Assembly: GCA_964653055.1 (NCBI GenBank)
Contig: CAZZCA010000006.1
Coordinates: 2,427 to 66,426, forward strand
Length of the DNA stretch: 64,000 bases
Direction: 5' to 3'
Source: an uncultured Desulfobulbia bacterium
Lineage (GTDB): Bacteria > Desulfobacterota > Desulfobulbia > Desulfobulbales > SURF-16
Shown here: positions 1 to 64,000 of the stretch, in pieces
How positions within the stretch are numbered: the stretch's first letter is position 1
Layout of the letters: each line of letters begins with the position of its first letter
The notes under the pieces: model-generated
What the model was told of the DNA's origin: nothing
Database searches by the model: none
What the model saw: the letters and a program-made list of their open reading frames with translations, nothing else
Program-made: the position numbers and the translations under genes

Positions 1-158
1 CAGCACCGTACCATCACCGCGACAGCCAGCACTTCACCCAACTTTAATATCCTTAATCACAGGGTCAGGGGGGTTGTCAAGGTTTTTTTCGATTTCCCCC
101 CAGAAACCCCGCAAATTAGCTAAAAATAAGCGATTTCCCAGCTTCTTTATGATAAAAA

Positions 159-1730
159 TTACTTCAGGTCGTAGATCTGGATGGCTGAGCGGGAAGGAAG
201 AAAGCTGAGCCAGCTGCGACTCAGTTCACCACCGACATACAGGCGGGGCCTGCCGGAGGGCTCAGGCAGGATGGCAAGATCAACCACCAGCCCCTTTTCC
301 CCCCAGGAATTGGGCAATTGCCAGAGCTTGACAAGATTATCGTTCTGCCAGCTATAGGCCTGGAGCAGACCGCCCTTGAAACTGCGAAGCCCCGGCATCA
401 TCCTTGGGCCGCCAAGAAGGTTGCTGGCAATAATGATCTCAAGATGACCGTCTCCGTTAAGGTCAGCCACTGCAATTCTGGGCGGGATATAACGACGCGG
501 TTTTTTGATATCAAGGTCCAGTTCTGCTGAACCAAAATAACGATATCCGCCAACCACGGTTTCGTCAGCCGACCAGAGCCGCTCGCCACTTGCGGCAGCC
601 ACAGTAAGCAGACCCTTATCCAGGCAGATAATTTCCTCTCTGCCGTCACCGTCAAGGTCGGCAAAGGTCAAGTCATAGAGATTAAAAGGAAGGGCCAGGG
701 GCTTACCCTTGACCAGGGAGCCATCTTCAACCTTCATCCGGAAAAGGGCGCCGGCCTCAGGCATGAGGTCCCGACCTGCCGGCTGACCAACCAAAACCGG
801 GCCTGAGCCAGGCAGGGCCAGGGGGCGAATATAATGACCCTGGTGCTTAAAAATCGTTTGCAGGGCCTTCCCGGCCAAAACCATAGCCGTTGCCCGGGGG
901 GTATCATCATCAGAGCCACTGATATAGATCTCGGCCTGACCATTACCGTCAAGGTCGGCCAGCTCCAGCCAATTGGGGACAAGCCCGGAAGGCAGTTCTT
1001 CTTCCGCCAGGAGGTGCAGCCAGCGGGTCTCGTTATAAGAATAAACCCGAACCATGGTGCTGCTGGCAACAACCACCTCCACCGTACCGTCACCGTTAAG
1101 ATCACCGGCGTCCATGGCCTGGAGCTCGTGACGCAGAACCTGGGAGGAATAGGCGTTATCCACCAGCTCTTCCAGGTCAGTCAGGGCAAGGGGCCCGGCC
1201 CCGCCCCGACGGGAGAAACGCTTATCCGGGTGAGCATTATGGTCCATGATAGCCACCCCGGGGCCAGGGTCGGGTTCCGAAGGCATGGTCTGGGCGCTTA
1301 TCCCGGCAACAAGGAGCCTTACCGCAGCCATCACCCCAGCTTCATCCGCTGCCACTGCAATAATAGGTGTTTTTTTATTATCGCCCTCTCCATCAATGAG
1401 CTGGACCACGATCCGAAGGCCATCACCTTCAGCCAATACGGTTCCAGCCACCAGGTAATCCACCTTGAGCCGGTCAAATAAGCGGCGCATATCATCCTCA
1501 TCCGCCACATCTCTGGCCCCGGTCACAACCTGGATCCCGCCAACAGCAGCAAGACGCCCAGCCAACATCATGGGCAGGTTTTCACCAAGGCCGGCAAAAC
1601 CCTCACCCTGATGCTCAAAGGGCATAATGGAGATTTTAACCGACTTAACCTGATAGGCCTGACAGGCAAAAGCCAGGCCGAAAATTAATACCAAGGCCAA
1701 TATAAATTGGCGAAGAAATGATTTAACCAT
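159..1730 (-). CDS. Secreted FG-GAP/VCBS-repeat (beta-propeller-like) protein with an N-terminal TolB-N/FlgO-like module
   Basis: 523-aa ORF with a signal peptide (MVKSFLRQFILALVLIFGLAFACQA). Residues ~30-130 look like the TolB-N/FlgO alpha/beta module (ISIMPFEHQG...VDYLVAGTVLAEGDGLRIVVQLID). Four FG-GAP-type Ca-binding loops are present: DLNGDGTVEVVV, ADLDGNGQAEIYI, ADLDGDGREEII, ADLNGDGHLEIIIA. Confidence 0.6.
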   Translation of the reverse strand: MVKSFLRQFILALVLIFGLAFACQAYQVKSVKISIMPFEHQGEGFAGLGENLPMMLAGRLAAVGGIQVVTGARDVADEDDMRRLFDRLKVDYLVAGTVLAEGDGLRIVVQLIDGEGDNKKTPIIAVAADEAGVMAAVRLLVAGISAQTMPSEPDPGPGVAIMDHNAHPDKRFSRRGGAGPLALTDLEELVDNAYSSQVLRHELQAMDAGDLNGDGTVEVVVASSTMVRVYSYNETRWLHLLAEEELPSGLVPNWLELADLDGNGQAEIYISGSDDDTPRATAMVLAGKALQTIFKHQGHYIRPLALPGSGPVLVGQPAGRDLMPEAGALFRMKVEDGSLVKGKPLALPFNLYDLTFADLDGDGREEIICLDKGLLTVAAASGERLWSADETVVGGYRYFGSAELDLDIKKPRRYIPPRIAVADLNGDGHLEIIIASNLLGGPRMMPGLRSFKGGLLQAYSWQNDNLVKLWQLPNSWGEKGLVVDLAILPEPSGRPRLYVGGELSRSWLSFLPSRSAIQIYDLK

Positions 1731-1913
1731 GACAAGCCCTAATTTAGAAAAAGATTAACTATGACAAAATTAATATTTCATTATAGTCATCAGCGAATTA
1801 ATCTGCCACCATTATCCTGAACTGTCAGCCAACCCAGAGCCAACCCTATTGACGAGCCAGGATGGCGGTGGTATTTTTGCCTTGATTATAAATCAATAAT
1901 AAGGAGCGGCAGC

Positions 1914-3149
1914 ATGCCCATTTTATTACGTAATTTCCTGCTAATTATAATATTCACAACCACCCTCTGCAATTGCGGCGGCCGACTACAGCTGGAAGAC
2001 GCCCTGGAAAACAGGGCCAATCGCCTCTCCGGTCCGGCCATTAAAAAAATTATTAATGACCAGACCGCACGCTTTACCAGCTGGGATAAGGCGGATAAGG
2101 CCGATGTGAGCTTCAGGCCGGACGGATCGCTACAGGGCAAAAATAACGCCGGTCATCAAACCGGTGGTTCCTGGCAGGTCAAGGGGGACAGGCTCTGCCT
2201 CTATTACCAGAAATGGGGGGCCGATGACCCGGTCTGTTACTCGGTGCTGGAGCTGGGAGAAGGGTACGGCCTTTTCCGGACAGACGGCGGGCTGGACACC
2301 TCCTTTACCCTGGCTGCTTCATCCGCGGCCGCCACCGAAGAAGAAAAATCAAGCTGGTATAATAAAATAATTCCCGATTTCAGCCAGGATGAAGATGATG
2401 CCGTCCCGGTTGAGGCCAAGGCTGAACCAGACCAGGAGAAAGGTCGCTGGTACGACAAAATAATCCCCCACTGGAGCAGCGAAGAGGAAAAACCGGGAAA
2501 AGAGGAAAAAGAGGAAAAAGAAGCCAAAGACGACGGTGGTGGCTGGCTGCAGGAAATTATGCCGGCCTGGGCCAAACAAAAAGATGAACCATCCCCCCCC
2601 ACTGACCCCCTGATCATTCACCTGCTCCAGGAAAAAGAATGCAACGGCTGCAACCTGGCCGGCAAAAACCTCAGCGGCTATAACCTGAAAAAAGCTACGC
2701 TCACCGGGGCCAACCTGACCGGAGCCGATCTCAAGGGCTGCATCCTGAAAGGAGCTAATCTTGCCGGCGCCAATTTAAAGGAAAGTGACCTGGAGGGGGC
2801 TGACCTGAAAGGGGCCGTTCTGACCAGGGCTAATCTTGCCAAGGCCCGACTGATCGACAGCCGGCTTGCCGGGGCCAACCTGGCGGGAGCTGACCTCAAG
2901 GGGGCCAATCTCCATTGGGCCAATTGCCAGGACGCCAACCTAACTAAAGCCGATCTCACTGACAGCTACCTGGTCAAGGTAAATTTTGCCGATGCCATCC
3001 TCCACCAGGCCAATCTGACCGGTGCCACCATTCAGCGCTGCAATTTCAGCGGGACCAAGGGCTATGAGGCCGACCCGATCGAAACAGCACTGAGCCCGGA
3101 ATCATCCATCAAGGAAAACACCAGGAAATCCTGGTGGCGGATCTGGTAG
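1914..3149 (+). CDS. Exported pentapeptide-repeat protein with three internal W-x3-I-[IM]-P repeats
   Basis: 411-aa ORF preceded by AAGGAG. The hydrophobic N-terminus ends ...TTTLCNCGG, which is not a classical lipobox. The C-terminal ~140 aa are continuous pentapeptide repeats ([43 protein letters not shown]...). The middle linker carries SWYNKIIPDFS / RWYDKIIPHWS / GWLQEIMPAWA at ~32-aa spacing. Confidence 0.65.
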   Translation: MPILLRNFLLIIIFTTTLCNCGGRLQLEDALENRANRLSGPAIKKIINDQTARFTSWDKADKADVSFRPDGSLQGKNNAGHQTGGSWQVKGDRLCLYYQKWGADDPVCYSVLELGEGYGLFRTDGGLDTSFTLAASSAAATEEEKSSWYNKIIPDFSQDEDDAVPVEAKAEPDQEKGRWYDKIIPHWSSEEEKPGKEEKEEKEAKDDGGGWLQEIMPAWAKQKDEPSPPTDPLIIHLLQEKECNGCNLAGKNLSGYNLKKATLTGANLTGADLKGCILKGANLAGANLKESDLEGADLKGAVLTRANLAKARLIDSRLAGANLAGADLKGANLHWANCQDANLTKADLTDSYLVKVNFADAILHQANLTGATIQRCNFSGTKGYEADPIETALSPESSIKENTRKSWWRIW

Positions 3150-3159
3150 ATCAGGCAGT

Positions 3160-4506
3160 TCAGGAGTTGAGCTTATTATAATAGGACTTCATGTCCCGGG
3201 CGAGAAAACGCCTGATCCGGCTCAGGTTCCGGGTATGACCGGCCCATAATTCCCGGATCCCGGCCTTATCGAGAAGATTGGCCACCCGTCCTTCCACCTT
3301 GCGCCAGAGATTATTCTGGTACTCGGTTTCAAGCTCTACCAGGGTATGCATCTGCCGCCGGCACCTGCGCCGCAAACCAGGGAAACTTATCCGGCTAAAC
3401 CAGAGCCAGACCAGAAAAACAACCAGGCCGGCCGCAGTGGCCGGCAAGGGCAGGTGGGCAAGGGAAACCTGACCACCAATCAGAGCGGCCATTAAGGGCT
3501 CTTCCGGAAAGCCGACAAGAACCTTGAGCAGTGGACCGCTGACAAAAAAAGCAGCCAGGGTCAGCACCAGGCCGACCTTGAGATGGGAACCCAGGATCTG
3601 CCGACCTTTGCGGGCAAAGGCAGTCATGGCAGCACAGACCATCTCCAGTTCGTGGGTCTGGCGGTCAATATCTTCAAGGATGTGGTTAATCCGAAAGGCC
3701 GGGGCGTTTAGAATCTTGTCCTTGACCTGCTGCCGTTCCCCGTCCCAGGCGTCCAGGGCTTCCTTGGCTTCACCCATGGCCGGGGAATAGGTCATATAGA
3801 TATGGGGAATGTCCTTCCGGCCGGTCATCTGGGACAGGTTCCAGCACAGGGTGCCATAGGAACGAACCAGGTCGCTCATATTGTCGCATTCGTCAATCCG
3901 GCTCATGACAAAAACAATCCGGTCCTCACCAGAGGTTTCCGGCAGGGTCGATCTGATGGCGGTATAGGTCTCCTTGATGGTGCCGGCCTTATGGGGGTCA
4001 AACATCAACACCACCAGATCAGCCATGCGGGCAAACTCACCCAGCACCGACATATAATCATAACCCCGGTCCTTTTCCGTCACCGAATCAAGCATGCCGG
4101 GGCTGTCGATAATAGCCATATTGGCCAGAAAAAGAGCCGGCAGCTGTTTCATGCAGAAATGGGAGATAAAACGGTCACCATATTCCCTGAAACGAGTGAA
4201 AGGAAGCTGTTCATCGCTCACCAGGGTAGCACCGGGGATCTCCCGGATCTCGTCACCGCCACCGGCGGTAATAACGGTAAAGGAATCATCGGTGGGGGCC
4301 TGACCGGTGCGCTGCAGTTCCCGGCCGAGAAGCTCATTGATCAGGGTTGATTTACCGGATGAATAATTACCGATGATCAGGACAATGGGCTTCCACTTGA
4401 GAATATCCTCCAGATTGCCGGTATCAAGCTGATAACGCTCAAACAAAGGAGCCAGGTTCTTTTTGACCCTGGTCTGTAATTCCTGCTGTAATGCCTTCTC
4501 GTTCAT
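3160..4506 (-). CDS. Dynamin-superfamily NTPase, EHD-like, with a C-terminal hydrophobic hairpin
   Basis: 448-aa ORF. P-loop GNYSSGKSTLINELLG, G3 IIDSPGML, G4-like FVMSRID and the RSYGTLCWNLSQM block are colinear with eukaryotic EHD motifs (GQYSTGKT / IIDTPG / LNKAD / RVYGALMWSLGK, recalled from memory). Two hydrophobic segments lie near the C-terminus (GLVLTLAAFFVSGPLL..., AAGLVVFLVWLWF). Confidence 0.7.
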   Translation of the reverse strand: MNEKALQQELQTRVKKNLAPLFERYQLDTGNLEDILKWKPIVLIIGNYSSGKSTLINELLGRELQRTGQAPTDDSFTVITAGGGDEIREIPGATLVSDEQLPFTRFREYGDRFISHFCMKQLPALFLANMAIIDSPGMLDSVTEKDRGYDYMSVLGEFARMADLVVLMFDPHKAGTIKETYTAIRSTLPETSGEDRIVFVMSRIDECDNMSDLVRSYGTLCWNLSQMTGRKDIPHIYMTYSPAMGEAKEALDAWDGERQQVKDKILNAPAFRINHILEDIDRQTHELEMVCAAMTAFARKGRQILGSHLKVGLVLTLAAFFVSGPLLKVLVGFPEEPLMAALIGGQVSLAHLPLPATAAGLVVFLVWLWFSRISFPGLRRRCRRQMHTLVELETEYQNNLWRKVEGRVANLLDKAGIRELWAGHTRNLSRIRRFLARDMKSYYNKLNS

Positions 4507-4635
4507 AGCAACCCCTGCAATTTTACCTTAATCACCATTAAACCCTGCTGGTTCAATGTAAGCGATGGCTTTCAGCCAAGTCAACCTCAATTGACAGCTT
4601 TATTGACATTTGCCCTTTCTTCAAGGTAATAAAAC

Positions 4636-5421
4636 ATGATGTTGTCTTTCCCTGAAATCGACCCGGTTTTATTAAGCCTGGGTCCGGTGAAAATCCACTG
4701 GTACGGCCTGATGTATCTCCTGGGCTTTTCCGCCAGCTACCTGCTGGTGCACCACCAGATCAAAACCTTCAAACTTGACCGGCTTGCCCCCTGTTTCGAC
4801 AATCTTAATTTCGCCCTGCTCCTGGGCCTGATCGCAGGGGGTAGGCTGGGTTATGTCCTTTTCTATAACCCCACCTATTACCTGCACCATCCTCTGGAGA
4901 TTCTCGCCACCTGGCAGGGGGGCATGTCCTTCCATGGCGGTCTGCTGGGGGTGGTTGTCAGCGGTATCATCTTCTGCCGGCGCCATAGGCTGAATTTGCC
5001 GGCCACTGCCGACTGCTACACTGCCACCGTTCCCATCGGGCTCGGCCTGGGCCGGATCGGCAATTTTATTAACGGCGAACTTTACGGCCGGGTAAGTGAT
5101 GTCCCCTGGGCCATGGTCTTCCCCGGAGGCGGACCGGAAAGCCGCCACCCCTCCCAGCTTTATGAGGCCGGCCTGGAAGGTTTTCTGCTCTTTGCCATTC
5201 TCTGGCCCCTGCGCAAAATACAGGTCAAAAATAATTGGCCGGATGGCCGAATTTTTGCCACATTTCTCCTTCTTTACGGTATCTTTCGCTTCCTGGTGGA
5301 AAATTTCCGGGAGCCGGACCAGCATATCGGGCTCCTGGCCGGCTGGCTCAGCCGCGGCCAGATCCTAAGCAGCCTAATGATTGGAGTTGCCCTTGTTTTG
5401 TTTTTTCGAAAATCACCCTAA
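4636..5421 (+). CDS. lgt: Prolipoprotein diacylglyceryl transferase
   Basis: 261-aa polytopic membrane protein. The N-terminus FPEIDPVLLSLGPVKIHWYGLMYLLGF and the GRIGNFINGELYGR motif are typical of Lgt. Confidence 0.93.
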   Translation: MMLSFPEIDPVLLSLGPVKIHWYGLMYLLGFSASYLLVHHQIKTFKLDRLAPCFDNLNFALLLGLIAGGRLGYVLFYNPTYYLHHPLEILATWQGGMSFHGGLLGVVVSGIIFCRRHRLNLPATADCYTATVPIGLGLGRIGNFINGELYGRVSDVPWAMVFPGGGPESRHPSQLYEAGLEGFLLFAILWPLRKIQVKNNWPDGRIFATFLLLYGIFRFLVENFREPDQHIGLLAGWLSRGQILSSLMIGVALVLFFRKSP

Positions 5422-5435
5422 CCAGCCGACCTGCA

Positions 5436-8102
5436 ATGAAACCATTAAACATCATCCTGACCATCATACTTCTAATGACAACACATAGCCTGCAAGCCAA
5501 GGAACTGGCCCCCCGTCTCTACAAAGAAAAACTGACCAACGGCCTCACCGTCATCGGCAAAGAGATCCCCGACTCCAAGGTGGCCACGGTCCAGATCTGG
5601 GTCAAGGCCGGTTCCATCTATGAAGACCGTGACGAAGGGGGGATCACCCACCTGATTGAACACATGATCTTCAAGGGTACCCCAAGCCGGGGTCCGGGTG
5701 AACTGGCTCAGGTCATCGAGGGCCTGGGTGGGCGGATCAATGCCTATACCTCCTTTGAATATACGGTTTATCACGCCACCCTGTCTGCCCGTCACTGGCC
5801 GACTGCCCTGGATATCCTGGCTGATTCCGTTCTCCACTCCTCATTTGACCCGGAGGAACTTGAACGGGAAAAAAAGGTGGTTTTAGAAGAACTCTTTATG
5901 CGTAACGACCGGGCCAGCTCCAAGCTCTTTCAGGAGCTAATGAGCAATTCCTTCCAGAATCACCCCTACCGCCTGCCTATTATCGGCACCGAAGAGAGCA
6001 TCACCGGTTTCAGCCGTCAGGACATCCTGGACTATATGGCCAAGCATTATCATCCGGAAAATATGACCATTGTGGCAGTGGGTAATATCCGTTTCCATGA
6101 ATTACTCGCCCAGGGCGAAAAATTATTCGGCCACCTGACTCCAGCCGGCATGGACAAACCCGACCTGCCCCGGGAGCCGGCTCAGACACAAATCCGTCTC
6201 TTCAACCTTAAGGAAGATATCGGGCAGAGCCACCTGGCCCTGGCCCTGCCCATTACCCCCTTTGACCATCCGGACACCCCGGTTCTTGATGTAATTGCCA
6301 CCGTTCTCGGCCAGGGTGAGACATCCAGGCTCTACCAGCGGCTCCGGAACGAACAGCAGCTGGTTTACCGGATAAGCTGCTCGGCCTTTACCCCCCGTTA
6401 TCCCGGCCTGCTGGAGATAACCGCCACCCTGGAGGCTGATGATCTGAACCCGGCCCTGGAATCCATCCTTACCGAAATCTATAAGCTGAAATACCTGGAG
6501 GTCAGTGATCGGGAGCTGGCCCGGGTCAAACGAAATGTGGAGTCTGACTTTATTTTCAACCTGGAACAGATTGAGGGCCAGGCCAGGGTACTGGGGTCTT
6601 TTGAGTTCATCAGCGGCGACCCCAGAGAAGACTCCTATCTTGAGCGGATCCGGGGGGTCAACCGGGAAGACATCATCCGGGTGGCAAATAAATATTTTCT
6701 ACCCACTGCCCTTACCGCCGGCAGCCTGGTTCCCCGGCAGCAGGAGACCAGCCTGGCCAAAGTTGACCTTGAAGAGATAATCAACAGGGCTGAAGAAACG
6801 GCCCGGCAACAGGTGCCGGAATCACTGGTAAACCCTTCATACCTCCAAAATGTCCACCGCTTTAAGCTGGGCAACGGAATCACCCTGCTGGTACGGGAAG
6901 ATCACGAAGTACCCACCGCTGCCATCCGCGCTATCTTCCCCGGGGGCCTGCGCAGTGAAACCCTGGAGAATAACGGGGCCTTCGCCTTTATCAGCGAGCT
7001 ACTACCCACCGGGACCGACAAATTAACCGCCCCCGAACTTGCCGCTGAAATTGCCGATATGGCCGGTTCAATTAACGGCTTTAACGGCAAAAACACCTTC
7101 GGCCTCAAGGCGGACTTTCTCGCCCGCTTCCTCGAACCGGGGCTGGACCTGGTCCGAGACATTCTCCTAAAGCCGGCTTTCAGCCAGGAAGAGGCCGAAA
7201 AAATCAGGCCGGAATTACTGGCCCAGTTAAAACTGCAGGAAGACAACCTGCCGGCTCTTGCCTTTCGTGAATTCAACCGCCTGCTCTTTGTTGAGCACCC
7301 TTACGGCCTTAATGCCGGCGGCAGGCCAGAGTCGTTGGCCTCTATCCAGGTTGCAGATTTAAAAGAAATCTACCAGCAGCATGCCCAGCCGGAAAAGCTG
7401 GTGCTGGTGGTCAGCGGCGATGTGGAAGCAAAACAGGTACGCCAATTGGTGGAATCATCATTTACTGCCTGGCCGACAGCCCAACCAGGGGAAAATGAAA
7501 AATTTCTCCCGCCAGTGCCACCGGCTGAGCCGGAAATGATCAATTTGGACCGGGACAAAAACCAGACCCATATTATCATCGGATTTCTCGGCACCAAGCT
7601 CACCAGTAACGACCGTTTTCCCCTGGAGGTGCTGGAAAGCATCCTCAGCGGTCAGAGCGGTCGTTTGTTCAGCCAGCTGCGGGATAAGGAAAGCCTGGCC
7701 TACAGCCTGTCTGCCTTTACTCTTTTCGGTCTTGACACCGGCTCGCTCGGGGTCTATATCGGAACCAGCCCGAACAAAAAAGAAGCAGCGATCAAGGCCC
7801 TGTGGCAGGAGCTAATCCGCCTGCAGAAAGAAGAGGTTGGGCCAGCAGAGCTGGAAAGAGCCAGAAACCTTCTGGTCAGTCATTATGAAATGGGGCTGCA
7901 GAGTCACGGGGCCCAAGCCATGGAGATAGGCCTAAACGAAACTTACGGCCTGGGCCAGAACCATGGCAATGATTACGAAAAGGCAATCTTGGCCATCAGC
8001 CCTGCTGACATCATGGCCGCAGCCCGCAAATTTATCCAGCCGGATCACCATATTATGGTCACGGTGGGAGCAAATAATAATCAAGATAGTAAGGAGAATT
8101 AA
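5436..8102 (+). CDS. Secreted two-unit M16 (pitrilysin-family) zinc peptidase
   Basis: Zinc motif [11 protein letters not shown] (HxxEH) in the first half, and a second M16-like half without the motif. I chose the start at [21 protein letters not shown] (signal peptide). The listed ORF start at 5235 overlaps lgt and is probably not used. Confidence 0.85.
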
Positions 8103-8103
8103 G

Positions 8104-8760
8104 ATGCAGGAAAAGATGCTGGCACCATCAATCTTATCCGCTGATTTTGCCCGCCTGGGGGAAGAAATAACAGCCGTCACGGAGGCCGGGGCCGATATTA
8201 TTCATATCGATGTCATGGACGGCCATTTTGTCCCCAATATAACCATCGGCCCCCTGGTGGTGGATGCGGTTAAAAAAATCACAGACCTGCCCCTGGATGT
8301 CCACCTGATGATTGAAAATCCCGATCTCTACCTGGAGAATTTTGCCGAGGCCGGGGCCGACTGGATAACTGTCCATGTCGAGGCCTGTACCCATCTTCAC
8401 CGTACCATCAGCCAGGTAAAGAAGCTGGGCAAAAAGGCAGGGGCAGTCCTGAACCCGGCCACCCCTTTAAGCAGCCTTGATCACATCCTCGACGACCTGG
8501 ATCTGGTTATGCTGATGAGCGTTAATCCGGGCTTTGGCGGTCAATCCTTTATCCCTTCTACTCTGGATAAGACAAGAACCCTGAAAAAGATGATTGATGA
8601 ACGGGGGTTAAATACCGGGATTGAGATCGATGGCGGGGTCAGCCCCAAAACCATTGCTGAGATTGCCGGGGCCGGAGCCAATATCTTTGTGGCCGGTTCT
8701 GCTGTTTTCGGGGCGGATAATTACCCTGAGGCGGTGAGGGCCATTAAGGACCGCTGGTAA
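8104..8760 (+). CDS. rpe: Ribulose-phosphate 3-epimerase
   Basis: [21 protein letters not shown]...[12 protein letters not shown]...NPGFGGQSF. The ATG at 8104 follows AAGGAG and the M16 stop codon (8100-8102). Confidence 0.93.
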
Positions 8761-8770
8761 AAAAACACGC

Positions 8771-10504
8771 CTAAGGCGCAAGGCGCCAGAGTGGGGAGGT
8801 TCGGCGGGAGATGATGCGGGTACTGAGCTCCCGGGAATCCTTTTTACCAAAGACATCAACCACCTCTACCCTGAAGACAAGGCGATCCTGCCCTGTCCGC
8901 AGATAGGCCGAGGGCACCACAAAGGACACCAGACTACCGTCCTCACTAAGTTGCTTGAAAACCACATCTGGCCCGGTTAATTGCTGCCAGCTGAAATGCA
9001 GCTCCGCTCCTGCCTCGCCCCTGGTCTGGCGTGCGTCCAGTAACACCGTTTCCCCCACCAGCAAAGAGGGCGCCAGGGTTGAAACCTTGAGCCTGGGGCC
9101 GGGATGACCTGAGACAAAATTCAAAACAATCCGGGCAGACGGGGAGCTTATCCCCCCACTTTTCAACCGATAATTAATAACCTCCTGCCCCCGGAAATAC
9201 GGATCCGGTCCATAGATATATCGCCCGTCAGCACCTGCCTTTAATTGCCCGCGGAGGGCTAAGTCTTCCACCTTCAAGGTCAAGCGGGAAGGCACAGCCA
9301 ACTGGTTTGCCATCTGCCAGATAACAACCGGATCAATTATCACCGGAGTCGTACTTTTACCATCTATAACCATATCCATGGCAGCTACTCTCGGAACCTT
9401 CGGGGCAATGAAACGAGGCTGCAGGCTAGCAACAGGGGGTGCAGGCTTTCGGGTAAGATCCGGACCCCGGATAATCACCCTGGCCGCTACACTATGATCC
9501 CTGCCGTCAAAAGCCATATAGGTGAAAACGTCTTTCCCCGGGAAATTATTATTAGGCAGATAGGTCAAGGCCGGCATCTTGCCGGACAGACGCCCATGAG
9601 CCGGGGGCTCGCTAACCTTAAATATTATGACATCATTATCTTTATCAAGGGCATTGAAGACAACCTGCACCTCACCACCGCCAGCAGGCATGGTAAGGTT
9701 AATATCTTTAACCTGGGGGATGAAATTAGCAATAGTGGCATTAACAGCCACTTCTGGGGCAGCGGGCAGAGGGGGAGGCGTCGGGGGTACATCGTTCTTT
9801 TTGACCAGATAGACCAAGCCGATAAAAAAGATAACCAGCAGCAACAGACAGGCCGCGGCGGTAAGCAGGAGAACAGGTGAAGGCTTTCGGCATGCTGACT
9901 CAACCGGTGCTGCCACCGGCTCACTGGCCAGATCATCCTCCTGGTCAAAGTCAGCCAGGTCCCGGGGGTCTTCCTTTTGCAGATCAAGGTCAGGCAGCTC
10001 GCTTATTTCCTCTTCCCCGACCTCCTCGGCAAACTCCATATCCGGGATAAATGGCTCATTATCATCATTAAGGCTGGCAAAAATCTGATCAATATCGTCC
10101 TGGTCATGCTCTGCCTCCATCTCTTTGCTGTCGGCTGTTGGCAAACCCTGATCAATGTCCTCTGTTTCGGCAGCCTCAGAGCCATCTTCCCCGGCTTGCT
10201 GCTCACCATCCTGCTGGTCATCATCTGCCTTTTCAGGTTTTTCCGTTTCTTCAGGTTCCGCATCCGGCCGGGAAGCCTCCTCAGCACCAGCCTCTTCCTT
10301 ATCTTCCTGATCAGCAGCAGAATCATCATCACCCGCAAAAAGGGCATCAATGGAAGACTGATCAAGCTCATCCACACCAATATCACTGACACCTATTTCA
10401 ACCGCCGGCTCGCCATTGGGACCACCCATGGCACCTTCAACCTCAGGGTCGGCAGGGCCAACCGCTGAATTTGATTCCGGAGGCAAGTGTTTTTCTTCTG
10501 CCAT
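8771..10504 (-). CDS. Single-pass membrane protein with an acidic disordered cytoplasmic N-terminus and periplasmic cadherin/Ig-like and PKD-like modules
   Basis: 577-aa ORF. Residues 1-205 are D/E-rich with no hydrophobic core. One TM (VLLLTAAACLLLLVIFFIGLVYLV) is followed by a Pro-rich linker. An Ig/cadherin-like pattern follows (VQVVFNALDKDNDVIIFKVSEPPAHGRLSG...FTYMAFDGRDHS), then a PKD-like segment (LLDARQTRGEAGAELHFSWQQLTGPDV). Confidence 0.5.
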   Translation of the reverse strand: MAEEKHLPPESNSAVGPADPEVEGAMGGPNGEPAVEIGVSDIGVDELDQSSIDALFAGDDDSAADQEDKEEAGAEEASRPDAEPEETEKPEKADDDQQDGEQQAGEDGSEAAETEDIDQGLPTADSKEMEAEHDQDDIDQIFASLNDDNEPFIPDMEFAEEVGEEEISELPDLDLQKEDPRDLADFDQEDDLASEPVAAPVESACRKPSPVLLLTAAACLLLLVIFFIGLVYLVKKNDVPPTPPPLPAAPEVAVNATIANFIPQVKDINLTMPAGGGEVQVVFNALDKDNDVIIFKVSEPPAHGRLSGKMPALTYLPNNNFPGKDVFTYMAFDGRDHSVAARVIIRGPDLTRKPAPPVASLQPRFIAPKVPRVAAMDMVIDGKSTTPVIIDPVVIWQMANQLAVPSRLTLKVEDLALRGQLKAGADGRYIYGPDPYFRGQEVINYRLKSGGISSPSARIVLNFVSGHPGPRLKVSTLAPSLLVGETVLLDARQTRGEAGAELHFSWQQLTGPDVVFKQLSEDGSLVSFVVPSAYLRTGQDRLVFRVEVVDVFGKKDSRELSTRIISRRTSPLWRLAP

Positions 10505-10515
10505 AACGATTCTGC

Positions 10516-11184
10516 CTAATTACCCTTTACCTGAATGATGAAGGGCTTTTCCGGGGCCATGAACAGAGTCCGCAGCTCCCGGTTAAGGGGCATGCTGTAA
10601 CGCCACGATGTTTCAATCAGGCCGTTGGCCAAGTTCACCAGACGACCCTGAACAATCAATGATTTCCTGGTATTGCTGAAGGTTGAAACCACCACATAAT
10701 CAACAGCCTGGGCAATATTGGCAAGTTCGCCGACATTCCGGGAAAGGATAAACTCTCCGGTCTGGGCCAGAACGGTAATCTGTTTACCAAGGCGGAGCTC
10801 CGTCACCTTCAGCCCCTGATCAGCCAGGTCCGTCAGGAGATACTCACCCATTATCCGGCCAAATTCCGTTTCCCGTTTCAGGTCAGATAAGGGAACAGCG
10901 CCAACCACAGCCACCCGGCCCAAACCGTCCCGATCGCTGTCCCGCAGGTGACTGGCAACCTTGGCCGCTACTTCAAGGGAAAGGGCCGATAACATCCCTT
11001 CACTGTCAACATGCCGACAACCGTGACAAGGGCCATGGCGCTCGCTGCGAGCTGGCTCAGGGGATGGCGCCTCTTCAACCTGATTCGGCATCGACAGAGA
11101 GGAGTCAATGGCTCCTGCCTGGTTCCCCGAACCACAGCAGCCGGCAATAATCAGCCAGCAACAGCATAATGCCAATTTTCTCAT
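10516..11184 (-). CDS. FlgO/TolB-N-like lipoprotein
   Basis: The start at MRKLALCCCWLIIAGCCGSG (lipobox IIAG|C) is preceded by GGAG; the ORF-track start at 11196 is 4 codons upstream. The core VAVVGAVPLSDLKRETEFGRIMGEYLLTDLADQGLKVTELR...TGEFILSR...DYVVVSTFS...LIVQGRLVN resembles the FlgO family. The protein contains HGPCHGCRH. Confidence 0.55.
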   Translation of the reverse strand: MRKLALCCCWLIIAGCCGSGNQAGAIDSSLSMPNQVEEAPSPEPARSERHGPCHGCRHVDSEGMLSALSLEVAAKVASHLRDSDRDGLGRVAVVGAVPLSDLKRETEFGRIMGEYLLTDLADQGLKVTELRLGKQITVLAQTGEFILSRNVGELANIAQAVDYVVVSTFSNTRKSLIVQGRLVNLANGLIETSWRYSMPLNRELRTLFMAPEKPFIIQVKGN

Positions 11185-11203
11185 GATATTCTCCATATTA
11201 ATT

Positions 11204-11857
11204 TTATAATCCCCTATCTGCCAATTGCTTCATATAAAGAACACCTCTTTCTTCGGTACGAAGAGAAGCCGCATCAGCCAGCATCTGCTCAAGGGTTCTG
11301 GTCAAGGGAAAAACAAAGGTTGTTCCAGCAACCACAGTTGAGGTGGCATTATCAATAATCCTGGCATTCACCAGAATATCGCCGCCAGCCTGAAGATAGG
11401 TTCCGGTTAATAAGGCCGCTGCTGCCGCCTCATTATTAATCTCTGACAGCTGCCGGGACAGGCCGAAGACCCCGCGGCCACCCTGCACCGTGATACTGGT
11501 GGCCTTACGGATATCAACCACCTTCATGCCCCGTTCCTGAAGCTCGTTGATCATCTGCTCAGTTAGGTAGCGACCAAAGGTGGAGGTCCGGGAAAATTTA
11601 TTAACATCAACAAAGGTGGTTACCAGGATCCCAGCGGCCATATCACCGATGAGGAGATCCGGTTCGGTCATGGCCCCGATCAGATCATCGGCCAATTGGG
11701 AAATACCCTGAACCATGGTCACGGCATCCGCCTCCTGAACCTTCGCCACCGGCACGGCTGTTTGGCCAGCCATACTCCAATTATGGAGGCCATCGACTAA
11801 AACCACGGTTGCCGTAATCAGCACCAGCAGCAAAAAAGCATTTATCATCTTACCCAT
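11204..11857 (-). CDS. FlgO/TolB-N-like exported protein
   Basis: 217 aa with an N-terminal signal/anchor (INAFLLLVLITATVVLV). The core ILVTTFVDVNKFSRTSTFGRYLTEQMINELQERGMKVVDIR...GVFGLSRQ...ALLTGTYLQAGGDILVNARIID follows the FlgO-family pattern. GGAG lies 7 nt upstream of the ATG. Confidence 0.55.
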   Translation of the reverse strand: MGKMINAFLLLVLITATVVLVDGLHNWSMAGQTAVPVAKVQEADAVTMVQGISQLADDLIGAMTEPDLLIGDMAAGILVTTFVDVNKFSRTSTFGRYLTEQMINELQERGMKVVDIRKATSITVQGGRGVFGLSRQLSEINNEAAAAALLTGTYLQAGGDILVNARIIDNATSTVVAGTTFVFPLTRTLEQMLADAASLRTEERGVLYMKQLADRGL

Positions 11858-11957
11858 AAATCATCTCCATTAAACCGGCAAGACCCCGTCCATGGGACCT
11901 ATTCCGGACTTATCTTCTTTCATCGGAACAAGACCCAAAAACCTTTAGCACATTTTA

Positions 11958-11966
11958 CCCCCCCCC
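11958..11966. repeat. C9 (G9 on the minus strand) homopolymer in the divergent intergenic region
   Basis: Read directly (cattttaccc cccccctgtt). On the minus strand it reads G9 immediately followed by TAAAAT, 95 nt upstream of the ATG of the FlgO-like operon. Confidence 0.9.
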
Positions 11967-12096
11967 TGTTTTCTGATGCGAGTTAAGGCACAGTAAAAAG
12001 CAGGGAGTGGAAAGTTGGAAGTATTGAAAAATAAAACCATCAATGTTAATTGCAGGATCAATTATTAAACTTTGATCAGCCCCGGACAAAAAAATA

Positions 12097-12558
12097 ATGA
12101 ATATAGAAGATTATCTGGCAGACGAAATTCTAATCATCAAAGAATCCGGCGAAATGCCGGAAGTGGCCTATCACAGCACACTGTATTTCCTCTGCCAGGA
12201 TGAGGAAGGACCACAAATCCAATTAAACCAGCCTGAGCTGCTCACCCTGAAAAAGGCGGTCTGTCACCGCTACCGTACCATCATCCAACGGGACCTCACC
12301 CCGGCTAACCGTGATAAAAGTCTTTATCGGGGCATGGAACGGGCCATCTGCAATTGGGACCGCCTGAAATTATACTGTATTAACGAAGACTTTGATTATG
12401 AAGAGGTCAGGCTGGAAATAGCTGACAACCTAAAAACATTCCTGATCAAAGAAAGAGAAGATATGGCCCAGGGGCAACCGACATCCATTAATTGCACCAG
12501 GGACAGACTCTGCCATTTCCTCGAAGAGATGGGTCTGGCTGACTTAGCCGAAATTTGA
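12097..12558 (+). CDS. Hypothetical cytoplasmic protein (153 aa, 6 Cys)
   Basis: An ORF only; I recognise no family. It is isolated on the + strand between two minus-strand blocks. Confidence 0.4.
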   Translation: MNIEDYLADEILIIKESGEMPEVAYHSTLYFLCQDEEGPQIQLNQPELLTLKKAVCHRYRTIIQRDLTPANRDKSLYRGMERAICNWDRLKLYCINEDFDYEEVRLEIADNLKTFLIKEREDMAQGQPTSINCTRDRLCHFLEEMGLADLAEI

Positions 12559-12566
12559 GCTGACGA

Positions 12567-13337
12567 TTAAACCGGATCCGGTAAAACCGTGGTAAAAAGA
12601 GAGCGAACCAGGCTGAGCCGCTCCGGATCAAGGTCAGCCACCAGCCATTGCTGCCCGTCACCTGCCTCTGCCAGCACCTCGCCGTCCGGGGCAATTATCA
12701 TTGAACTTCCGCCAAATAATATCCCGGCACTTTCACCGCAACGATTACAGGCAACCACAAAAACCTGGTTCTCAATGGCCCGCGCCCGAAGCAGGATCCG
12801 CCAATGGTCAATACGGGCCTTCGGCCATTGGCCACAGACCGCCAATAAAGGGGCTCCGGCTCCAACCTGGACACCGGCCAATTGAGGAAAACGAAGATCA
12901 AAACAGACAAGAGAGGCCATTAAACCCATGGTGGTTTTTACCGGCCTGGGATCATCACCGGGACGGAAATAACGATCTTCATCCATGGGAGCAAAGAGAC
13001 GCTGCTTGCGATAGGCGCCCATTACCCCATCAGCACCACAATAATACATGGTATTATAATAATCATCCCCCAGCCGTTCCATCAGGCTGCCGGCAATAAT
13101 TATCTCAAAGGTTGCGGCAAGATCAACAAGTTCAGTTAAAACAGATGGGGTTACTGCGGCCTGATCGGCCAGGGAGGGGTAAGCAAAACCGGCATAGAAT
13201 AATTCCGGCAGGACAATCAGACCACCGGCCGGCGGTTTTTGGCCTGATATAAAATCTTTAACCAGAGCAAGATTATCCGTACCTGCCCCCAGGGCAACAT
13301 CAAACTGGAGGCAGGCCGCATAAGTGGGAATCATCAA
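12567..13337 (-). CDS. Carbon-nitrogen hydrolase family protein (omega-amidase/nitrilase-like)
   Basis: The E-K-C triad context is present: VLPELFYAGF (Glu), AYRKQRLF (Lys), LVCFDLRFPQ (Cys). 256 aa. Its start overlaps the upstream gene's stop by 4 nt. Confidence 0.8.
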   Translation of the reverse strand: MMIPTYAACLQFDVALGAGTDNLALVKDFISGQKPPAGGLIVLPELFYAGFAYPSLADQAAVTPSVLTELVDLAATFEIIIAGSLMERLGDDYYNTMYYCGADGVMGAYRKQRLFAPMDEDRYFRPGDDPRPVKTTMGLMASLVCFDLRFPQLAGVQVGAGAPLLAVCGQWPKARIDHWRILLRARAIENQVFVVACNRCGESAGILFGGSSMIIAPDGEVLAEAGDGQQWLVADLDPERLSLVRSLFTTVLPDPV

Positions 13338-14302
13338 ATAAGATCAACCGTTACGATCTTGTCGTAGAAATCAACGATCTTTTCTTTCTCATCCGACTCC
13401 ATCTGGGCCATACCGGCCCGGGGATGCTGGTTCATTACACCGGTAACCATATAGGGGATATGATAGCCCCAGTCAATCTTCTTGGCCCAGGGGAAGATCT
13501 CCTGCTCAATAGCATCAAGAAGAGGACGAACCTTGAATTTAGGGTTCTTCAGGAAAGAAATAAGAAGCTCCAGGGGACAATTACCAGCACCCCGGCCAAT
13601 CCCGTACAGGGTACCGTCAAGATAATTAATCCCGGCGATAATGGAGGCAATGGTATTGGCAAAGGCCAGCTGCTGGTTGTTATGGGCATGGATACCGATA
13701 ATCTTGTCCGGCAGCCTTTCCATGTATTTGGCCGCCAGCATCTCGATATCTTCCGAATAAAAGGCACCGAAACTATCGACAAGGTAGATGATTGGGACCC
13801 GACTCTGGGCCAGATCTTCCAGGCCTTCTTCCAGATCCCGCAGGCCAACGGTGGAAACAGCCATCAGGTTGATGGTAACCTCATAACCTTTATCCATACA
13901 GTGATGGGCCAGGGCAATGGCAGTATCGATCTGGTGGACATAACAGGCCACCCGAATCATATCAAGGGAACTTTCTGAACGAAAGGGGATGTCATCAAAA
14001 TCAATCCGGCCAATATCGGCCATGGCGGATAATTTGATCTTCTTTTCACCGTCACCGATAATCCGCTGCAGATCAGCTTCCGCACAAAAACGCCAGGGAC
14101 CGTACTCATTACGATCAAAGGCACTTTCCGAACTGAGATAGCCGATCTCCATATAATCGATGCCAGCTTCAGTTAAAGAATTATAAACCTTGCGGACAAA
14201 GTCATCTTCAAACTGCCATTTATTCATCAATCCGCCATCACGGACAGTGCAGTCAATTACCTTAATTTCCGGTCTAAACATTGTTTTTCTCCAAGCAGAC
14301 AA
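13334..14302 (-). CDS. DRE-TIM metallolyase (HMGL-like / pyruvate carboxyltransferase-domain aldolase)
   Basis: IKVIDCTVRDGGLMNKWQF (the DxTxRDG motif) and IGIHAHNNQQLAFANTIASI (HxH metal ligands), as in the 4-hydroxy-2-oxovalerate aldolase/HMG-CoA lyase superfamily. The substrate cannot be inferred. Confidence 0.7.
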   Translation of the reverse strand: MSAWRKTMFRPEIKVIDCTVRDGGLMNKWQFEDDFVRKVYNSLTEAGIDYMEIGYLSSESAFDRNEYGPWRFCAEADLQRIIGDGEKKIKLSAMADIGRIDFDDIPFRSESSLDMIRVACYVHQIDTAIALAHHCMDKGYEVTINLMAVSTVGLRDLEEGLEDLAQSRVPIIYLVDSFGAFYSEDIEMLAAKYMERLPDKIIGIHAHNNQQLAFANTIASIIAGINYLDGTLYGIGRGAGNCPLELLISFLKNPKFKVRPLLDAIEQEIFPWAKKIDWGYHIPYMVTGVMNQHPRAGMAQMESDEKEKIVDFYDKIVTVDLI

Positions 14303-14349
14303 TGGGCATTATAAAAAAATGCCCTCTAATAAAAAGTTTAAGCGTGATC

Positions 14350-14979
14350 TTATAACCCATTTTTTACCTGTTGGCAAAGATCAACAAATATTTTTACATT
14401 TTTTTCCACCTGTTCGGGGTCACGGGTAATAAGGGCGTCATGGCCAAAGAGGGAGGAACCAACCCCAACCGCTTGCGCCCCGGCAACAAAAAACTCTTTG
14501 ACATTTCCGTCATTTACCCCTCCCACCGCCACCAGGGGAATATGGTCAAAAGGACCGAGAAGATCTTTAATATAGCCAGGACCGGGACAAGGGAAGACCT
14601 TTACCATGGATGCCCCGGCCGACCACGCCTGGTAAACCTCGGTGGGGGTCATGGCACCGGCAATAACCGGAACCTCTCTGCTCCGGCCAAAATCAATGAC
14701 CTCCGGATCCATATTGGGGGAAACAAGAAACATGGCTCCGGCCTCCACTGCGGCCCGGGCCTCGATAATATTCCGGATGGTACCCATCCCCAGACGACAA
14801 CCATCCGGAACCATGGCAAGATTATCCGCCACCATATCTTCTGCACCCCGGGTGTTCATGGTAACCTCCAGGGCCCGCAGTCCACCGGCATAGGAAGCTG
14901 CCATCAAATCGGGGAAAAATGAAGGTTCAACCCCACGGAGAATCCCGATTACCGCCATCCCGTCAACAGAGTCCATCAT
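14350..14979 (-). CDS. eda: KDPG/KHG aldolase family protein
   Basis: 209 aa. VIGILRG, LEVTMNT, GMGTI, FLVSP and VKVFP are the usual Eda-family blocks. ATGA overlap with the gpsA stop. Confidence 0.75.
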   Translation of the reverse strand: MMDSVDGMAVIGILRGVEPSFFPDLMAASYAGGLRALEVTMNTRGAEDMVADNLAMVPDGCRLGMGTIRNIIEARAAVEAGAMFLVSPNMDPEVIDFGRSREVPVIAGAMTPTEVYQAWSAGASMVKVFPCPGPGYIKDLLGPFDHIPLVAVGGVNDGNVKEFFVAGAQAVGVGSSLFGHDALITRDPEQVEKNVKIFVDLCQQVKNGL

Positions 14980-15986
14980 AGAACCAGCTCCTCACCCTGA
15001 TCCCGGGTAAGCAGAGACATCACCGCCTCATGGCAAGGTTTATCTTCATAGAGAACCTGGTAAATCTGGGCCAGAATGGGCATCTCCACCCCTTCCCGCC
15101 GGGCCAGTTTCCAGGCAGAGCGAGTGGTCTTAACCCCCTCTGCCACCATGGCCATTTCTTCAAGAATCAGGGCCAGTCTCTTGCCCCGACCCAGCTCCAG
15201 GCCAACGGTGCGGTTACGACTTAAGTCACCGGTACAGGTGAGAACCAGATCACCCATCCCCCCCAGGCCGGAAAAAGTAAGAGGATCTGCCCCCATCTTC
15301 ACCCCCAGCCGGGTAATCTCGGCCAGGCCCCGGGTAATAAGGGCCGCTCTGGTATTGGTCCCGTAGCCAAGGCCGTCAGAGATACCGGCGGCAATGGCGA
15401 TGATATTTTTCAAAGCAGCCCCCAGCTCCTGGCCTATAAGGTCAGTACTGGTATAGACCCTGAATTTTTCAGTAAAAAATATTTCCTGGATGGCAGCTGC
15501 CGTCTCTTTGTTGCTGGCAGCCACAGTTACTGCCGTGGGAATACCGTCTGCCACCTCCCGGGCAAAACTCGGTCCGGCCAGAACCCCGACAGCTGCATTC
15601 CTGCCACTTTTAGTCAGCTCGTCCTCCATGACCTGGCTCATGGTCATCAGGCTTTCATTTTCAATACCCTTGGATGCCGAAACCACCACGGCCCCGTCAT
15701 CCAACATGGGTAATAAGCGGGAAAAAACCGAACGAAAGACATGGGAAGGTACCACCATGATAACAAAGATGGCGCCCCGAACGGTGTGAGCAAGGTCACT
15801 GCTGGCCTGAATAGTTGATGGAAGGGTAAAACCGGGAAGATATAATTTATTTTCCCCAGAACTGATCTCTGCGGCATGTTCCGGCCGATGGGCCCAAAGA
15901 CGTACATCATAGCCCTTATCGCCCAGAACCTTGGCCAGGGCGGTACCCCAACTACCAGCTCCTATAACCGCAACATCTTTATTCAT
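14976..15986 (-). CDS. gpsA: NAD(P)H-dependent glycerol-3-phosphate dehydrogenase
   Basis: [25 protein letters not shown]... The true start at 15986 overlaps the gyrA stop (ATGAATAA). The listed ORF start at 16109 is an out-of-frame read of the gyrA tail. Confidence 0.92.
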
Positions 15987-18504
15987 TTTCTGTTTTTTCT
16001 TGTCCCTGATCAGGCTCCTGCCGCTCAGCCTCTTCCAGATCAGCCCCTTCCAGATCAGACCCTTCCACCTCGGATTCCGGAACCACTGCAACAGCAACCA
16101 CCTTTTCACCTTCCGCCAGGTTGAAGAGCTTGACCCCCTGGGTATTACGACCGATAATCCGCACTTTTTCCATCTTCATCCGGATAATCTTACCACCATC
16201 AGTAACCAGCATAACCTCATCTTCATCGGTAACCTGGCAGGCACCAACCACATTACCGTTCCGCTCACTGGGCTTAATGGCATAAACACCCTTGCCGCCC
16301 CTTCTGATCGCCCTGTAGTCGGCAACCGGACTGCGCTTGCCAAAACCGTTTTCCGTAACCACCAGGATAGACTTATCGCTGTCGATTACCACCGAGCCAA
16401 CCACCCGGTCATCATCAGCCAACCTGATTCCCCTGACTCCACTGGCCGTTCGGCCCATGGCCCGAATATCCTCTTCGGAAAACCGTACTGCCATCCCCTT
16501 ATGGGAAACAAGAAGAACATCGTTGTCGCCACTGGTAATTGCGGCTGAAATAATCTCGTCATCATCCCTGAGGCTCAGGGCAATTTTACCCTTGCGCAGG
16601 GGGCGGACAAATTCAGACAACACCGTCTTTTTAACCCGTCCCAGCCTGGTAACCATCATGATATAACATGCACCCTCACAGGAAAAATCACTAACCGGCA
16701 AAATAGCAGCCGGACTCTCGTCTTCATTCATCTGGAGAAGGTTGACCAGGGCCTTGCCCTTAGCGGTCCGACCAGAAAGAGGCAGCTCATAGACCTTACG
16801 CCAGAAGACCTTGCCGATATTGGAGAAAAAGAGGAAGGTATCGTGGGTGGAGGCAAGGTAGAGGCTGGTAACCACATCTTCACCTGTGGCACTGGCCCCC
16901 TTAACCCCCTTACCCCCATGTCGCTGGGAACGATACAGGTCAACAGAGTTACGTTTGATATAACCGGCATGGGTAACCGTTACCACCATCTCTTCCTGCT
17001 GGATAAGGTCTTCTGGCAGAATCTCTTCCGGTGCCTCAATTATTTCCGTACGCCGATCATCACCATATTGCTCAAGAATCTCCTGAAACTCGTCCCGGAT
17101 AATATCCATTACCAGTTTCTCGTCGGCTAAAACCTCTTTCAGCCAGGCTATTTTTTTTGTCAGCTCAGCAAATTCGTTAAGGATCTTGTCACGCTCAAGG
17201 CCGGTTAATTTCTGCAGGCGCATGTCCAGAATCGATTGGGCCTGAATCTCTGACAAACTAAAAGTTTCCCGCAATCCCTGCCTGGCCGCAGCCGGAGTTG
17301 GTGATTTTTTAATAAGATCCACAACCTCATCCAGGTTATCCAGAGCTATTTTCAGCCCCTCCAGGATATGAGCCCGGGCCTCTGCCTTCCGCAGATCATA
17401 AGCGGTTCGGCGATAAACCACGGTTTTACGGTGAAGTAGAAAATTTTCCAGAATCTGCTTAAGATTAAGAATCTCCGGCTTATTATTGACAATGCTTAAG
17501 AAAATAACGCCAAAGCTTTTCTGGAGCGGGGTCATCTTGTAGAGCTGATTCAAGACCACCTCGGCCATCTCGTCCTTTTTAAGATCAAGGACAATCCTCA
17601 TCCCGTGCCGATCTGATTCGTCCCGGATCTCTGAGATGGACTCTATTCTTTTTTCCTTCACCAGAAGGGCGATTTTCTCCACCAGCCTGGCCTTATTCTG
17701 CTGGTAGGGTATCTCGGTTACTACAATGGTCTCACGACCGGATTTCTTCTTTGTCTCAACATGGGTCCTGGCCCGTTGCAGAATCGAACCACGACCGGTC
17801 TCATAAGACGACCTTATCCCGGCCCGTCCACAGATAAAGGCGCCGGTGGGGAAATCAGGTCCCGTGATATGTTGAGCCAGATCGTTAACCGTGATATTTG
17901 GGTTATCGATCATGGCAATAAGGCCGTTCATCACCTCGGTTAGGTTGTGGGGGGGGATATTGGTTGCCATCCCAACGGCAATACCGGAAGAGCCATTAAT
18001 CAGAAGGTTTGGTATCTTGGTGGGAAAAACAAGAGGCTCGATAAGAGAGTTGTCGTATGTCGGAACGAAATCCACCGTATCCTTGTCCAGGTCAGCAATA
18101 ATCTCCTGGTCAAGCTTGGTCATCCGGGCCTCGGTATAACGCATGGCCGCCGGGGAATCACCGTCAATTGAACCGAAGTTACCCTGACCGTCCACCAGGG
18201 GATAACGCAGAGAAAAGTCCTGGGCCATCCGGACAATGGTATCATAGGCCGCAGTATCACCATGGGGGTGGTATTTACCGATAACATCACCAACGATACG
18301 GGCACTTTTAAGGTGGGGCCTATTATGATAATTGCTGAGCTCCCGCATGGCAAACAGGGCACGGCGGTGAACCGGTTTCAAGCCGTCCCGAACATCGGGT
18401 AAAGCCCGACCGATAATAACACTCATGGCGTAATCAAGGTACGACTTACGCAGCTCTTTCTCTATGGAGATAACCGGCTCTTTATTTTCTTTTTCTTCCG
18501 TCAT
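15979..18504 (-). CDS. gyrA: DNA gyrase subunit A
   Basis: 841 aa. [24 protein letters not shown] and AAMRYTE (catalytic Tyr region), C-terminal beta-pinwheel repeats, and an acidic tail. Confidence 0.97.
16032..16061. repeat. Tandem 15-nt duplication inside the gyrA acidic tail
   Basis: cttccagatcagccc / cttccagatcagacc, followed by a partial third unit. On the minus strand it encodes [10 protein letters not shown]. Confidence 0.8.
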
Positions 18505-18520
18505 ATTTTTCTTCTTTATT

Positions 18521-18602
18521 GGCTTTTTCCGTGGTTAACCCGCTGTAATAGCCTAATGCCAGGTGAGTCATAACGATAATCTTTCTGGAACGGCATAAGT
18601 CA

Positions 18603-18604
<2 letters not shown>
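18521..18604. repeat. Intergenic element, copy A (gyrB-gyrA spacer)
   Basis: The left arm GGCTTTTTCCGTGGT and right arm ACGATAATCTTTCTGGAACGGCATAAGTCACT match copy B at 28856-28988. The 19-nt core TTTCTGGAACGGCATAAGT is identical. The two arms are partly complementary (10 of 12 positions pair, counting one G-U). Confidence 0.7.
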
Positions 18605-21047
<2,443 letters not shown>

Positions 21048-21051
21048 TTAT

Positions 21052-22173
21052 TTAAAGCTCCATGGGCATAATTATACTTATAAACCCTGGCTCGTCATCG
21101 GAACAGACCATACATGGTTTTCCCAAACCATTAATATGAACTCTTAATTTATCAGTGCTTAATGCCTGCATGGTTTCAACAAAATACTTACCATTAAAAC
21201 CCATGGTCATGGGATCACCCTGGTAATCAATATCCAGTTCTTCTCTGGCATTACCTATATCTAAACTCTGGGATGTTAAAGTAAGTTTATTGTTACCCAT
21301 CTCCCATTTAACCACATTATACTTTTCTTCGGTAAACAGATTCATTCTCCGCATGGAGTTCAATAATAGAACTCTTTCTATTTCAATGGAGTTATCTTTA
21401 TCAATAATATTTAACAGATTATTAAAATCAGGAAATTCACCGTTCATCAGACGAATAACAAGAATATCTTGATTATCTGCCAAAACCATCAGTTTTTCCA
21501 TAAAACCAAGGTTTATTTCTTCTTTACCCTCACAGAATTTTTTAATTTCCTGGGAACCATTTCGAGGAATAAGAGTATTCTTACTTATCTGGAAAAGGTT
21601 AAGTTCTTTATCTATCTTTTTTTCCATAAGAGATAAACGATGACCATCTGAAGAAACCATTCTTATGGTAGAATCTTCTAATTTTTCTATCAAAATTCCC
21701 GTTAATGTAAAATTACTCTCTTTATTGGAAGCAATAGAAAAAATTGTTTTATTAATAATATCTTTTAAATCGTTTGCTGGAAAAGAAGTTAAATTATCTT
21801 CATCGTAAACAGGAAAAGAAGGAAATTCTTCGCTTACCATACCAGCCAGATTATAATCGCTGGCTCCGGTGGTAATCTTTATCCAGTTATTTTCCTGAAC
21901 CTCAAAATGAATTTCATCTGATGAAGATTCTCTTAAAATTTCAAAAAGCTTCTTGGAGGGGATGGTTATCTTACCGGGAGAAATTATCTCGGAAGGAATG
22001 GTTTTTCTTATGCCTATTTCCAGATCAGTAGCTGTAATCTGAATAGAATCATTTAAGGTCTCAATGTGAATATTATTTAAAATAGCCAATGTACCTGTCT
22101 TGGAGGTAACATTTTGCACGGAGGCGAGAACGGACAGTATTTCATCTCTGCTTACGTTAAGAATAATAGACAT
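21052..22173 (-). CDS. dnaN: DNA polymerase III beta sliding clamp
   Basis: 373 aa with the three-domain clamp pattern (…LQITATDLEIGIR…, …MVSSDGHRLS…, …MGFNGKYFVETMQAL…, C-terminal PMEL). The composition is markedly AT-rich. Confidence 0.93.
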   Translation of the reverse strand: MSIILNVSRDEILSVLASVQNVTSKTGTLAILNNIHIETLNDSIQITATDLEIGIRKTIPSEIISPGKITIPSKKLFEILRESSSDEIHFEVQENNWIKITTGASDYNLAGMVSEEFPSFPVYDEDNLTSFPANDLKDIINKTIFSIASNKESNFTLTGILIEKLEDSTIRMVSSDGHRLSLMEKKIDKELNLFQISKNTLIPRNGSQEIKKFCEGKEEINLGFMEKLMVLADNQDILVIRLMNGEFPDFNNLLNIIDKDNSIEIERVLLLNSMRRMNLFTEEKYNVVKWEMGNNKLTLTSQSLDIGNAREELDIDYQGDPMTMGFNGKYFVETMQALSTDKLRVHINGLGKPCMVCSDDEPGFISIIMPMEL

Positions 22174-22477
22174 AAAAATACCTTCTGTGTTTTAAGATTT
22201 TTTTAATAAATTATTTTTTTATCTTCTTTTTATTTTTATTAAAGCTGTTAGTTTGTTTATAAGTAATATAACTATCTGATATGATTCTGTTTTTTTTAGA
22301 CAGATGTATGTTCTTAATTTCTTGTTTAGTTGGTTTTTTCTGTTTTCAACAGGTTTATAACAACGGGTTTTTAAAACATGTGTTAAAAATGATATTTTCA
22401 ACCTAATATCAAGTAGCAAGAATACTTTAAAAAGAAAAAAAAAACAATAAGATAATCAACATTAAAAGGCTCTGTAA
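22174..22477. other. 304-bp very AT-rich intergenic region upstream of dnaN (promoter region; possible origin-proximal DNA)
   Basis: Hand count of line 22201-22260 gives 7 G+C out of 60. Runs of A10 (22435-22444) and T8 are present, and TTTTCAAC occurs twice. It sits at a local switch of coding strand. I found no DnaA box with one mismatch or fewer. Confidence 0.3.
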
Positions 22478-23599
22478 GTGTCAGAAAAAAAAGAAAATTT
22501 TTCCTTTGAACCAGGCTTTGTTGAAGACCTGGATTCTTTACTTGTCCATGGAATAAATAATGATGTTTTTTCCGGGGTATGTGCCGGGGTATCCAGGTAT
22601 GAAAATGGCCTCTGGCATAATATAAATAAAAATAAGGGAAAAAACGGCCCTGCTGGCGCAAAAATAGATAAATATACTCTGATAGACCTGGCATCTCTTA
22701 CTAAGCCCCTGGCCACCACCCTGGCAATTATAAATTTGATTACGGAAAAAAGGATAAGCCTGAATGATTTTCTGGGTGATCTTTTAGTATCATCTAACCC
22801 TGCCCATAAAAAAATTAAAATATCTCATCTTTTAAATCATTGTTCAGGCCTGCCAGCCCATGCTGATTATTATAAAAAACTCATTTACCTGCCCCTTAAC
22901 GAAAGAAAAGAGGCCTTGTTTGATATGGTTGTTTCGGAAAAACCACTGGCCAGTGCGGGTGAAAAAGAAATTTACAGTGACATTGGTTTTATTCTGCTGG
23001 CAATGGTTGTGGAAAAATTTGGAGAGATGGCTCTTGATAGGTTTATCCGTAAAAAGGTAATGGAGCCCATTGGTTATGCTGATAAAATATTATTCAACCC
23101 ACCAGGGGATGATCATGATTTTCTGGTAACAGGCAGGTGTCTGTGGCAGGATAAAGAATTGGCCGGAGAGGTTCATGATGACAACACCAGGGCAATTGGA
23201 GGGGTAAGTGGTCAGGCCGGGTTGTTTGCTCCGGTAACGGCAGTTATGGGCCTTTGTGCGTATCTTCTCGATATGGTGAAGGGGCGGAAAACCCATCCCT
23301 TTATCGATGGGAACCTGCTGGCTGAGTTCTGGCAGCGGCAAGACATGGTAAAGGGCAGCAGTTGGGCCCTTGGATTTGATACCCCCTCTGCTGGTTATTC
23401 TTCAGCTGGTGATTACCTAAGTGAAAAAAGTGTGGGTCATCTCGGTTTTACCGGAACCTCTTTCTGGATAGACCCCACCAGGGAACTGGTAATGGTTCTA
23501 CTGACCAACCGGGTTCTTGGGGGTCGGAAAAATAATAAGATAAAAGATTACCGGCCCCTGTTTCACAATACTATTTTTAAGTCTCTTGGCCTGAATTGA
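22478..23599 (+). CDS. Serine hydrolase (beta-lactamase / PBP4*-like family)
   Basis: 373 aa with a GTG start. The SxxK motif lies in DLASLTKPLATTLAI, with a YSD/YxN-like IYSDIGF and HLGFTGTSFWIDP (the [KH]-[ST]-G box). Confidence 0.8.
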   Translation: MSEKKENFSFEPGFVEDLDSLLVHGINNDVFSGVCAGVSRYENGLWHNINKNKGKNGPAGAKIDKYTLIDLASLTKPLATTLAIINLITEKRISLNDFLGDLLVSSNPAHKKIKISHLLNHCSGLPAHADYYKKLIYLPLNERKEALFDMVVSEKPLASAGEKEIYSDIGFILLAMVVEKFGEMALDRFIRKKVMEPIGYADKILFNPPGDDHDFLVTGRCLWQDKELAGEVHDDNTRAIGGVSGQAGLFAPVTAVMGLCAYLLDMVKGRKTHPFIDGNLLAEFWQRQDMVKGSSWALGFDTPSAGYSSAGDYLSEKSVGHLGFTGTSFWIDPTRELVMVLLTNRVLGGRKNNKIKDYRPLFHNTIFKSLGLN

Positions 23600-24704
23600 C
23601 TCCCTTTTTTTCGGGAAACATATCAAGAATGGCATCTCTATTGGGGGCAACCACCCCTCTTTCCGTGATCAGACCGCTTATCAGGCGGGCAGGGGTTACA
23701 TCAAACCCGTAATTTGCCGCATTGGTATGGTCCGGAGAAATCTGGACGGTTTCCAGTCGATTGTCATCGGTTATTCCCGATATCTTCAAGACCTCTTCCG
23801 CTGATCTCTGTTCGATGGGGATGGTAAGGCCATCTTCAATCTGCCAGTCAAAGGTTGAAGAGGGCAGAGCTACATAAAAGGGAATTTTATTGTCAAAGGC
23901 GGCCAGGGCTTTCAGGTAGGTTCCTATTTTATTGGCCACATCTCCGGTAAAAGTGGTGCGATCGGTGCCGACAATTACCAGGTCAACCTTACCGTGCTGC
24001 ATCAGGTGGCCGCCGGTATTATCCGAAATAAGGGTGTGTGCTACCCCTTCCTCTTTAAGCTCCCAGGTGGTTAATTTGGCCCCCTGCAGCCATGGTCTGG
24101 TTTCATCCACCCAGACATGAACCTTAACCCCTGCATGGTGGGCGGCATAAACAGGGGCGGTGGCGGATCCGTAATCAACAAAGGCCAGCCAGCCGGCATT
24201 ACAGTGGGTAAGGATATTTACCGGTTTTCCGTTTTTGCTCTCTGATATTTTTTTGATCAGCTCAAGACCGTGCTGGCCGATTTTTTTACAGAAGCTGGCG
24301 TCCTCGTCAGCAATGGCGCAGGCTGTGGCAAAAGATGTTTTAATTTTGTCATTAATTGATTCTGCCCCGGCCATGGCTGTTAATTGACGGTCTATGGCCC
24401 AGGAAAGGTTTTTGGCAGTTGGTCTGGTTGAGCGGATCTGATCGGCATATTTCTGGATGTCAGAATCAAAGTTTTTAGTTGAGGCGGCAAGGCTTGCCCG
24501 GAACATGGCAAAGCCGGCAGTTGCCCCGATGAGGCCGGCGCCCCGGACATGCATCTCGGAAATTGCCAGGGCAAAGTCGTTAACTTCGGCAAGATCCTCT
24601 ATAATAAACCTGTGGGGAAGGTGACGCTGGTCGATGATCTGGATGATCTCCTGGTTTTCAGGGTCGGGCCAGATGGTACGATAATGTTTGTTGTTGATGA
24701 GCAT
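23577..24704 (-). CDS. mtnA: S-methyl-5-thioribose-1-phosphate isomerase (eIF-2B alpha/beta/delta-like family)
   Basis: MLINNKHYRTIWPDPENQEIIQIIDQRHLPHRFIIEDL..., VIVGTDRTTFTGDVANKIGTY. I chose the start at M12 of the listed ORF. The 3' end overlaps the convergent serine-hydrolase gene by 23 nt. Confidence 0.8.
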   Translation of the reverse strand: MLINNKHYRTIWPDPENQEIIQIIDQRHLPHRFIIEDLAEVNDFALAISEMHVRGAGLIGATAGFAMFRASLAASTKNFDSDIQKYADQIRSTRPTAKNLSWAIDRQLTAMAGAESINDKIKTSFATACAIADEDASFCKKIGQHGLELIKKISESKNGKPVNILTHCNAGWLAFVDYGSATAPVYAAHHAGVKVHVWVDETRPWLQGAKLTTWELKEEGVAHTLISDNTGGHLMQHGKVDLVIVGTDRTTFTGDVANKIGTYLKALAAFDNKIPFYVALPSSTFDWQIEDGLTIPIEQRSAEEVLKISGITDDNRLETVQISPDHTNAANYGFDVTPARLISGLITERGVVAPNRDAILDMFPEKKGVNSGQET

Positions 24705-24737
24705 TGTAAAAATCCTGTTTTGAATTATTTGATACAA

Positions 24738-24765
24738 TGAACCCTACTATTAATCATAGGGTTCA
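24738..24765. promoter_or_regulatory. Perfect 9-bp inverted repeat (TGAACCCTA-N10-TAGGGTTCA) upstream of mtnA
   Basis: Read directly: tgaacccta ctattaatca tagggttca. It lies 34 nt upstream of the chosen mtnA start. Confidence 0.5.
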
Positions 24766-24808
24766 GCATTAAAAGATAATACCACCAGGCCTTATATTAA
24801 ATCCTCAT

Positions 24809-24836
24809 GTTATCCTGTTTTGTTATAGTTATCCTG
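24809..24836. promoter_or_regulatory. Direct repeat GTTATCCTG x2 (19-nt period) in the mtnA/comF divergent region
   Basis: gttatcctg at 24809-24817 and 24828-24836, with gttatag between them. The second copy ends 16 nt before the comF TTG start. Confidence 0.4.
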
Positions 24837-24852
24837 GTCCCGGGAGTCTGGT

Positions 24853-25575
24853 TTGAAGAAAATTGATAAAAAAAGTTTTTTTGTAACCGCCCTCAGGGAC
24901 CTCTGTTTTCCCCCCCGTTGCCTTGGTTGCGCTGGTGCGCCCCTGTCATCTTCTTTTCTTTTGTGTTCGGCCTGTTACGAAGATCTTCGCTTCTGTCGGG
25001 AGCCCTTATGTCCTCGTTGCGGCCAGGTGTTTATTACCGGAACCGGGGGAAATCGCCTTTGCGGTATCTGTCTGCAGGACAGCTGGAAATTTTCCCGGGC
25101 CAGGTCACTTCTGGTCTATGAAAATATTGGAGCGAAGATGATCCAGGCCTTAAAATACAGCCGGTTGACGGCGGGCAGGACAACTTTTAGCCGGCTGTGG
25201 GCAGAGGTAGGGCCGTGGCATGAGCTTGATCAGCCGGACCTGGTGATAGCGGTTCCTCTTCATGTCTCCCGTTTGCGGCAGCGCGGATTTAACCAGGCCC
25301 TCTGGCTGGCCCGGTTGTTGTTTGCCTGTTTTGAAATAAGAACAGATATCCTGGAGCGGGTTAATGCCACCAGGCCCCAGACTGGTTTGAGCGGGGGAGA
25401 GCGGCGGCGGAATTTGAAAGGTGCGTTCAGGGTTAATGGGCCGGATTTGGCCGGTAAAAAGGTTTTATTGGTTGACGATGTTTTTACCACCGGAACCACG
25501 GTGAACGAATGTGCCCGGGTTTTGAGGGGGGCTGGGGCAGGTGGGGTGGATGTTTTTACCCTGGCCCGGGCTTAA
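24853..25575 (+). CDS. comF: ComF-family phosphoribosyltransferase-like protein
   Basis: N-terminal double Cys cluster (CLGCAG...CSACYEDL...CPRCG...CGIC) and a PRTase motif VLLVDDVFTTGTTVNE. TTG start 6 nt after GGGAG. Confidence 0.8.
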   Translation: MKKIDKKSFFVTALRDLCFPPRCLGCAGAPLSSSFLLCSACYEDLRFCREPLCPRCGQVFITGTGGNRLCGICLQDSWKFSRARSLLVYENIGAKMIQALKYSRLTAGRTTFSRLWAEVGPWHELDQPDLVIAVPLHVSRLRQRGFNQALWLARLLFACFEIRTDILERVNATRPQTGLSGGERRRNLKGAFRVNGPDLAGKKVLLVDDVFTTGTTVNECARVLRGAGAGGVDVFTLARA

Positions 25576-25586
25576 GCCCCCTCAGC

Positions 25587-27188
25587 TTAAAGAACCGTAT
25601 CATGGCCCCAATTGGCATCGTCGGTTTCAGGGTAGTCCACGGTGTAATGAAGGCCCCGTGATTCCTTGCGGGTAAGGGCGCATTTAATAATCAGGTCTGC
25701 CACCAGTGCGATATTGCGCAGTTCAATCAGGTCCGGGGTAAGCAGGTAATCGCGGTAATGTTCCCGGATCTCCTGGTGGATGATGGCCATTTTTTTCTGA
25801 ACCAGGTTGAGTCTTTTTTCAGAGCGGACAATCCCCACATAATTCCACATCAATCTTCTGATCTGGTCCCAGTTATGGCTGATCAGAACACATTCTTCAA
25901 TTCTTTCGGCCCGGCCGGAGGACCAGGGCGGTGGTTCAATAAAGGGAGTCCGGGATATCCTGGGCCAGTCTTTCCGGCATTGACAAAAGGCCTGGTGGGC
26001 AAAAACCACGGCCTCCAGGAGGGAATTACTGGCCAGCCGGTTACCGCCATGCAACCCGGTACAGGCTGTTTCACCAAAGGCATAGAGGTTGGCCAGGTTG
26101 GTTCGGCCCATGATATCGGTTACTACCCCACCGCACATATAGTGGGCTGCCGGCACCACAGGGATTGGTTCCCGGGTGATATCCATCCCCAGGGAGAGAC
26201 AGGTTTTATAAATATTGGGAAATCTGTTCCTGATAAAATCAGCAGACCGGTGACTAATATCCAGAAAGACCGAGTCATCACCACTGGCCTTCATCTCAGT
26301 GTCAATGGCTCGAGCCACGGTATCCCTGGTGGCGAGCGAGCCCCTGGGGTCATATTTGTCCATAAAGGTTTCACCGTGCCGGTTAACCAGCTTGCCACCT
26401 TCACCGCGGACGGCTTCAGAGATCAGAAAGTTTTTGGTTTGGGGATGATAGAGGCAGGTGGGGTGAAACTGGACAAATTCCAGATTGGCAACTTGAGCTC
26501 CGGCCCGGTGGGCCATGGCGATTCCGTCACCGGTGGCAATGTCCGGGTTGGTGGTGTACAGATAAACCTTGCCGGTACCACCGGAACAGAGAACAGTGGT
26601 TCGGGCCAGATAGGGGTTAATGGAATTATCTTCCCGGTCAAGGACAAAGGCACCGAGACAGCGGTCCCGGCCGGAAGAATCCGGAGAAATACCGGCCTGG
26701 GAGGCGATGAGCAGGTCAACCGCCAGGTGGTTTTCCAGAACCGTGATATTGGGGTTGTTGCCCACCTGCTGTAAAAGGCTGTTTTCGATCTCTTTTCCGG
26801 TAAGATCCTTGGCATGGGCGATGCGGCGGGCGGAATGGCCGCCCTCCCGGCCCAGGTCAAGATGGGATGAACCCTGGCTGCTGCCGGTAAATGATACCCC
26901 CAGGTCGATTAATTCTTTGATCCGGCGGGGACCGTTTTCCACCACCAGTTTGACCACATCCTGGTGGCAGAGCCCGGCCCCGGCGGTGAGAGTGTCTTGA
27001 ATGTGGAGGTCAAAGGAATCATCGTCTGACAGGACAGCGGCAATTCCCCCCTGGGCCAGGTTGGTTGCGGTATCAACCTTGGCTTTTTTTGTGATAATGG
27101 TAACTTTGCCCAGCCGGGCCGCCTTCAGGGCATAGGAAAGGCCGGAAATTCCGCTGCCTATAATGAGAAAATCAGTAGTGTATGACAT
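25587..27188 (-). CDS. nadB: L-aspartate oxidase
   Basis: 533 aa. FAD-binding DFLIIGSGISGLSYA, with HPTCL and RGEGG blocks typical of NadB/succinate dehydrogenase flavoproteins. Confidence 0.93.
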   Translation of the reverse strand: MSYTTDFLIIGSGISGLSYALKAARLGKVTIITKKAKVDTATNLAQGGIAAVLSDDDSFDLHIQDTLTAGAGLCHQDVVKLVVENGPRRIKELIDLGVSFTGSSQGSSHLDLGREGGHSARRIAHAKDLTGKEIENSLLQQVGNNPNITVLENHLAVDLLIASQAGISPDSSGRDRCLGAFVLDREDNSINPYLARTTVLCSGGTGKVYLYTTNPDIATGDGIAMAHRAGAQVANLEFVQFHPTCLYHPQTKNFLISEAVRGEGGKLVNRHGETFMDKYDPRGSLATRDTVARAIDTEMKASGDDSVFLDISHRSADFIRNRFPNIYKTCLSLGMDITREPIPVVPAAHYMCGGVVTDIMGRTNLANLYAFGETACTGLHGGNRLASNSLLEAVVFAHQAFCQCRKDWPRISRTPFIEPPPWSSGRAERIEECVLISHNWDQIRRLMWNYVGIVRSEKRLNLVQKKMAIIHQEIREHYRDYLLTPDLIELRNIALVADLIIKCALTRKESRGLHYTVDYPETDDANWGHDTVL

Positions 27189-27258
27189 TGTTTTTTTTAA
27201 ATAATTCCGCTACATTTACTCATATTTTCCGGGTGAAAATTTTCTTAAAGGTAATGAA

Positions 27259-27894
27259 ATGAATCGGATAAAGCTTGTAATTTTTGATTGCGACGGGGTG
27301 ATGTTTGACTCCAAAGACGCCAACAGGATGTATTATAATCATATCCTTGAGGCCATGGGTCGTCCACCCATGACCGAAAAGGAAGTTGATTACGTTCATA
27401 TCCATAATGTCATGGATTCGGTTCGTTATATTCTGCGTAAATATCCGGAAGACATCCCCAGGGCTGATGAGTATCGCCAGGAGGTTGATTACCAGCCCTT
27501 CCTCCGTTACATGAACATGGAAGATGGACTTGTTGATTTCCTCAATTTTCTGCTTGATGATTACGAGCTGGCCATCAGCACCAACCGAACCAATACCATG
27601 GAGTCGATTCTTGCCATGTTTAACCTTTCCGATTATTTCCCCAAGGTGATGACGGCAATGAACTCACCCAGACCCAAGCCCCACCCGGACGCGCTTCTGG
27701 AGATTCTCGATCATTACGGGCGTCGGGTTGAGGAAGCGATTTATATTGGGGATTCGATCATCGACCAGGAACATGCCGCCAGTGCCGGTATGGACCTTAT
27801 CGCCTTTAAAAATCCGGAACTGAAGGCGGCATACCATGTGAACTCTTTTCATGAGGTTTCCGCCCTGCCCCTGTTTTCCAAACAACCAGGTTAA
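27259..27894 (+). CDS. HAD-IA family phosphatase
   Basis: VIFDCDGVMFDS (DxDx motif I), ISTNR (motif II) and YIGDSIIDQEHAASAG (motif IV). Confidence 0.8.
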   Translation: MNRIKLVIFDCDGVMFDSKDANRMYYNHILEAMGRPPMTEKEVDYVHIHNVMDSVRYILRKYPEDIPRADEYRQEVDYQPFLRYMNMEDGLVDFLNFLLDDYELAISTNRTNTMESILAMFNLSDYFPKVMTAMNSPRPKPHPDALLEILDHYGRRVEEAIYIGDSIIDQEHAASAGMDLIAFKNPELKAAYHVNSFHEVSALPLFSKQPG

Positions 27895-28133
27895 TGATGG
27901 TGGTGATGATGGTGGCCTTCTTTTGCTCCCCCAAGTAGTTCCAGGGCATGACCCAGGGCGTGATCTGCCTCTTTCATGGCCTTAAGGGCCTTGTCGATCT
28001 GCTCCGCCGCTTCCCCTGCCCCCTGGTCTTTGCAGACATCCTGCCATTTGTCGAATTCAGCCTGATGACTGTGGCTGTGTTCGATCCAGTGGGGCAGCAG
28101 AATTCTTAATTTGTCTAACTGATCGTGGGTCAT
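27891..28133 (-). CDS. cooJ: CooJ-like histidine-rich nickel metallochaperone
   Basis: 80-aa protein that looks helical by eye. HWIEHSHSH (28065-28091) fits the H-(W/F)-X2-H-X3-H Ni site reported for R. rubrum CooJ, and the C-terminus is GHHHHHHH. It starts 1 nt after the stop of the cooT-like gene. Confidence 0.6.
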   Translation of the reverse strand: MTHDQLDKLRILLPHWIEHSHSHQAEFDKWQDVCKDQGAGEAAEQIDKALKAMKEADHALGHALELLGGAKEGHHHHHHH

Positions 28134-28134
28134 T

Positions 28135-28332
28135 TTATTCTCCGTTTAGGGGTGCCAGGGTGACCTGTCCCCCGAGAAAGTCTATTTTGGCAACATAGGC
28201 GTTGGCAATGGTTTGGGGCGCTTCAAACATGGTGGAAACGATGACATCGTCATTGTTCTGTTCTAGAAAGGTGACATTTTCCATTTTTATTTCGCCTTTA
28301 TCACCTTCAATGGATACACTCATTTGACACAT
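28135..28332 (-). CDS. cooT: CooT-like small nickel-binding protein
   Basis: 65 aa, MCQMSVSIEGDKGEIKMENVTFLEQNNDDVIVSTMFEAPQTIANAYVAKIDFLGGQVTLAPLNGE. The size, the Met-Cys N-terminus and the beta-rich pattern fit CooT. A strong SD (GGGAGGAAAACA) precedes this ATG. The listed ORF start at 28533 is an unlikely extension. Confidence 0.65.
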   Translation of the reverse strand: MCQMSVSIEGDKGEIKMENVTFLEQNNDDVIVSTMFEAPQTIANAYVAKIDFLGGQVTLAPLNGE

Positions 28333-28440
28333 TGTTTTCCTCCCGGTTTTATTATCACCCAAGTGTAATTTCCCCGGTGGGATAGAGCAATAAATTGTTG
28401 AATAATTTTTTAAGATGCCAATTTGTCGAGTGTTGCCGCG

Positions 28441-28854
28441 ATGATTGATTTTGCAGAAATACGGAAGATTCTCAGATATTGCAGGGTTATTGCTGTGGTT
28501 GGTTTGTCGCCCAAACCGGTGCGGCCAAGCCACCAGGTGGCCTCCTATCTCTTAAAGGCCGGATATCGAATTATTCCGGTTAATCCGGGCCAGAGCTCTA
28601 TTCTGGGCCAGACCTGCTACCCTGACCTTGCCTCTATTCCTGAAAAGGTTGACCTGGTGGATATCTTTCGTCGCTCCGAAGATGTTGTGCCAGTGGTCAA
28701 ACAGGCCATTGCGGTCGGGTCCGGGGTGGTCTGGATGCAGCAGGGAATTGTTAATGAAGAAGCTGCGAATCTTGCCCGGAAGGCCGGGGTGCGGGTAATT
28801 ATGGACCGCTGCCTTTCCGAGGATCATCGCTGTCTTTTTCCGGCCGGGAACTGA
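28441..28854 (+). CDS. CoA-binding domain protein (YccU/YneT-like)
   Basis: IAVVGLSPKPVRPSHQVASYLLKAGYRIIPVNP...VDIFRRSEDVVPVV. The start is uncertain (ATG 28441 or TTG 28423). Confidence 0.75.
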   Translation: MIDFAEIRKILRYCRVIAVVGLSPKPVRPSHQVASYLLKAGYRIIPVNPGQSSILGQTCYPDLASIPEKVDLVDIFRRSEDVVPVVKQAIAVGSGVVWMQQGIVNEEAANLARKAGVRVIMDRCLSEDHRCLFPAGN

Positions 28855-28855
28855 A

Positions 28856-28988
28856 GGGCTTTTTCGTGGTATTCCCTTGACTTGCCGTGGTGTTTCAGCT
28901 ATTCTTTTTTGTTTTTCTGGCGGCAGAGCAAGGTGGCGATAAACTGGCACCTTTGACGATAACAATTTCTGGAACGGCATAAGTGACT
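28856..28988. repeat. Intergenic element, copy B (upstream of hisS)
   Basis: The left arm GGGCTTTTTCGTGGT and right arm ACGATAACAATTTCTGGAACGGCATAAGTGACT have the same arms and orientation as copy A, with a longer interior. There is an internal half-repeat GCGATAAAC...GACGATAAC. Confidence 0.7.
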
Positions 28989-29096
28989 TGGTGCTTATTT
29001 TGTTCTGGTGTCATTGTGGTTTGCTTGTGCTGGTTGTTGTTTATTGTGGCAGGAAATTAACATTGAGTCTCTAATGGAGATGATTGGAGAAAACCA

Positions 29097-30365
29097 TTGG
29101 CAGTTAAGGCTTTAAAAGGTTTCAAGGATATTTTACCCGGAGAGGTTGAGCAGTGGCAGTTTATTGAAGAGACTGCCCGCTCGGTTTTTCAGCGGTTTGA
29201 TTTTACCGAGATCAAGGTCCCGGTTCTGGAAAAGACCAAATTATTTACCCGCTCCATCGGCGAGACTACTGATATTGTCGAAAAAGAGATGTATACCTTT
29301 GCTGATCGCAATGGTTCGTCTCTGACCATGCGGCCGGAGGGGACAGCCCCGGTGCTGCGGGCCTTTGTTGAGCATAGCCTGCAAACCATAAAACCGGTTC
29401 AGCGTCTATTTACCATTGGCCCCATGTTTCGCCATGAACGGCCCCAGAAAGGCAGGCTGCGTCAGTTTCACCAGATGAGTGTTGAGGTGCTGGGGACTGA
29501 TCATCCCCGGTTGGACGCCGAGCTTATGGCCATGGCCTGGTTGATTCTTGAAGAGCTGGGCCTGAAGGTCAGCCTGGAGATTAATTCCCTTGGCTGTCCA
29601 TCCTGTCGGCCCCAGTTTAATCAGAGCCTGCTGGATTTTCTCGATAAGTCGGAAGATGTCTGTGAAGATTGTCAGCGTCGTCGCCAGACCAACCCCCTGC
29701 GGGTCCTTGACTGCAAGAACGAAGATTGTCAGCGCCAATATGAGAAGGCTCCATCGATTCTTGACCATCTCTGTGGAGGCTGTACCGATCATTTTGCCCT
29801 GGTTCGCCAGGGGCTGGAGCTGCTCAAGGTGCCGTATAAGGTCAATTCTTTTATGGTTCGTGGTCTTGACTATTACACCAGGACCACCTTCGAGTTCCTT
29901 ACCAGCGATCTCGGGGCCCAGAGTGCAGTTGGTGCCGGTGGTCGTTATGATGGCCTGGTTAAACAGCTGGGTGGTCCGGACCTGCCGGGAATAGGATTTG
30001 CCATGGGTATTGAACGACTGGCCCTGCTTCTTGCTGACGGTCAGGATGCCCGGAATACTGTCAGCCCGGATCTTTTTATCGCCGCCCTCGGTTCCGAGGC
30101 CCAGGATATTGCCTATGCCCTGACCCATGAGCTTCGCTGCCTTGGGAAGACGGTGCAGATGGATATTATGAATCGCAGTTTGAAAAACCAGATGAAACAG
30201 GCCGGTAGGGCCCGGGCCCGCTATGTTCTTATCCTTGGAGAAGACGAGTTGGCAAATAACGAGTCTATGCTTAGAAATATGTCCACCCGGGAGCAGGAAG
30301 GAGTGGCTGTAAATCGCCAGGCAGGTGACTGGGCCCGGCATCTTGTTGATCGGTTGAATAATTAA
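29097..30365 (+). CDS. hisS: Histidine--tRNA ligase
   Basis: 422 aa. GFKDILPGE, MRPEGTAPVLR, FRHERPQKGRLRQFHQ and GGGRYDGL are class II HisRS motifs. TTG start 6 nt after GGAGA. Confidence 0.95.
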   Translation: MAVKALKGFKDILPGEVEQWQFIEETARSVFQRFDFTEIKVPVLEKTKLFTRSIGETTDIVEKEMYTFADRNGSSLTMRPEGTAPVLRAFVEHSLQTIKPVQRLFTIGPMFRHERPQKGRLRQFHQMSVEVLGTDHPRLDAELMAMAWLILEELGLKVSLEINSLGCPSCRPQFNQSLLDFLDKSEDVCEDCQRRRQTNPLRVLDCKNEDCQRQYEKAPSILDHLCGGCTDHFALVRQGLELLKVPYKVNSFMVRGLDYYTRTTFEFLTSDLGAQSAVGAGGRYDGLVKQLGGPDLPGIGFAMGIERLALLLADGQDARNTVSPDLFIAALGSEAQDIAYALTHELRCLGKTVQMDIMNRSLKNQMKQAGRARARYVLILGEDELANNESMLRNMSTREQEGVAVNRQAGDWARHLVDRLNN

Positions 30366-30393
30366 TCTATAATTTTGTTTAAGAGGAGAACCT

Positions 30394-32175
30394 ATGGAAT
30401 CCATGGGGGAGCTGCAACGCACACATTCATGTAATGAATTGTGCTTGGATAATCTTGGTGAAGAAGTGGTGCTGATGGGCTGGGTTCTCCGGCGCCGGGA
30501 TCATGGTGGGGTAATTTTTATTGATCTCCGTGACCGGCGGGGCCTGACCCAGGTCGTTTTCAATCCTGAGCTTAATGCCGAGGTCCATGCCAAGGCCCAT
30601 GGCCTGCGGAGTGAATGGGTCATTGCGGTGCGCGGCACGGTGAGCAGCAGACCGGACGGCATGCGTAACTCTAATCTCCAGACCGGAGATGTCGAGGTCA
30701 TGGTCAATGAACTGCGTATTCTCAATATCAGCAAGACCCCGCCATTCCCCCTGGACGAGGACAGTGATGTCTCTGATAATCTCCGCCTGACCTATCGTTA
30801 TCTTGATCTGCGGCGGCCGGCAATGGCGGAAAATCTTATTATGCGCCACAAGGCATGCCAGGCGATTCGGACCTATCTTAATTCCCAGGAATTTCTTGAG
30901 GTTGAGACCCCGGTGCTGACCCGTTCCACCCCGGAAGGGGCCCGTGATTATCTGGTGGCAAGCCGGGTTAATGCCGGCAAGTTTTACGCCCTGCCCCAGT
31001 CTCCCCAATTATTCAAGCAGTTGCTGATGGTGGCGGGAATGGATCGCTATTATCAGATTGTCAGATGTTTCCGGGACGAGGACCTGAGAGCCGATCGGCA
31101 GCCGGAGTTTACCCAGATAGATATGGAGCTATCCTTTGTCAAAGAGGAAGATATCTATCAGGTGGCGGAAGGGCTGATCAAAACGGTTTTTAAAGAGACC
31201 AAAGACATAGAGCTGGAGCAGCCTTTTCCGCACATGACCTATGACGAGGCCATGGAACGCTTTGGCTGTGACCGGCCTGATGTTCGTTTCGGCCTGGAGC
31301 TTATCAACCTTACCGGGGTTGTTCGTGATTGTGGCTTCAAGGTATTTCGCTCGGTGGTGGAAAAAGGTGGAATGGTTAAGAGTATTAATGCCAAGGGCTG
31401 TGCCGGTTTTTCCCGGAAGGACCTTGATGATCTCACCGATTATGTAGGTAATTTCGGGGCTCGTGGTCTGGCCTGGGTTAAGGTTAAGGAGGACGGGGAA
31501 TGGCAGTCCCCCATTGCCAAGTTTTTCACTGACGAGGAAAGGGCTGATATGGCTGCAACCCTGGGGGCGGAAGAGGGTGACCTGCTCTTTTTCGTTGCGG
31601 ATAGTTCCAGTATTGTTCATCAGGCTCTGGCTGAACTTCGCCTGGAACTGGCCCGTCGCCTGGCTCTGATCGAAGAGGGAACCTTTAGTTTTATGTGGAT
31701 CACTGATTTTCCCCTGCTTGAGTATGATCATGACCAGCGTCGTCATACCGCGGTTCATCACCCTTTTACAGCCCCCTTTGAAGAAGACCTGGAGTTGCTG
31801 GAATCCGATCCCGGCAAAATTCGCAGCCGGGCTTATGATCTGGTTCTTAACGGGGTTGAGATCGGTGGCGGCAGTATCCGTATCCACCAGAAAGATATTC
31901 AGGAACGGGTTTTCAAGGCCCAGGGGATCAGTGACGAAGAGGCTGCTGATAAATTTGATTTTCTCCTCAAGGCCCTGGAGCTGGGAGCGCCGCCCCATGG
32001 CGGACTGGCTTTTGGTCTTGACCGCCTGATGATGATCCTTACCGGTCGGGATTCAATTCGTGATGTTATTGCTTTTCCCAAGACCCAGAAAGCAACCTGT
32101 CCCCTCACCGATGCACCCTCTCCGGTGGACAGAAAACAATTGACCGAGCTTTATCTCCGGCCTGACTGGAAATAA
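30394..32175 (+). CDS. aspS: Aspartate--tRNA ligase
   Basis: 593 aa. OB fold (GWVLRRRDHGGVIFIDLRD), FRDEDLRADRQPEFTQID and GGGSIRIH...GLDRL. Confidence 0.95.
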   Translation: MESMGELQRTHSCNELCLDNLGEEVVLMGWVLRRRDHGGVIFIDLRDRRGLTQVVFNPELNAEVHAKAHGLRSEWVIAVRGTVSSRPDGMRNSNLQTGDVEVMVNELRILNISKTPPFPLDEDSDVSDNLRLTYRYLDLRRPAMAENLIMRHKACQAIRTYLNSQEFLEVETPVLTRSTPEGARDYLVASRVNAGKFYALPQSPQLFKQLLMVAGMDRYYQIVRCFRDEDLRADRQPEFTQIDMELSFVKEEDIYQVAEGLIKTVFKETKDIELEQPFPHMTYDEAMERFGCDRPDVRFGLELINLTGVVRDCGFKVFRSVVEKGGMVKSINAKGCAGFSRKDLDDLTDYVGNFGARGLAWVKVKEDGEWQSPIAKFFTDEERADMAATLGAEEGDLLFFVADSSSIVHQALAELRLELARRLALIEEGTFSFMWITDFPLLEYDHDQRRHTAVHHPFTAPFEEDLELLESDPGKIRSRAYDLVLNGVEIGGGSIRIHQKDIQERVFKAQGISDEEAADKFDFLLKALELGAPPHGGLAFGLDRLMMILTGRDSIRDVIAFPKTQKATCPLTDAPSPVDRKQLTELYLRPDWK

Positions 32176-32221
32176 ACCGGTGAATTTGATTGATGTCGGC
32201 TAATCCCCAAGGAGGAATTTA

Positions 32222-33685
32222 ATGTTGCCAGACAATCTATTAAAAGAAGCCTATACCTTTGACGATCTGCTCCTGGTGCCCCAGGAATCTGAGGTTCTGC
32301 CCTCTGATGTTTCCCTTGGCACCAGCCTTACCCGGGAGATTTCGCTGAATATTCCCATGGTCAGCGCTGCCATGGATACGGTGACCGAGCATAGAACGGC
32401 TATCACCATGGCCCGGGAGGGTGGGATCGGCATAATTCATAAAAACATGAGTATTGCCGATCAGGCGATTCAGGTGGAAAAAGTCAAGAAATCAGAATCC
32501 GGGATGATTGTTGACCCGGTGACGGTTACTGATAAGCAGACGGTGGGTGAGGTTAAGGAGATTATGCGCTCTTACCGGATCTCCGGGGTGCCGGTGCTGA
32601 CAGGAAGCAGGCTGGTGGGCATTGTTACCAACCGTGATCTGCGTTTTGTTTCTGACCTTGACCTGCGGGTGGACGAGGTGATGACCAGCAAGAACCTGGT
32701 AACCGCCAGGCCGGGGATTACCCTGGAGCAGTCCAAGGCCCTGCTCCATGAACACCGGATTGAAAAACTGCTGGTGGTGGGCAATAAGGGTGAATTACAG
32801 GGTCTGATTACCATCAAGGATATTGAAAAGGTGAAGAAATACCCTAATGCGGCCAAGGACTCCCTGGGTCGTCTGCGGGTGGGTGCCGCCATCGGGGTGG
32901 GTACTGACATGGCGGACCTTGAGCTCCTGGTTAATGCCGGGGTGGATGTGGTGGTTCTTGATTCGGCCCATGGTCATTCCCGAAACATCCTTGAGACCTT
33001 AAAGACTGTAAAGGCCACCTTTCCCGATCTTCAGGTCATTGCCGGTAATGTGGCCACTGGTGAAGGGTGTGAGGCCCTGATCAAGGCCGGGGCGGATTGT
33101 GTCAAGGTGGGGGTTGGTCCTGGTTCCATCTGTACCACCAGAATAGTTGCCGGGGTAGGTGTGCCCCAGATCACCGCTATCTATGACTGTAAACAGGTGG
33201 CTGCCCGGCACGGGGTGCCGATTATCGGTGATGGCGGCATTAAGTATTCCGGTGACCTTTGCAAGGCCATCGGTATTGGCGCTGATGTTATTATGATCGG
33301 CAGTCTTTTTGCCGGTTGTGACGAGACCCCGGGAGAGACCTTTCTCTATCAGGGCCGGACCTATAAGGGCTACCGGGGAATGGGCTCCCTGGGTGCGATG
33401 AAAAAGGGCAGCAGTGACCGTTATTTTCAGGACGATGTGGACTCATCTGCCAAATATGTACCGGAAGGAATTGAGGGCAAGGTTCCCTATCGGGGTCCTT
33501 TGAGTGATACGGTTTATCAGCTCATCGGCGGTCTTCGTTCCGGAATGGGTTATCTGGGAGCGGCCACCATTGCCGATCTGCAGAAAAAGGCCCGTTTTGT
33601 CCAGATTAGTTCAGCCGGTTTGAAAGAGAGCCATGTTCATGATGTGATTATTACCAAGGAGGCGCCCAATTATCGTCTGGGCTGA
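32222..33685 (+). CDS. guaB: IMP dehydrogenase
   Basis: 487 aa. TFDDLLLVP, a CBS pair, and the catalytic loop [11 protein letters not shown]. Confidence 0.96.
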
Positions 33686-33693
33686 TTTAATTA

Positions 33694-35244
33694 ATGGATA
33701 TACATAGCGAAAAGATATTGATCTTGGATTTCGGTTCCCAGACCACCCAGCTCATTGCCCGGCGGATCAGGGAACAGAAGGTTTATTGTGAGATTCACCC
33801 CTATACCCTGGAGCTGGAGCGGATTAAAGAGATGAAGCCCATGGGCATTGTCCTTTCCGGTGGTCCTGCTTCGGTCTATGACGAGGACGCACCTCTTAGC
33901 GACCCTGGAATCTTTGACCTGGATATTCCGATTCTGGGCATATGTTACGGCGTTCAGCTCATGACCCATCAGCTCGGCGGTCGGGTGGAGCGGGCGGAAA
34001 AGCGAGAGTTTGGCAAATCTGATCTTCAGGTTCTTTTTACCGAAGGGCTCTTTGCCGGTTTGACAACAGGCGACAGTCGCCATCAGGTCTGGATGAGCCA
34101 CGGCGACCGGATTGAGGTTGCTCCGGAGGGTTTTGTCGCCTCAGGCGAGAGTGAGCACTCCCCCATGGCAGCCATTCGCCACGAAACAAAACCCATGGTA
34201 GGGGTCCAGTTTCACCCGGAGGTGGCCCATACCCTTATTGGTAACGATGTGCTGCGTAATTTCATCTTCGGTATCTGCGGTTGTGAGCCGAGCTGGACCA
34301 TGCATTCCTTTATCGAGACCACGGTGGCGGCCATCAGGGTCAAGGTGGGTGACGATAAGGTGATCTGCGCTCTTTCCGGCGGGGTTGATTCAGCGGTAAC
34401 CGCGGCCCTGGTTCACCGGGCCATTGGCGATCAGCTTACCTGTATCTATGTTAATAACGGTCTGATGCGTACCGGCGAGACCGAGAGCCTCATGCGGTTT
34501 TTTCAGAAAAAGACCCAGCTTGAGGTTATCAAGGTGGATGCGGAGGATTATTTCTTAGGCGAGCTTAACGGGATTATTGACCCGGAAGAGAAACGTAAAC
34601 GAATCGGTTACGGCTTTATCAAGATATTTGAGGAAGAGGCCGGCCGCCTTGGAGATGTTCAGTATCTGGCCCAGGGAACCCTTTATCCCGATGTCATTGA
34701 GTCGGTATCTTTCCGGGGTGCGGCGGTTATCAAATCTCATCATAATGTCGGTGGCCTGCCGGAGGTGATGAAGCTTGACCTGATTGAGCCCCTGCGGGAG
34801 CTCTTTAAAGACGAGGTTCGGGAGCTTGGCCTTGAGCTTGGCCTGCCGGAAGAGGCCATCTATCGCCAGCCCTTTCCCGGCCCCGGTCTGGGGATCAGGA
34901 TCATGGGAGAGGTTACCCGGGATCGTCTCCATATTCTCCGCCAGGCAGATGTCATTGTACTGGAAGAGATGAAGAATTCCGGTTATTACCGTAAGGTATG
35001 GCAGTCCTTTGCCGTGCTTCTTCCCATCCAGACGGTGGGGGTAATGGGGGACGAGCGAACCTATGAAAATGTCATTGCCCTGCGCTCGGTTGATTCAGTG
35101 GATGCCATGACCGCAGACTGGTCAAAACTGCCCTATGACCTGCTGGGCCGCATTTCCAACCGGATAATTAACGAGGTACGGGGGGTTAACAGGGTGGTCT
35201 TTGATGTTTCGTCCAAGCCACCCAGCACCATCGAATGGGAGTAA
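33694..35244 (+). CDS. guaA: GMP synthase (glutamine-hydrolysing)
   Basis: 516 aa. GATase (ILGICYG, HPE), PP-loop SGGVDS, and the C-terminal KPPSTIEWE. Confidence 0.96.
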
Positions 35245-35249
35245 AAATG

Positions 35250-35315
35250 GCGTCGTAAAAATCCGATCTGCTTTGTCGTAACCTTTGGTCAGATGCCACG
35301 GCATACCTGTTGTAT
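35250..35315. repeat. Degenerate third copy of the intergenic element
   Basis: GCGTCGTAAAA...CTTTGTCGTAACCTTTGG...CCACGGCATACCTG parallels copy B's GCGATAAAC...CTTTGACGATAACAATTTCTGG...GAACGGCATAAGTG in the same orientation. CCTTGTCGTAACC recurs at 35488-35500. Confidence 0.45.
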
Positions 35316-35508
35316 TGCCGCGGCCCTTCCCAAAGCTGGACTCCTCGCATATCGAATTTTTACATAGCCATTTATGGCTGGCTGGCATAATTAAGAAGTC
35401 GATGTTGTAAAAAACAAAATTTACGATTAAGCCATTTGTAAATAGTTTGGATTGTCGGAAGATGAGTTGTAATTAACCTTATTTACCTTGTCGTAACCTG
35501 TTAATTCT

Positions 35509-36672
35509 ATGGAAAAGAAATCTCTGCGAGACCTTCATTTTCTGGTGGCCGGCGGCCATGATTCCATGCGCCAGTCCATAATTTCCATGCTTAAGCTCAT
35601 TGGCTTTGGTGATGAAATTATTGAAGCGGAAAGTGGCAATGAGGCCTGGAAGCACCTGGGCCGTGGGTTGAGCGACATTGACTTCATTATCTCTGCAGCC
35701 GATATGGAAGAAGGTGATGGGGTTGAGCTCCTGCAACGGGTTCGCAACGATAAGATTGTCCGGGACATTGTTTTTCTGCTGGTCAGCTCTGAAATCAGCC
35801 TGGAGCTGGTGGCAGAGGCTGCGGAGTATGATGTTGACGGTTGTCTTGCCATCCCCTGCTCACCTGATTCCCTGGAACGAAAGATTGAGTCTCTCTGGCA
35901 TAAGGCCTGGAACCCTGATCCCATGACCATGCATCTGCGGCTGGCCCGGGAGCAGGAGGAACGGGGTAATCTGGTCGGAGCAATTGACCAGACCCAGCTT
36001 GCCATTGCCGCTAACTTAGAATCATCCCGTCCCCTGCGGGAACAGGGACGACTTTATTTGAAGCTGGACAGCCCTGATCAGGCCCTTGCCTCCTTCCAGG
36101 GAGCGGTTTCCCTCAACCAGCTTGATGTCGGTGCCCACCATAATCTGGGCATGATCCATTTTAATCGGGGCCAGGTTAACCGGGCCATGGTTCATTTCGG
36201 CCGGGCCATGGCCATCAGCCCCCGGGACGCCCAGCGCTCTTATTATTACGGATGTATCCTGTTGCAGCGGCAGCAAAAGGACGAGGCCCGGGATGTCCTG
36301 GCCTCTCTCTACCGTAATCATCAGGAAAATATTGAGTTAATGACCAGGGTGGGGGTTGTGGCCGAAGAAAATGGCCTGAACGATCTGGCAATCAAGTGTT
36401 TTCGTCATGTGCTGGAGAGAAAGCCCAATGAGCTGTTGATCCATAAAAAACTGGGGATTCTCTTGCAGGAGGAGGGGAATAGCCTGGAGGCGGTTACCCA
36501 CCTGGAAACAGCAGCGGTGAAGTATGGCAGGGAGCTTGACCTGCTTCTTGCCATGGCCCGGGCCTGTCTGGTCATGGATCGTTTTGAACAGGCCCATGTC
36601 TGGGCAGACAGGGCCAAAGATCTCTTCCCCACTGAAACCGAGGTCAGGAAGATTCTTCTCCAGTGCCGATAG
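35509..36672 (+). CDS. Degenerate receiver (pseudo-REC) domain fused to TPR repeats
   Basis: 387 aa. The N-terminal ~125 aa show a CheY-like fold pattern, but DD is replaced by GG ([11 protein letters not shown]), the acceptor position is Ala ([12 protein letters not shown]) and the conserved Lys is Ile (LAIPC). The C-terminal ~250 aa are TPR-like. Confidence 0.7.
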
Positions 36673-37495
36673 TTTTTTCGGCCACCCGGCGGGCGATATT
36701 TCTTATCCTGCCGATATACCTGGTTCTTTCCGCCACGCTGATGGCCTTTCTGGCGTCAAGCAGGTTGAAGGTATGGGAGCATTTCAGGCAATAATCATAG
36801 GCCGGCAGCACCAGGTCTTTTTCCAGTAGTTTAAGGGCCTCTTCTTCACAGGAATTGAAGTAGGAGGTAAGGAAGTCCACATTGGCGTGTTCAAAATTAA
36901 AGGCCGAGAATTCCACCTCGGCCTGATGGAAGATATCGCCGTATTTTACCTCGTCGTTCCAGGTAATGTCGTAGACCGAGTTGACCTTCTGCAGGTACAT
37001 GGCGATTCGTTCCAGGCCGTAGGTGATTTCCACGGTAATGGGGTCAAGTTCCTGGCTGCCAGCCTGCTGGAAATAGGTGAACTGGGTGATCTCCATGCCG
37101 TCGAGCCAGACCTCCCAGCCCAGGCCGCTGGCTCCCAGGGTGGGTGATTCCCAGTCGTCTTCCACAAAACGGATATCATGTTCCAGCAGGTTGAGGCCGA
37201 AACGCTTCAGGCTCTCCAGGTAGAGTTCCTGGGGATTGGCCGGGGACGGTTTCATTACCACCTGGAATTGATAATAATGCTGGAGCCGGTTGGGGTTTTC
37301 TCCGTAGCGGCCATCAGTGGGCCGGCGGGACGGCTGAACATAGGCCGCCTTCCACGGTTTCGGCCCCAGGGCCCGGAGCAGGGTGGCCGGATGAAAGGTG
37401 CCGGCACCCACTTCGAGGTCGTAGGGTTGCTGGATTACGCAGCCCTGTTCGGCCCAGTAATGACTTAATTCAAATATGATATCCTGAAAATACAT
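36644..37495 (-). CDS. glyQ: Glycine--tRNA ligase alpha subunit
   Basis: 283 aa. [38 protein letters not shown]... is near-invariant GlyQ sequence. The 3' end overlaps the convergent pseudo-REC gene by 29 nt. Confidence 0.95.
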
Positions 37496-37576
37496 GTTAT
37501 TTAAGTGTTTGGATTAATAAAGGTTCTTTCTACCATATTTTGCTGTTTTTAGGCAAATTAAGAATGCAGAGGATGA

Positions 37577-37599
37577 AAAGGCAAATTTATTTTGCCTTT
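37577..37599. promoter_or_regulatory. Perfect 9-bp inverted repeat AAAGGCAAA-TTTAT-TTTGCCTTT in the glyQ/porin divergent region
   Basis: Read directly. A second small palindrome, CTACA-T-TGTAG, lies at 37673-37683, ~40 nt upstream of the porin start. Confidence 0.45.
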
Positions 37600-37721
37600 A
37601 TTGTCATTTATTTGATAGAGTTAGCATAATTTTTTTTGACAACATAAAACCAATAAAGTAAATACTAAAAAACTACATTGTAGCAGTTGGATCAATTAAT
37701 AATCTGTAAGGAGAAAGGAAG

Positions 37722-39680
37722 ATGGTTAAGAAACTTTCAGTTTTGGCCCTGGCCGGGCTCATTGCCCTGCCGTCAGTGGCTGGCGCCGGTGGTGGTGAAA
37801 ATCTTGCCACCAAGATTGACCAGCTGGAAAAACAGATACAGGCCCTTAAGTCCCAGATGAAGAGTATGCAGGCGGACCAGGAAGAGGCTTTTGAGGAGTT
37901 GGAGGAGAAATCCGAGGCCTGGGACAGTGCTGCCCGCTTCAAGTTCTCCGGCGATTTCCGGGCCAGGGCTGATTATAATAGCGCTGATGTGCCCATTTAT
38001 TATAAGGCCTCTACAGTGTCTGAAGGTGTAAATTGGTTTGTTGATCCCAATGCGACACTGGGGACTGCATTTGGTGGTGACCCTACTCAGAATGTCTTTA
38101 ATCAGGCAGGTTCCATGGGCGAGTCTAATGGTGCCTGGGGCCTATTGTTTGGTTTTATGGGAGGTGATAATCCCATGGGTGGAGAACCCCATAATATTGC
38201 TGCCAGAATGGGGGCTGATCAGATAATTGGCTCGGTTTTATATGGTGATCCTGCAGCTTATGATTTTGCTGGTGGTGGTGTTCAGCCTGGGGCGGTTCTC
38301 CAGTCTCCTGACCAGCGCACTCAGGCCTTAGTTGGGGTTATGAAAGGTTTTACCCCTGCAGAGCGGGGAATGCTGTTTGGTATGATGGGCTTTTCCCCTG
38401 AGACGGCAGAGACCTATGATAATGACACCCTATATACCAATCGGATGCGCCTCAATATGCGGGTTAAGGCCACTGAGAATGTAGAGTTCAAGGGGCGGCT
38501 GGCCATGTATAAGGCCTGGGGGATGCAGAATAACCCGGTTGATTATACCCTGATGGGTGGTCCTTCCTTTCTCTCTTCCGCCATGACCGGTTTTGACGGG
38601 GCAACCACCCGTCAGCCCAGTGATTCGGTACTCCGGGTTGACCGGGCCTTTGTTAACTGGAATAATATCGGTGGCCTGCCCATGTGGTTTTCCATCGGCC
38701 GCCGGCCCACCTCTGATGGTCCTCCTGCCCAGCTTCGCCTGGGAGCCGATAAGCGGATGGCCACCCCGGTGAATTATATGGATTACCCCTTTGACGGGCT
38801 CTCCCTTGGTTATGCCTATTCCGATCTTCTCGGAATGGGGGGAACCGGCCGGGTTCGTTTCTGTTATGGTCGTGGTTTTGATTCCGGCCCCACTGATAAT
38901 GGTGACGGGTTGAATGACACTGATTTTGCCGGCATCAACTGGGATGTTTATAAAAAGGGTGATCGTTTCCTTAATATCCAGTCCTTTGGCGCCTTTGAGA
39001 TCTTCAATGTGCCGGACGGGATGACTTTTACCAACCCGCTTGAGCAGGCTTTTATTGCCAGTGGTGACCTGCAGGATGGAAATCCTGATGTAGCCGATTA
39101 TGCCAATGGTTTTCTCGATCGGGAGAATATGGGTAATATCTTCCATACCAGTGCCGTTTTCATGGATAAACATGAAAACCTTAATTATTTTCTGGCAGCG
39201 GGCTGGAGTCGCACTGATCCCGACAGTCAGGATGAATTAGGTACAGGCCTTCTGTCCAGCTGGTGGGATGCGGACTATACCGACAATAAAGACGGCCATT
39301 CCATTTATGCCGGACTTCGCCTTGATCACGATGATCTGGGGATGAAGTTTGGTCTGGAATATAATTACGGTTCCGAGAACTGGCTGGCCTTTGCCCCGGG
39401 TCATGACGACATGTACCAGTCCAAGCTGGCCACCCGTGGTCATGTCTATGAGATGTATATGATTTATGACCTGCCGGTGGGCGAGGCTATCTCCAAATAC
39501 GGTAAGGCCTTTATGCGCCTTGGCTGGCAGCATTATAAATATGAGTACACCGGCAGTGGTATGTGGCTGGGTGCGCCGGTTAAGATCGATGACCTGGCTG
39601 TTGATCCTATGGCGGCCCAGTTTTATGCCCCCACTGACAAGATGGATAATGTCTATCTGACCTTTGAGGCATTTTTCTAA
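37722..39680 (+). CDS. Outer-membrane beta-barrel protein with an N-terminal coiled coil (DUF3373-like putative porin)
   Basis: 652 aa with a strong SD (AAGGAGAAAGGAAG). Signal peptide MVKKLSVLALAGLIALPSVAGA, then a coiled coil (KIDQLEKQIQALKSQMKSMQADQEEAFEELEEK), then alternating beta-strand patterns, ending ...YLTFEAFF with the terminal Phe typical of OMPs. The family assignment is from memory. Confidence 0.6.
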   Translation: MVKKLSVLALAGLIALPSVAGAGGGENLATKIDQLEKQIQALKSQMKSMQADQEEAFEELEEKSEAWDSAARFKFSGDFRARADYNSADVPIYYKASTVSEGVNWFVDPNATLGTAFGGDPTQNVFNQAGSMGESNGAWGLLFGFMGGDNPMGGEPHNIAARMGADQIIGSVLYGDPAAYDFAGGGVQPGAVLQSPDQRTQALVGVMKGFTPAERGMLFGMMGFSPETAETYDNDTLYTNRMRLNMRVKATENVEFKGRLAMYKAWGMQNNPVDYTLMGGPSFLSSAMTGFDGATTRQPSDSVLRVDRAFVNWNNIGGLPMWFSIGRRPTSDGPPAQLRLGADKRMATPVNYMDYPFDGLSLGYAYSDLLGMGGTGRVRFCYGRGFDSGPTDNGDGLNDTDFAGINWDVYKKGDRFLNIQSFGAFEIFNVPDGMTFTNPLEQAFIASGDLQDGNPDVADYANGFLDRENMGNIFHTSAVFMDKHENLNYFLAAGWSRTDPDSQDELGTGLLSSWWDADYTDNKDGHSIYAGLRLDHDDLGMKFGLEYNYGSENWLAFAPGHDDMYQSKLATRGHVYEMYMIYDLPVGEAISKYGKAFMRLGWQHYKYEYTGSGMWLGAPVKIDDLAVDPMAAQFYAPTDKMDNVYLTFEAFF

Positions 39681-39735
39681 GCCGTTTAGGAAAAAAACAG
39701 CCATATAATGCCGGACTTTAATGGCATTATTGAGT

Positions 39736-39776
39736 AAAAAGGGAATGGTTCCATTGCGGAATCGTTCCCTTTTTTA
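39736..39776 (+). terminator. Rho-independent terminator after the porin gene
   Basis: A 12-bp stem gggaatggttcc/ggaatcgttccc (2 G-U pairs) with a 5-nt loop, followed by T6. An A5 run precedes the stem, so it could act bidirectionally. Confidence 0.75.
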
Positions 39777-39829
39777 TGTTATGCGGGTTGGCTTAAAAAT
39801 AATTGATTATGGTAGAAGGCCGGTAGCCG

Positions 39830-40546
39830 GTGAAATGTTCATATTGCTTTTACGGGCGTGGTGGCGGAGTAAGTCAGGTGCCCTGGGATTCTTTAAATGT
39901 CAGCTTCGGGGTCGGAGATGACCCGGCAGCGGTTCGGAAAAATCGACTCCTGGTAAAAAAAGACCTTGGAGCCGAGGTGCTGGTTTCTTCCCGCCAGGTC
40001 CATGGCACGGCTATCCATATGGTTAGCCAAAAACCGGAAGCTGATCTTGAGCTGGATGGTTTTGACGCCCTTGTAACAGATGTGGCCGGGGTTGGGCTGA
40101 TGATCCAGCAGGCTGACTGCCAGGGAGTTCTTCTTTACGATCATCGCCGGCAGGTGGTGGCTGCCGTCCATAATGGCTGGCGGGGCAGTGCTGCCAATAT
40201 CATTTCCCGGACCATTAACCATATGCAGGATCATTTTAAAACCAGGCACGCGGATATCCGGGCCTGGATCAGCCCCTCCCTTGGGCCCTGCTGCGCAGAG
40301 ATGATTAATTATCGCCGGGAGCTGCCCGAGGTTCTGCATAAATACCAGGTGCGACCCCATTATTTTGATTTCTGGAAAATGAGCCGGGATCAATTAACCC
40401 GGGCCGGGTTGAGGAAGGAAAATATCGAAATAAGTAAAATATGTACCTCTTGTAATAACGACTGGTTTTCTTATCGCCGGGCCCAACAGACCGGCCGGGG
40501 CTGTTCCCTTATCGTATTAAACGGCAGAGAGGGTCTGGATGGTTAA
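39830..40546 (+). CDS. pgeF: Peptidoglycan editing factor PgeF (YfiH/DUF152 family)
   Basis: GRGGGVSQVPWDSLNV, RQVHGTAI, ALVTDVAGVGLMIQQADCQGVLL, VHNGWRG and FSYRR. GTG start immediately after an in-frame stop, so the N-terminus is ~13 aa shorter than in E. coli YfiH. Confidence 0.8.
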   Translation: MKCSYCFYGRGGGVSQVPWDSLNVSFGVGDDPAAVRKNRLLVKKDLGAEVLVSSRQVHGTAIHMVSQKPEADLELDGFDALVTDVAGVGLMIQQADCQGVLLYDHRRQVVAAVHNGWRGSAANIISRTINHMQDHFKTRHADIRAWISPSLGPCCAEMINYRRELPEVLHKYQVRPHYFDFWKMSRDQLTRAGLRKENIEISKICTSCNNDWFSYRRAQQTGRGCSLIVLNGREGLDG

Positions 40547-41894
40547 TTTGCGTGCCCTTGCCATCAGTATTCTTTGTAAGCGTCAGGACCAGGCTGAGCC
40601 AGTTGATGTGGCGCAGGAGCGGTTCTTGGGAAAAAACCAGGATCTTGCCCCCCGGGACCGGCAGCTGGTTATGGCCATGGTTTACGGGGTTTTGCGTCAG
40701 CAGCGGCTCCTTGATGCCCTGGTGGCCCATTATTCCCGGCACCCCATTGGCAAGATGAAGAACCTTACCCTCCAGGCTCTCCGGCTGGGCCTTTACCAGC
40801 TCTGTTTCATGGAGCGGATACCGGATTCTGCTGCAGTAAATGAGACGGTGAAGGCTCTGCGTCAGGCAAGACAACCTAAGTGGCTGATCAGTTTTGTTAA
40901 CGGTTTGCTGCGAAATGTTGCCAGAAGCGCTGATCCCCTGGGCCAGCTTGATGATAAAAAACTATCCCCGGCCCAGCGCTACAGTCATCCGGACTGGCTT
41001 TTTCAGCGCTGGCAGGCTCGTTATGGTAAGGAGCGGGCAGCGGAGATATGTCGTCTTAATAATAGCCGGCCGCCCCTGGTATTACGGGTTAACAGGCGGA
41101 AGATGGGCCGGGATGAATATCTGTTGATGCTGACAGGTGGCGGGCTTGAGGCAAGCCCTGGCCACTACCTGCCGGATACCATCGTTGTCCATGGTTTTAA
41201 GGGAAGAATTTCAGACCTGCCCGGTTATGACCGTGGCCTGTTTGCGGTTCAGGATGAGGGGGCCCAGCTCATTACCATGATGCTTGCCCCTTGCGGGCCT
41301 GGTTCTTATCTCGATGCCTGTGCCGGTTTGGGTGGCAAAACCATGCAATTGGCGGCCATGCTGGCTGATGACAGCAATATTACCGCAGTGGAGCCCAATG
41401 AGCGGCGGCTTGAATTATTAAAGGAGAATTCTCTCCGCCTTGGCTGTGAACCCGGTTTATTTGCCGGCACCCTGGCGGATTTTGCCCGGGATTCTACCGG
41501 TGTTTTTAACGGGATTCTGGTGGATGCCCCCTGTTCCGGCCTGGGGGTGATCAGGCGGCAGCCTGATATTCGCTGGAACCGGCAGGAAGAAGACTTTGCC
41601 CGTTATCAGAAGCTGCAACTTGAGCTTCTGGGGCTTGCCGCATCTCTTCTGGAGAAAGACGGGGTTCTTGTCTATGCCACCTGTAGTACCGAGCCGGAAG
41701 AAAATCAGCAAGTGGTGTTCCGTTTTCTGGCTGATCACCCGGCTTTTGCGGTGGAAGCGCCCCCTGCCCTGCCCCTTGCTGCCGGCTCGTTGATTGGGGA
41801 AGATGGTTTTTTCCAGATGCTGCCTTCTCTGGGTCATGACGGTTTTTTTGCCGCTCGCCTCCGCTTTAGCGGCAGTGGAGATGGAGAATCATGA
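40539..41894 (+). CDS. rsmB: 16S rRNA (cytosine967-C5)-methyltransferase
   Basis: 451 aa. NusB-like N-terminal domain, SAM site DACAGLGGKT, catalytic LVDAPCSGLGVIRRQPDIRW and YATCSTEPEENQ. Confidence 0.9.
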   Translation: MVNLRALAISILCKRQDQAEPVDVAQERFLGKNQDLAPRDRQLVMAMVYGVLRQQRLLDALVAHYSRHPIGKMKNLTLQALRLGLYQLCFMERIPDSAAVNETVKALRQARQPKWLISFVNGLLRNVARSADPLGQLDDKKLSPAQRYSHPDWLFQRWQARYGKERAAEICRLNNSRPPLVLRVNRRKMGRDEYLLMLTGGGLEASPGHYLPDTIVVHGFKGRISDLPGYDRGLFAVQDEGAQLITMMLAPCGPGSYLDACAGLGGKTMQLAAMLADDSNITAVEPNERRLELLKENSLRLGCEPGLFAGTLADFARDSTGVFNGILVDAPCSGLGVIRRQPDIRWNRQEEDFARYQKLQLELLGLAASLLEKDGVLVYATCSTEPEENQQVVFRFLADHPAFAVEAPPALPLAAGSLIGEDGFFQMLPSLGHDGFFAARLRFSGSGDGES

Positions 41895-41939
41895 ACAACC
41901 GGCTTAGAAGAAATAAGTTAGAGTTCAGGGGTTAATTGA

Positions 41940-44768
41940 ATGGAACCGAAAGAGATTCGTATCCGGGGGGCCCGGATGCATAATCTGCAAAATATAGATG
42001 TTGATCTGCCCCGGAACAAACTGGTGGTCTTTACCGGGCTTAGTGGTTCCGGCAAATCAAGCCTGGCCTTTGATACCCTTTATGCCGAGGGTCAGCGCCG
42101 CTATGTGGAGTCTCTTTCCACCTATGCCCGCCAATTCCTCGGCCAGATGGATAAACCGGATGTGGATTCGCTGGAGGGTCTTTCCCCGGCGGTTTCCATT
42201 GAGCAGCGGACAACCAGCCGCAACCCCCGGTCAACCGTGGGCACCATAACCGAGGTTTATGATTATCTCCGACTCCTTTTTGCCCGGGTTGGTTGTCAGT
42301 ATTGCCCTGATTGCGGGGAAAAGATCAGTCCCCAGTCCTTGGAGGATATGGTTGACAGCCTCTTCAGCCGGCCGGAAGGCACCAGGTGTATTCTCTATGC
42401 CCCTCTTGTGGATGGTCGTAAAGGGGAACAGCGGGACCTGTTAAACCGCCTGACCCGAGACGGTTTTGTCCGGGTTCGGATTGATGGCGAGATAATGGAC
42501 CTGGACCAGGAGATCAACCTGGCCCGCAATAATCGGCACCGGATCGAGGCAGTGGTTGACCGGGTAATTATTAAAAAAGGGGCACGCCAGCGTATTGCCC
42601 AGTCTGTGGCAACAGCGGTCCAGCTGGCGGAGGGGTTTTTATTGGCCGGTTTCCCCGACCTGGACGAGGAGCAGCTTTTCAGTGAGCGGGCTGCCTGCAG
42701 TATTTGCGGGATAAGTCTGATCGATCTGTCACCCCAGCTTTTTTCCTTTAATAACCCGCAAGGGGCCTGTGAGGAATGCGCAGGGCTGGGCACCAGACAT
42801 TTTTTTGATCAGAACCTGATTATTCCCGATAAGTCGCTCTCCTTAAACCAGGGTGCCATTGCCCCCTGGCGGAATCGGTCCCCCTGGTCCTATTCCAGCC
42901 AATTATTGGCAGCACTGGCGGATCATTATCAATTTTCCCTGGACCTGCCTTTTAAGAAATTATCGGCCAGGGCGAAAAAGGTGATTTTAAAGGGTACCGG
43001 CACAGAGTCCATTAATTTTCAATATCGTCGTCGCCGTCGAAGCCAGACCTCCCGTAAGCCCTTTGAGGGGATCATTCCCCACCTGGATCGTCGCTACCAC
43101 GAGACCAAGTCAGGGACAATCAGGGAAGAGCTCTCGGCCTATATGAATGAACAGTCCTGTTCCCGTTGTCATGGCGCCCGCCTGAAGAAAGAGGCTCTGG
43201 CGGTGCGGGTAGGTTCGTGGGCGATTCATGAACTGACCGCCGTGCCCATTGCCCGCCTCCTGCCGGAGGTGAAAAAAATTAATTTTACCAGCCGGCAAGA
43301 GATAATCGCCGGCCGGATTATCAGGGAGGTTAGTGACCGGCTTACCTTTCTTCTTGATGTGGGCCTGGGTTATCTTTCCCTTGACCGGACGGCTATGACC
43401 CTGTCCGGTGGTGAGGCCCAGCGGATCAGGCTCGCTTCCCAGATCGGTTCCCGGCTGTCCGGGGTCTTATATATTCTGGATGAGCCGAGTATCGGCCTTC
43501 ATCCCCGGGATAATGACCGCCTGATCAAGACCCTGATCAGCCTCAGGGATATTGGTAATACGGTTATGGTGGTGGAGCATGATGCTGATACTATTTTGGC
43601 GGCAGACCATGTTCTTGATATCGGCCCGGGGGCAGGTACCCATGGGGGTCAGATAATATACAGCGGTCCGGTGGCCGGACTGGTGGCGGATGAGAACTCC
43701 ATTACCGGTGGTTATCTCTCCGGTCGGCTGGAAATCCCCCTGCCTGCGGCCCGGCGACGACCCGGTTCGAAGAAAAAATGGTTGACCGTGAGCAGGGTAA
43801 CCATCAACAACCTGAAGAACCTTACCGAGGCATTTCCCAGCGGTGCCATGACCTGTGTAACCGGGGTATCCGGTTCCGGCAAGAGCTCCCTGGTTATTGA
43901 AGGCCTGTACCGGGGTGTACGGGAAGGCCTGGGGCATGGCCGTTTTTCATCGGTCAAACCGGTTAAGATCAAGGGGCTTGCCCTTGTTGACAAGGTAATT
44001 GATATTGACCAGAGTCCAATTGGTCGGACCCCCCGTTCCAATCCAGCCACCTATACCGGGGTTTTGACCCCGGTGCGGGAGCTGCTGGCCGCCCTGCCCG
44101 AGTCCCGGGCCCGGGGTTATAAGCCGGGTCGATTCAGCTTCAACCTGAAAGGGGGCCGCTGCGAGGCCTGTGAGGGTGAGGGGCTGATCAAGATAGCCAT
44201 GCATTTTCTGCCGGATATCTATGTCACCTGTGAATCATGTCAGGGGCGAAGGTATAACCGGGAGACCCTGGAGATCACCTATAAGACAAAGAATATAGCC
44301 GAGATCCTGGCCATGACCGTGGAGGAGGCCCTGGCCTTTTTCAAAAATATTCCCATCCTTAAGCGCAGGTTGCAGACCATGGTTGATGTGGGGCTTTCCT
44401 ATGTATCCCTTGGTCAATCGTCGGTTACCCTGTCCGGGGGTGAGGCGCAGCGGATCAAGCTGGCCCGGGAGCTGCAGAAAAGATCCACCGGCCGAACCCT
44501 GTACATCCTTGACGAACCCACCACCGGTCTTCATCCTGCGGACATCAAATACCTGCTCAATGTCCTTGACCGCTTGGTGGAAGGGGGTAATACCGTGGTG
44601 GTTATTGAGCATAATCTCGATGTTATTAAAAGCGCCGATTATGTCATTGACCTTGGTCCGGAGGGTGGTGATGGTGGTGGTGAGGTGGTGGGCCGGGGTA
44701 CCCCTGAGGAGATCGCAGCAAATGCAGACTCCTTTACCGGCATGTTCCTCAAGCAGATCCTCTCGTAG
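41940..44768 (+). CDS. uvrA: Excinuclease ABC subunit A
   Basis: 942 aa. Two ABC modules ([25 protein letters not shown]; two LSGGEAQRI signatures) and zinc-finger Cys clusters. Confidence 0.97.
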
Positions 44769-45028
44769 CCTGCTTCCCACTCCCTGTCTTTAATATCCTT
44801 GTTCCGGGATTGGCCATTTAGTTTTAAGGGAGGTTTGGCCCCACAGAGACAAGGGACAGCCGTTGCGAAGTTCCATGGCCGGTGAAGTAGAGTCACCTTG
44901 GGGGTTAATGCTTTGTCCATGGTAAATCTGTTTATGCGCAAGCTTAAATGGTTGACTGGCAAGGGGGGCAGGTGGTAGATTTTGGAGGTTTATTTGATCG
45001 TTAATTTTGCCATGAAGAGGGAAATATC

Positions 45029-45538
45029 ATGACTGAAGAACAGCAGCAGGAAGCCGGAGAAAATACCGGTGAACAGGCTCCGGCCCCTATTTTTCGTTTA
45101 CAGAAGCTATACCTGAAAGATCTTTCTTTTGAAAACCCCAATGCCCCGGATGTGTTCATGGGCAAATATGAGCCCAAGGTGGATGTTAATCTGGGCCTGA
45201 AGAACCAGAAGATGGAGAATGATCACTGGGAAGTGGTGCTGACGGTTAACGCCAAGGTTCGTAACGGTGATGAAGAAGACAGCAAGACCCTTTTCATGAT
45301 TGAAATCGAGCATGCCGGAGTTTTTGTCATCAAGAACGTTCCGGAAGAACATATTAACGCCGTCCTGGCGGTGGACTGCCCCACTCTGATGTTCCCCTTT
45401 ACCCGCCAGATTGTCAGCCAGGTATCGGTTGATGGCGGTTTTGTGCCTTTCCTGATGGAGCCGGTTAATTTCATGGCCCTTTATCAGAACGCCCAGCGTC
45501 AGCAGCAGGAAGGTCAGCAGAACCCCCAGGAAAATTAG
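45029..45538 (+). CDS. secB: Protein-export chaperone SecB
   Basis: 169 aa. FRLQKLYLKDLSFENPNAP..., AVDCPTLMFPFTRQIVS, and an acidic/Gln-rich C-terminal tail. Confidence 0.9.
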   Translation: MTEEQQQEAGENTGEQAPAPIFRLQKLYLKDLSFENPNAPDVFMGKYEPKVDVNLGLKNQKMENDHWEVVLTVNAKVRNGDEEDSKTLFMIEIEHAGVFVIKNVPEEHINAVLAVDCPTLMFPFTRQIVSQVSVDGGFVPFLMEPVNFMALYQNAQRQQQEGQQNPQEN

Positions 45539-45544
45539 GCCGGT

Positions 45545-47206
45545 TTACAGAATTACCGGTCGCAGCAGGATGATCAACTCCTTGCGATAGGCATTGGTTC
45601 CCTTCTGCCCGAATAATCTGTCTACCCCTTTTAGATCGCCAAGACCGGCAACCTTGGCTTCGGCGTAATCATTGCTGCTGTCAATGAGCCCGCCGACAAT
45701 CAGCATCTCGCCGTTGTTAATCCTCACCATGGTGGTCATCTCCCGGATGGCCACTTTGGGGAGGCCAACCTCACTGCTGCCCCCGGTTCCGGTGAAGGTC
45801 TTATAGTCAATAGGGGTCTTGACCTTGGATGTCACCGGGGTCAGGGTCAATACCACCTGGTCGTCGTCCATAATGGTGGCAATCACCCCCATCCCCAGCC
45901 CGGACATAACCGACGAAGTTTCAATACTGTAGGTTACCACCCCTTCTTCCTGGCTGGCGGTAACCTTATCGATATAGGTCATATTCTCTCCCACCGAGAT
46001 CATGGCGGGCTGGCCGTTCATCACGCTTATTTTGGGATTGGCCAGGACCTCAACATGGCCCTGTTCCTTAATGGCGTCCAGAACCAGGCCGAAATTATGG
46101 GTATTGAGGGTAAGAAATTTGTTCTGGGTACCGGTACTGTGGTGCAGGGGGTTAAGCTTCTGGAAGTCCAGGCTGAAGTTAAGGGCATTTCCCGTATTCT
46201 GCAGCAGGTTTTCCCAGTCAATGCCGGTGGTATTGTCATGGCTTAAAGTAACCTCAACGATCTTGGCCTCAATGGAGACCTGGCGGTAGAGCTCTTTTTT
46301 CAGGTTCTCCACATAGCTGGTTACCTTGGACAGCAGGGAGCGGGGAGCGGTAACCGTGATCAGGCCGATGGGCCGGTCAATGGTATAATACCCCTTGCCC
46401 GGGGTGCGGACAATTATCGGGGTGGCTGCTTCGTCTTCCTCCTGGCTACCCTCAGCGCCTGCCTGGTCATTGCTTTCCGGGCTGCTCCAGATCTCCAGGA
46501 TCAGGTCAAGGTTGGTACGGATATTGGACCAGATATCAAAGGAGTTCTCGTCTACCTGGGTATTGGTTATCTGGATGGTGCCGGTCATTTCATGGTCTGT
46601 GCCACCGGTTCCCCCCAGGACATCGCCACCAACCCCGGAGCTGAAAGAAGGCGCCATAAAGGGCATGGCGATATGGAACCGCCTGGTTTCCTTATGCTTG
46701 ATGATGATGGTATTGTCTTTGGTCTCGAAAAAATAATCCAGCTGCCGCAGCAGGTTGTCTATGGCGGCAAAGAAATCGTCTTCCGCCCGGATATCCACAT
46801 CCACCAGGGCTGCCTGATTGGCATCGCTTGCCCAGCTCACGTTCATTTTCTTTAATTGGGCCAGCTTCTTCATGATCTCCCGCAGGGTAACCGGGCCGCT
46901 GGTGGTGGAAATGTCAGCACCAACCGGAATAACCAGGTCGCTACGGTGCCCCAGGGGTTCGGTCTGGTCCAGGAGCAGGGTGGGTTGCTGAAAACGAAGG
47001 GGCAGACGATCGGTGGCGGTTTTCTTGGCAGCGGCTGGTTGACTGCTGCCGGTGTGTTTTGCCAGGAAATCCTGACCAGCCATGCTGTTGTCCAGATTAG
47101 GGTCTCCTGATCTGGCGCAGGCACTGACCAGAAAAACCAGAAACAGGGCGGCCATGGTATGCCAGTTTGGTCCTATTTTCAGGATGGAGATTAATTTTGT
47201 GTTCAT
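45545..47206 (-). CDS. Secretin-family lipoprotein (MshL/PilQ-like) with no AMIN domain
   Basis: 553 aa with a lipobox in FLVFLVSAC. It has an N0-like domain (VTLREIMKKLAQLKKMNVSWASD...NTIIIKHKE), an N1/secretin core (VSIEAKIVEVTLSHDNTTGIDWENLL ... GLPKVAIREMTTMVRINNGEMLIVGGLI) and the C-terminal KELIILLRPVIL. Confidence 0.8.
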   Translation of the reverse strand: MNTKLISILKIGPNWHTMAALFLVFLVSACARSGDPNLDNSMAGQDFLAKHTGSSQPAAAKKTATDRLPLRFQQPTLLLDQTEPLGHRSDLVIPVGADISTTSGPVTLREIMKKLAQLKKMNVSWASDANQAALVDVDIRAEDDFFAAIDNLLRQLDYFFETKDNTIIIKHKETRRFHIAMPFMAPSFSSGVGGDVLGGTGGTDHEMTGTIQITNTQVDENSFDIWSNIRTNLDLILEIWSSPESNDQAGAEGSQEEDEAATPIIVRTPGKGYYTIDRPIGLITVTAPRSLLSKVTSYVENLKKELYRQVSIEAKIVEVTLSHDNTTGIDWENLLQNTGNALNFSLDFQKLNPLHHSTGTQNKFLTLNTHNFGLVLDAIKEQGHVEVLANPKISVMNGQPAMISVGENMTYIDKVTASQEEGVVTYSIETSSVMSGLGMGVIATIMDDDQVVLTLTPVTSKVKTPIDYKTFTGTGGSSEVGLPKVAIREMTTMVRINNGEMLIVGGLIDSSNDYAEAKVAGLGDLKGVDRLFGQKGTNAYRKELIILLRPVIL

Positions 47207-47235
47207 GGGCAGATCCTTTACCGGCAGGTGCCGGC

Positions 47236-48732
47236 TTATTGGGGCCTATTGTTGATATATGTCTGCAGATCATCGGGGATATCGTAGCCGGACAGGAGAA
47301 TGGCCCGGTATTCACGGTTGGCCGATTCTTTATTGCCGGTAAGATCGTATATCCGAGCCTTGCTCACCATGGTTTCCAGGGAGCTGGCATAAAGAGATTC
47401 GTAGCGGATTAATAGATTAAGGGCCATCTCATGGCTTTTATTCTGCTCGCAGAAGGCGGCGTAGGCGGCCAGGGCCTGCCGGGCTGGTCGATTAATGCTG
47501 GTGGCCAGTTCAAAATAATCCCGGGCCTCTGCCAGTTTTTCCATATTGGCCAGACTGACGGCGGTGTGGAGGGCAACCCTGCTGTTGTTGCCAATGAGCA
47601 GTTGACAGGCGATTTTGCCATAATGGGCGGCCTTGGCGAATTGACCGAGGTGAAGGAGGCAGACTGATGTTATTTTTTCGGCCAGAGCGCCGTCAGTTGG
47701 CATCAGCTCAAAGGCCTTTTCGTAAAGAGCCAGGGCAGGGGCGAATTTGCCATTCTTTTCCAGGGTGGAGGCCTGCCGCAGAATTTTACGGGCCTTGATC
47801 TGGTGGCTGCTCACTGCCAGTCGTTCAACCACTGCCAGGGTTTCCTCTTTAACGGTTAATTTCTTTTCTTTCTTCTTGTCCGGCCATTTGAATTTTTTCT
47901 CTTTAGGGGAGATGACAATGGTATTGTATTGCTCTTCCCGGGCCAGGTCTTTCAGGTTGAGGATAATATCGAGGATAAAGTCCCAGGGCACCTCTTTGAG
48001 GGAGAGGGTCAGGGTGCCTTTCACCCCTTCATCAACAACGATATTGCGGCCGCTGATTTCTCCCATGAGCCGGAAGACATTGTGCAGGTCGATTTTATGG
48101 AAATCAACGGATATCTTTTTTTCATGGTACCCGCTGTAGGCCCCTGGTTCTTTGGCTGTTTTTATTTTTTTCTTGCGGCCCAGGGGGGTAAGGCTGGTGG
48201 GTTTTTTGGCCTCAGCCTGGAGGGGCGGGGCCTGGCTTAAGGTCGCCAGTATCTGGTCAAGGGGGGTGTCTGTATCCACCGCAGGCCGGTAAGTCGCCTC
48301 CTTCTGTGGCAACTCTGTCGTATTATTTTGACTGTGGGGGTCAAAGGTGAGGATAATCTTATTATCCTGGTTTGCTTCGGCATAGGTAAAGCCCGGGTCA
48401 AGGGCAATCTCCAGCCGGATGATCTCTGGCTGGATGTCGGCAGGGCGACTTCCCTTGATAAGGCTGACAGGGCTGTTGGACGGGGTCATGGGCAGGGAAA
48501 CATTGCCCAGCCTGCCACCTGCCACATCAATAATAACCCTTCTCGGGGCAAAGAGTTCATAAACCGTATAGGCTGGCGGCTTATTGCCCTGGATTATCAG
48601 TTTTTGTTCCGGTTGCTGCCAGTTGATTTCTTCAATGATAAAGCCGGTGGAATTTGTCTCGTTGCCGGCCTGGCAGAGGTCGGCCGGACTGGCCAGGGCT
48701 ATGGTTAGGAGAATGACGAGGAAGTGATACAT
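47236..48732 (-). CDS. AMIN domain + PilQ-type N0 domain + C-terminal TPR protein
   Basis: 498 aa with a signal peptide. AMIN pattern (IIQGNKPPAYTVYELFAPRRVIIDVAGGRLG ... IIRLEIALDPGFTYAEANQDNKIILTF). PilQ N0 pattern (KISVDFHKIDLHNVFRLMGEISGRNIVVDEGVKGTLTLSLKEVPWDFILDIILNLKDL). A Lys-rich linker and ~170 aa of TPR-like helices follow. Confidence 0.6.
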   Translation of the reverse strand: MYHFLVILLTIALASPADLCQAGNETNSTGFIIEEINWQQPEQKLIIQGNKPPAYTVYELFAPRRVIIDVAGGRLGNVSLPMTPSNSPVSLIKGSRPADIQPEIIRLEIALDPGFTYAEANQDNKIILTFDPHSQNNTTELPQKEATYRPAVDTDTPLDQILATLSQAPPLQAEAKKPTSLTPLGRKKKIKTAKEPGAYSGYHEKKISVDFHKIDLHNVFRLMGEISGRNIVVDEGVKGTLTLSLKEVPWDFILDIILNLKDLAREEQYNTIVISPKEKKFKWPDKKKEKKLTVKEETLAVVERLAVSSHQIKARKILRQASTLEKNGKFAPALALYEKAFELMPTDGALAEKITSVCLLHLGQFAKAAHYGKIACQLLIGNNSRVALHTAVSLANMEKLAEARDYFELATSINRPARQALAAYAAFCEQNKSHEMALNLLIRYESLYASSLETMVSKARIYDLTGNKESANREYRAILLSGYDIPDDLQTYINNRPQ

Positions 48733-48733
48733 A

Positions 48734-49213
48734 TTATTGTTCTCCTTCTTTTTTCAGCAGCATTTTGATCAGGCGGTATTTAGTGCCGCCACTGGCTGTC
48801 CGGTAGCGTTGTCTGAGAATAATGCGGTCGTTTTTAATCTCTTCGATCTGGCCGCTTTTGCCGATCCTGGCTCCCTGGCGGACGATATAGCCCTTACCCA
48901 GAGCATCTTCCACCATGGCAGTGGGGCTCTTTGCCCCGGAAACAATGGCCACCAGAGTCAGCTGACCTGGTTCAAAACGACGAAGCCCGGTGAGAACCTC
49001 CTGCTCCCCTTTACTGACCGCCTCTGTAATAAAGGGTTTAAACGGGTCTGCTCGGCCTTCCCGCCGGTAATGGAAGCTGGACTTTTTATTGAAAAAATCC
49101 AGCAGGCCCTCGATATCAAGGCTCTCCCCGGTTTTTGCCGGCTGATCGCCTCCCTGGCTAACAGCAGGTGTCAGCCAGCAGAGGAGGCAGAGTATGTAAG
49201 ACAGGCGTTTCAT
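48734..49213 (-). CDS. pilP: PilP-like pilus assembly protein
   Basis: 159 aa with a signal peptide, the RADPFKPF motif and a C-terminal beta domain (LTLVAIVSGAKSPTAMVEDALGKGYIVRQGARIG). Its start overlaps the pilO stop by 4 nt. Confidence 0.65.
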   Translation of the reverse strand: MKRLSYILCLLCWLTPAVSQGGDQPAKTGESLDIEGLLDFFNKKSSFHYRREGRADPFKPFITEAVSKGEQEVLTGLRRFEPGQLTLVAIVSGAKSPTAMVEDALGKGYIVRQGARIGKSGQIEEIKNDRIILRQRYRTASGGTKYRLIKMLLKKEGEQ

Positions 49214-49848
49214 TTCCCTTTCTTTTCGTCCTTTGCCGGAGCCGGTTGCTGGCTGAAGCGATAAGTAAGCAGGTTGAAGCTGGTGTTGAGCATAATATCG
49301 TCGCCTTCTTCCGCACTGCCCCCCATCTTGATATTTGCCACAGTGACGATTCGGGGCAATTTGCTGATCTGGTCAAGGAATATACCCACATTGTGATACG
49401 GCCCTCTCACCTTGATATCAACCGGGATCTCGGCATAGAAATCCCGGGCAATTTCCGGCCGGGGAACAAAGGAAAGAAACTCAAGGCCGGAGTTCATCCC
49501 ATGGTCGGAAATGGCAGTGAGCAGGGAGGGGATTTCCTGTTTTTCCGGCAGCAGCCTGGCGGCCTGGGCAAAAAGGTCTCTGGTGGCAGCCATTTCCGCC
49601 TGGTGCTGCTCCAGCATATCGGCAGCTTTACGGATCTTGTTGATATCGGTCTGCAATTTGGCCCTGGTTGTGGAGAGCTGTTGGATTTTGCCTGTTTTCG
49701 GGCCGTAGATCAGAAAATAAAAGGCCAGGCAGGGAATGACCATTACCAGGCCGGCAATGGCGAGTTTATGCTGCCGGGGCAGGGGAATGACCCTTTGCTC
49801 AAGAAAGGTGTTGATAATCTTTCTTATTTTATGCCTGTTGATTTTCAT
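49210..49848 (-). CDS. pilO: PilO-like pilus assembly protein
   Basis: 212 aa. N-terminal TM (LAIAGLVMVIPCLAFYFLIY), a coiled coil, then a ferredoxin-like C-terminal region. Its position between pilN and pilP supports the call. Confidence 0.65.
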   Translation of the reverse strand: MKINRHKIRKIINTFLEQRVIPLPRQHKLAIAGLVMVIPCLAFYFLIYGPKTGKIQQLSTTRAKLQTDINKIRKAADMLEQHQAEMAATRDLFAQAARLLPEKQEIPSLLTAISDHGMNSGLEFLSFVPRPEIARDFYAEIPVDIKVRGPYHNVGIFLDQISKLPRIVTVANIKMGGSAEEGDDIMLNTSFNLLTYRFSQQPAPAKDEKKGK

Positions 49849-49861
49849 AATCTAAATTATC

Positions 49862-50416
49862 TCATTTCCGGCTGGTATTGTCGATGGTAAGGGTCATGGA
49901 AAATGATTTTAATTTATGACCACTCACCTGGGTCATGGCCGATCTGCCCAAAGTAGCCCGGGAGAAACAGGAAGAGGCAGTAAGGGTATCCATGAACTCG
50001 GCCAGCCTGGTATTGTCCATGGCTATGCCGGCAAGAAGCAGAGAGGAGTCAGCCTGCTTCAGGCTGGTGAGCCAGATACTGTCAGCCTTGACTGCATCGG
50101 CAATTTCATCCAGCAGTCGCACCGACAGCTGGGAGTTGGTTTTTAGTTTTTTAATGATGTCGATCTTGGCTGCCAGCTCATTTTGCTCTTTCTCCATGGT
50201 CTTAATCTGGCGGAGAATGGCAGTATAGGAAGCTCGTTTTTTTTTCAGGAGGTCAATGTCGCTGTGCAGGTCGCTGGTGCGCTGGGCCAGAGCCAGGTAG
50301 CCTCCGGCCAGTGAGGCAAGGAGGATGAACAATATCCCCACCAGCAGGGCCAGTTGCCTGCCGGCACGCTGGCGCCGAAGTATCTGTCTGACTGGTAGCA
50401 GGTTGATATGGATCAT
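49862..50416 (-). CDS. pilN: PilN-like pilus assembly protein
   Basis: 184 aa. MIHINLLPVRQILRRQR (the conserved INLLP PilM-binding peptide), a TM segment and a coiled coil. Confidence 0.75.
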   Translation of the reverse strand: MIHINLLPVRQILRRQRAGRQLALLVGILFILLASLAGGYLALAQRTSDLHSDIDLLKKKRASYTAILRQIKTMEKEQNELAAKIDIIKKLKTNSQLSVRLLDEIADAVKADSIWLTSLKQADSSLLLAGIAMDNTRLAEFMDTLTASSCFSRATLGRSAMTQVSGHKLKSFSMTLTIDNTSRK

Positions 50417-50431
50417 TCTCTGTCCTTTAAA

Positions 50432-51556
50432 TTAAAAGGGCGCCGGCCGACTGGCCAGTCCCATGGCAATTGCCATTTCCGGGGCGATATCGTCCAGGTA
50501 TTTCTGGTCAATTCGACCAGGGTCAACCATGCAGGTGGTAAAGGGGTTGAAAATCTCTACCCTGAGGCCGGTCTCCCGGGCCAGGAGCTGGTCCAGGTTT
50601 TTGATTCGGGCACCACCGCCGCTTAGAACAATTTTATCCAGGGCGGATTCAGGGAAATTGGCCTGATGAAAATCCAGGGCTTTCTGGATCTCCATGAGCC
50701 AGGTAATGGCGTTTTCATTAATAATTTCCGCCAGGACCTCCCGGTGTTCGCCGGCCTCTTCTTCCCCTGTTTTAAGTCTTTCGGCAAGGTCAAAATCAAG
50801 GCCGAGGCGGACCTGAATCTCTTCGGTGAGGTGCCGGCCACCCATGGCTGCATCCCGGGCAAAGAGGGAGGAGCCCCGGCTTATGATATTGATACTGATC
50901 TTTTCCGAACCAATGTCCACCAGGGTGATATTTTCATTTGAGCCGAAATTCACCTCATAGCTGTTTTCCAGGGCAAAGGCGTCCACATCCACCAGTACCG
51001 GCTTGAGGTTCAGGTCTTCCAGCATCTGCAGATAACCGTCCACCACCTCTTTTTTGGCTGCTACCAGCATGATATCGGTTCGGCTTTCTGTTTCGGTATT
51101 GGTATGGAGATTGTGGAAGTCCAGATAAACATCATTAATATCAAAGGGGATGTATTGCTCGGCCTCGGAATAGATGTGCTCTTCCAGTTCGGTGTCACCC
51201 ATAACTGCCAGGTTGATCTTTTTGAGAATTACTGAATAGCCGGAAACAGAGATGCCTACTTTCCGGTTTTTTATCTTCAGATTGTTGAGCAGGCTACTAA
51301 TGGCCTCGGCCGCCGTTTCCGGGTCGGCCAATTCGCCATCTTCAATTACTCCGCCGGGCAGCCGGCAGCTGCCGAGACTCTGGAGCTTGAGCTTGTCACC
51401 ACTGGAGTTCATCTCGCAGATCTTGATGGCAAATGAGCCGATATCAAGGCCGATAATCAGCTCGGAAGAGGATGAAAACGGGGTCAGTGACCTTAATAAT
51501 GAATTAATTTTTTCAGTCATAGTTAAATTAAAGAACAAATGGGTATCTTTTGTCAA
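50432..51556 (-). CDS. pilM: PilM-like actin-fold pilus assembly ATPase-like protein
   Basis: 374 aa. IGLDIGSFAIKICEM, LVDIGSEKISINI and VLSGGGARIKNL are actin/FtsA-like blocks. The start is uncertain (TTG 51556 after AAGGAG, or ATG 51520). Confidence 0.8.
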   Translation of the reverse strand: MTKDTHLFFNLTMTEKINSLLRSLTPFSSSSELIIGLDIGSFAIKICEMNSSGDKLKLQSLGSCRLPGGVIEDGELADPETAAEAISSLLNNLKIKNRKVGISVSGYSVILKKINLAVMGDTELEEHIYSEAEQYIPFDINDVYLDFHNLHTNTETESRTDIMLVAAKKEVVDGYLQMLEDLNLKPVLVDVDAFALENSYEVNFGSNENITLVDIGSEKISINIISRGSSLFARDAAMGGRHLTEEIQVRLGLDFDLAERLKTGEEEAGEHREVLAEIINENAITWLMEIQKALDFHQANFPESALDKIVLSGGGARIKNLDQLLARETGLRVEIFNPFTTCMVDPGRIDQKYLDDIAPEMAIAMGLASRPAPF

Positions 51557-51681
51557 CCACTCCTTCCCCGGGCGAAAAACCGCCTTGTGTTTTGTTGGCG
51601 GATGGTTTAATCTTAATAAGATTTGGGTAGCGATATCGGCTGCAATATTTATACCCCTCTATCAAATTCAGGAGCAAATTT

Positions 51682-52299
51682 TTGGCCACAGAAAACAACA
51701 AATCAATGGTTCGCGAGTACCTGGAGGCCATTATTGTTGCTGTTCTGCTGGCCCTTTTTATAAGGGCCTTTATTGTTCAGGCCTTTAAGATCCCTTCCGG
51801 CTCCATGTTGCCCACCCTCCTTATCGGCGACCATATCCTGGTCAATAAATTTGTCTACGGAATCAAGAACCCGTTCACCGGTGAAAACTGGGTTGATATC
51901 GGAGACCCTCAGCGTCGGGATATTGTCGTTTTCAAGTATCCGGAAGACCCTTCCAAGGATTTTATTAAAAGGGTCATTGCTATTGCCGGTGATCGGGTGG
52001 AGATAAAAGATAAAAAAGTTTATATAAACGATAAACTTTTTGCCGTGACCGGCACTCAAAACCTCTCCCGTGATATTATCGATGGCCGACGTTCGCCCAG
52101 GGATAATTACGGGCCGGTAACCGTGCCGCCCAACTCCCTTTTTGTCATGGGCGATAATCGTGATAACAGCCATGACAGCCGTTTCTGGGGTTTTGTTGAT
52201 CTTAAGGATATTAAGGGGGAGGCCTTTATTATCTACTGGTCATGGAACCGGGAAGAGTTCTCACCCCGCTGGGGTCGAATGGGAGATATTCTCCATTAG
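51682..52299 (+). CDS. lepB: Signal peptidase I
   Basis: 205 aa. IPSGSMLPTL (catalytic Ser), KRVIAIAGD (Lys) and GDNRDNSHDSRFWG. TTG start 7 nt after AGGAG. Confidence 0.92.
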   Translation: MATENNKSMVREYLEAIIVAVLLALFIRAFIVQAFKIPSGSMLPTLLIGDHILVNKFVYGIKNPFTGENWVDIGDPQRRDIVVFKYPEDPSKDFIKRVIAIAGDRVEIKDKKVYINDKLFAVTGTQNLSRDIIDGRRSPRDNYGPVTVPPNSLFVMGDNRDNSHDSRFWGFVDLKDIKGEAFIIYWSWNREEFSPRWGRMGDILH

Positions 52300-52347
52300 C
52301 TTTTGTTGGCCTTTTAGTTACGCCATTTCACTTGCTTGAGGTTTTGC

Positions 52348-53286
52348 ATGGAAGGCAGCTATAGTTTTATCCATAAGCATGTTCTCGGTCTGGAGGATCT
52401 TTCTCCTGACGATATTGCCTTTATCCTGCGGACGGCTGAATCTTTTAAGGAGATTTCCGACCGGCCCATTAAAAAGGTCCCCATCCTTCGTGGTAAAACG
52501 GTTATCAACCTCTTCTTCGAGCCAAGTACCCGGACCCGCCTCTCCTTTGAAATTGCTGCTAAACGGATGAGCGCTGATACCTTTAATATTTCGGCCTCCA
52601 CCAGCAGTGCCCGTAAGGGTGAAACCCTGACCGATACGGCCCGGAACCTTGAGGCGATGAACCCGGACGCCATTATTATCCGCCATTCCTCTTCCGGTGC
52701 TCCCAGATTATTGACCAGACATATCGGGGCCTCGGTTCTTAATGCCGGCGATGGCTTTCATGAGCATCCCAGCCAGGCATTACTTGATATGATGACGGTC
52801 CAGGAAAAGAAAGGGGAGCTGGCCGGGCTGAAGGTGGCGATTCTTGGTGATATTGCCCATAGCCGGGTGGCTCATTCCAATATAATTGGCTTCAGCAAAA
52901 TGGGAGCTACAGTTGCGGTCAGTGGGCCGGCCACCATGATTCCCCGTGGCGTCAGCGAAATGGGAGCCCAGGTATGTCTCAATCCGGCAGAGGCAGTGGC
53001 TGATGCCGATGTGGTAATGGTGTTGCGGATTCAGAAAGAGAGACAACTTGACCCGGTGATTCCCTCCCTGCGGGAGTATGCCACCTATTTCGGGGTTGAT
53101 CAGAACTTGCTGGCCCTGGCCAGAGAGGATGCCATAATCATGCATCCCGGCCCGATGAACAGGGGGGTTGAGCTTGACCCCGGCCTGGCTGATGGTTCCC
53201 GTTCGGTCATCATGGACCAGGTAACCAATGGCGTCGCCATCCGCATGGCTCTGCTCTATCTTATTATGGGAGGTGACGATGAGTAA
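52348..53286 (+). CDS. pyrB: Aspartate carbamoyltransferase catalytic subunit
   Basis: [23 protein letters not shown] and [12 protein letters not shown] prefer the ATG at 52348 over the TTG at 52336. Confidence 0.93.
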
Positions 53287-54571
53287 GTCGCCGATTTTAT
53301 TTACAGGTGGTCGTCTTCTTAATCCGGCAAGCGGGCAGGACAAGGTCAGCGACCTGTTGGTGGTTGACGGAAAAATTGCCGAAATTGGCTCTGCCGCAGC
53401 CGATGCTGCTCCGGCCGGGTGTCTGGTTTATGATCTGACCGGCAAATGGCTGGTGCCTGGCCTTATTGATATGCATGTGCACCTGCGGGAGCCGGGTCAG
53501 GAATATAAAGAAACCGTGGTCAGCGGAACCAGGGCAGCGGCGGCCGGTGGTTTTACCGGTGTTGCCTGTATGCCTAATACTGTGCCGGTTAATGATTGCC
53601 GGGCGGTAACGGCCCTGATTCTCGAGCAGGCAGCGAAGGCCTCGGCCCGGGTTTATCCCCTGGGAGCCATCAGTAAGGGCAGCAAGGGAACGGAGCTTGC
53701 GGAATTTGGCGAGATGAAAGATGCCGGGGTGGTGGCCCTGTCTGATGACGGCCTGCCGGTTATTAACAGCCAGTTGATGCGCCGGGCCCTGGAGTACAGT
53801 GCCAATTACGATTTTCTCATTATCTCCCATTCCGAGGAGATGGGGCTCAGTGGCAGTGGCTCCATGAATGAAGGGGGATTATCAACCCGTCTCGGACTTC
53901 GGGGCATTCCCCGGGTGGCGGAAGAGATCATGATCTACCGTGATATTTCCCTTGCCGGATACACCGAACGCCCGATTCACATTGCCCATATCAGTACCAG
54001 GGAGTCGGTGGACCTGATCCGTCGGGCTAAAAAACAGGGAATCAGGGTAACCTGCGAGACAGCTCCCCATTATTTTTCCCTTACCGAAGATGCGGTCAGC
54101 GAGTATGACACCAGGGCCAAGATGAACCCGCCTCTGCGAACTGCCGATGATGTTGACGCCATTATCGAAGGTCTGGCAGACGGGGTTATTGATGCCATTG
54201 CCACGGACCATGCCCCCCATAGCGTTATTGAAAAGGACCTGGAATTTGATCAGGCTGCCAATGGCATAATCGGCCTGGAAACAGCCGTGCCCCTCAGTCT
54301 TAATCTGGTTCGGAGCGGGGTGCTTGATCCTTTGGCCATGGTTCGTCTTCTTTCCACTAATCCGGCCCGGATCCTCGGGGTTGCCGGCGGTACCATTGCC
54401 CCCGGGGCAGAGGCAGATCTTGCAGTTATTAACCCTGATCTGGAGTTTGTCTACTCTGAAGATGAAATTATCTCCAAGAGCTCTAATTCACCCTTTCTTG
54501 ATCAGACCCTTCAGGGTAAGGCGGTGTTGACGGTTTTGGCCGGTGAGATCACCCACAATGAGCTGGCTTAG
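53279..54571 (+). CDS. pyrC: Dihydroorotase
   Basis: 430 aa. [25 protein letters not shown] overlap with the pyrB stop. The listed start at 53228 is an out-of-frame read of pyrB. Confidence 0.92.
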
Positions 54572-54581
54572 CTGAATTAGA

Positions 54582-56879
54582 TTATTGGTCCAGGGTCTGG
54601 CGGATGATCCTGCTGACCTCGTGCAGGCTGAATGGTTTCATGATCATTCCCTTGACCATGCTGCCTCTGATTTTCTCTTCTGTCAGCTCTTTGCTGTAGC
54701 CGGTACAGATCAGGACGGGAATGTCAGCTCGTATCTTCAGCATCTCCTCTGCCATTTCCAGGCCGCTCATTTCCGGCATACTCTGGTCAGTAATAACCAG
54801 GTTGAAGTCATCAGGGTTCTGGCGGAAAAAGGTCAGGGCCTCTTGGGGGTCGGTCATGGCCTTGACCTGGTAGCCCAGGGTGGAGAGCAGCATTTTGCCC
54901 AGGTGGGCAAGTTCGTCTTCATCATCCACCAGCAGGATGCGTTCGCTGCCGGAGCTAATGTTGTTTTGATCAAGGTCCTGGCCAAGTTCTGTTTTCAGCC
55001 GGGGCAGAATAACCTCAAAGGTGGTGCCCATGCCAGGGCTGCTGTCTGCCCTGATCCCACCGGTCATGTTTTCGATAATCCCATGGATCACTGCCAGGCC
55101 CATGCCGCTGCCTTCGCCAATTGTCTTGGTGGTGAAGAATGGGTCAAAGATCCGTTCCATGGTCTGAGGGTCCATTCCCGGTCCGTTATCCTGGACAATT
55201 ATTTTGACATAATAACCAGGTTCCAGGGTAAGGAAGTCTTTTTCCCCCTGGCTCAAGGTATAATTAGACAGGCTGATTCTGATTTCGCCCTTGCTCTCCC
55301 CTATAGCCTCAATAGCGTTGCTGCAGAGGTTCATCAATAATTGATGGATCTGGCTGGGGTCGGCCTGGACATAGGAATCACAGGCCGTAAGCTCACTGTG
55401 AATTCTGATGGCCGCCGGGGTTGAGCTGCGGAGGAATTTGATGTTTTCCTTGATCAGGAGGCCGAGCTGGAGGGGTATCTTATGTTCCTCCCGGTGCCGG
55501 CTGAAGGTGAGAATCTGCTGTACTAGGTCCCTGGCCCGGCCGCCGGCCCGGAGGATTTCGTTTAAGCTGGTAATGGTCGCCTGGTCGTTGGCCGGGCTCA
55601 GTTGTAGTTTGCCCAGTTCGGCATTGCCGATAATGGCGGTCAGCATATTATTAAATTCATGGGCAATGCCGCCGGCCATGGTGCCAATGGCCTCCAGCTT
55701 CTGGCTATGTCTTAATTGGCAGGCCAGTTCTTCTTGTTTTTCCGTGACCAGGTTGCGTTGGTGAATTTCTTCTTCTAATTGGCTGTTGATTTGTATCAGT
55801 TCAGTTGTCTGCTTCCGGACCTTCTCGTCCACTGCCTCCTTGGCCCAGCGAAGCTCCTTATTTGCCGCTGTCAGGTCTTGGTTGAGCCTGCCGATCTGAC
55901 CCAGTAATTTTTTAAAACTGATACGCAGAACCAGCCAGCTGGCGAAAAGGGTGGAAATGGAGATGAGCAGGGTCAGGACGATGAGGGCCCTGGTGTTCTT
56001 TACCGTATTAGTAATATCAAGGGCGGCAATGAGCTGGCCCACGGGTTTTTGCTGGTAATCAAGGAGATTTTCTCCTGAAAAGAAGCAATAATAGCGACCG
56101 TTTATCTTGTGTTGTTGGTTATCCTGCTCCAAGTCGAGGGTTCTGGCCTGGCGGTAAAGGGACAGGTTGGAATTAAAAAGGATGTATTTACCGTAATCAA
56201 GGGTTTTCAACTTATCGACTTTAAGTCTCTTGAATTGATTTTTGTTAATGGCCAGGGCCAGATCCAGTTCAAGGTGGTGGTGAATATCTTCGAGAATCGT
56301 CCGGACATTGATCCCGAACTGGAGAATACCCAGGTACTCGCCATGGTAAAATACCGGCTCAATGACCCGGTACTGGGGGGAGACTATGCCGGTCATAAAG
56401 CCGCTGATTGGTTGCCGGGTGGTATTGGCCAGGGTTACATCGGGCCTGAGCTCCGTAATTTCATCGCCGAATTTTGCCGGACGATGGACCCGAAGAAAGG
56501 CGCGGTTATCAGGGCTTACCCAGTTCATGGTCTGGAAGTTGGGGTTTTCTTTTTTTAAAAGGGTAAAAAAGGGCTGGCATAATTGGAGAAGGAGTTTTCG
56601 GTCCCTTTTCTTAAAGGCATGGAGGATGTCATCCTTGGTGGTGGATGATTTGTAATCAAGAAATCTCTTGATCCGGGAATTATAGTTCTTTTGCATGTTG
56701 CTGATGGTGATCTGGCTCAGGATTATGGCGCTCTGGCGTTGGTTGGCAATGTTCTGCTCCAGAGCTTCCTGTTCGTGTCTGATGAAGAGGCTCAGGAAAA
56801 CAGAGCAGATAAGGGTAAGAATCACCATCATCCAGATTGTTGCCTTGGTGGCTATGGTCATGGTCCTGTCCTTTGCCAT
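54582..56879 (-). CDS. Hybrid sensor histidine kinase (periplasmic Cache-like domain, HisKA, HATPase, REC)
   Basis: Two TMs flank a ~270-aa periplasmic domain. H-box GGIAHEFNNMLTAI, G-boxes DNGPGM/GSGMGL, and a canonical C-terminal REC (LLVDDED...VITDQSMPEMSG...KPF). The start is ATG 56879 or ATG 56861; the latter forms an ATGA overlap with the upstream kinase's stop. Confidence 0.85.
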   Translation of the reverse strand: MAKDRTMTIATKATIWMMVILTLICSVFLSLFIRHEQEALEQNIANQRQSAIILSQITISNMQKNYNSRIKRFLDYKSSTTKDDILHAFKKRDRKLLLQLCQPFFTLLKKENPNFQTMNWVSPDNRAFLRVHRPAKFGDEITELRPDVTLANTTRQPISGFMTGIVSPQYRVIEPVFYHGEYLGILQFGINVRTILEDIHHHLELDLALAINKNQFKRLKVDKLKTLDYGKYILFNSNLSLYRQARTLDLEQDNQQHKINGRYYCFFSGENLLDYQQKPVGQLIAALDITNTVKNTRALIVLTLLISISTLFASWLVLRISFKKLLGQIGRLNQDLTAANKELRWAKEAVDEKVRKQTTELIQINSQLEEEIHQRNLVTEKQEELACQLRHSQKLEAIGTMAGGIAHEFNNMLTAIIGNAELGKLQLSPANDQATITSLNEILRAGGRARDLVQQILTFSRHREEHKIPLQLGLLIKENIKFLRSSTPAAIRIHSELTACDSYVQADPSQIHQLLMNLCSNAIEAIGESKGEIRISLSNYTLSQGEKDFLTLEPGYYVKIIVQDNGPGMDPQTMERIFDPFFTTKTIGEGSGMGLAVIHGIIENMTGGIRADSSPGMGTTFEVILPRLKTELGQDLDQNNISSGSERILLVDDEDELAHLGKMLLSTLGYQVKAMTDPQEALTFFRQNPDDFNLVITDQSMPEMSGLEMAEEMLKIRADIPVLICTGYSKELTEEKIRGSMVKGMIMKPFSLHEVSRIIRQTLDQ

Positions 56880-58792
56880 TGTTCCAGCACTGAGCGGATG
56901 GTGTCTGCCATCTTCTGCAGGCCCAGGGGTTTGGCGAGAAATGCCTTGAAGCCGTGATCCATGGCCTTGGTTTCGTCCCAGTCCTTGACATAGCCGGTGA
57001 GGAGGATGATGGGCATTTCCGGGCAGCATTCCATGATCCGGCCGGCCAGTTCCGAGCCGCTCATCACCGGCATGGCCATGTCGGTGATCACCAGGTCAAA
57101 ATCACCTGGTTCATCGATGATGAGCTCCAGGGCCTTGGTGGCCTCGGTACAACCAGTGGCCCGGTAGCCGAGGAAGGTGAGCATTTTAACCCCCATCTTG
57201 ACCAGGGCCTCTTCATCATCAACCAGCATAATGCGTTCCTGGTTGGGGGCTTTGGCCAGCATGGCCAGGGGGTCTGTTGCTTTGTCGTTGGATTTCTCTT
57301 CAACCAGCACCGGGAAGAAAAGGTGGAAGGATGAGCCTTTACCCTTATCGCTTTCCACCCTGATTCCCCCCTGGTGACGGTCCATGATCTCCTGGGTGAT
57401 GGAGAGGCCCATGCCGCTGCCGTGGCCTTTTTCTTTGCTGGTGAAATATGGCTCGAAGATGTGTTTAATCTCGTTATCGTCCATGCCCCGGCCGTTATCG
57501 GTGATGGTCAGGTGCTGGTAGCGGCCGGCCGGCAGCTCAGGTTTGACGGATTCAGGGGCCAGGTCTTCTTCGATCAAGCTGATCTGGAGACAGCCGTCAG
57601 CTGTTTCCATGGCCTCCACCCCGTTGGTGCAGATGTTCATGAAGGCCTGATGGATGCTGATGGGGTCGGCCATTACCTTGCTCAGAGCCTGGTCAAGCTG
57701 GAGCTGCAGTTCAATGGCCGGCGGCAGGGAGGCCCGGAGAAATTTCATCGCCTCTTTGACCAGATGACGGATCTCCAGGGGGTAACGCTTATGTTCGCTC
57801 TGGGGGCGAAAGGCGGTGATCTGGCTTACAAGGTCCCGGCCCCGGAGGGTGGCGGTGCGAATGGCGCTGAGATGGTCTCGGAGTTCGTGGTCCTTGCTTT
57901 TGATCAGGCCCAGGTCGGAGAAACCGAGGATGGCGGCCAGGATATTGTTAAAATCATGGGCAATACCACCGGCCAGGCTGGCAATAGCCTCAAGGTGCTG
58001 GCTGGCTTCCAGGCGCTCATTGACGGTCTGTTCACCTCGCTTTTGCTGACTATGGAGGGCGATCTGGCGGGTGAGCTGTCGATTGGCCTTGAGTAATTGC
58101 TCGGTTCGTTCCCTGATCTTTTTTTCGAGGTCAATATTGGCGCCCTGGAACTGGTCTTGTTTTTTGGTGAGAAGATGCTGCCAGGCAAAGGAACGCCGCT
58201 GGAGGGACTCAATACAATAGCAGCTGATCAGGCCGATGATATTGGCGGCGAGGACCAGAAAAGAACGGGTTATGAGTTCCAGACCGGTCAGGTTGCCGAT
58301 CTGGATAATGGAGGTGAGATAGATGGTGGTTATGATGAGGCCGCAGCCGGCGGCCCAGATGAGGCGAAGCTGGATAATGGAATAGCCGGCCATGAAAACA
58401 AGGAGCAGGCCGGTGTGATAATACTGCCTGACCGGAGCCGGACCACTTGCTGCCTCCATGATCAAAAGGCCGGCTGTGGCCAGCAGGAAGAGGGCCTCCA
58501 GGGGCTGGCCCAGGCGGGTAAAGGCCCTGGAATAACTGAGGCCATAAACCGAGAAAATGATCAGGGGAAAAAAGAGGAGCTTGAGGAGACAGGTCAGGGT
58601 GCTGGTAATGGGCAGCAGGTTGGGGTCGAGAAGGAGGACGGCAAAATAAAAAAGGCAACCTAAAAGCAGGGTTATTCTGACCTGGGTCAGGGAGTTTTGA
58701 AAATGATGCTGCTGAAACTGCGGTTCCAGGTCAGGATGGTTGAGGAAGGCTAGGGAAATGGGGTGGAGTTTGATCTTCCTGGATTGAGCCAT
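56858..58792 (-). CDS. Hybrid sensor histidine kinase (polytopic membrane N-domain, HisKA, HATPase, REC)
   Basis: 644 aa with ~6 predicted TM helices in the first 200 aa. H-box GGIAHDFNNILAAI, DNGRGM/GSGMGL, and a canonical REC (MLVDDEE...VITDMAMPVMSG...KPL). Confidence 0.85.
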   Translation of the reverse strand: MAQSRKIKLHPISLAFLNHPDLEPQFQQHHFQNSLTQVRITLLLGCLFYFAVLLLDPNLLPITSTLTCLLKLLFFPLIIFSVYGLSYSRAFTRLGQPLEALFLLATAGLLIMEAASGPAPVRQYYHTGLLLVFMAGYSIIQLRLIWAAGCGLIITTIYLTSIIQIGNLTGLELITRSFLVLAANIIGLISCYCIESLQRRSFAWQHLLTKKQDQFQGANIDLEKKIRERTEQLLKANRQLTRQIALHSQQKRGEQTVNERLEASQHLEAIASLAGGIAHDFNNILAAILGFSDLGLIKSKDHELRDHLSAIRTATLRGRDLVSQITAFRPQSEHKRYPLEIRHLVKEAMKFLRASLPPAIELQLQLDQALSKVMADPISIHQAFMNICTNGVEAMETADGCLQISLIEEDLAPESVKPELPAGRYQHLTITDNGRGMDDNEIKHIFEPYFTSKEKGHGSGMGLSITQEIMDRHQGGIRVESDKGKGSSFHLFFPVLVEEKSNDKATDPLAMLAKAPNQERIMLVDDEEALVKMGVKMLTFLGYRATGCTEATKALELIIDEPGDFDLVITDMAMPVMSGSELAGRIMECCPEMPIILLTGYVKDWDETKAMDHGFKAFLAKPLGLQKMADTIRSVLEQWQRTGP

Positions 58793-58941
58793 GATAAACC
58801 TTGCTGGTTTTTGTAACGCTTCATGAATTATTCGATGTCATAAATGGAGTAATTCAAGGCGTTTATGAGCAGTTTGTCTATGGTGTCTTATAATCATTAT
58901 CGAATAGGAAGCAATATTATGTCAACCGCCAATTTTTATCT

Positions 58942-59808
58942 TTATTGCTGGCAGTTTGGGCAGAAGAAGGTGGCCCGGCCACTGATAATGGTTTTGGTAA
59001 TGGGGTTCTGGCAGCGGTGGCATGGTTTGCCGGCCCGGCCGTAGACCTTGAGCTGTAGCTGGAAATAACCGGGTTTGCCGGAGCTGCTGATATAGTCGCG
59101 GATGGTGCTTCCCCCCTCTTTAATGGCTTGGCGGAGGATGTCCTGGCTGTCCTTGACGATTGTCGGCCATTTAGCCCTGGCAATGGAGCCGGCGGCAGTG
59201 GCGGGCAGGATCCCGGTGGCAAAGAGAATTTCATTGGCGTAGATATTGCCGATTCCGACAATAAAGCGGCTGTCCATCAGCAGGTTTTTGATGGGGGTAA
59301 GTTTTTGGGCGGCCTGCTGGTAGAGGTGGGGGGCGGTGAAGAGACGATGGGCATCTTTCATGGAGGGGAAGGGCCCTTTTTCAGTGGGCAGGGGTTCTGG
59401 TCCCAGGTGGACAAAAGGGTCATGCTCCTGGCATTGGGCTGGGGACATGACCTGGATACAGCCAAAGCGTCTGGTGTCGTTATAGCGCATTTCCGTACCA
59501 TTATTTAAGTGAAATACCAGGTGATTATGAACAGCGGCTGGTGATTTGGCCGGGAAGATACCCAGCTTACCGGTCATGCCAAGGTGGATGAGGATGACCG
59601 CTTGATTATTGCAGCTGACCACCAGGTATTTGGCCCGGCGGTTAATGGCGATTACTCTTTGGCCCTGGATGTGCTTAGCCAGCTGCTGGCGAGGGATGGG
59701 CAGGCGCAGGCTCTTGTTGTTGCTGCTGCTGATTTTGCTGATTTTCTGGTCAAGCAGATGGGGGATCAGGCCGCGGCGGCTTACTTCTACTTCCGGTAGT
59801 TCAGGCAT
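58942..59808 (-). CDS. mutM: Formamidopyrimidine-DNA glycosylase
   Basis: MPELPEVEVSRRGL N-terminus (catalytic Pro2), H2TH region, and a C-terminal zinc finger CHRCQNPI...FFCPNCQ. Confidence 0.93.
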   Translation of the reverse strand: MPELPEVEVSRRGLIPHLLDQKISKISSSNNKSLRLPIPRQQLAKHIQGQRVIAINRRAKYLVVSCNNQAVILIHLGMTGKLGIFPAKSPAAVHNHLVFHLNNGTEMRYNDTRRFGCIQVMSPAQCQEHDPFVHLGPEPLPTEKGPFPSMKDAHRLFTAPHLYQQAAQKLTPIKNLLMDSRFIVGIGNIYANEILFATGILPATAAGSIARAKWPTIVKDSQDILRQAIKEGGSTIRDYISSSGKPGYFQLQLKVYGRAGKPCHRCQNPITKTIISGRATFFCPNCQQ

Positions 59809-59912
59809 GGCTGGTTTTTTTACTTTATTCCTTGTATATTTTAACTTTTAGACTGAATGAATTTTCGAGCCCTAAGGGTTAACCGGATATGGAAAAAGAA
59901 TAAAGGAAAGAA

Positions 59913-61726
<1,814 letters not shown>

Positions 61727-61776
61727 AAAGTATTTTGAAGTAGTTTATATAAATTTTCAAATTCAGGAGTAAAACA

Positions 61777-62118
61777 ATGACCCCTACCTTAGCATACGCC
61801 GCTGATGCGGCTCAGTCCGCCCCCAGTCCTCTGGCCGGTTTGATTCCCATGGTTCTGATTTTTGTGGTTTTTTATTTTCTGCTCATTCGTCCCCAGCAGA
61901 AAAAGGCACGGGAGCAGCAGCAGTTTCTGGCTGAGTTGAAAAAGGGCGACGAAATTGTAACCACTGGCGGCATCCATGGTAAGATCACCGGCCTTACCGA
62001 TACAGTGGTTACCGTTGAAATTGCCGATAATCTGCGGGTCAAGGTTTCCCGCCAGTATATTCTCGGCAGTGTTGCCGGGGTATCCGCCGGCAAGGGTTCC
62101 TGTGGTTCCGGTGGTTGA
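61777..62118 (+). CDS. yajC: Preprotein translocase subunit YajC
   Basis: 113 aa. LIPMVLIFVVFYFLLIRPQQKKAREQQQFLAELKKGDEIVTTGGIHGKI is the canonical YajC core. Confidence 0.9.
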   Translation: MTPTLAYAADAAQSAPSPLAGLIPMVLIFVVFYFLLIRPQQKKAREQQQFLAELKKGDEIVTTGGIHGKITGLTDTVVTVEIADNLRVKVSRQYILGSVAGVSAGKGSCGSGG

Positions 62119-62158
62119 AAGATTGGTAGCTAAATCTGCCTGGAAGGCAGACAAGATA

Positions 62159-62197
62159 ACGGGGCAGCCGGTTCTGACCGGTTGCCGTTTATATTTT
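62159..62197 (+). terminator. Rho-independent terminator after yajC
   Basis: A 9-bp G/C-rich stem (ggcagccgg / ccggttgcc, one G-U) with loop ttctga, then gtttatatttt. It is preceded by a small hairpin tctgcc-tggaa-ggcaga at 62135-62151. Confidence 0.65.
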
Positions 62198-62219
62198 CCT
62201 GTAGTGGTATTGGACCTTT

Positions 62220-64000
62220 ATGCCTGCCAAAAGGGTTGAACACCTTATTGATGTAGAGCGAATTCCCACTCTGCCGTTAGTGGCCATGGAGGCCATTCGG
62301 CTGATGGAGGGTGAGGCTTCAACCTTTGATACCATTGGTGAGCTGATCAAGAATGATCAGGTTCTTACCGCCAAGATCCTCAAATATGCCAATTCGGCCC
62401 ATCTCGGGGCCCGCCGAACCATCTCCACCATTCCCCATGCCATTTCCACCGCCGGCCTTAATGCGGTGCGCAGCGTGGTTCTCTCTGTTGCGGTCTTTGA
62501 TACCTTTTCCGATGTATTTACTAATCACCGGCAGAGTCTGGTCAATTTCTGGCTTCATTCCGTCGGGGTAGCGGTGACGGCAGAGGTTCTGGCTGGGCGC
62601 ATGGGCTATCCGGCCCCGGAAGAGGCCTATGTCGGTGGCTTGATCCACGACCTGGGTAAGCTTGTCTGTTTCATGGAGTTTCCCGACGAATTTGCTGAGC
62701 TCTGCCGCCAATTGGCTAAACAGGGAAGCTTGGCCACCAAGGGACCCACGGCCCTTGATCTTGAACAGCATCTCCTGGGGCTCACCCATATCGATGCCGG
62801 TCGGGTCATTGGTGGTCAATACGGCTTTCCTGATTTTCTCCGCCGGGTAATGTGGCTGCATCATCAGCCGGTGGTGGAGCCGATTCAGCCGGTACGGGAC
62901 TCTCTGCCCCAATTGGTTCGCTTTGCCGATGTCCTCTGTGTCACCCATCATGTTGGTTACAGCTATTTCCTGGGAGCAGATACCACCTGCCATGAAAATT
63001 ACCATTATAGCCTGGAGAATCTGGCCCGGCTCCATCATTTTGAGGCGGAGGATATCCGGGAGATGATGGCCGAGGTTCATCAGCGGGTGGAGACAGTGAG
63101 TACTGTCCTGGGCTGTTGGGATGATCAGGCCTATTGGCGGCTGGTTGGTTCTGCCAATATTGCCCTGGGTGAGATGGGGCAGGAGGCGGAAAGGGAAAAC
63201 CAGGAGCTGACAGCCACCAATCGGGTATTAAATGAGGTCTGTCAGCTGCCGGCAAAGATTTACCCCGGTCAGACCCTTGTCGATGCTGTTCGGGCTGTTG
63301 CTGATTGTACATCTCGGGCCTTTGGGATTGATCGCTGTCTCTGCCTTCTTCTTGATGGTGAATCAGGGTCTTATGTGGGTTGTAGTCTTGATGGCGGTTC
63401 TTATCATAATTTTGAATTGCCGGTGGATTTCCATGACCGGGAAAATGATCACGAGGCAAGTTCCAGCCTGGAAAAGGAGGCGGTTAACCGTCTTGGTCAG
63501 GTTCGTCATGATCTTCTCCATGGGCGGACGGAAAATTCCAGGATGCTTAATATCATCACCGGATCCAGTTTTATGGCTACTTTTTTCACTGCCGGCGAGA
63601 GCAGCCGCTGGCGGCGGGAGGATGTACTGGGTGAACTGGTGGTTGATTTTGGCACTGGCCAGGGCCAGAACCGTTCCCGCCAGAGCCTGGCTCGGGATTT
63701 TGAGGTAATGGCTTCTGCAGCTGGGACGGCTCTTGAGCGCTTGTTGCTGGAAAAAGACCTGCTGGCTCAGAGCCGGGAGATGGCAGAGACCTCCCGCAAG
63801 ATGGAAGAGAGCCAGCACCAGATGTTTCAGTCCTATCGTCTGGCCACGGTGGGGCGGCTGGCAGCTGGGGCGGCCCATGAGATAAATAACCCGCTTACCA
63901 TTGTTTCCCTGAACCTCCAATTATTGAAGCGTTTACTGGGTGAGACGGCAGAGAATAAGGATGTCCAGGATCGGCTTAAGGTCTTGGCAGAGCAGGAGGG
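62220..64000 (+). CDS. HDOD domain - GAF-like - histidine kinase (partial; continues past the window end)
   Basis: This ORF is not in the supplied track because no stop is reached. My translation from the ATG at 62220 is open for 593 codons. HDOD blocks: IPTLPLVAMEAIRLM, LTAKILKYANSAHLG, GGLIHDLGKLV. H-box RLATVGRLAAGAAHEINNPLT near 63840-63900. The minus-strand ORFs listed in 62319-63920 are its shadows. Confidence 0.8.
   Translation, partial: MPAKRVEHLIDVERIPTLPLVAMEAIRLMEGEASTFDTIGELIKNDQVLTAKILKYANSAHLGARRTISTIPHAISTAGLNAVRSVVLSVAVFDTFSDVFTNHRQSLVNFWLHSVGVAVTAEVLAGRMGYPAPEEAYVGGLIHDLGKLVCFMEFPDEFAELCRQLAKQGSLATKGPTALDLEQHLLGLTHIDAGRVIGGQYGFPDFLRRVMWLHHQPVVEPIQPVRDSLPQLVRFADVLCVTHHVGYSYFLGADTTCHENYHYSLENLARLHHFEAEDIREMMAEVHQRVETVSTVLGCWDDQAYWRLVGSANIALGEMGQEAERENQELTATNRVLNEVCQLPAKIYPGQTLVDAVRAVADCTSRAFGIDRCLCLLLDGESGSYVGCSLDGGSYHNFELPVDFHDRENDHEASSSLEKEAVNRLGQVRHDLLHGRTENSRMLNIITGSSFMATFFTAGESSRWRREDVLGELVVDFGTGQGQNRSRQSLARDFEVMASAAGTALERLLLEKDLLAQSREMAETSRKMEESQHQMFQSYRLATVGRLAAGAAHEINNPLTIVSLNLQLLKRLLGETAENKDVQDRLKVLAEQE

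Follow-up and report, generated by a model that had tools for sequence, protein, structure and literature searches.

The window, a stretch of 64,000 nucleotides from an uncultured Desulfobulbia bacterium of a sulfur-cycling lineage (contig CAZZCA010000006.1), carries on its reverse strand a pilMNOP operon in which the gene of an AMIN-N0-TPR protein, hereafter ANT, is placed between pilP and a secretin gene. The genes and the spacer of this region are the following:

50432..51556 (-): pilM, 374 aa (Pfam PilM_2, 247.6 bits; TIGR01175, 247 bits, cutoff 133)
49862..50416 (-): pilN, 184 aa (Pfam PilN, 60.1 bits)
49210..49848 (-): pilO, 212 aa (Pfam PilO, 140.5 bits)
48734..49213 (-): pilP, 159 aa (Pfam PilP, 28.4 bits, cutoff 25.6; T2SSC, 24.3 bits)
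47236..48732 (-): AMIN-N0-TPR protein ("ANT"), 498 aa (ORF, Pfam, NCBIfam, profile search, AF2)
47207..47235 (-): intergenic spacer between ANT and the secretin, 29 nt (AAAGGA ribosome-binding site; small GCCGGCA..TGCCGGT inverted repeat)
45545..47206 (-): MshL/BfpB-type lipoprotein secretin, 553 aa (TIGR02519, Pfam Secretin, Foldseek)

According to its Pfam matches, the PilP of this operon is of the T4a/T2SS-C type. In the junction sequence, the stop codon of pilP lies 1 nt ahead of the ATG of ANT, and the ANT gene is terminated by a clean TAA before the spacer that leads to the secretin. This arrangement, with pilP and ANT coupled in translation and a short gap to the secretin, fits subunits that are produced together. 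The next gene after the secretin is secB, and there is no mshM-like ATPase gene beside the secretin. As a side observation, apart from ANT, a DnaA-box scan revealed no cluster.

The domains of ANT are distributed along the gene as follows (in the leader, the slash marks the cleavage site):

48667..48732 (-): signal peptide, about residues 1-22, ...SPADLCQA/G (sequence; AF2 helix at 2-13; cleavage site inferred; without a canonical lipobox)
48334..48645 (-): AMIN domain, residues 30-133 (Pfam AMIN; AF2; aligned to the AMIN domains of Myxococcus xanthus PilQ)
47878..48132 (-): PilQ-type N0/STN domain, residues 201-285 (Pfam, PilQ model, 4ar0 match)
47809..47877 (-): FxWP motif and then Lys-rich linker, residues 286-308 (invariant columns; low pLDDT)
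47251..47808 (-): TPR domain, residues 309-494, 11 helices (Pfam TPR_2, TPR_8 and TPR_1; AF2; Foldseek)

A preliminary description of this DNA had attributed to the 498-aa protein a signal peptide and one AMIN domain, and both are borne out. The leader, as read from the sequence, is of the signal-peptidase-I type and has no L-[AS]-[GA]-C box; in the family alignment, the leaders of the homologues end in the SVA/A or SLQ/A type and no Cys is conserved. The AMIN model (PF11741) matches residues 41-113 (21.0 bits, cutoff 20.5), and AF2 folds residues 30-133 as an eight-strand beta-sandwich with a pLDDT of about 90. Profile searches also recovered the N0 domain that had been proposed at residues 205-285 or thereabouts: GspD_N0 (PF21305) matches residues 209-245 (28.0 bits versus 27), STN (PF07660) matches residues 230-277 (29.4 bits versus 28.4), and positions 2-107 of the PilQ model (TIGR02515) align to residues 205-310 with an E value of 7e-20, the whole-protein score on this model being 71.4 bits, below the cutoff of 284.35. 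The best solved match of the ANT family profile is M. xanthus PilQ (3jc8, E 1.2e-43), which is covered over N0 and the AMIN region; the profile also matches Neisseria PilQ through its isolated N0 domain (4ar0, E 3.7e-17). The pLDDT of N0 is low in the AF2 model, yet the expected b-a-b-b-a-b pattern of secondary structure is present. Pfam detects neither Secretin (PF00263) nor Secretin_N in ANT, nor any match to PF10671 (TcpQ), and the protein is not a pore.

The Lys-rich linker that the preliminary description placed after N0 is real but is not all linker, because its start, just upstream of residues 286-308, is invariant in the family (F281, W283 and P284). The TPR helices reported at the C-terminus are also found, and comprise about 190 residues: TPR_2 scores 39 bits at residues 319-347 and AF2 gives the 11 helices of residues 309-494 a pLDDT above 90. 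ANT is a secreted and non-lipidated periplasmic protein in which a PilQ-type N-terminal module (AMIN plus N0) is fused to TPR. The mean pairwise identity in the family is 0.77 for N0, 0.53 for TPR and 0.42 for AMIN. No other domain of either protein is as conserved as this N0, in which many residues are invariant, and such conservation fits a domain with several putative fixed partners.

The secretin gene next door is composed of the following parts:

47117..47206 (-): signal peptide and lipobox LVSAC (Cys30), C30 invariant in 26 homologues
46937..47116 (-): tether after the lipid anchor, residues 31-90 (alignment; low pLDDT)
46667..46936 (-): divergent N0-like domain, residues 91-180 (AF2, Foldseek, weak Pfam TcpQ/STN, hhalign)
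46232..46396 (-): N3-type ring domain, residues 271-325 (GspD/PilQ profile matches start here; AF2 b-b-a-b pattern)
45548..46075 (-): pore domain, residues 378-553 (covered by PF00263; the protein ends ...LRPVIL)

As the preliminary description had noted, the secretin core lies in this separate gene and has a lipobox of its own. The 553-aa protein scores 107 bits with the Pfam Secretin model and has no S-domain tail at its C-terminus. Its tether contains a conserved helix (AQxFLxKHT) and an invariant L68-P69-x-R71-x-Q73 motif, and by analogy may be likened to the LG domain of BfpB (PMC12531336). In the NCBIfam collection, the MshL model (TIGR02519) gives this secretin 243.1 bits against a cutoff of 250.2 and the PilQ model only 90.8 bits. 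Its counterparts in related lineages score 264.7, 239.7 and 236.3 on TIGR02519, that of Dissulfuribacter (265 bits) being above the cutoff, and some homologues are named MshL by NCBI. The best Foldseek match is BfpB (9u5s, E 7e-20), and PDB 3oss (GspC-GspD) also appears among the matches. The N0-like domain that had been assigned to the secretin is supported, albeit weakly: AF2 models it with a pLDDT of 72-84, Foldseek matches it to PilQ N0 (4ar0, E 4e-3) and to GspD N0-N1 (3ezj), among 12 homologues Pfam gives weak matches to TcpQ in 8 (lowest E 9e-5) and to STN in 6 (lowest E 1e-3), and hhalign aligns it in register with the N0 of ANT (E 0.008); the sequence search of the PDB with the N-terminal domain gave no significant match. 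It appears to be an N0 of a divergent TcpQ/T4b kind. All the features of a BfpB-like lipoprotein secretin are thus present (lipobox Cys, N-terminal tether, N0, N3, secretin domain, no S-domain), and the protein is a complete MshL/BfpB-type lipoprotein pore, not the missing half of PilQ.

Relatives of ANT are encoded in 308 species genomes, and the order lepB< pilM pilN pilO pilP ANT secretin is kept in the best 80 loci wherever the contig extends to these genes. In Dissulfuribacter, Thermosulfuriphilus and Desulfatiglans-like genomes, this position is taken by a form with N0 and TPR and no Pfam-detectable AMIN, in each case with an MshL-type secretin. The survey of related genomes that had been suggested thus reveals that ANT belongs to the pilMNOP operon of Desulfobulbales as a constant component, that Thermodesulfobacteriota have the AMIN-less form in three further lineages or more, and that none of the 80 loci has a fused PilQ. 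A member of the ANT family always precedes a complete MshL/BfpB-type lipoprotein secretin. Outside Desulfobulbales the AMIN domain is absent or degenerate, and therefore wall anchoring is not a core function; AMIN lies outside the conserved core of the family.

The preliminary description had found the TPR helices reminiscent of PilF/PilW/Tgl or MshN and had proposed a pilotin-like function. A specific kinship with PilF, PilW, TadD or MshN is rejected by the Foldseek, NCBIfam and PDB profile searches (the latter with two alignments), which return only generic TPR. The Foldseek matches of the domain are consensus TPR, YrrB, MamA and OGT, PilF (2ho1) occupying only rank 49, behind designed TPRs, and pilotins are absent among the best 60 of the 223 PDB matches to the N0-TPR profile. 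ANT scores 17 bits on the PilW model (TIGR02521), and distant members of the family match it weakly (E 5e-12, 46 bits), the cutoff being 154. A pilotin role for ANT is doubtful, given the missing lipobox, the generic character of its TPR and the lipid anchor that the secretin already possesses.

Regarding the function of this pair, the known partner of PilP proteins of the T4a/T2SS-C type is an N0 of the PilQ/GspD type. The proposal that we consider to have an even chance of being correct is that ANT serves the pilus machine as a stoichiometric adaptor or as an additional ring in the periplasm, although we infer all of its binding steps. The secretin would reach the outer membrane by its own lipid anchor and form the pore there. 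The PilQ-type N0 of ANT would be the docking site for the homology-region domain of PilP, which in canonical machines is built into PilQ, and the closely tethered TPR would grip the secretin at a stretch in extended conformation, either the LPxRFQ tether that follows the lipid anchor or the linker that joins the N0-like domain to N3 being a candidate. The flexibly linked AMIN, for its part, would anchor and position the assembly on peptidoglycan. As a result, a secretin from another clade would obtain in trans the wall anchoring and the inner-membrane coupling of PilQ. Described parallels speak in favor of the proposal: the AMIN domains of PilQ recruit the machine and bind peptidoglycan at septa and poles (PMC10653833); BfpG, an N0-fold partner, sits in trans on the lipoprotein secretin BfpB with a 17:17 stoichiometry and is essential for assembly (PMC12531336); and in the RcpA-TadD complex, TPR grooves bind extended secretin peptides (PMC10499894). 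Against the adaptor reading stand the low AF2 confidence for the N0 of ANT and the lack of specific similarity between its TPR and secretin-binding TPRs. In addition, the N0-like domain of the secretin could itself dock PilP, which would make the N0 of ANT redundant for docking.

An error of sequencing or assembly, or the decay of pilQ into a pseudogene, has nothing more in its favor than two neighboring ORFs, and its probability is negligible: an identical ANT protein sequence is found on three contigs of the assembly collection (recorded under JGI, ENA and Logan), and both proteins are strongly conserved. A frameshift or pseudogene is ruled out by the 80 of 80 loci from different species (76 from the set of 308 genomes plus L081-L084) that hold both genes and in all of which ANT and secretin are separate ORFs, in agreement with the earlier argument. 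A simple fission, in which the gene of an ancestral PilQ broke behind N0 and its two products reassemble as an ordinary PilQ, would be in line with the coverage of the PilQ model (positions 2-107 by ANT and 133-427 by the secretin) and with the location of both genes in the place of pilQ in canonical operons. Nevertheless, it is very unlikely, since the pore scores 243 bits on MshL versus 91 on PilQ and has its own signal peptide, lipid anchor, tether of roughly 60 aa and N0-like domain, ANT has gained a TPR domain of 190 aa, and M. xanthus PilQ ranks first for ANT and near the bottom for the pore in profile searches. Of the original idea that PilQ is split, the homology of the AMIN and N0 of ANT to the N-terminus of PilQ stands, whereas the assignment of the secretin to PilQ does not; an N-terminal module of PilQ kept beside a different and complete secretin fits the data better.

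Other explanations accept two complete proteins and assign another task to ANT. One of them regards it as a transient assembly factor, whose TPR would bind unfolded secretin monomers (at the beta-lip, for example) and whose N0 would template the ring before ANT leaves. TPR proteins such as PilF, PilW, Tgl and TadD do drive secretin multimerisation, a transient contact of T4a pilotins with the unfolded beta-lip has been proposed (PMC10653833; PMC10499894), and the weak PilW-model matches of the distant relatives point in the same direction. However, those pilotins are outer-membrane lipoproteins and ANT has no lipobox, the secretin is lipidated on its own account and has no S-domain tail, the generic TPR stays far under the PilW cutoff, and a permanent subunit better fits the conservation of N0 and the translational coupling in a structural operon; we find a transient role rather unlikely. 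Somewhat less probable is a clamp similar to BfpG/TcpQ, in which the N0 of ANT would not dock PilP but bind the N-terminal tether of the secretin by strand addition and stabilise its N3/N0 region, with TPR and AMIN as add-ons. It is suggested by BfpB as the best fold match of the secretin, by the BfpB-like tether with its helix and invariant LPxRFQ, and by the N0-like fold, non-lipoprotein nature and assembly-essential role of BfpG and TcpQ (PMC12531336). On the contrary, the N0 of ANT is a PilQ N0 by sequence with no TcpQ match, the operon is of T4a type and not T4b, and BfpG binds beta-strands of the LG domain whose equivalents are not confidently predicted by AF2 in this secretin.

The adaptor reading can be extended, tentatively and at rather less than even probability, to at least four lineages of Thermodesulfobacteriota, which may possess a T4a-like machine with a self-targeting lipoprotein pore of the MshL/BfpB clade and, as a second protein, a subunit that forms rings and in which a TPR scaffold bears the ancestral N0 of PilQ, whether AMIN is present or not. 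If this two-protein reading is true, a secretin can receive its PilP-docking ring in trans, pore formation is naturally uncoupled from coupling to the inner-membrane platform, and the result is a T4a/MSH/T4b hybrid architecture outside the current classifications. In any case, ANT is a real and uncharacterised variant, conserved across the phylum, and not a broken gene, so a PilQ N-terminal module can persist as a separate protein beside a secretin of another clade. The pair constitutes a natural experiment on which of pore, wall anchoring and PilP docking need a single chain. It also extends to a T4a-type operon the combination of N0-fold partner and lipoprotein secretin that recent work has established in type IVb pili.

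Desulfobulbales include the cable bacteria, and a literature search on PilQ in these organisms found no paper; pilQ was not mentioned in the Desulfobulbales literature found, and a broader search on MshL, PilQ and AMIN returned nothing on the ANT architecture. Annotation is conflicting: the JGI/KEGG style calls the non-pore ANT "PilQ" and the real pore "GspD/MshL", while NCBI names ANT "AMIN domain-containing" or "tetratricopeptide repeat protein", and a curated model of the ANT family does not exist. Therefore, inventories of pili and secretion systems in Desulfobulbales can be misread.

In view of some precedents, the initial impression that no equivalent had been described is too strong. 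One involves the delta-proteobacterium MLMS-1, a relative of Desulfurivibrio. The architecture of ANT (AMIN+STN+TPR) was catalogued by de Souza et al. in 2008, the figure legend of domain architectures and operons lists MLMS-1 among the organisms shown, and the authors guessed at a TPR shell that serves as an outer-membrane transport structure (PMC2572700). This is a catalogue entry only, in which the context of pilMNOP and a lipoprotein secretin is not mentioned. The other precedent is the pair formed in T4b systems by BfpG/TcpQ and BfpB/TcpC (PMC12531336), where a separate, non-lipidated, periplasmic protein of N0-type fold likewise accompanies a tethered lipoprotein-type secretin. BfpG, however, is small, single-domain and without sequence similarity to secretin N0, whereas ANT has a PilQ-like N0 with AMIN and TPR; moreover, BfpG/TcpQ systems are T4b and the rest of the operon in the window is T4a-type.

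Among the pore proteins, MshL, the secretin of the MSHA pilus, resembles that of the window (243 bits, cutoff 250), but the latter is encoded with pilM, pilN, pilO and pilP. In the MSHA operon of Vibrio, it is the mshI, mshJ and mshK forms, together with mshM, that adjoin the secretin. The GspA/GspB and TsaP scaffolds use LysM or PF01471 modules to bind peptidoglycan and differ in this from ANT, which uses AMIN. With GspA/GspB (ExeAB, OutB; PMC9239104) and TsaP (PMC12531336), a separate protein also connects the secretin with the cell wall, the inner-membrane platform or both; the HR domain of OutB binds N0, whereas ANT itself bears N0. PilF/PilW/Tgl (T4aP), TadD (Tad) and MshN (MSHA) share with ANT an all-helical TPR tied genetically or functionally to a secretin. 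Unlike ANT, which has no lipobox, the TPR pilotins that have been studied are lipoproteins of the outer membrane and contain neither N0 nor AMIN, and TadD binds a C-terminal tail that the secretin of the window does not have. The T4a secretin PilQ (M. xanthus 3jc8; Neisseria N0 4ar0) shares with ANT homologous AMIN and N0 domains and the slot directly after pilP in the pilMNOP operon; ANT differs from it in having no N3 or secretin domains, in being unable to form a pore, and in a C-terminal half made of TPR.

The pilus operon comprises six consecutive genes on the minus strand of the window, the last two of which encode the AMIN-N0-TPR protein (ANT) and the neighbouring secretin (the pore):

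50432-51556, minus strand: pilM, matched by Pfam and NCBIfam type IVa models
49862-50416, minus strand: pilN, matched by Pfam and NCBIfam type IVa models
49210-49848, minus strand: pilO, matched by Pfam and NCBIfam type IVa models
48734-49213, minus strand: pilP, matched by Pfam and NCBIfam type IVa models
47236-48732, minus strand: ORF of ANT, 498 aa
45545-47206, minus strand: ORF of the secretin, 553 aa

The ATG of ANT, with the ribosome-binding site GAAGGAG, has the pilP stop codon one base ahead of it, and its own stop (TAA) is separated from the secretin ATG by a 29-nt spacer containing AAAGGA. A small inverted repeat (GCCGGCA-CC-TGCCGGT) is found in this spacer (47207-47235), just upstream of the ribosome-binding site, and could modulate secretin translation. 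Housekeeping genes flank the operon, with lepB and pyrimidine genes at one end and secB and uvrA at the other. In the window the secretin gene and secB abut; in six related loci (L010, L016, L017, L031, L036 and L062) they are separated by an additional 3-5 kb of DNA. Near the operon are also found:

37722-39680, plus strand: DUF3373 protein, 652 aa
35509-36672, plus strand: response-regulator-TPR fusion
54582-58792, minus strand: two adjacent hybrid histidine kinases

Elsewhere in the window (15979-24000), three genes mark what is probably the replication-origin region:

15979-18504, minus strand: gyrA
18603-21002, minus strand: gyrB
21052-22173, minus strand: dnaN

Between 20 and 24 kb the GC content drops to 0.38-0.40, and the cumulative GC skew is lowest near 22 kb. 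No dnaA is present beside dnaN, the next ORF (22478-23599, plus strand) encoding a beta-lactamase-fold protein, and a DnaA-box scan found no cluster.

The preliminary description of the 498-aa protein, with a signal peptide, AMIN, N0 and TPR, was correct. Four Pfam domains reach at least the gathering score: AMIN (41-113), GspD-type N0 (209-245), STN (230-277) and TPR (from 319). Of the NCBIfam PilQ model, only positions 2-107 align, with residues 205-310 (E 7e-20); the score is 71 bits, where the cutoff is 284. An ANT-family profile, built from 26 members and run against all PDB sequences, matches M. xanthus PilQ (E 1.2e-43) via the AMIN region (31-299) and N0 (465-551), and the isolated Neisseria PilQ N0 domain (E 3.7e-17). 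AlphaFold2 predicts a confident beta-sandwich (30-133) and 11 confident helices (309-494). The N0 stretch has a low pLDDT but shows the expected b-a-b-b-a-b pattern; its identity rests on the Pfam, PilQ-model and PDB profile matches. The leader, MYHFLVILLTIALASPADLCQA followed by G, resembles that of a signal-peptidase-I substrate; it has no lipobox, and no Cys is conserved among the homologues.

The secretin was described as a separate gene with its own lipobox and N0-like domain; the lipobox is borne out, and the N0-like domain is supported, though weakly. The lipobox Cys30 is invariant in 26 homologues; it is followed by a conserved helix with an invariant L-P-x-R-x-Q motif and then by the N0-like domain, a layout that parallels the BfpB "LG domain", which bridges lipid anchor and N0 (PMC12531336). 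In the AlphaFold2 model, a moderately confident N-terminal domain (91-180) is followed by a stretch that is mostly disordered, then by an N3-type domain and finally by the barrel (Pfam Secretin, 378-553). The best Foldseek match is BfpB, a lipoprotein type IVb secretin, in the BfpB-BfpG complex (E 7e-20), and others include the PilQ N0 domain 4ar0 and GspD N0-N1. For the 91-180 domain, weak Pfam matches point to TcpQ (8/12 homologues) and STN (6/12), and hhalign gives an in-register match with the ANT N0 (E 0.008); a PDB sequence search gave no significant match. Among NCBIfam models the secretin scores 243 bits with MshL (cutoff 250), 111 with GspD, 110 with the type IVb PilN-type secretin (TIGR02520) and 91 with PilQ.

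More than 600 ANT homologues were found, most of them 610-630 aa long because of a second AMIN domain. When one genome per species was scanned, 308 genomes contained relatives, the best 80 of which are all Desulfobulbales-type MAGs. Wherever the contig is long enough, the tblastn gene order is lepB (reverse), pilM, pilN, pilO, pilP, ANT and secretin, with secB and uvrA usually coming next. A frameshift between the two ORFs, for which the preliminary description had suggested a check, is rejected: the ANT reading frame closes with a stop codon of its own ahead of the secretin in all 80 loci holding both genes (76 from the genome scan plus L081-L084), and an identical protein with the same neighbours is encoded on a 178-kb JGI metagenome contig. 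Across these loci, ANT length is bimodal (about 490-560 and about 610-750 aa), corresponding to one and two AMIN domains.

An exhaustive profile search yielded about 76 clusters (50% identity) of full-length ANT type and, below them, a lower-ranking group of proteins, 370-470 aa in length, which match the N0-TPR part only and contain Pfam N0/STN and TPR without AMIN, a few having a degenerate AMIN-like N-terminus. The conserved core of ANT is thus N0-TPR. In Dissulfuribacter thermophilus, Thermosulfuriphilus and Desulfatiglans anilini, the N0-TPR gene again lies between pilP and the secretin gene in the order lepB (reverse), pilM, pilN, pilO, pilP, and the adjacent secretins score 236-265 bits with MshL versus 111-120 with PilQ. 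A PilQ-type N0-TPR protein next to an MshL-type secretin is therefore an old arrangement in Thermodesulfobacteriota. Members of the Desulfobulbales family show a mean pairwise identity of 0.77 in the ANT N0, 0.53 in TPR and 0.42 in AMIN; in the secretin it is 0.73 for N3 and 0.65 for the N0-like domain. Some "AMIN-less" proteins (L083:7001-8371, P0338, P0342, P0346) carry an N-terminal extension with PAR[IL]xVxL/F motifs, which looks like a degenerate AMIN domain missed by Pfam; in others a short conserved DVxxWxxEL helix replaces it. Two further proteins, P0322 (998 aa) and P0374 (467 aa), contain several tandem PilQ-like N0/STN domains; one adds a partial Secretin match, TPR and DUF2135, the other FecR_C.

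A split PilQ was suspected because the PilQ model covers complementary parts of ANT and the secretin, and the pair occupies the usual place of pilQ. One part of that claim stands, as ANT has PilQ-type AMIN and N0; the secretin, on the other hand, is no C-terminal half of a PilQ but a complete one, with its own leader, lipobox, tether, N0-like, N3 and Secretin domains. Simple fission is disfavoured by the position of this self-anchored pore on the MshL/BfpB side of the family and by the 190-aa TPR domain gained by ANT. Moreover, M. xanthus PilQ, which among solved structures matches ANT best, is one of the poorer matches for the pore, at 62.7 bits compared with 100 for a GspD and 86 for BfpB. 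The more economical reading of these comparisons would be that a PilQ N-terminal module has been kept as a protein of its own, fused to TPR, next to a complete secretin of another kind.

PilQ/GspD-type N0 domains are the docking site for the homology-region domain of PilP/GspC. ANT may be pictured as a stoichiometric adaptor: its AMIN would bind the cell wall, its N0 would bind PilP, and its closely tethered TPR would hold an extended secretin segment. The secretin presumably reaches the outer membrane via its own lipid anchor. TPR grooves bind extended secretin peptides in RcpA-TadD (PMC10499894). The greatest doubt comes from the secretin's N0-like domain, which could itself dock PilP; the ANT N0 might then act as a BfpG-like clamp or an extra ring. 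As to the pilotin-like function proposed earlier, a permanent subunit is favoured over it, since ANT lacks a lipobox, its TPR is generic, its N0 is extremely conserved and its gene is translationally coupled inside a structural operon, while the secretin carries its own lipid anchor and lacks an S-domain tail.

These proteins are of moderate interest for type IV pili and secretin research. In practice, ANT matters because annotation pipelines label it PilQ and the real pore GspD/MshL, as JGI does ("type IV pilus assembly protein PilQ" and "GspD / MshL"). NCBI names ANT "AMIN domain-containing protein", "tetratricopeptide repeat protein", "CDC27 family protein" or "hypothetical protein"; public annotations are inconsistent, and no curated family model for ANT exists. 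The preliminary description was aware of no equivalent, yet AMIN+STN+TPR already appears in a 2008 paper (PMC2572700), with delta-proteobacterium MLMS-1 among the organisms of the figure legend and with neither operon context nor function given. In the literature searched, nothing turned up on PilQ in cable bacteria, pilQ goes unmentioned in the Desulfobulbales papers listed, and a wider MshL/PilQ/AMIN search yielded nothing on the AMIN-N0-TPR architecture. Among known proteins, ANT is not a PilQ (no pore domain, PilQ-model score below cutoff), nor a PilF/PilW/Tgl-type pilotin (no lipobox, no specific similarity), and by sequence it does not belong to the TcpQ/BfpG family. BfpG is an essential N0-fold non-lipoprotein that binds, with 17:17 stoichiometry, to the tether of BfpB, a lipoprotein secretin (PMC12531336), and ANT would work most like the N-terminus of PilQ combined with a BfpG-type partner in trans.
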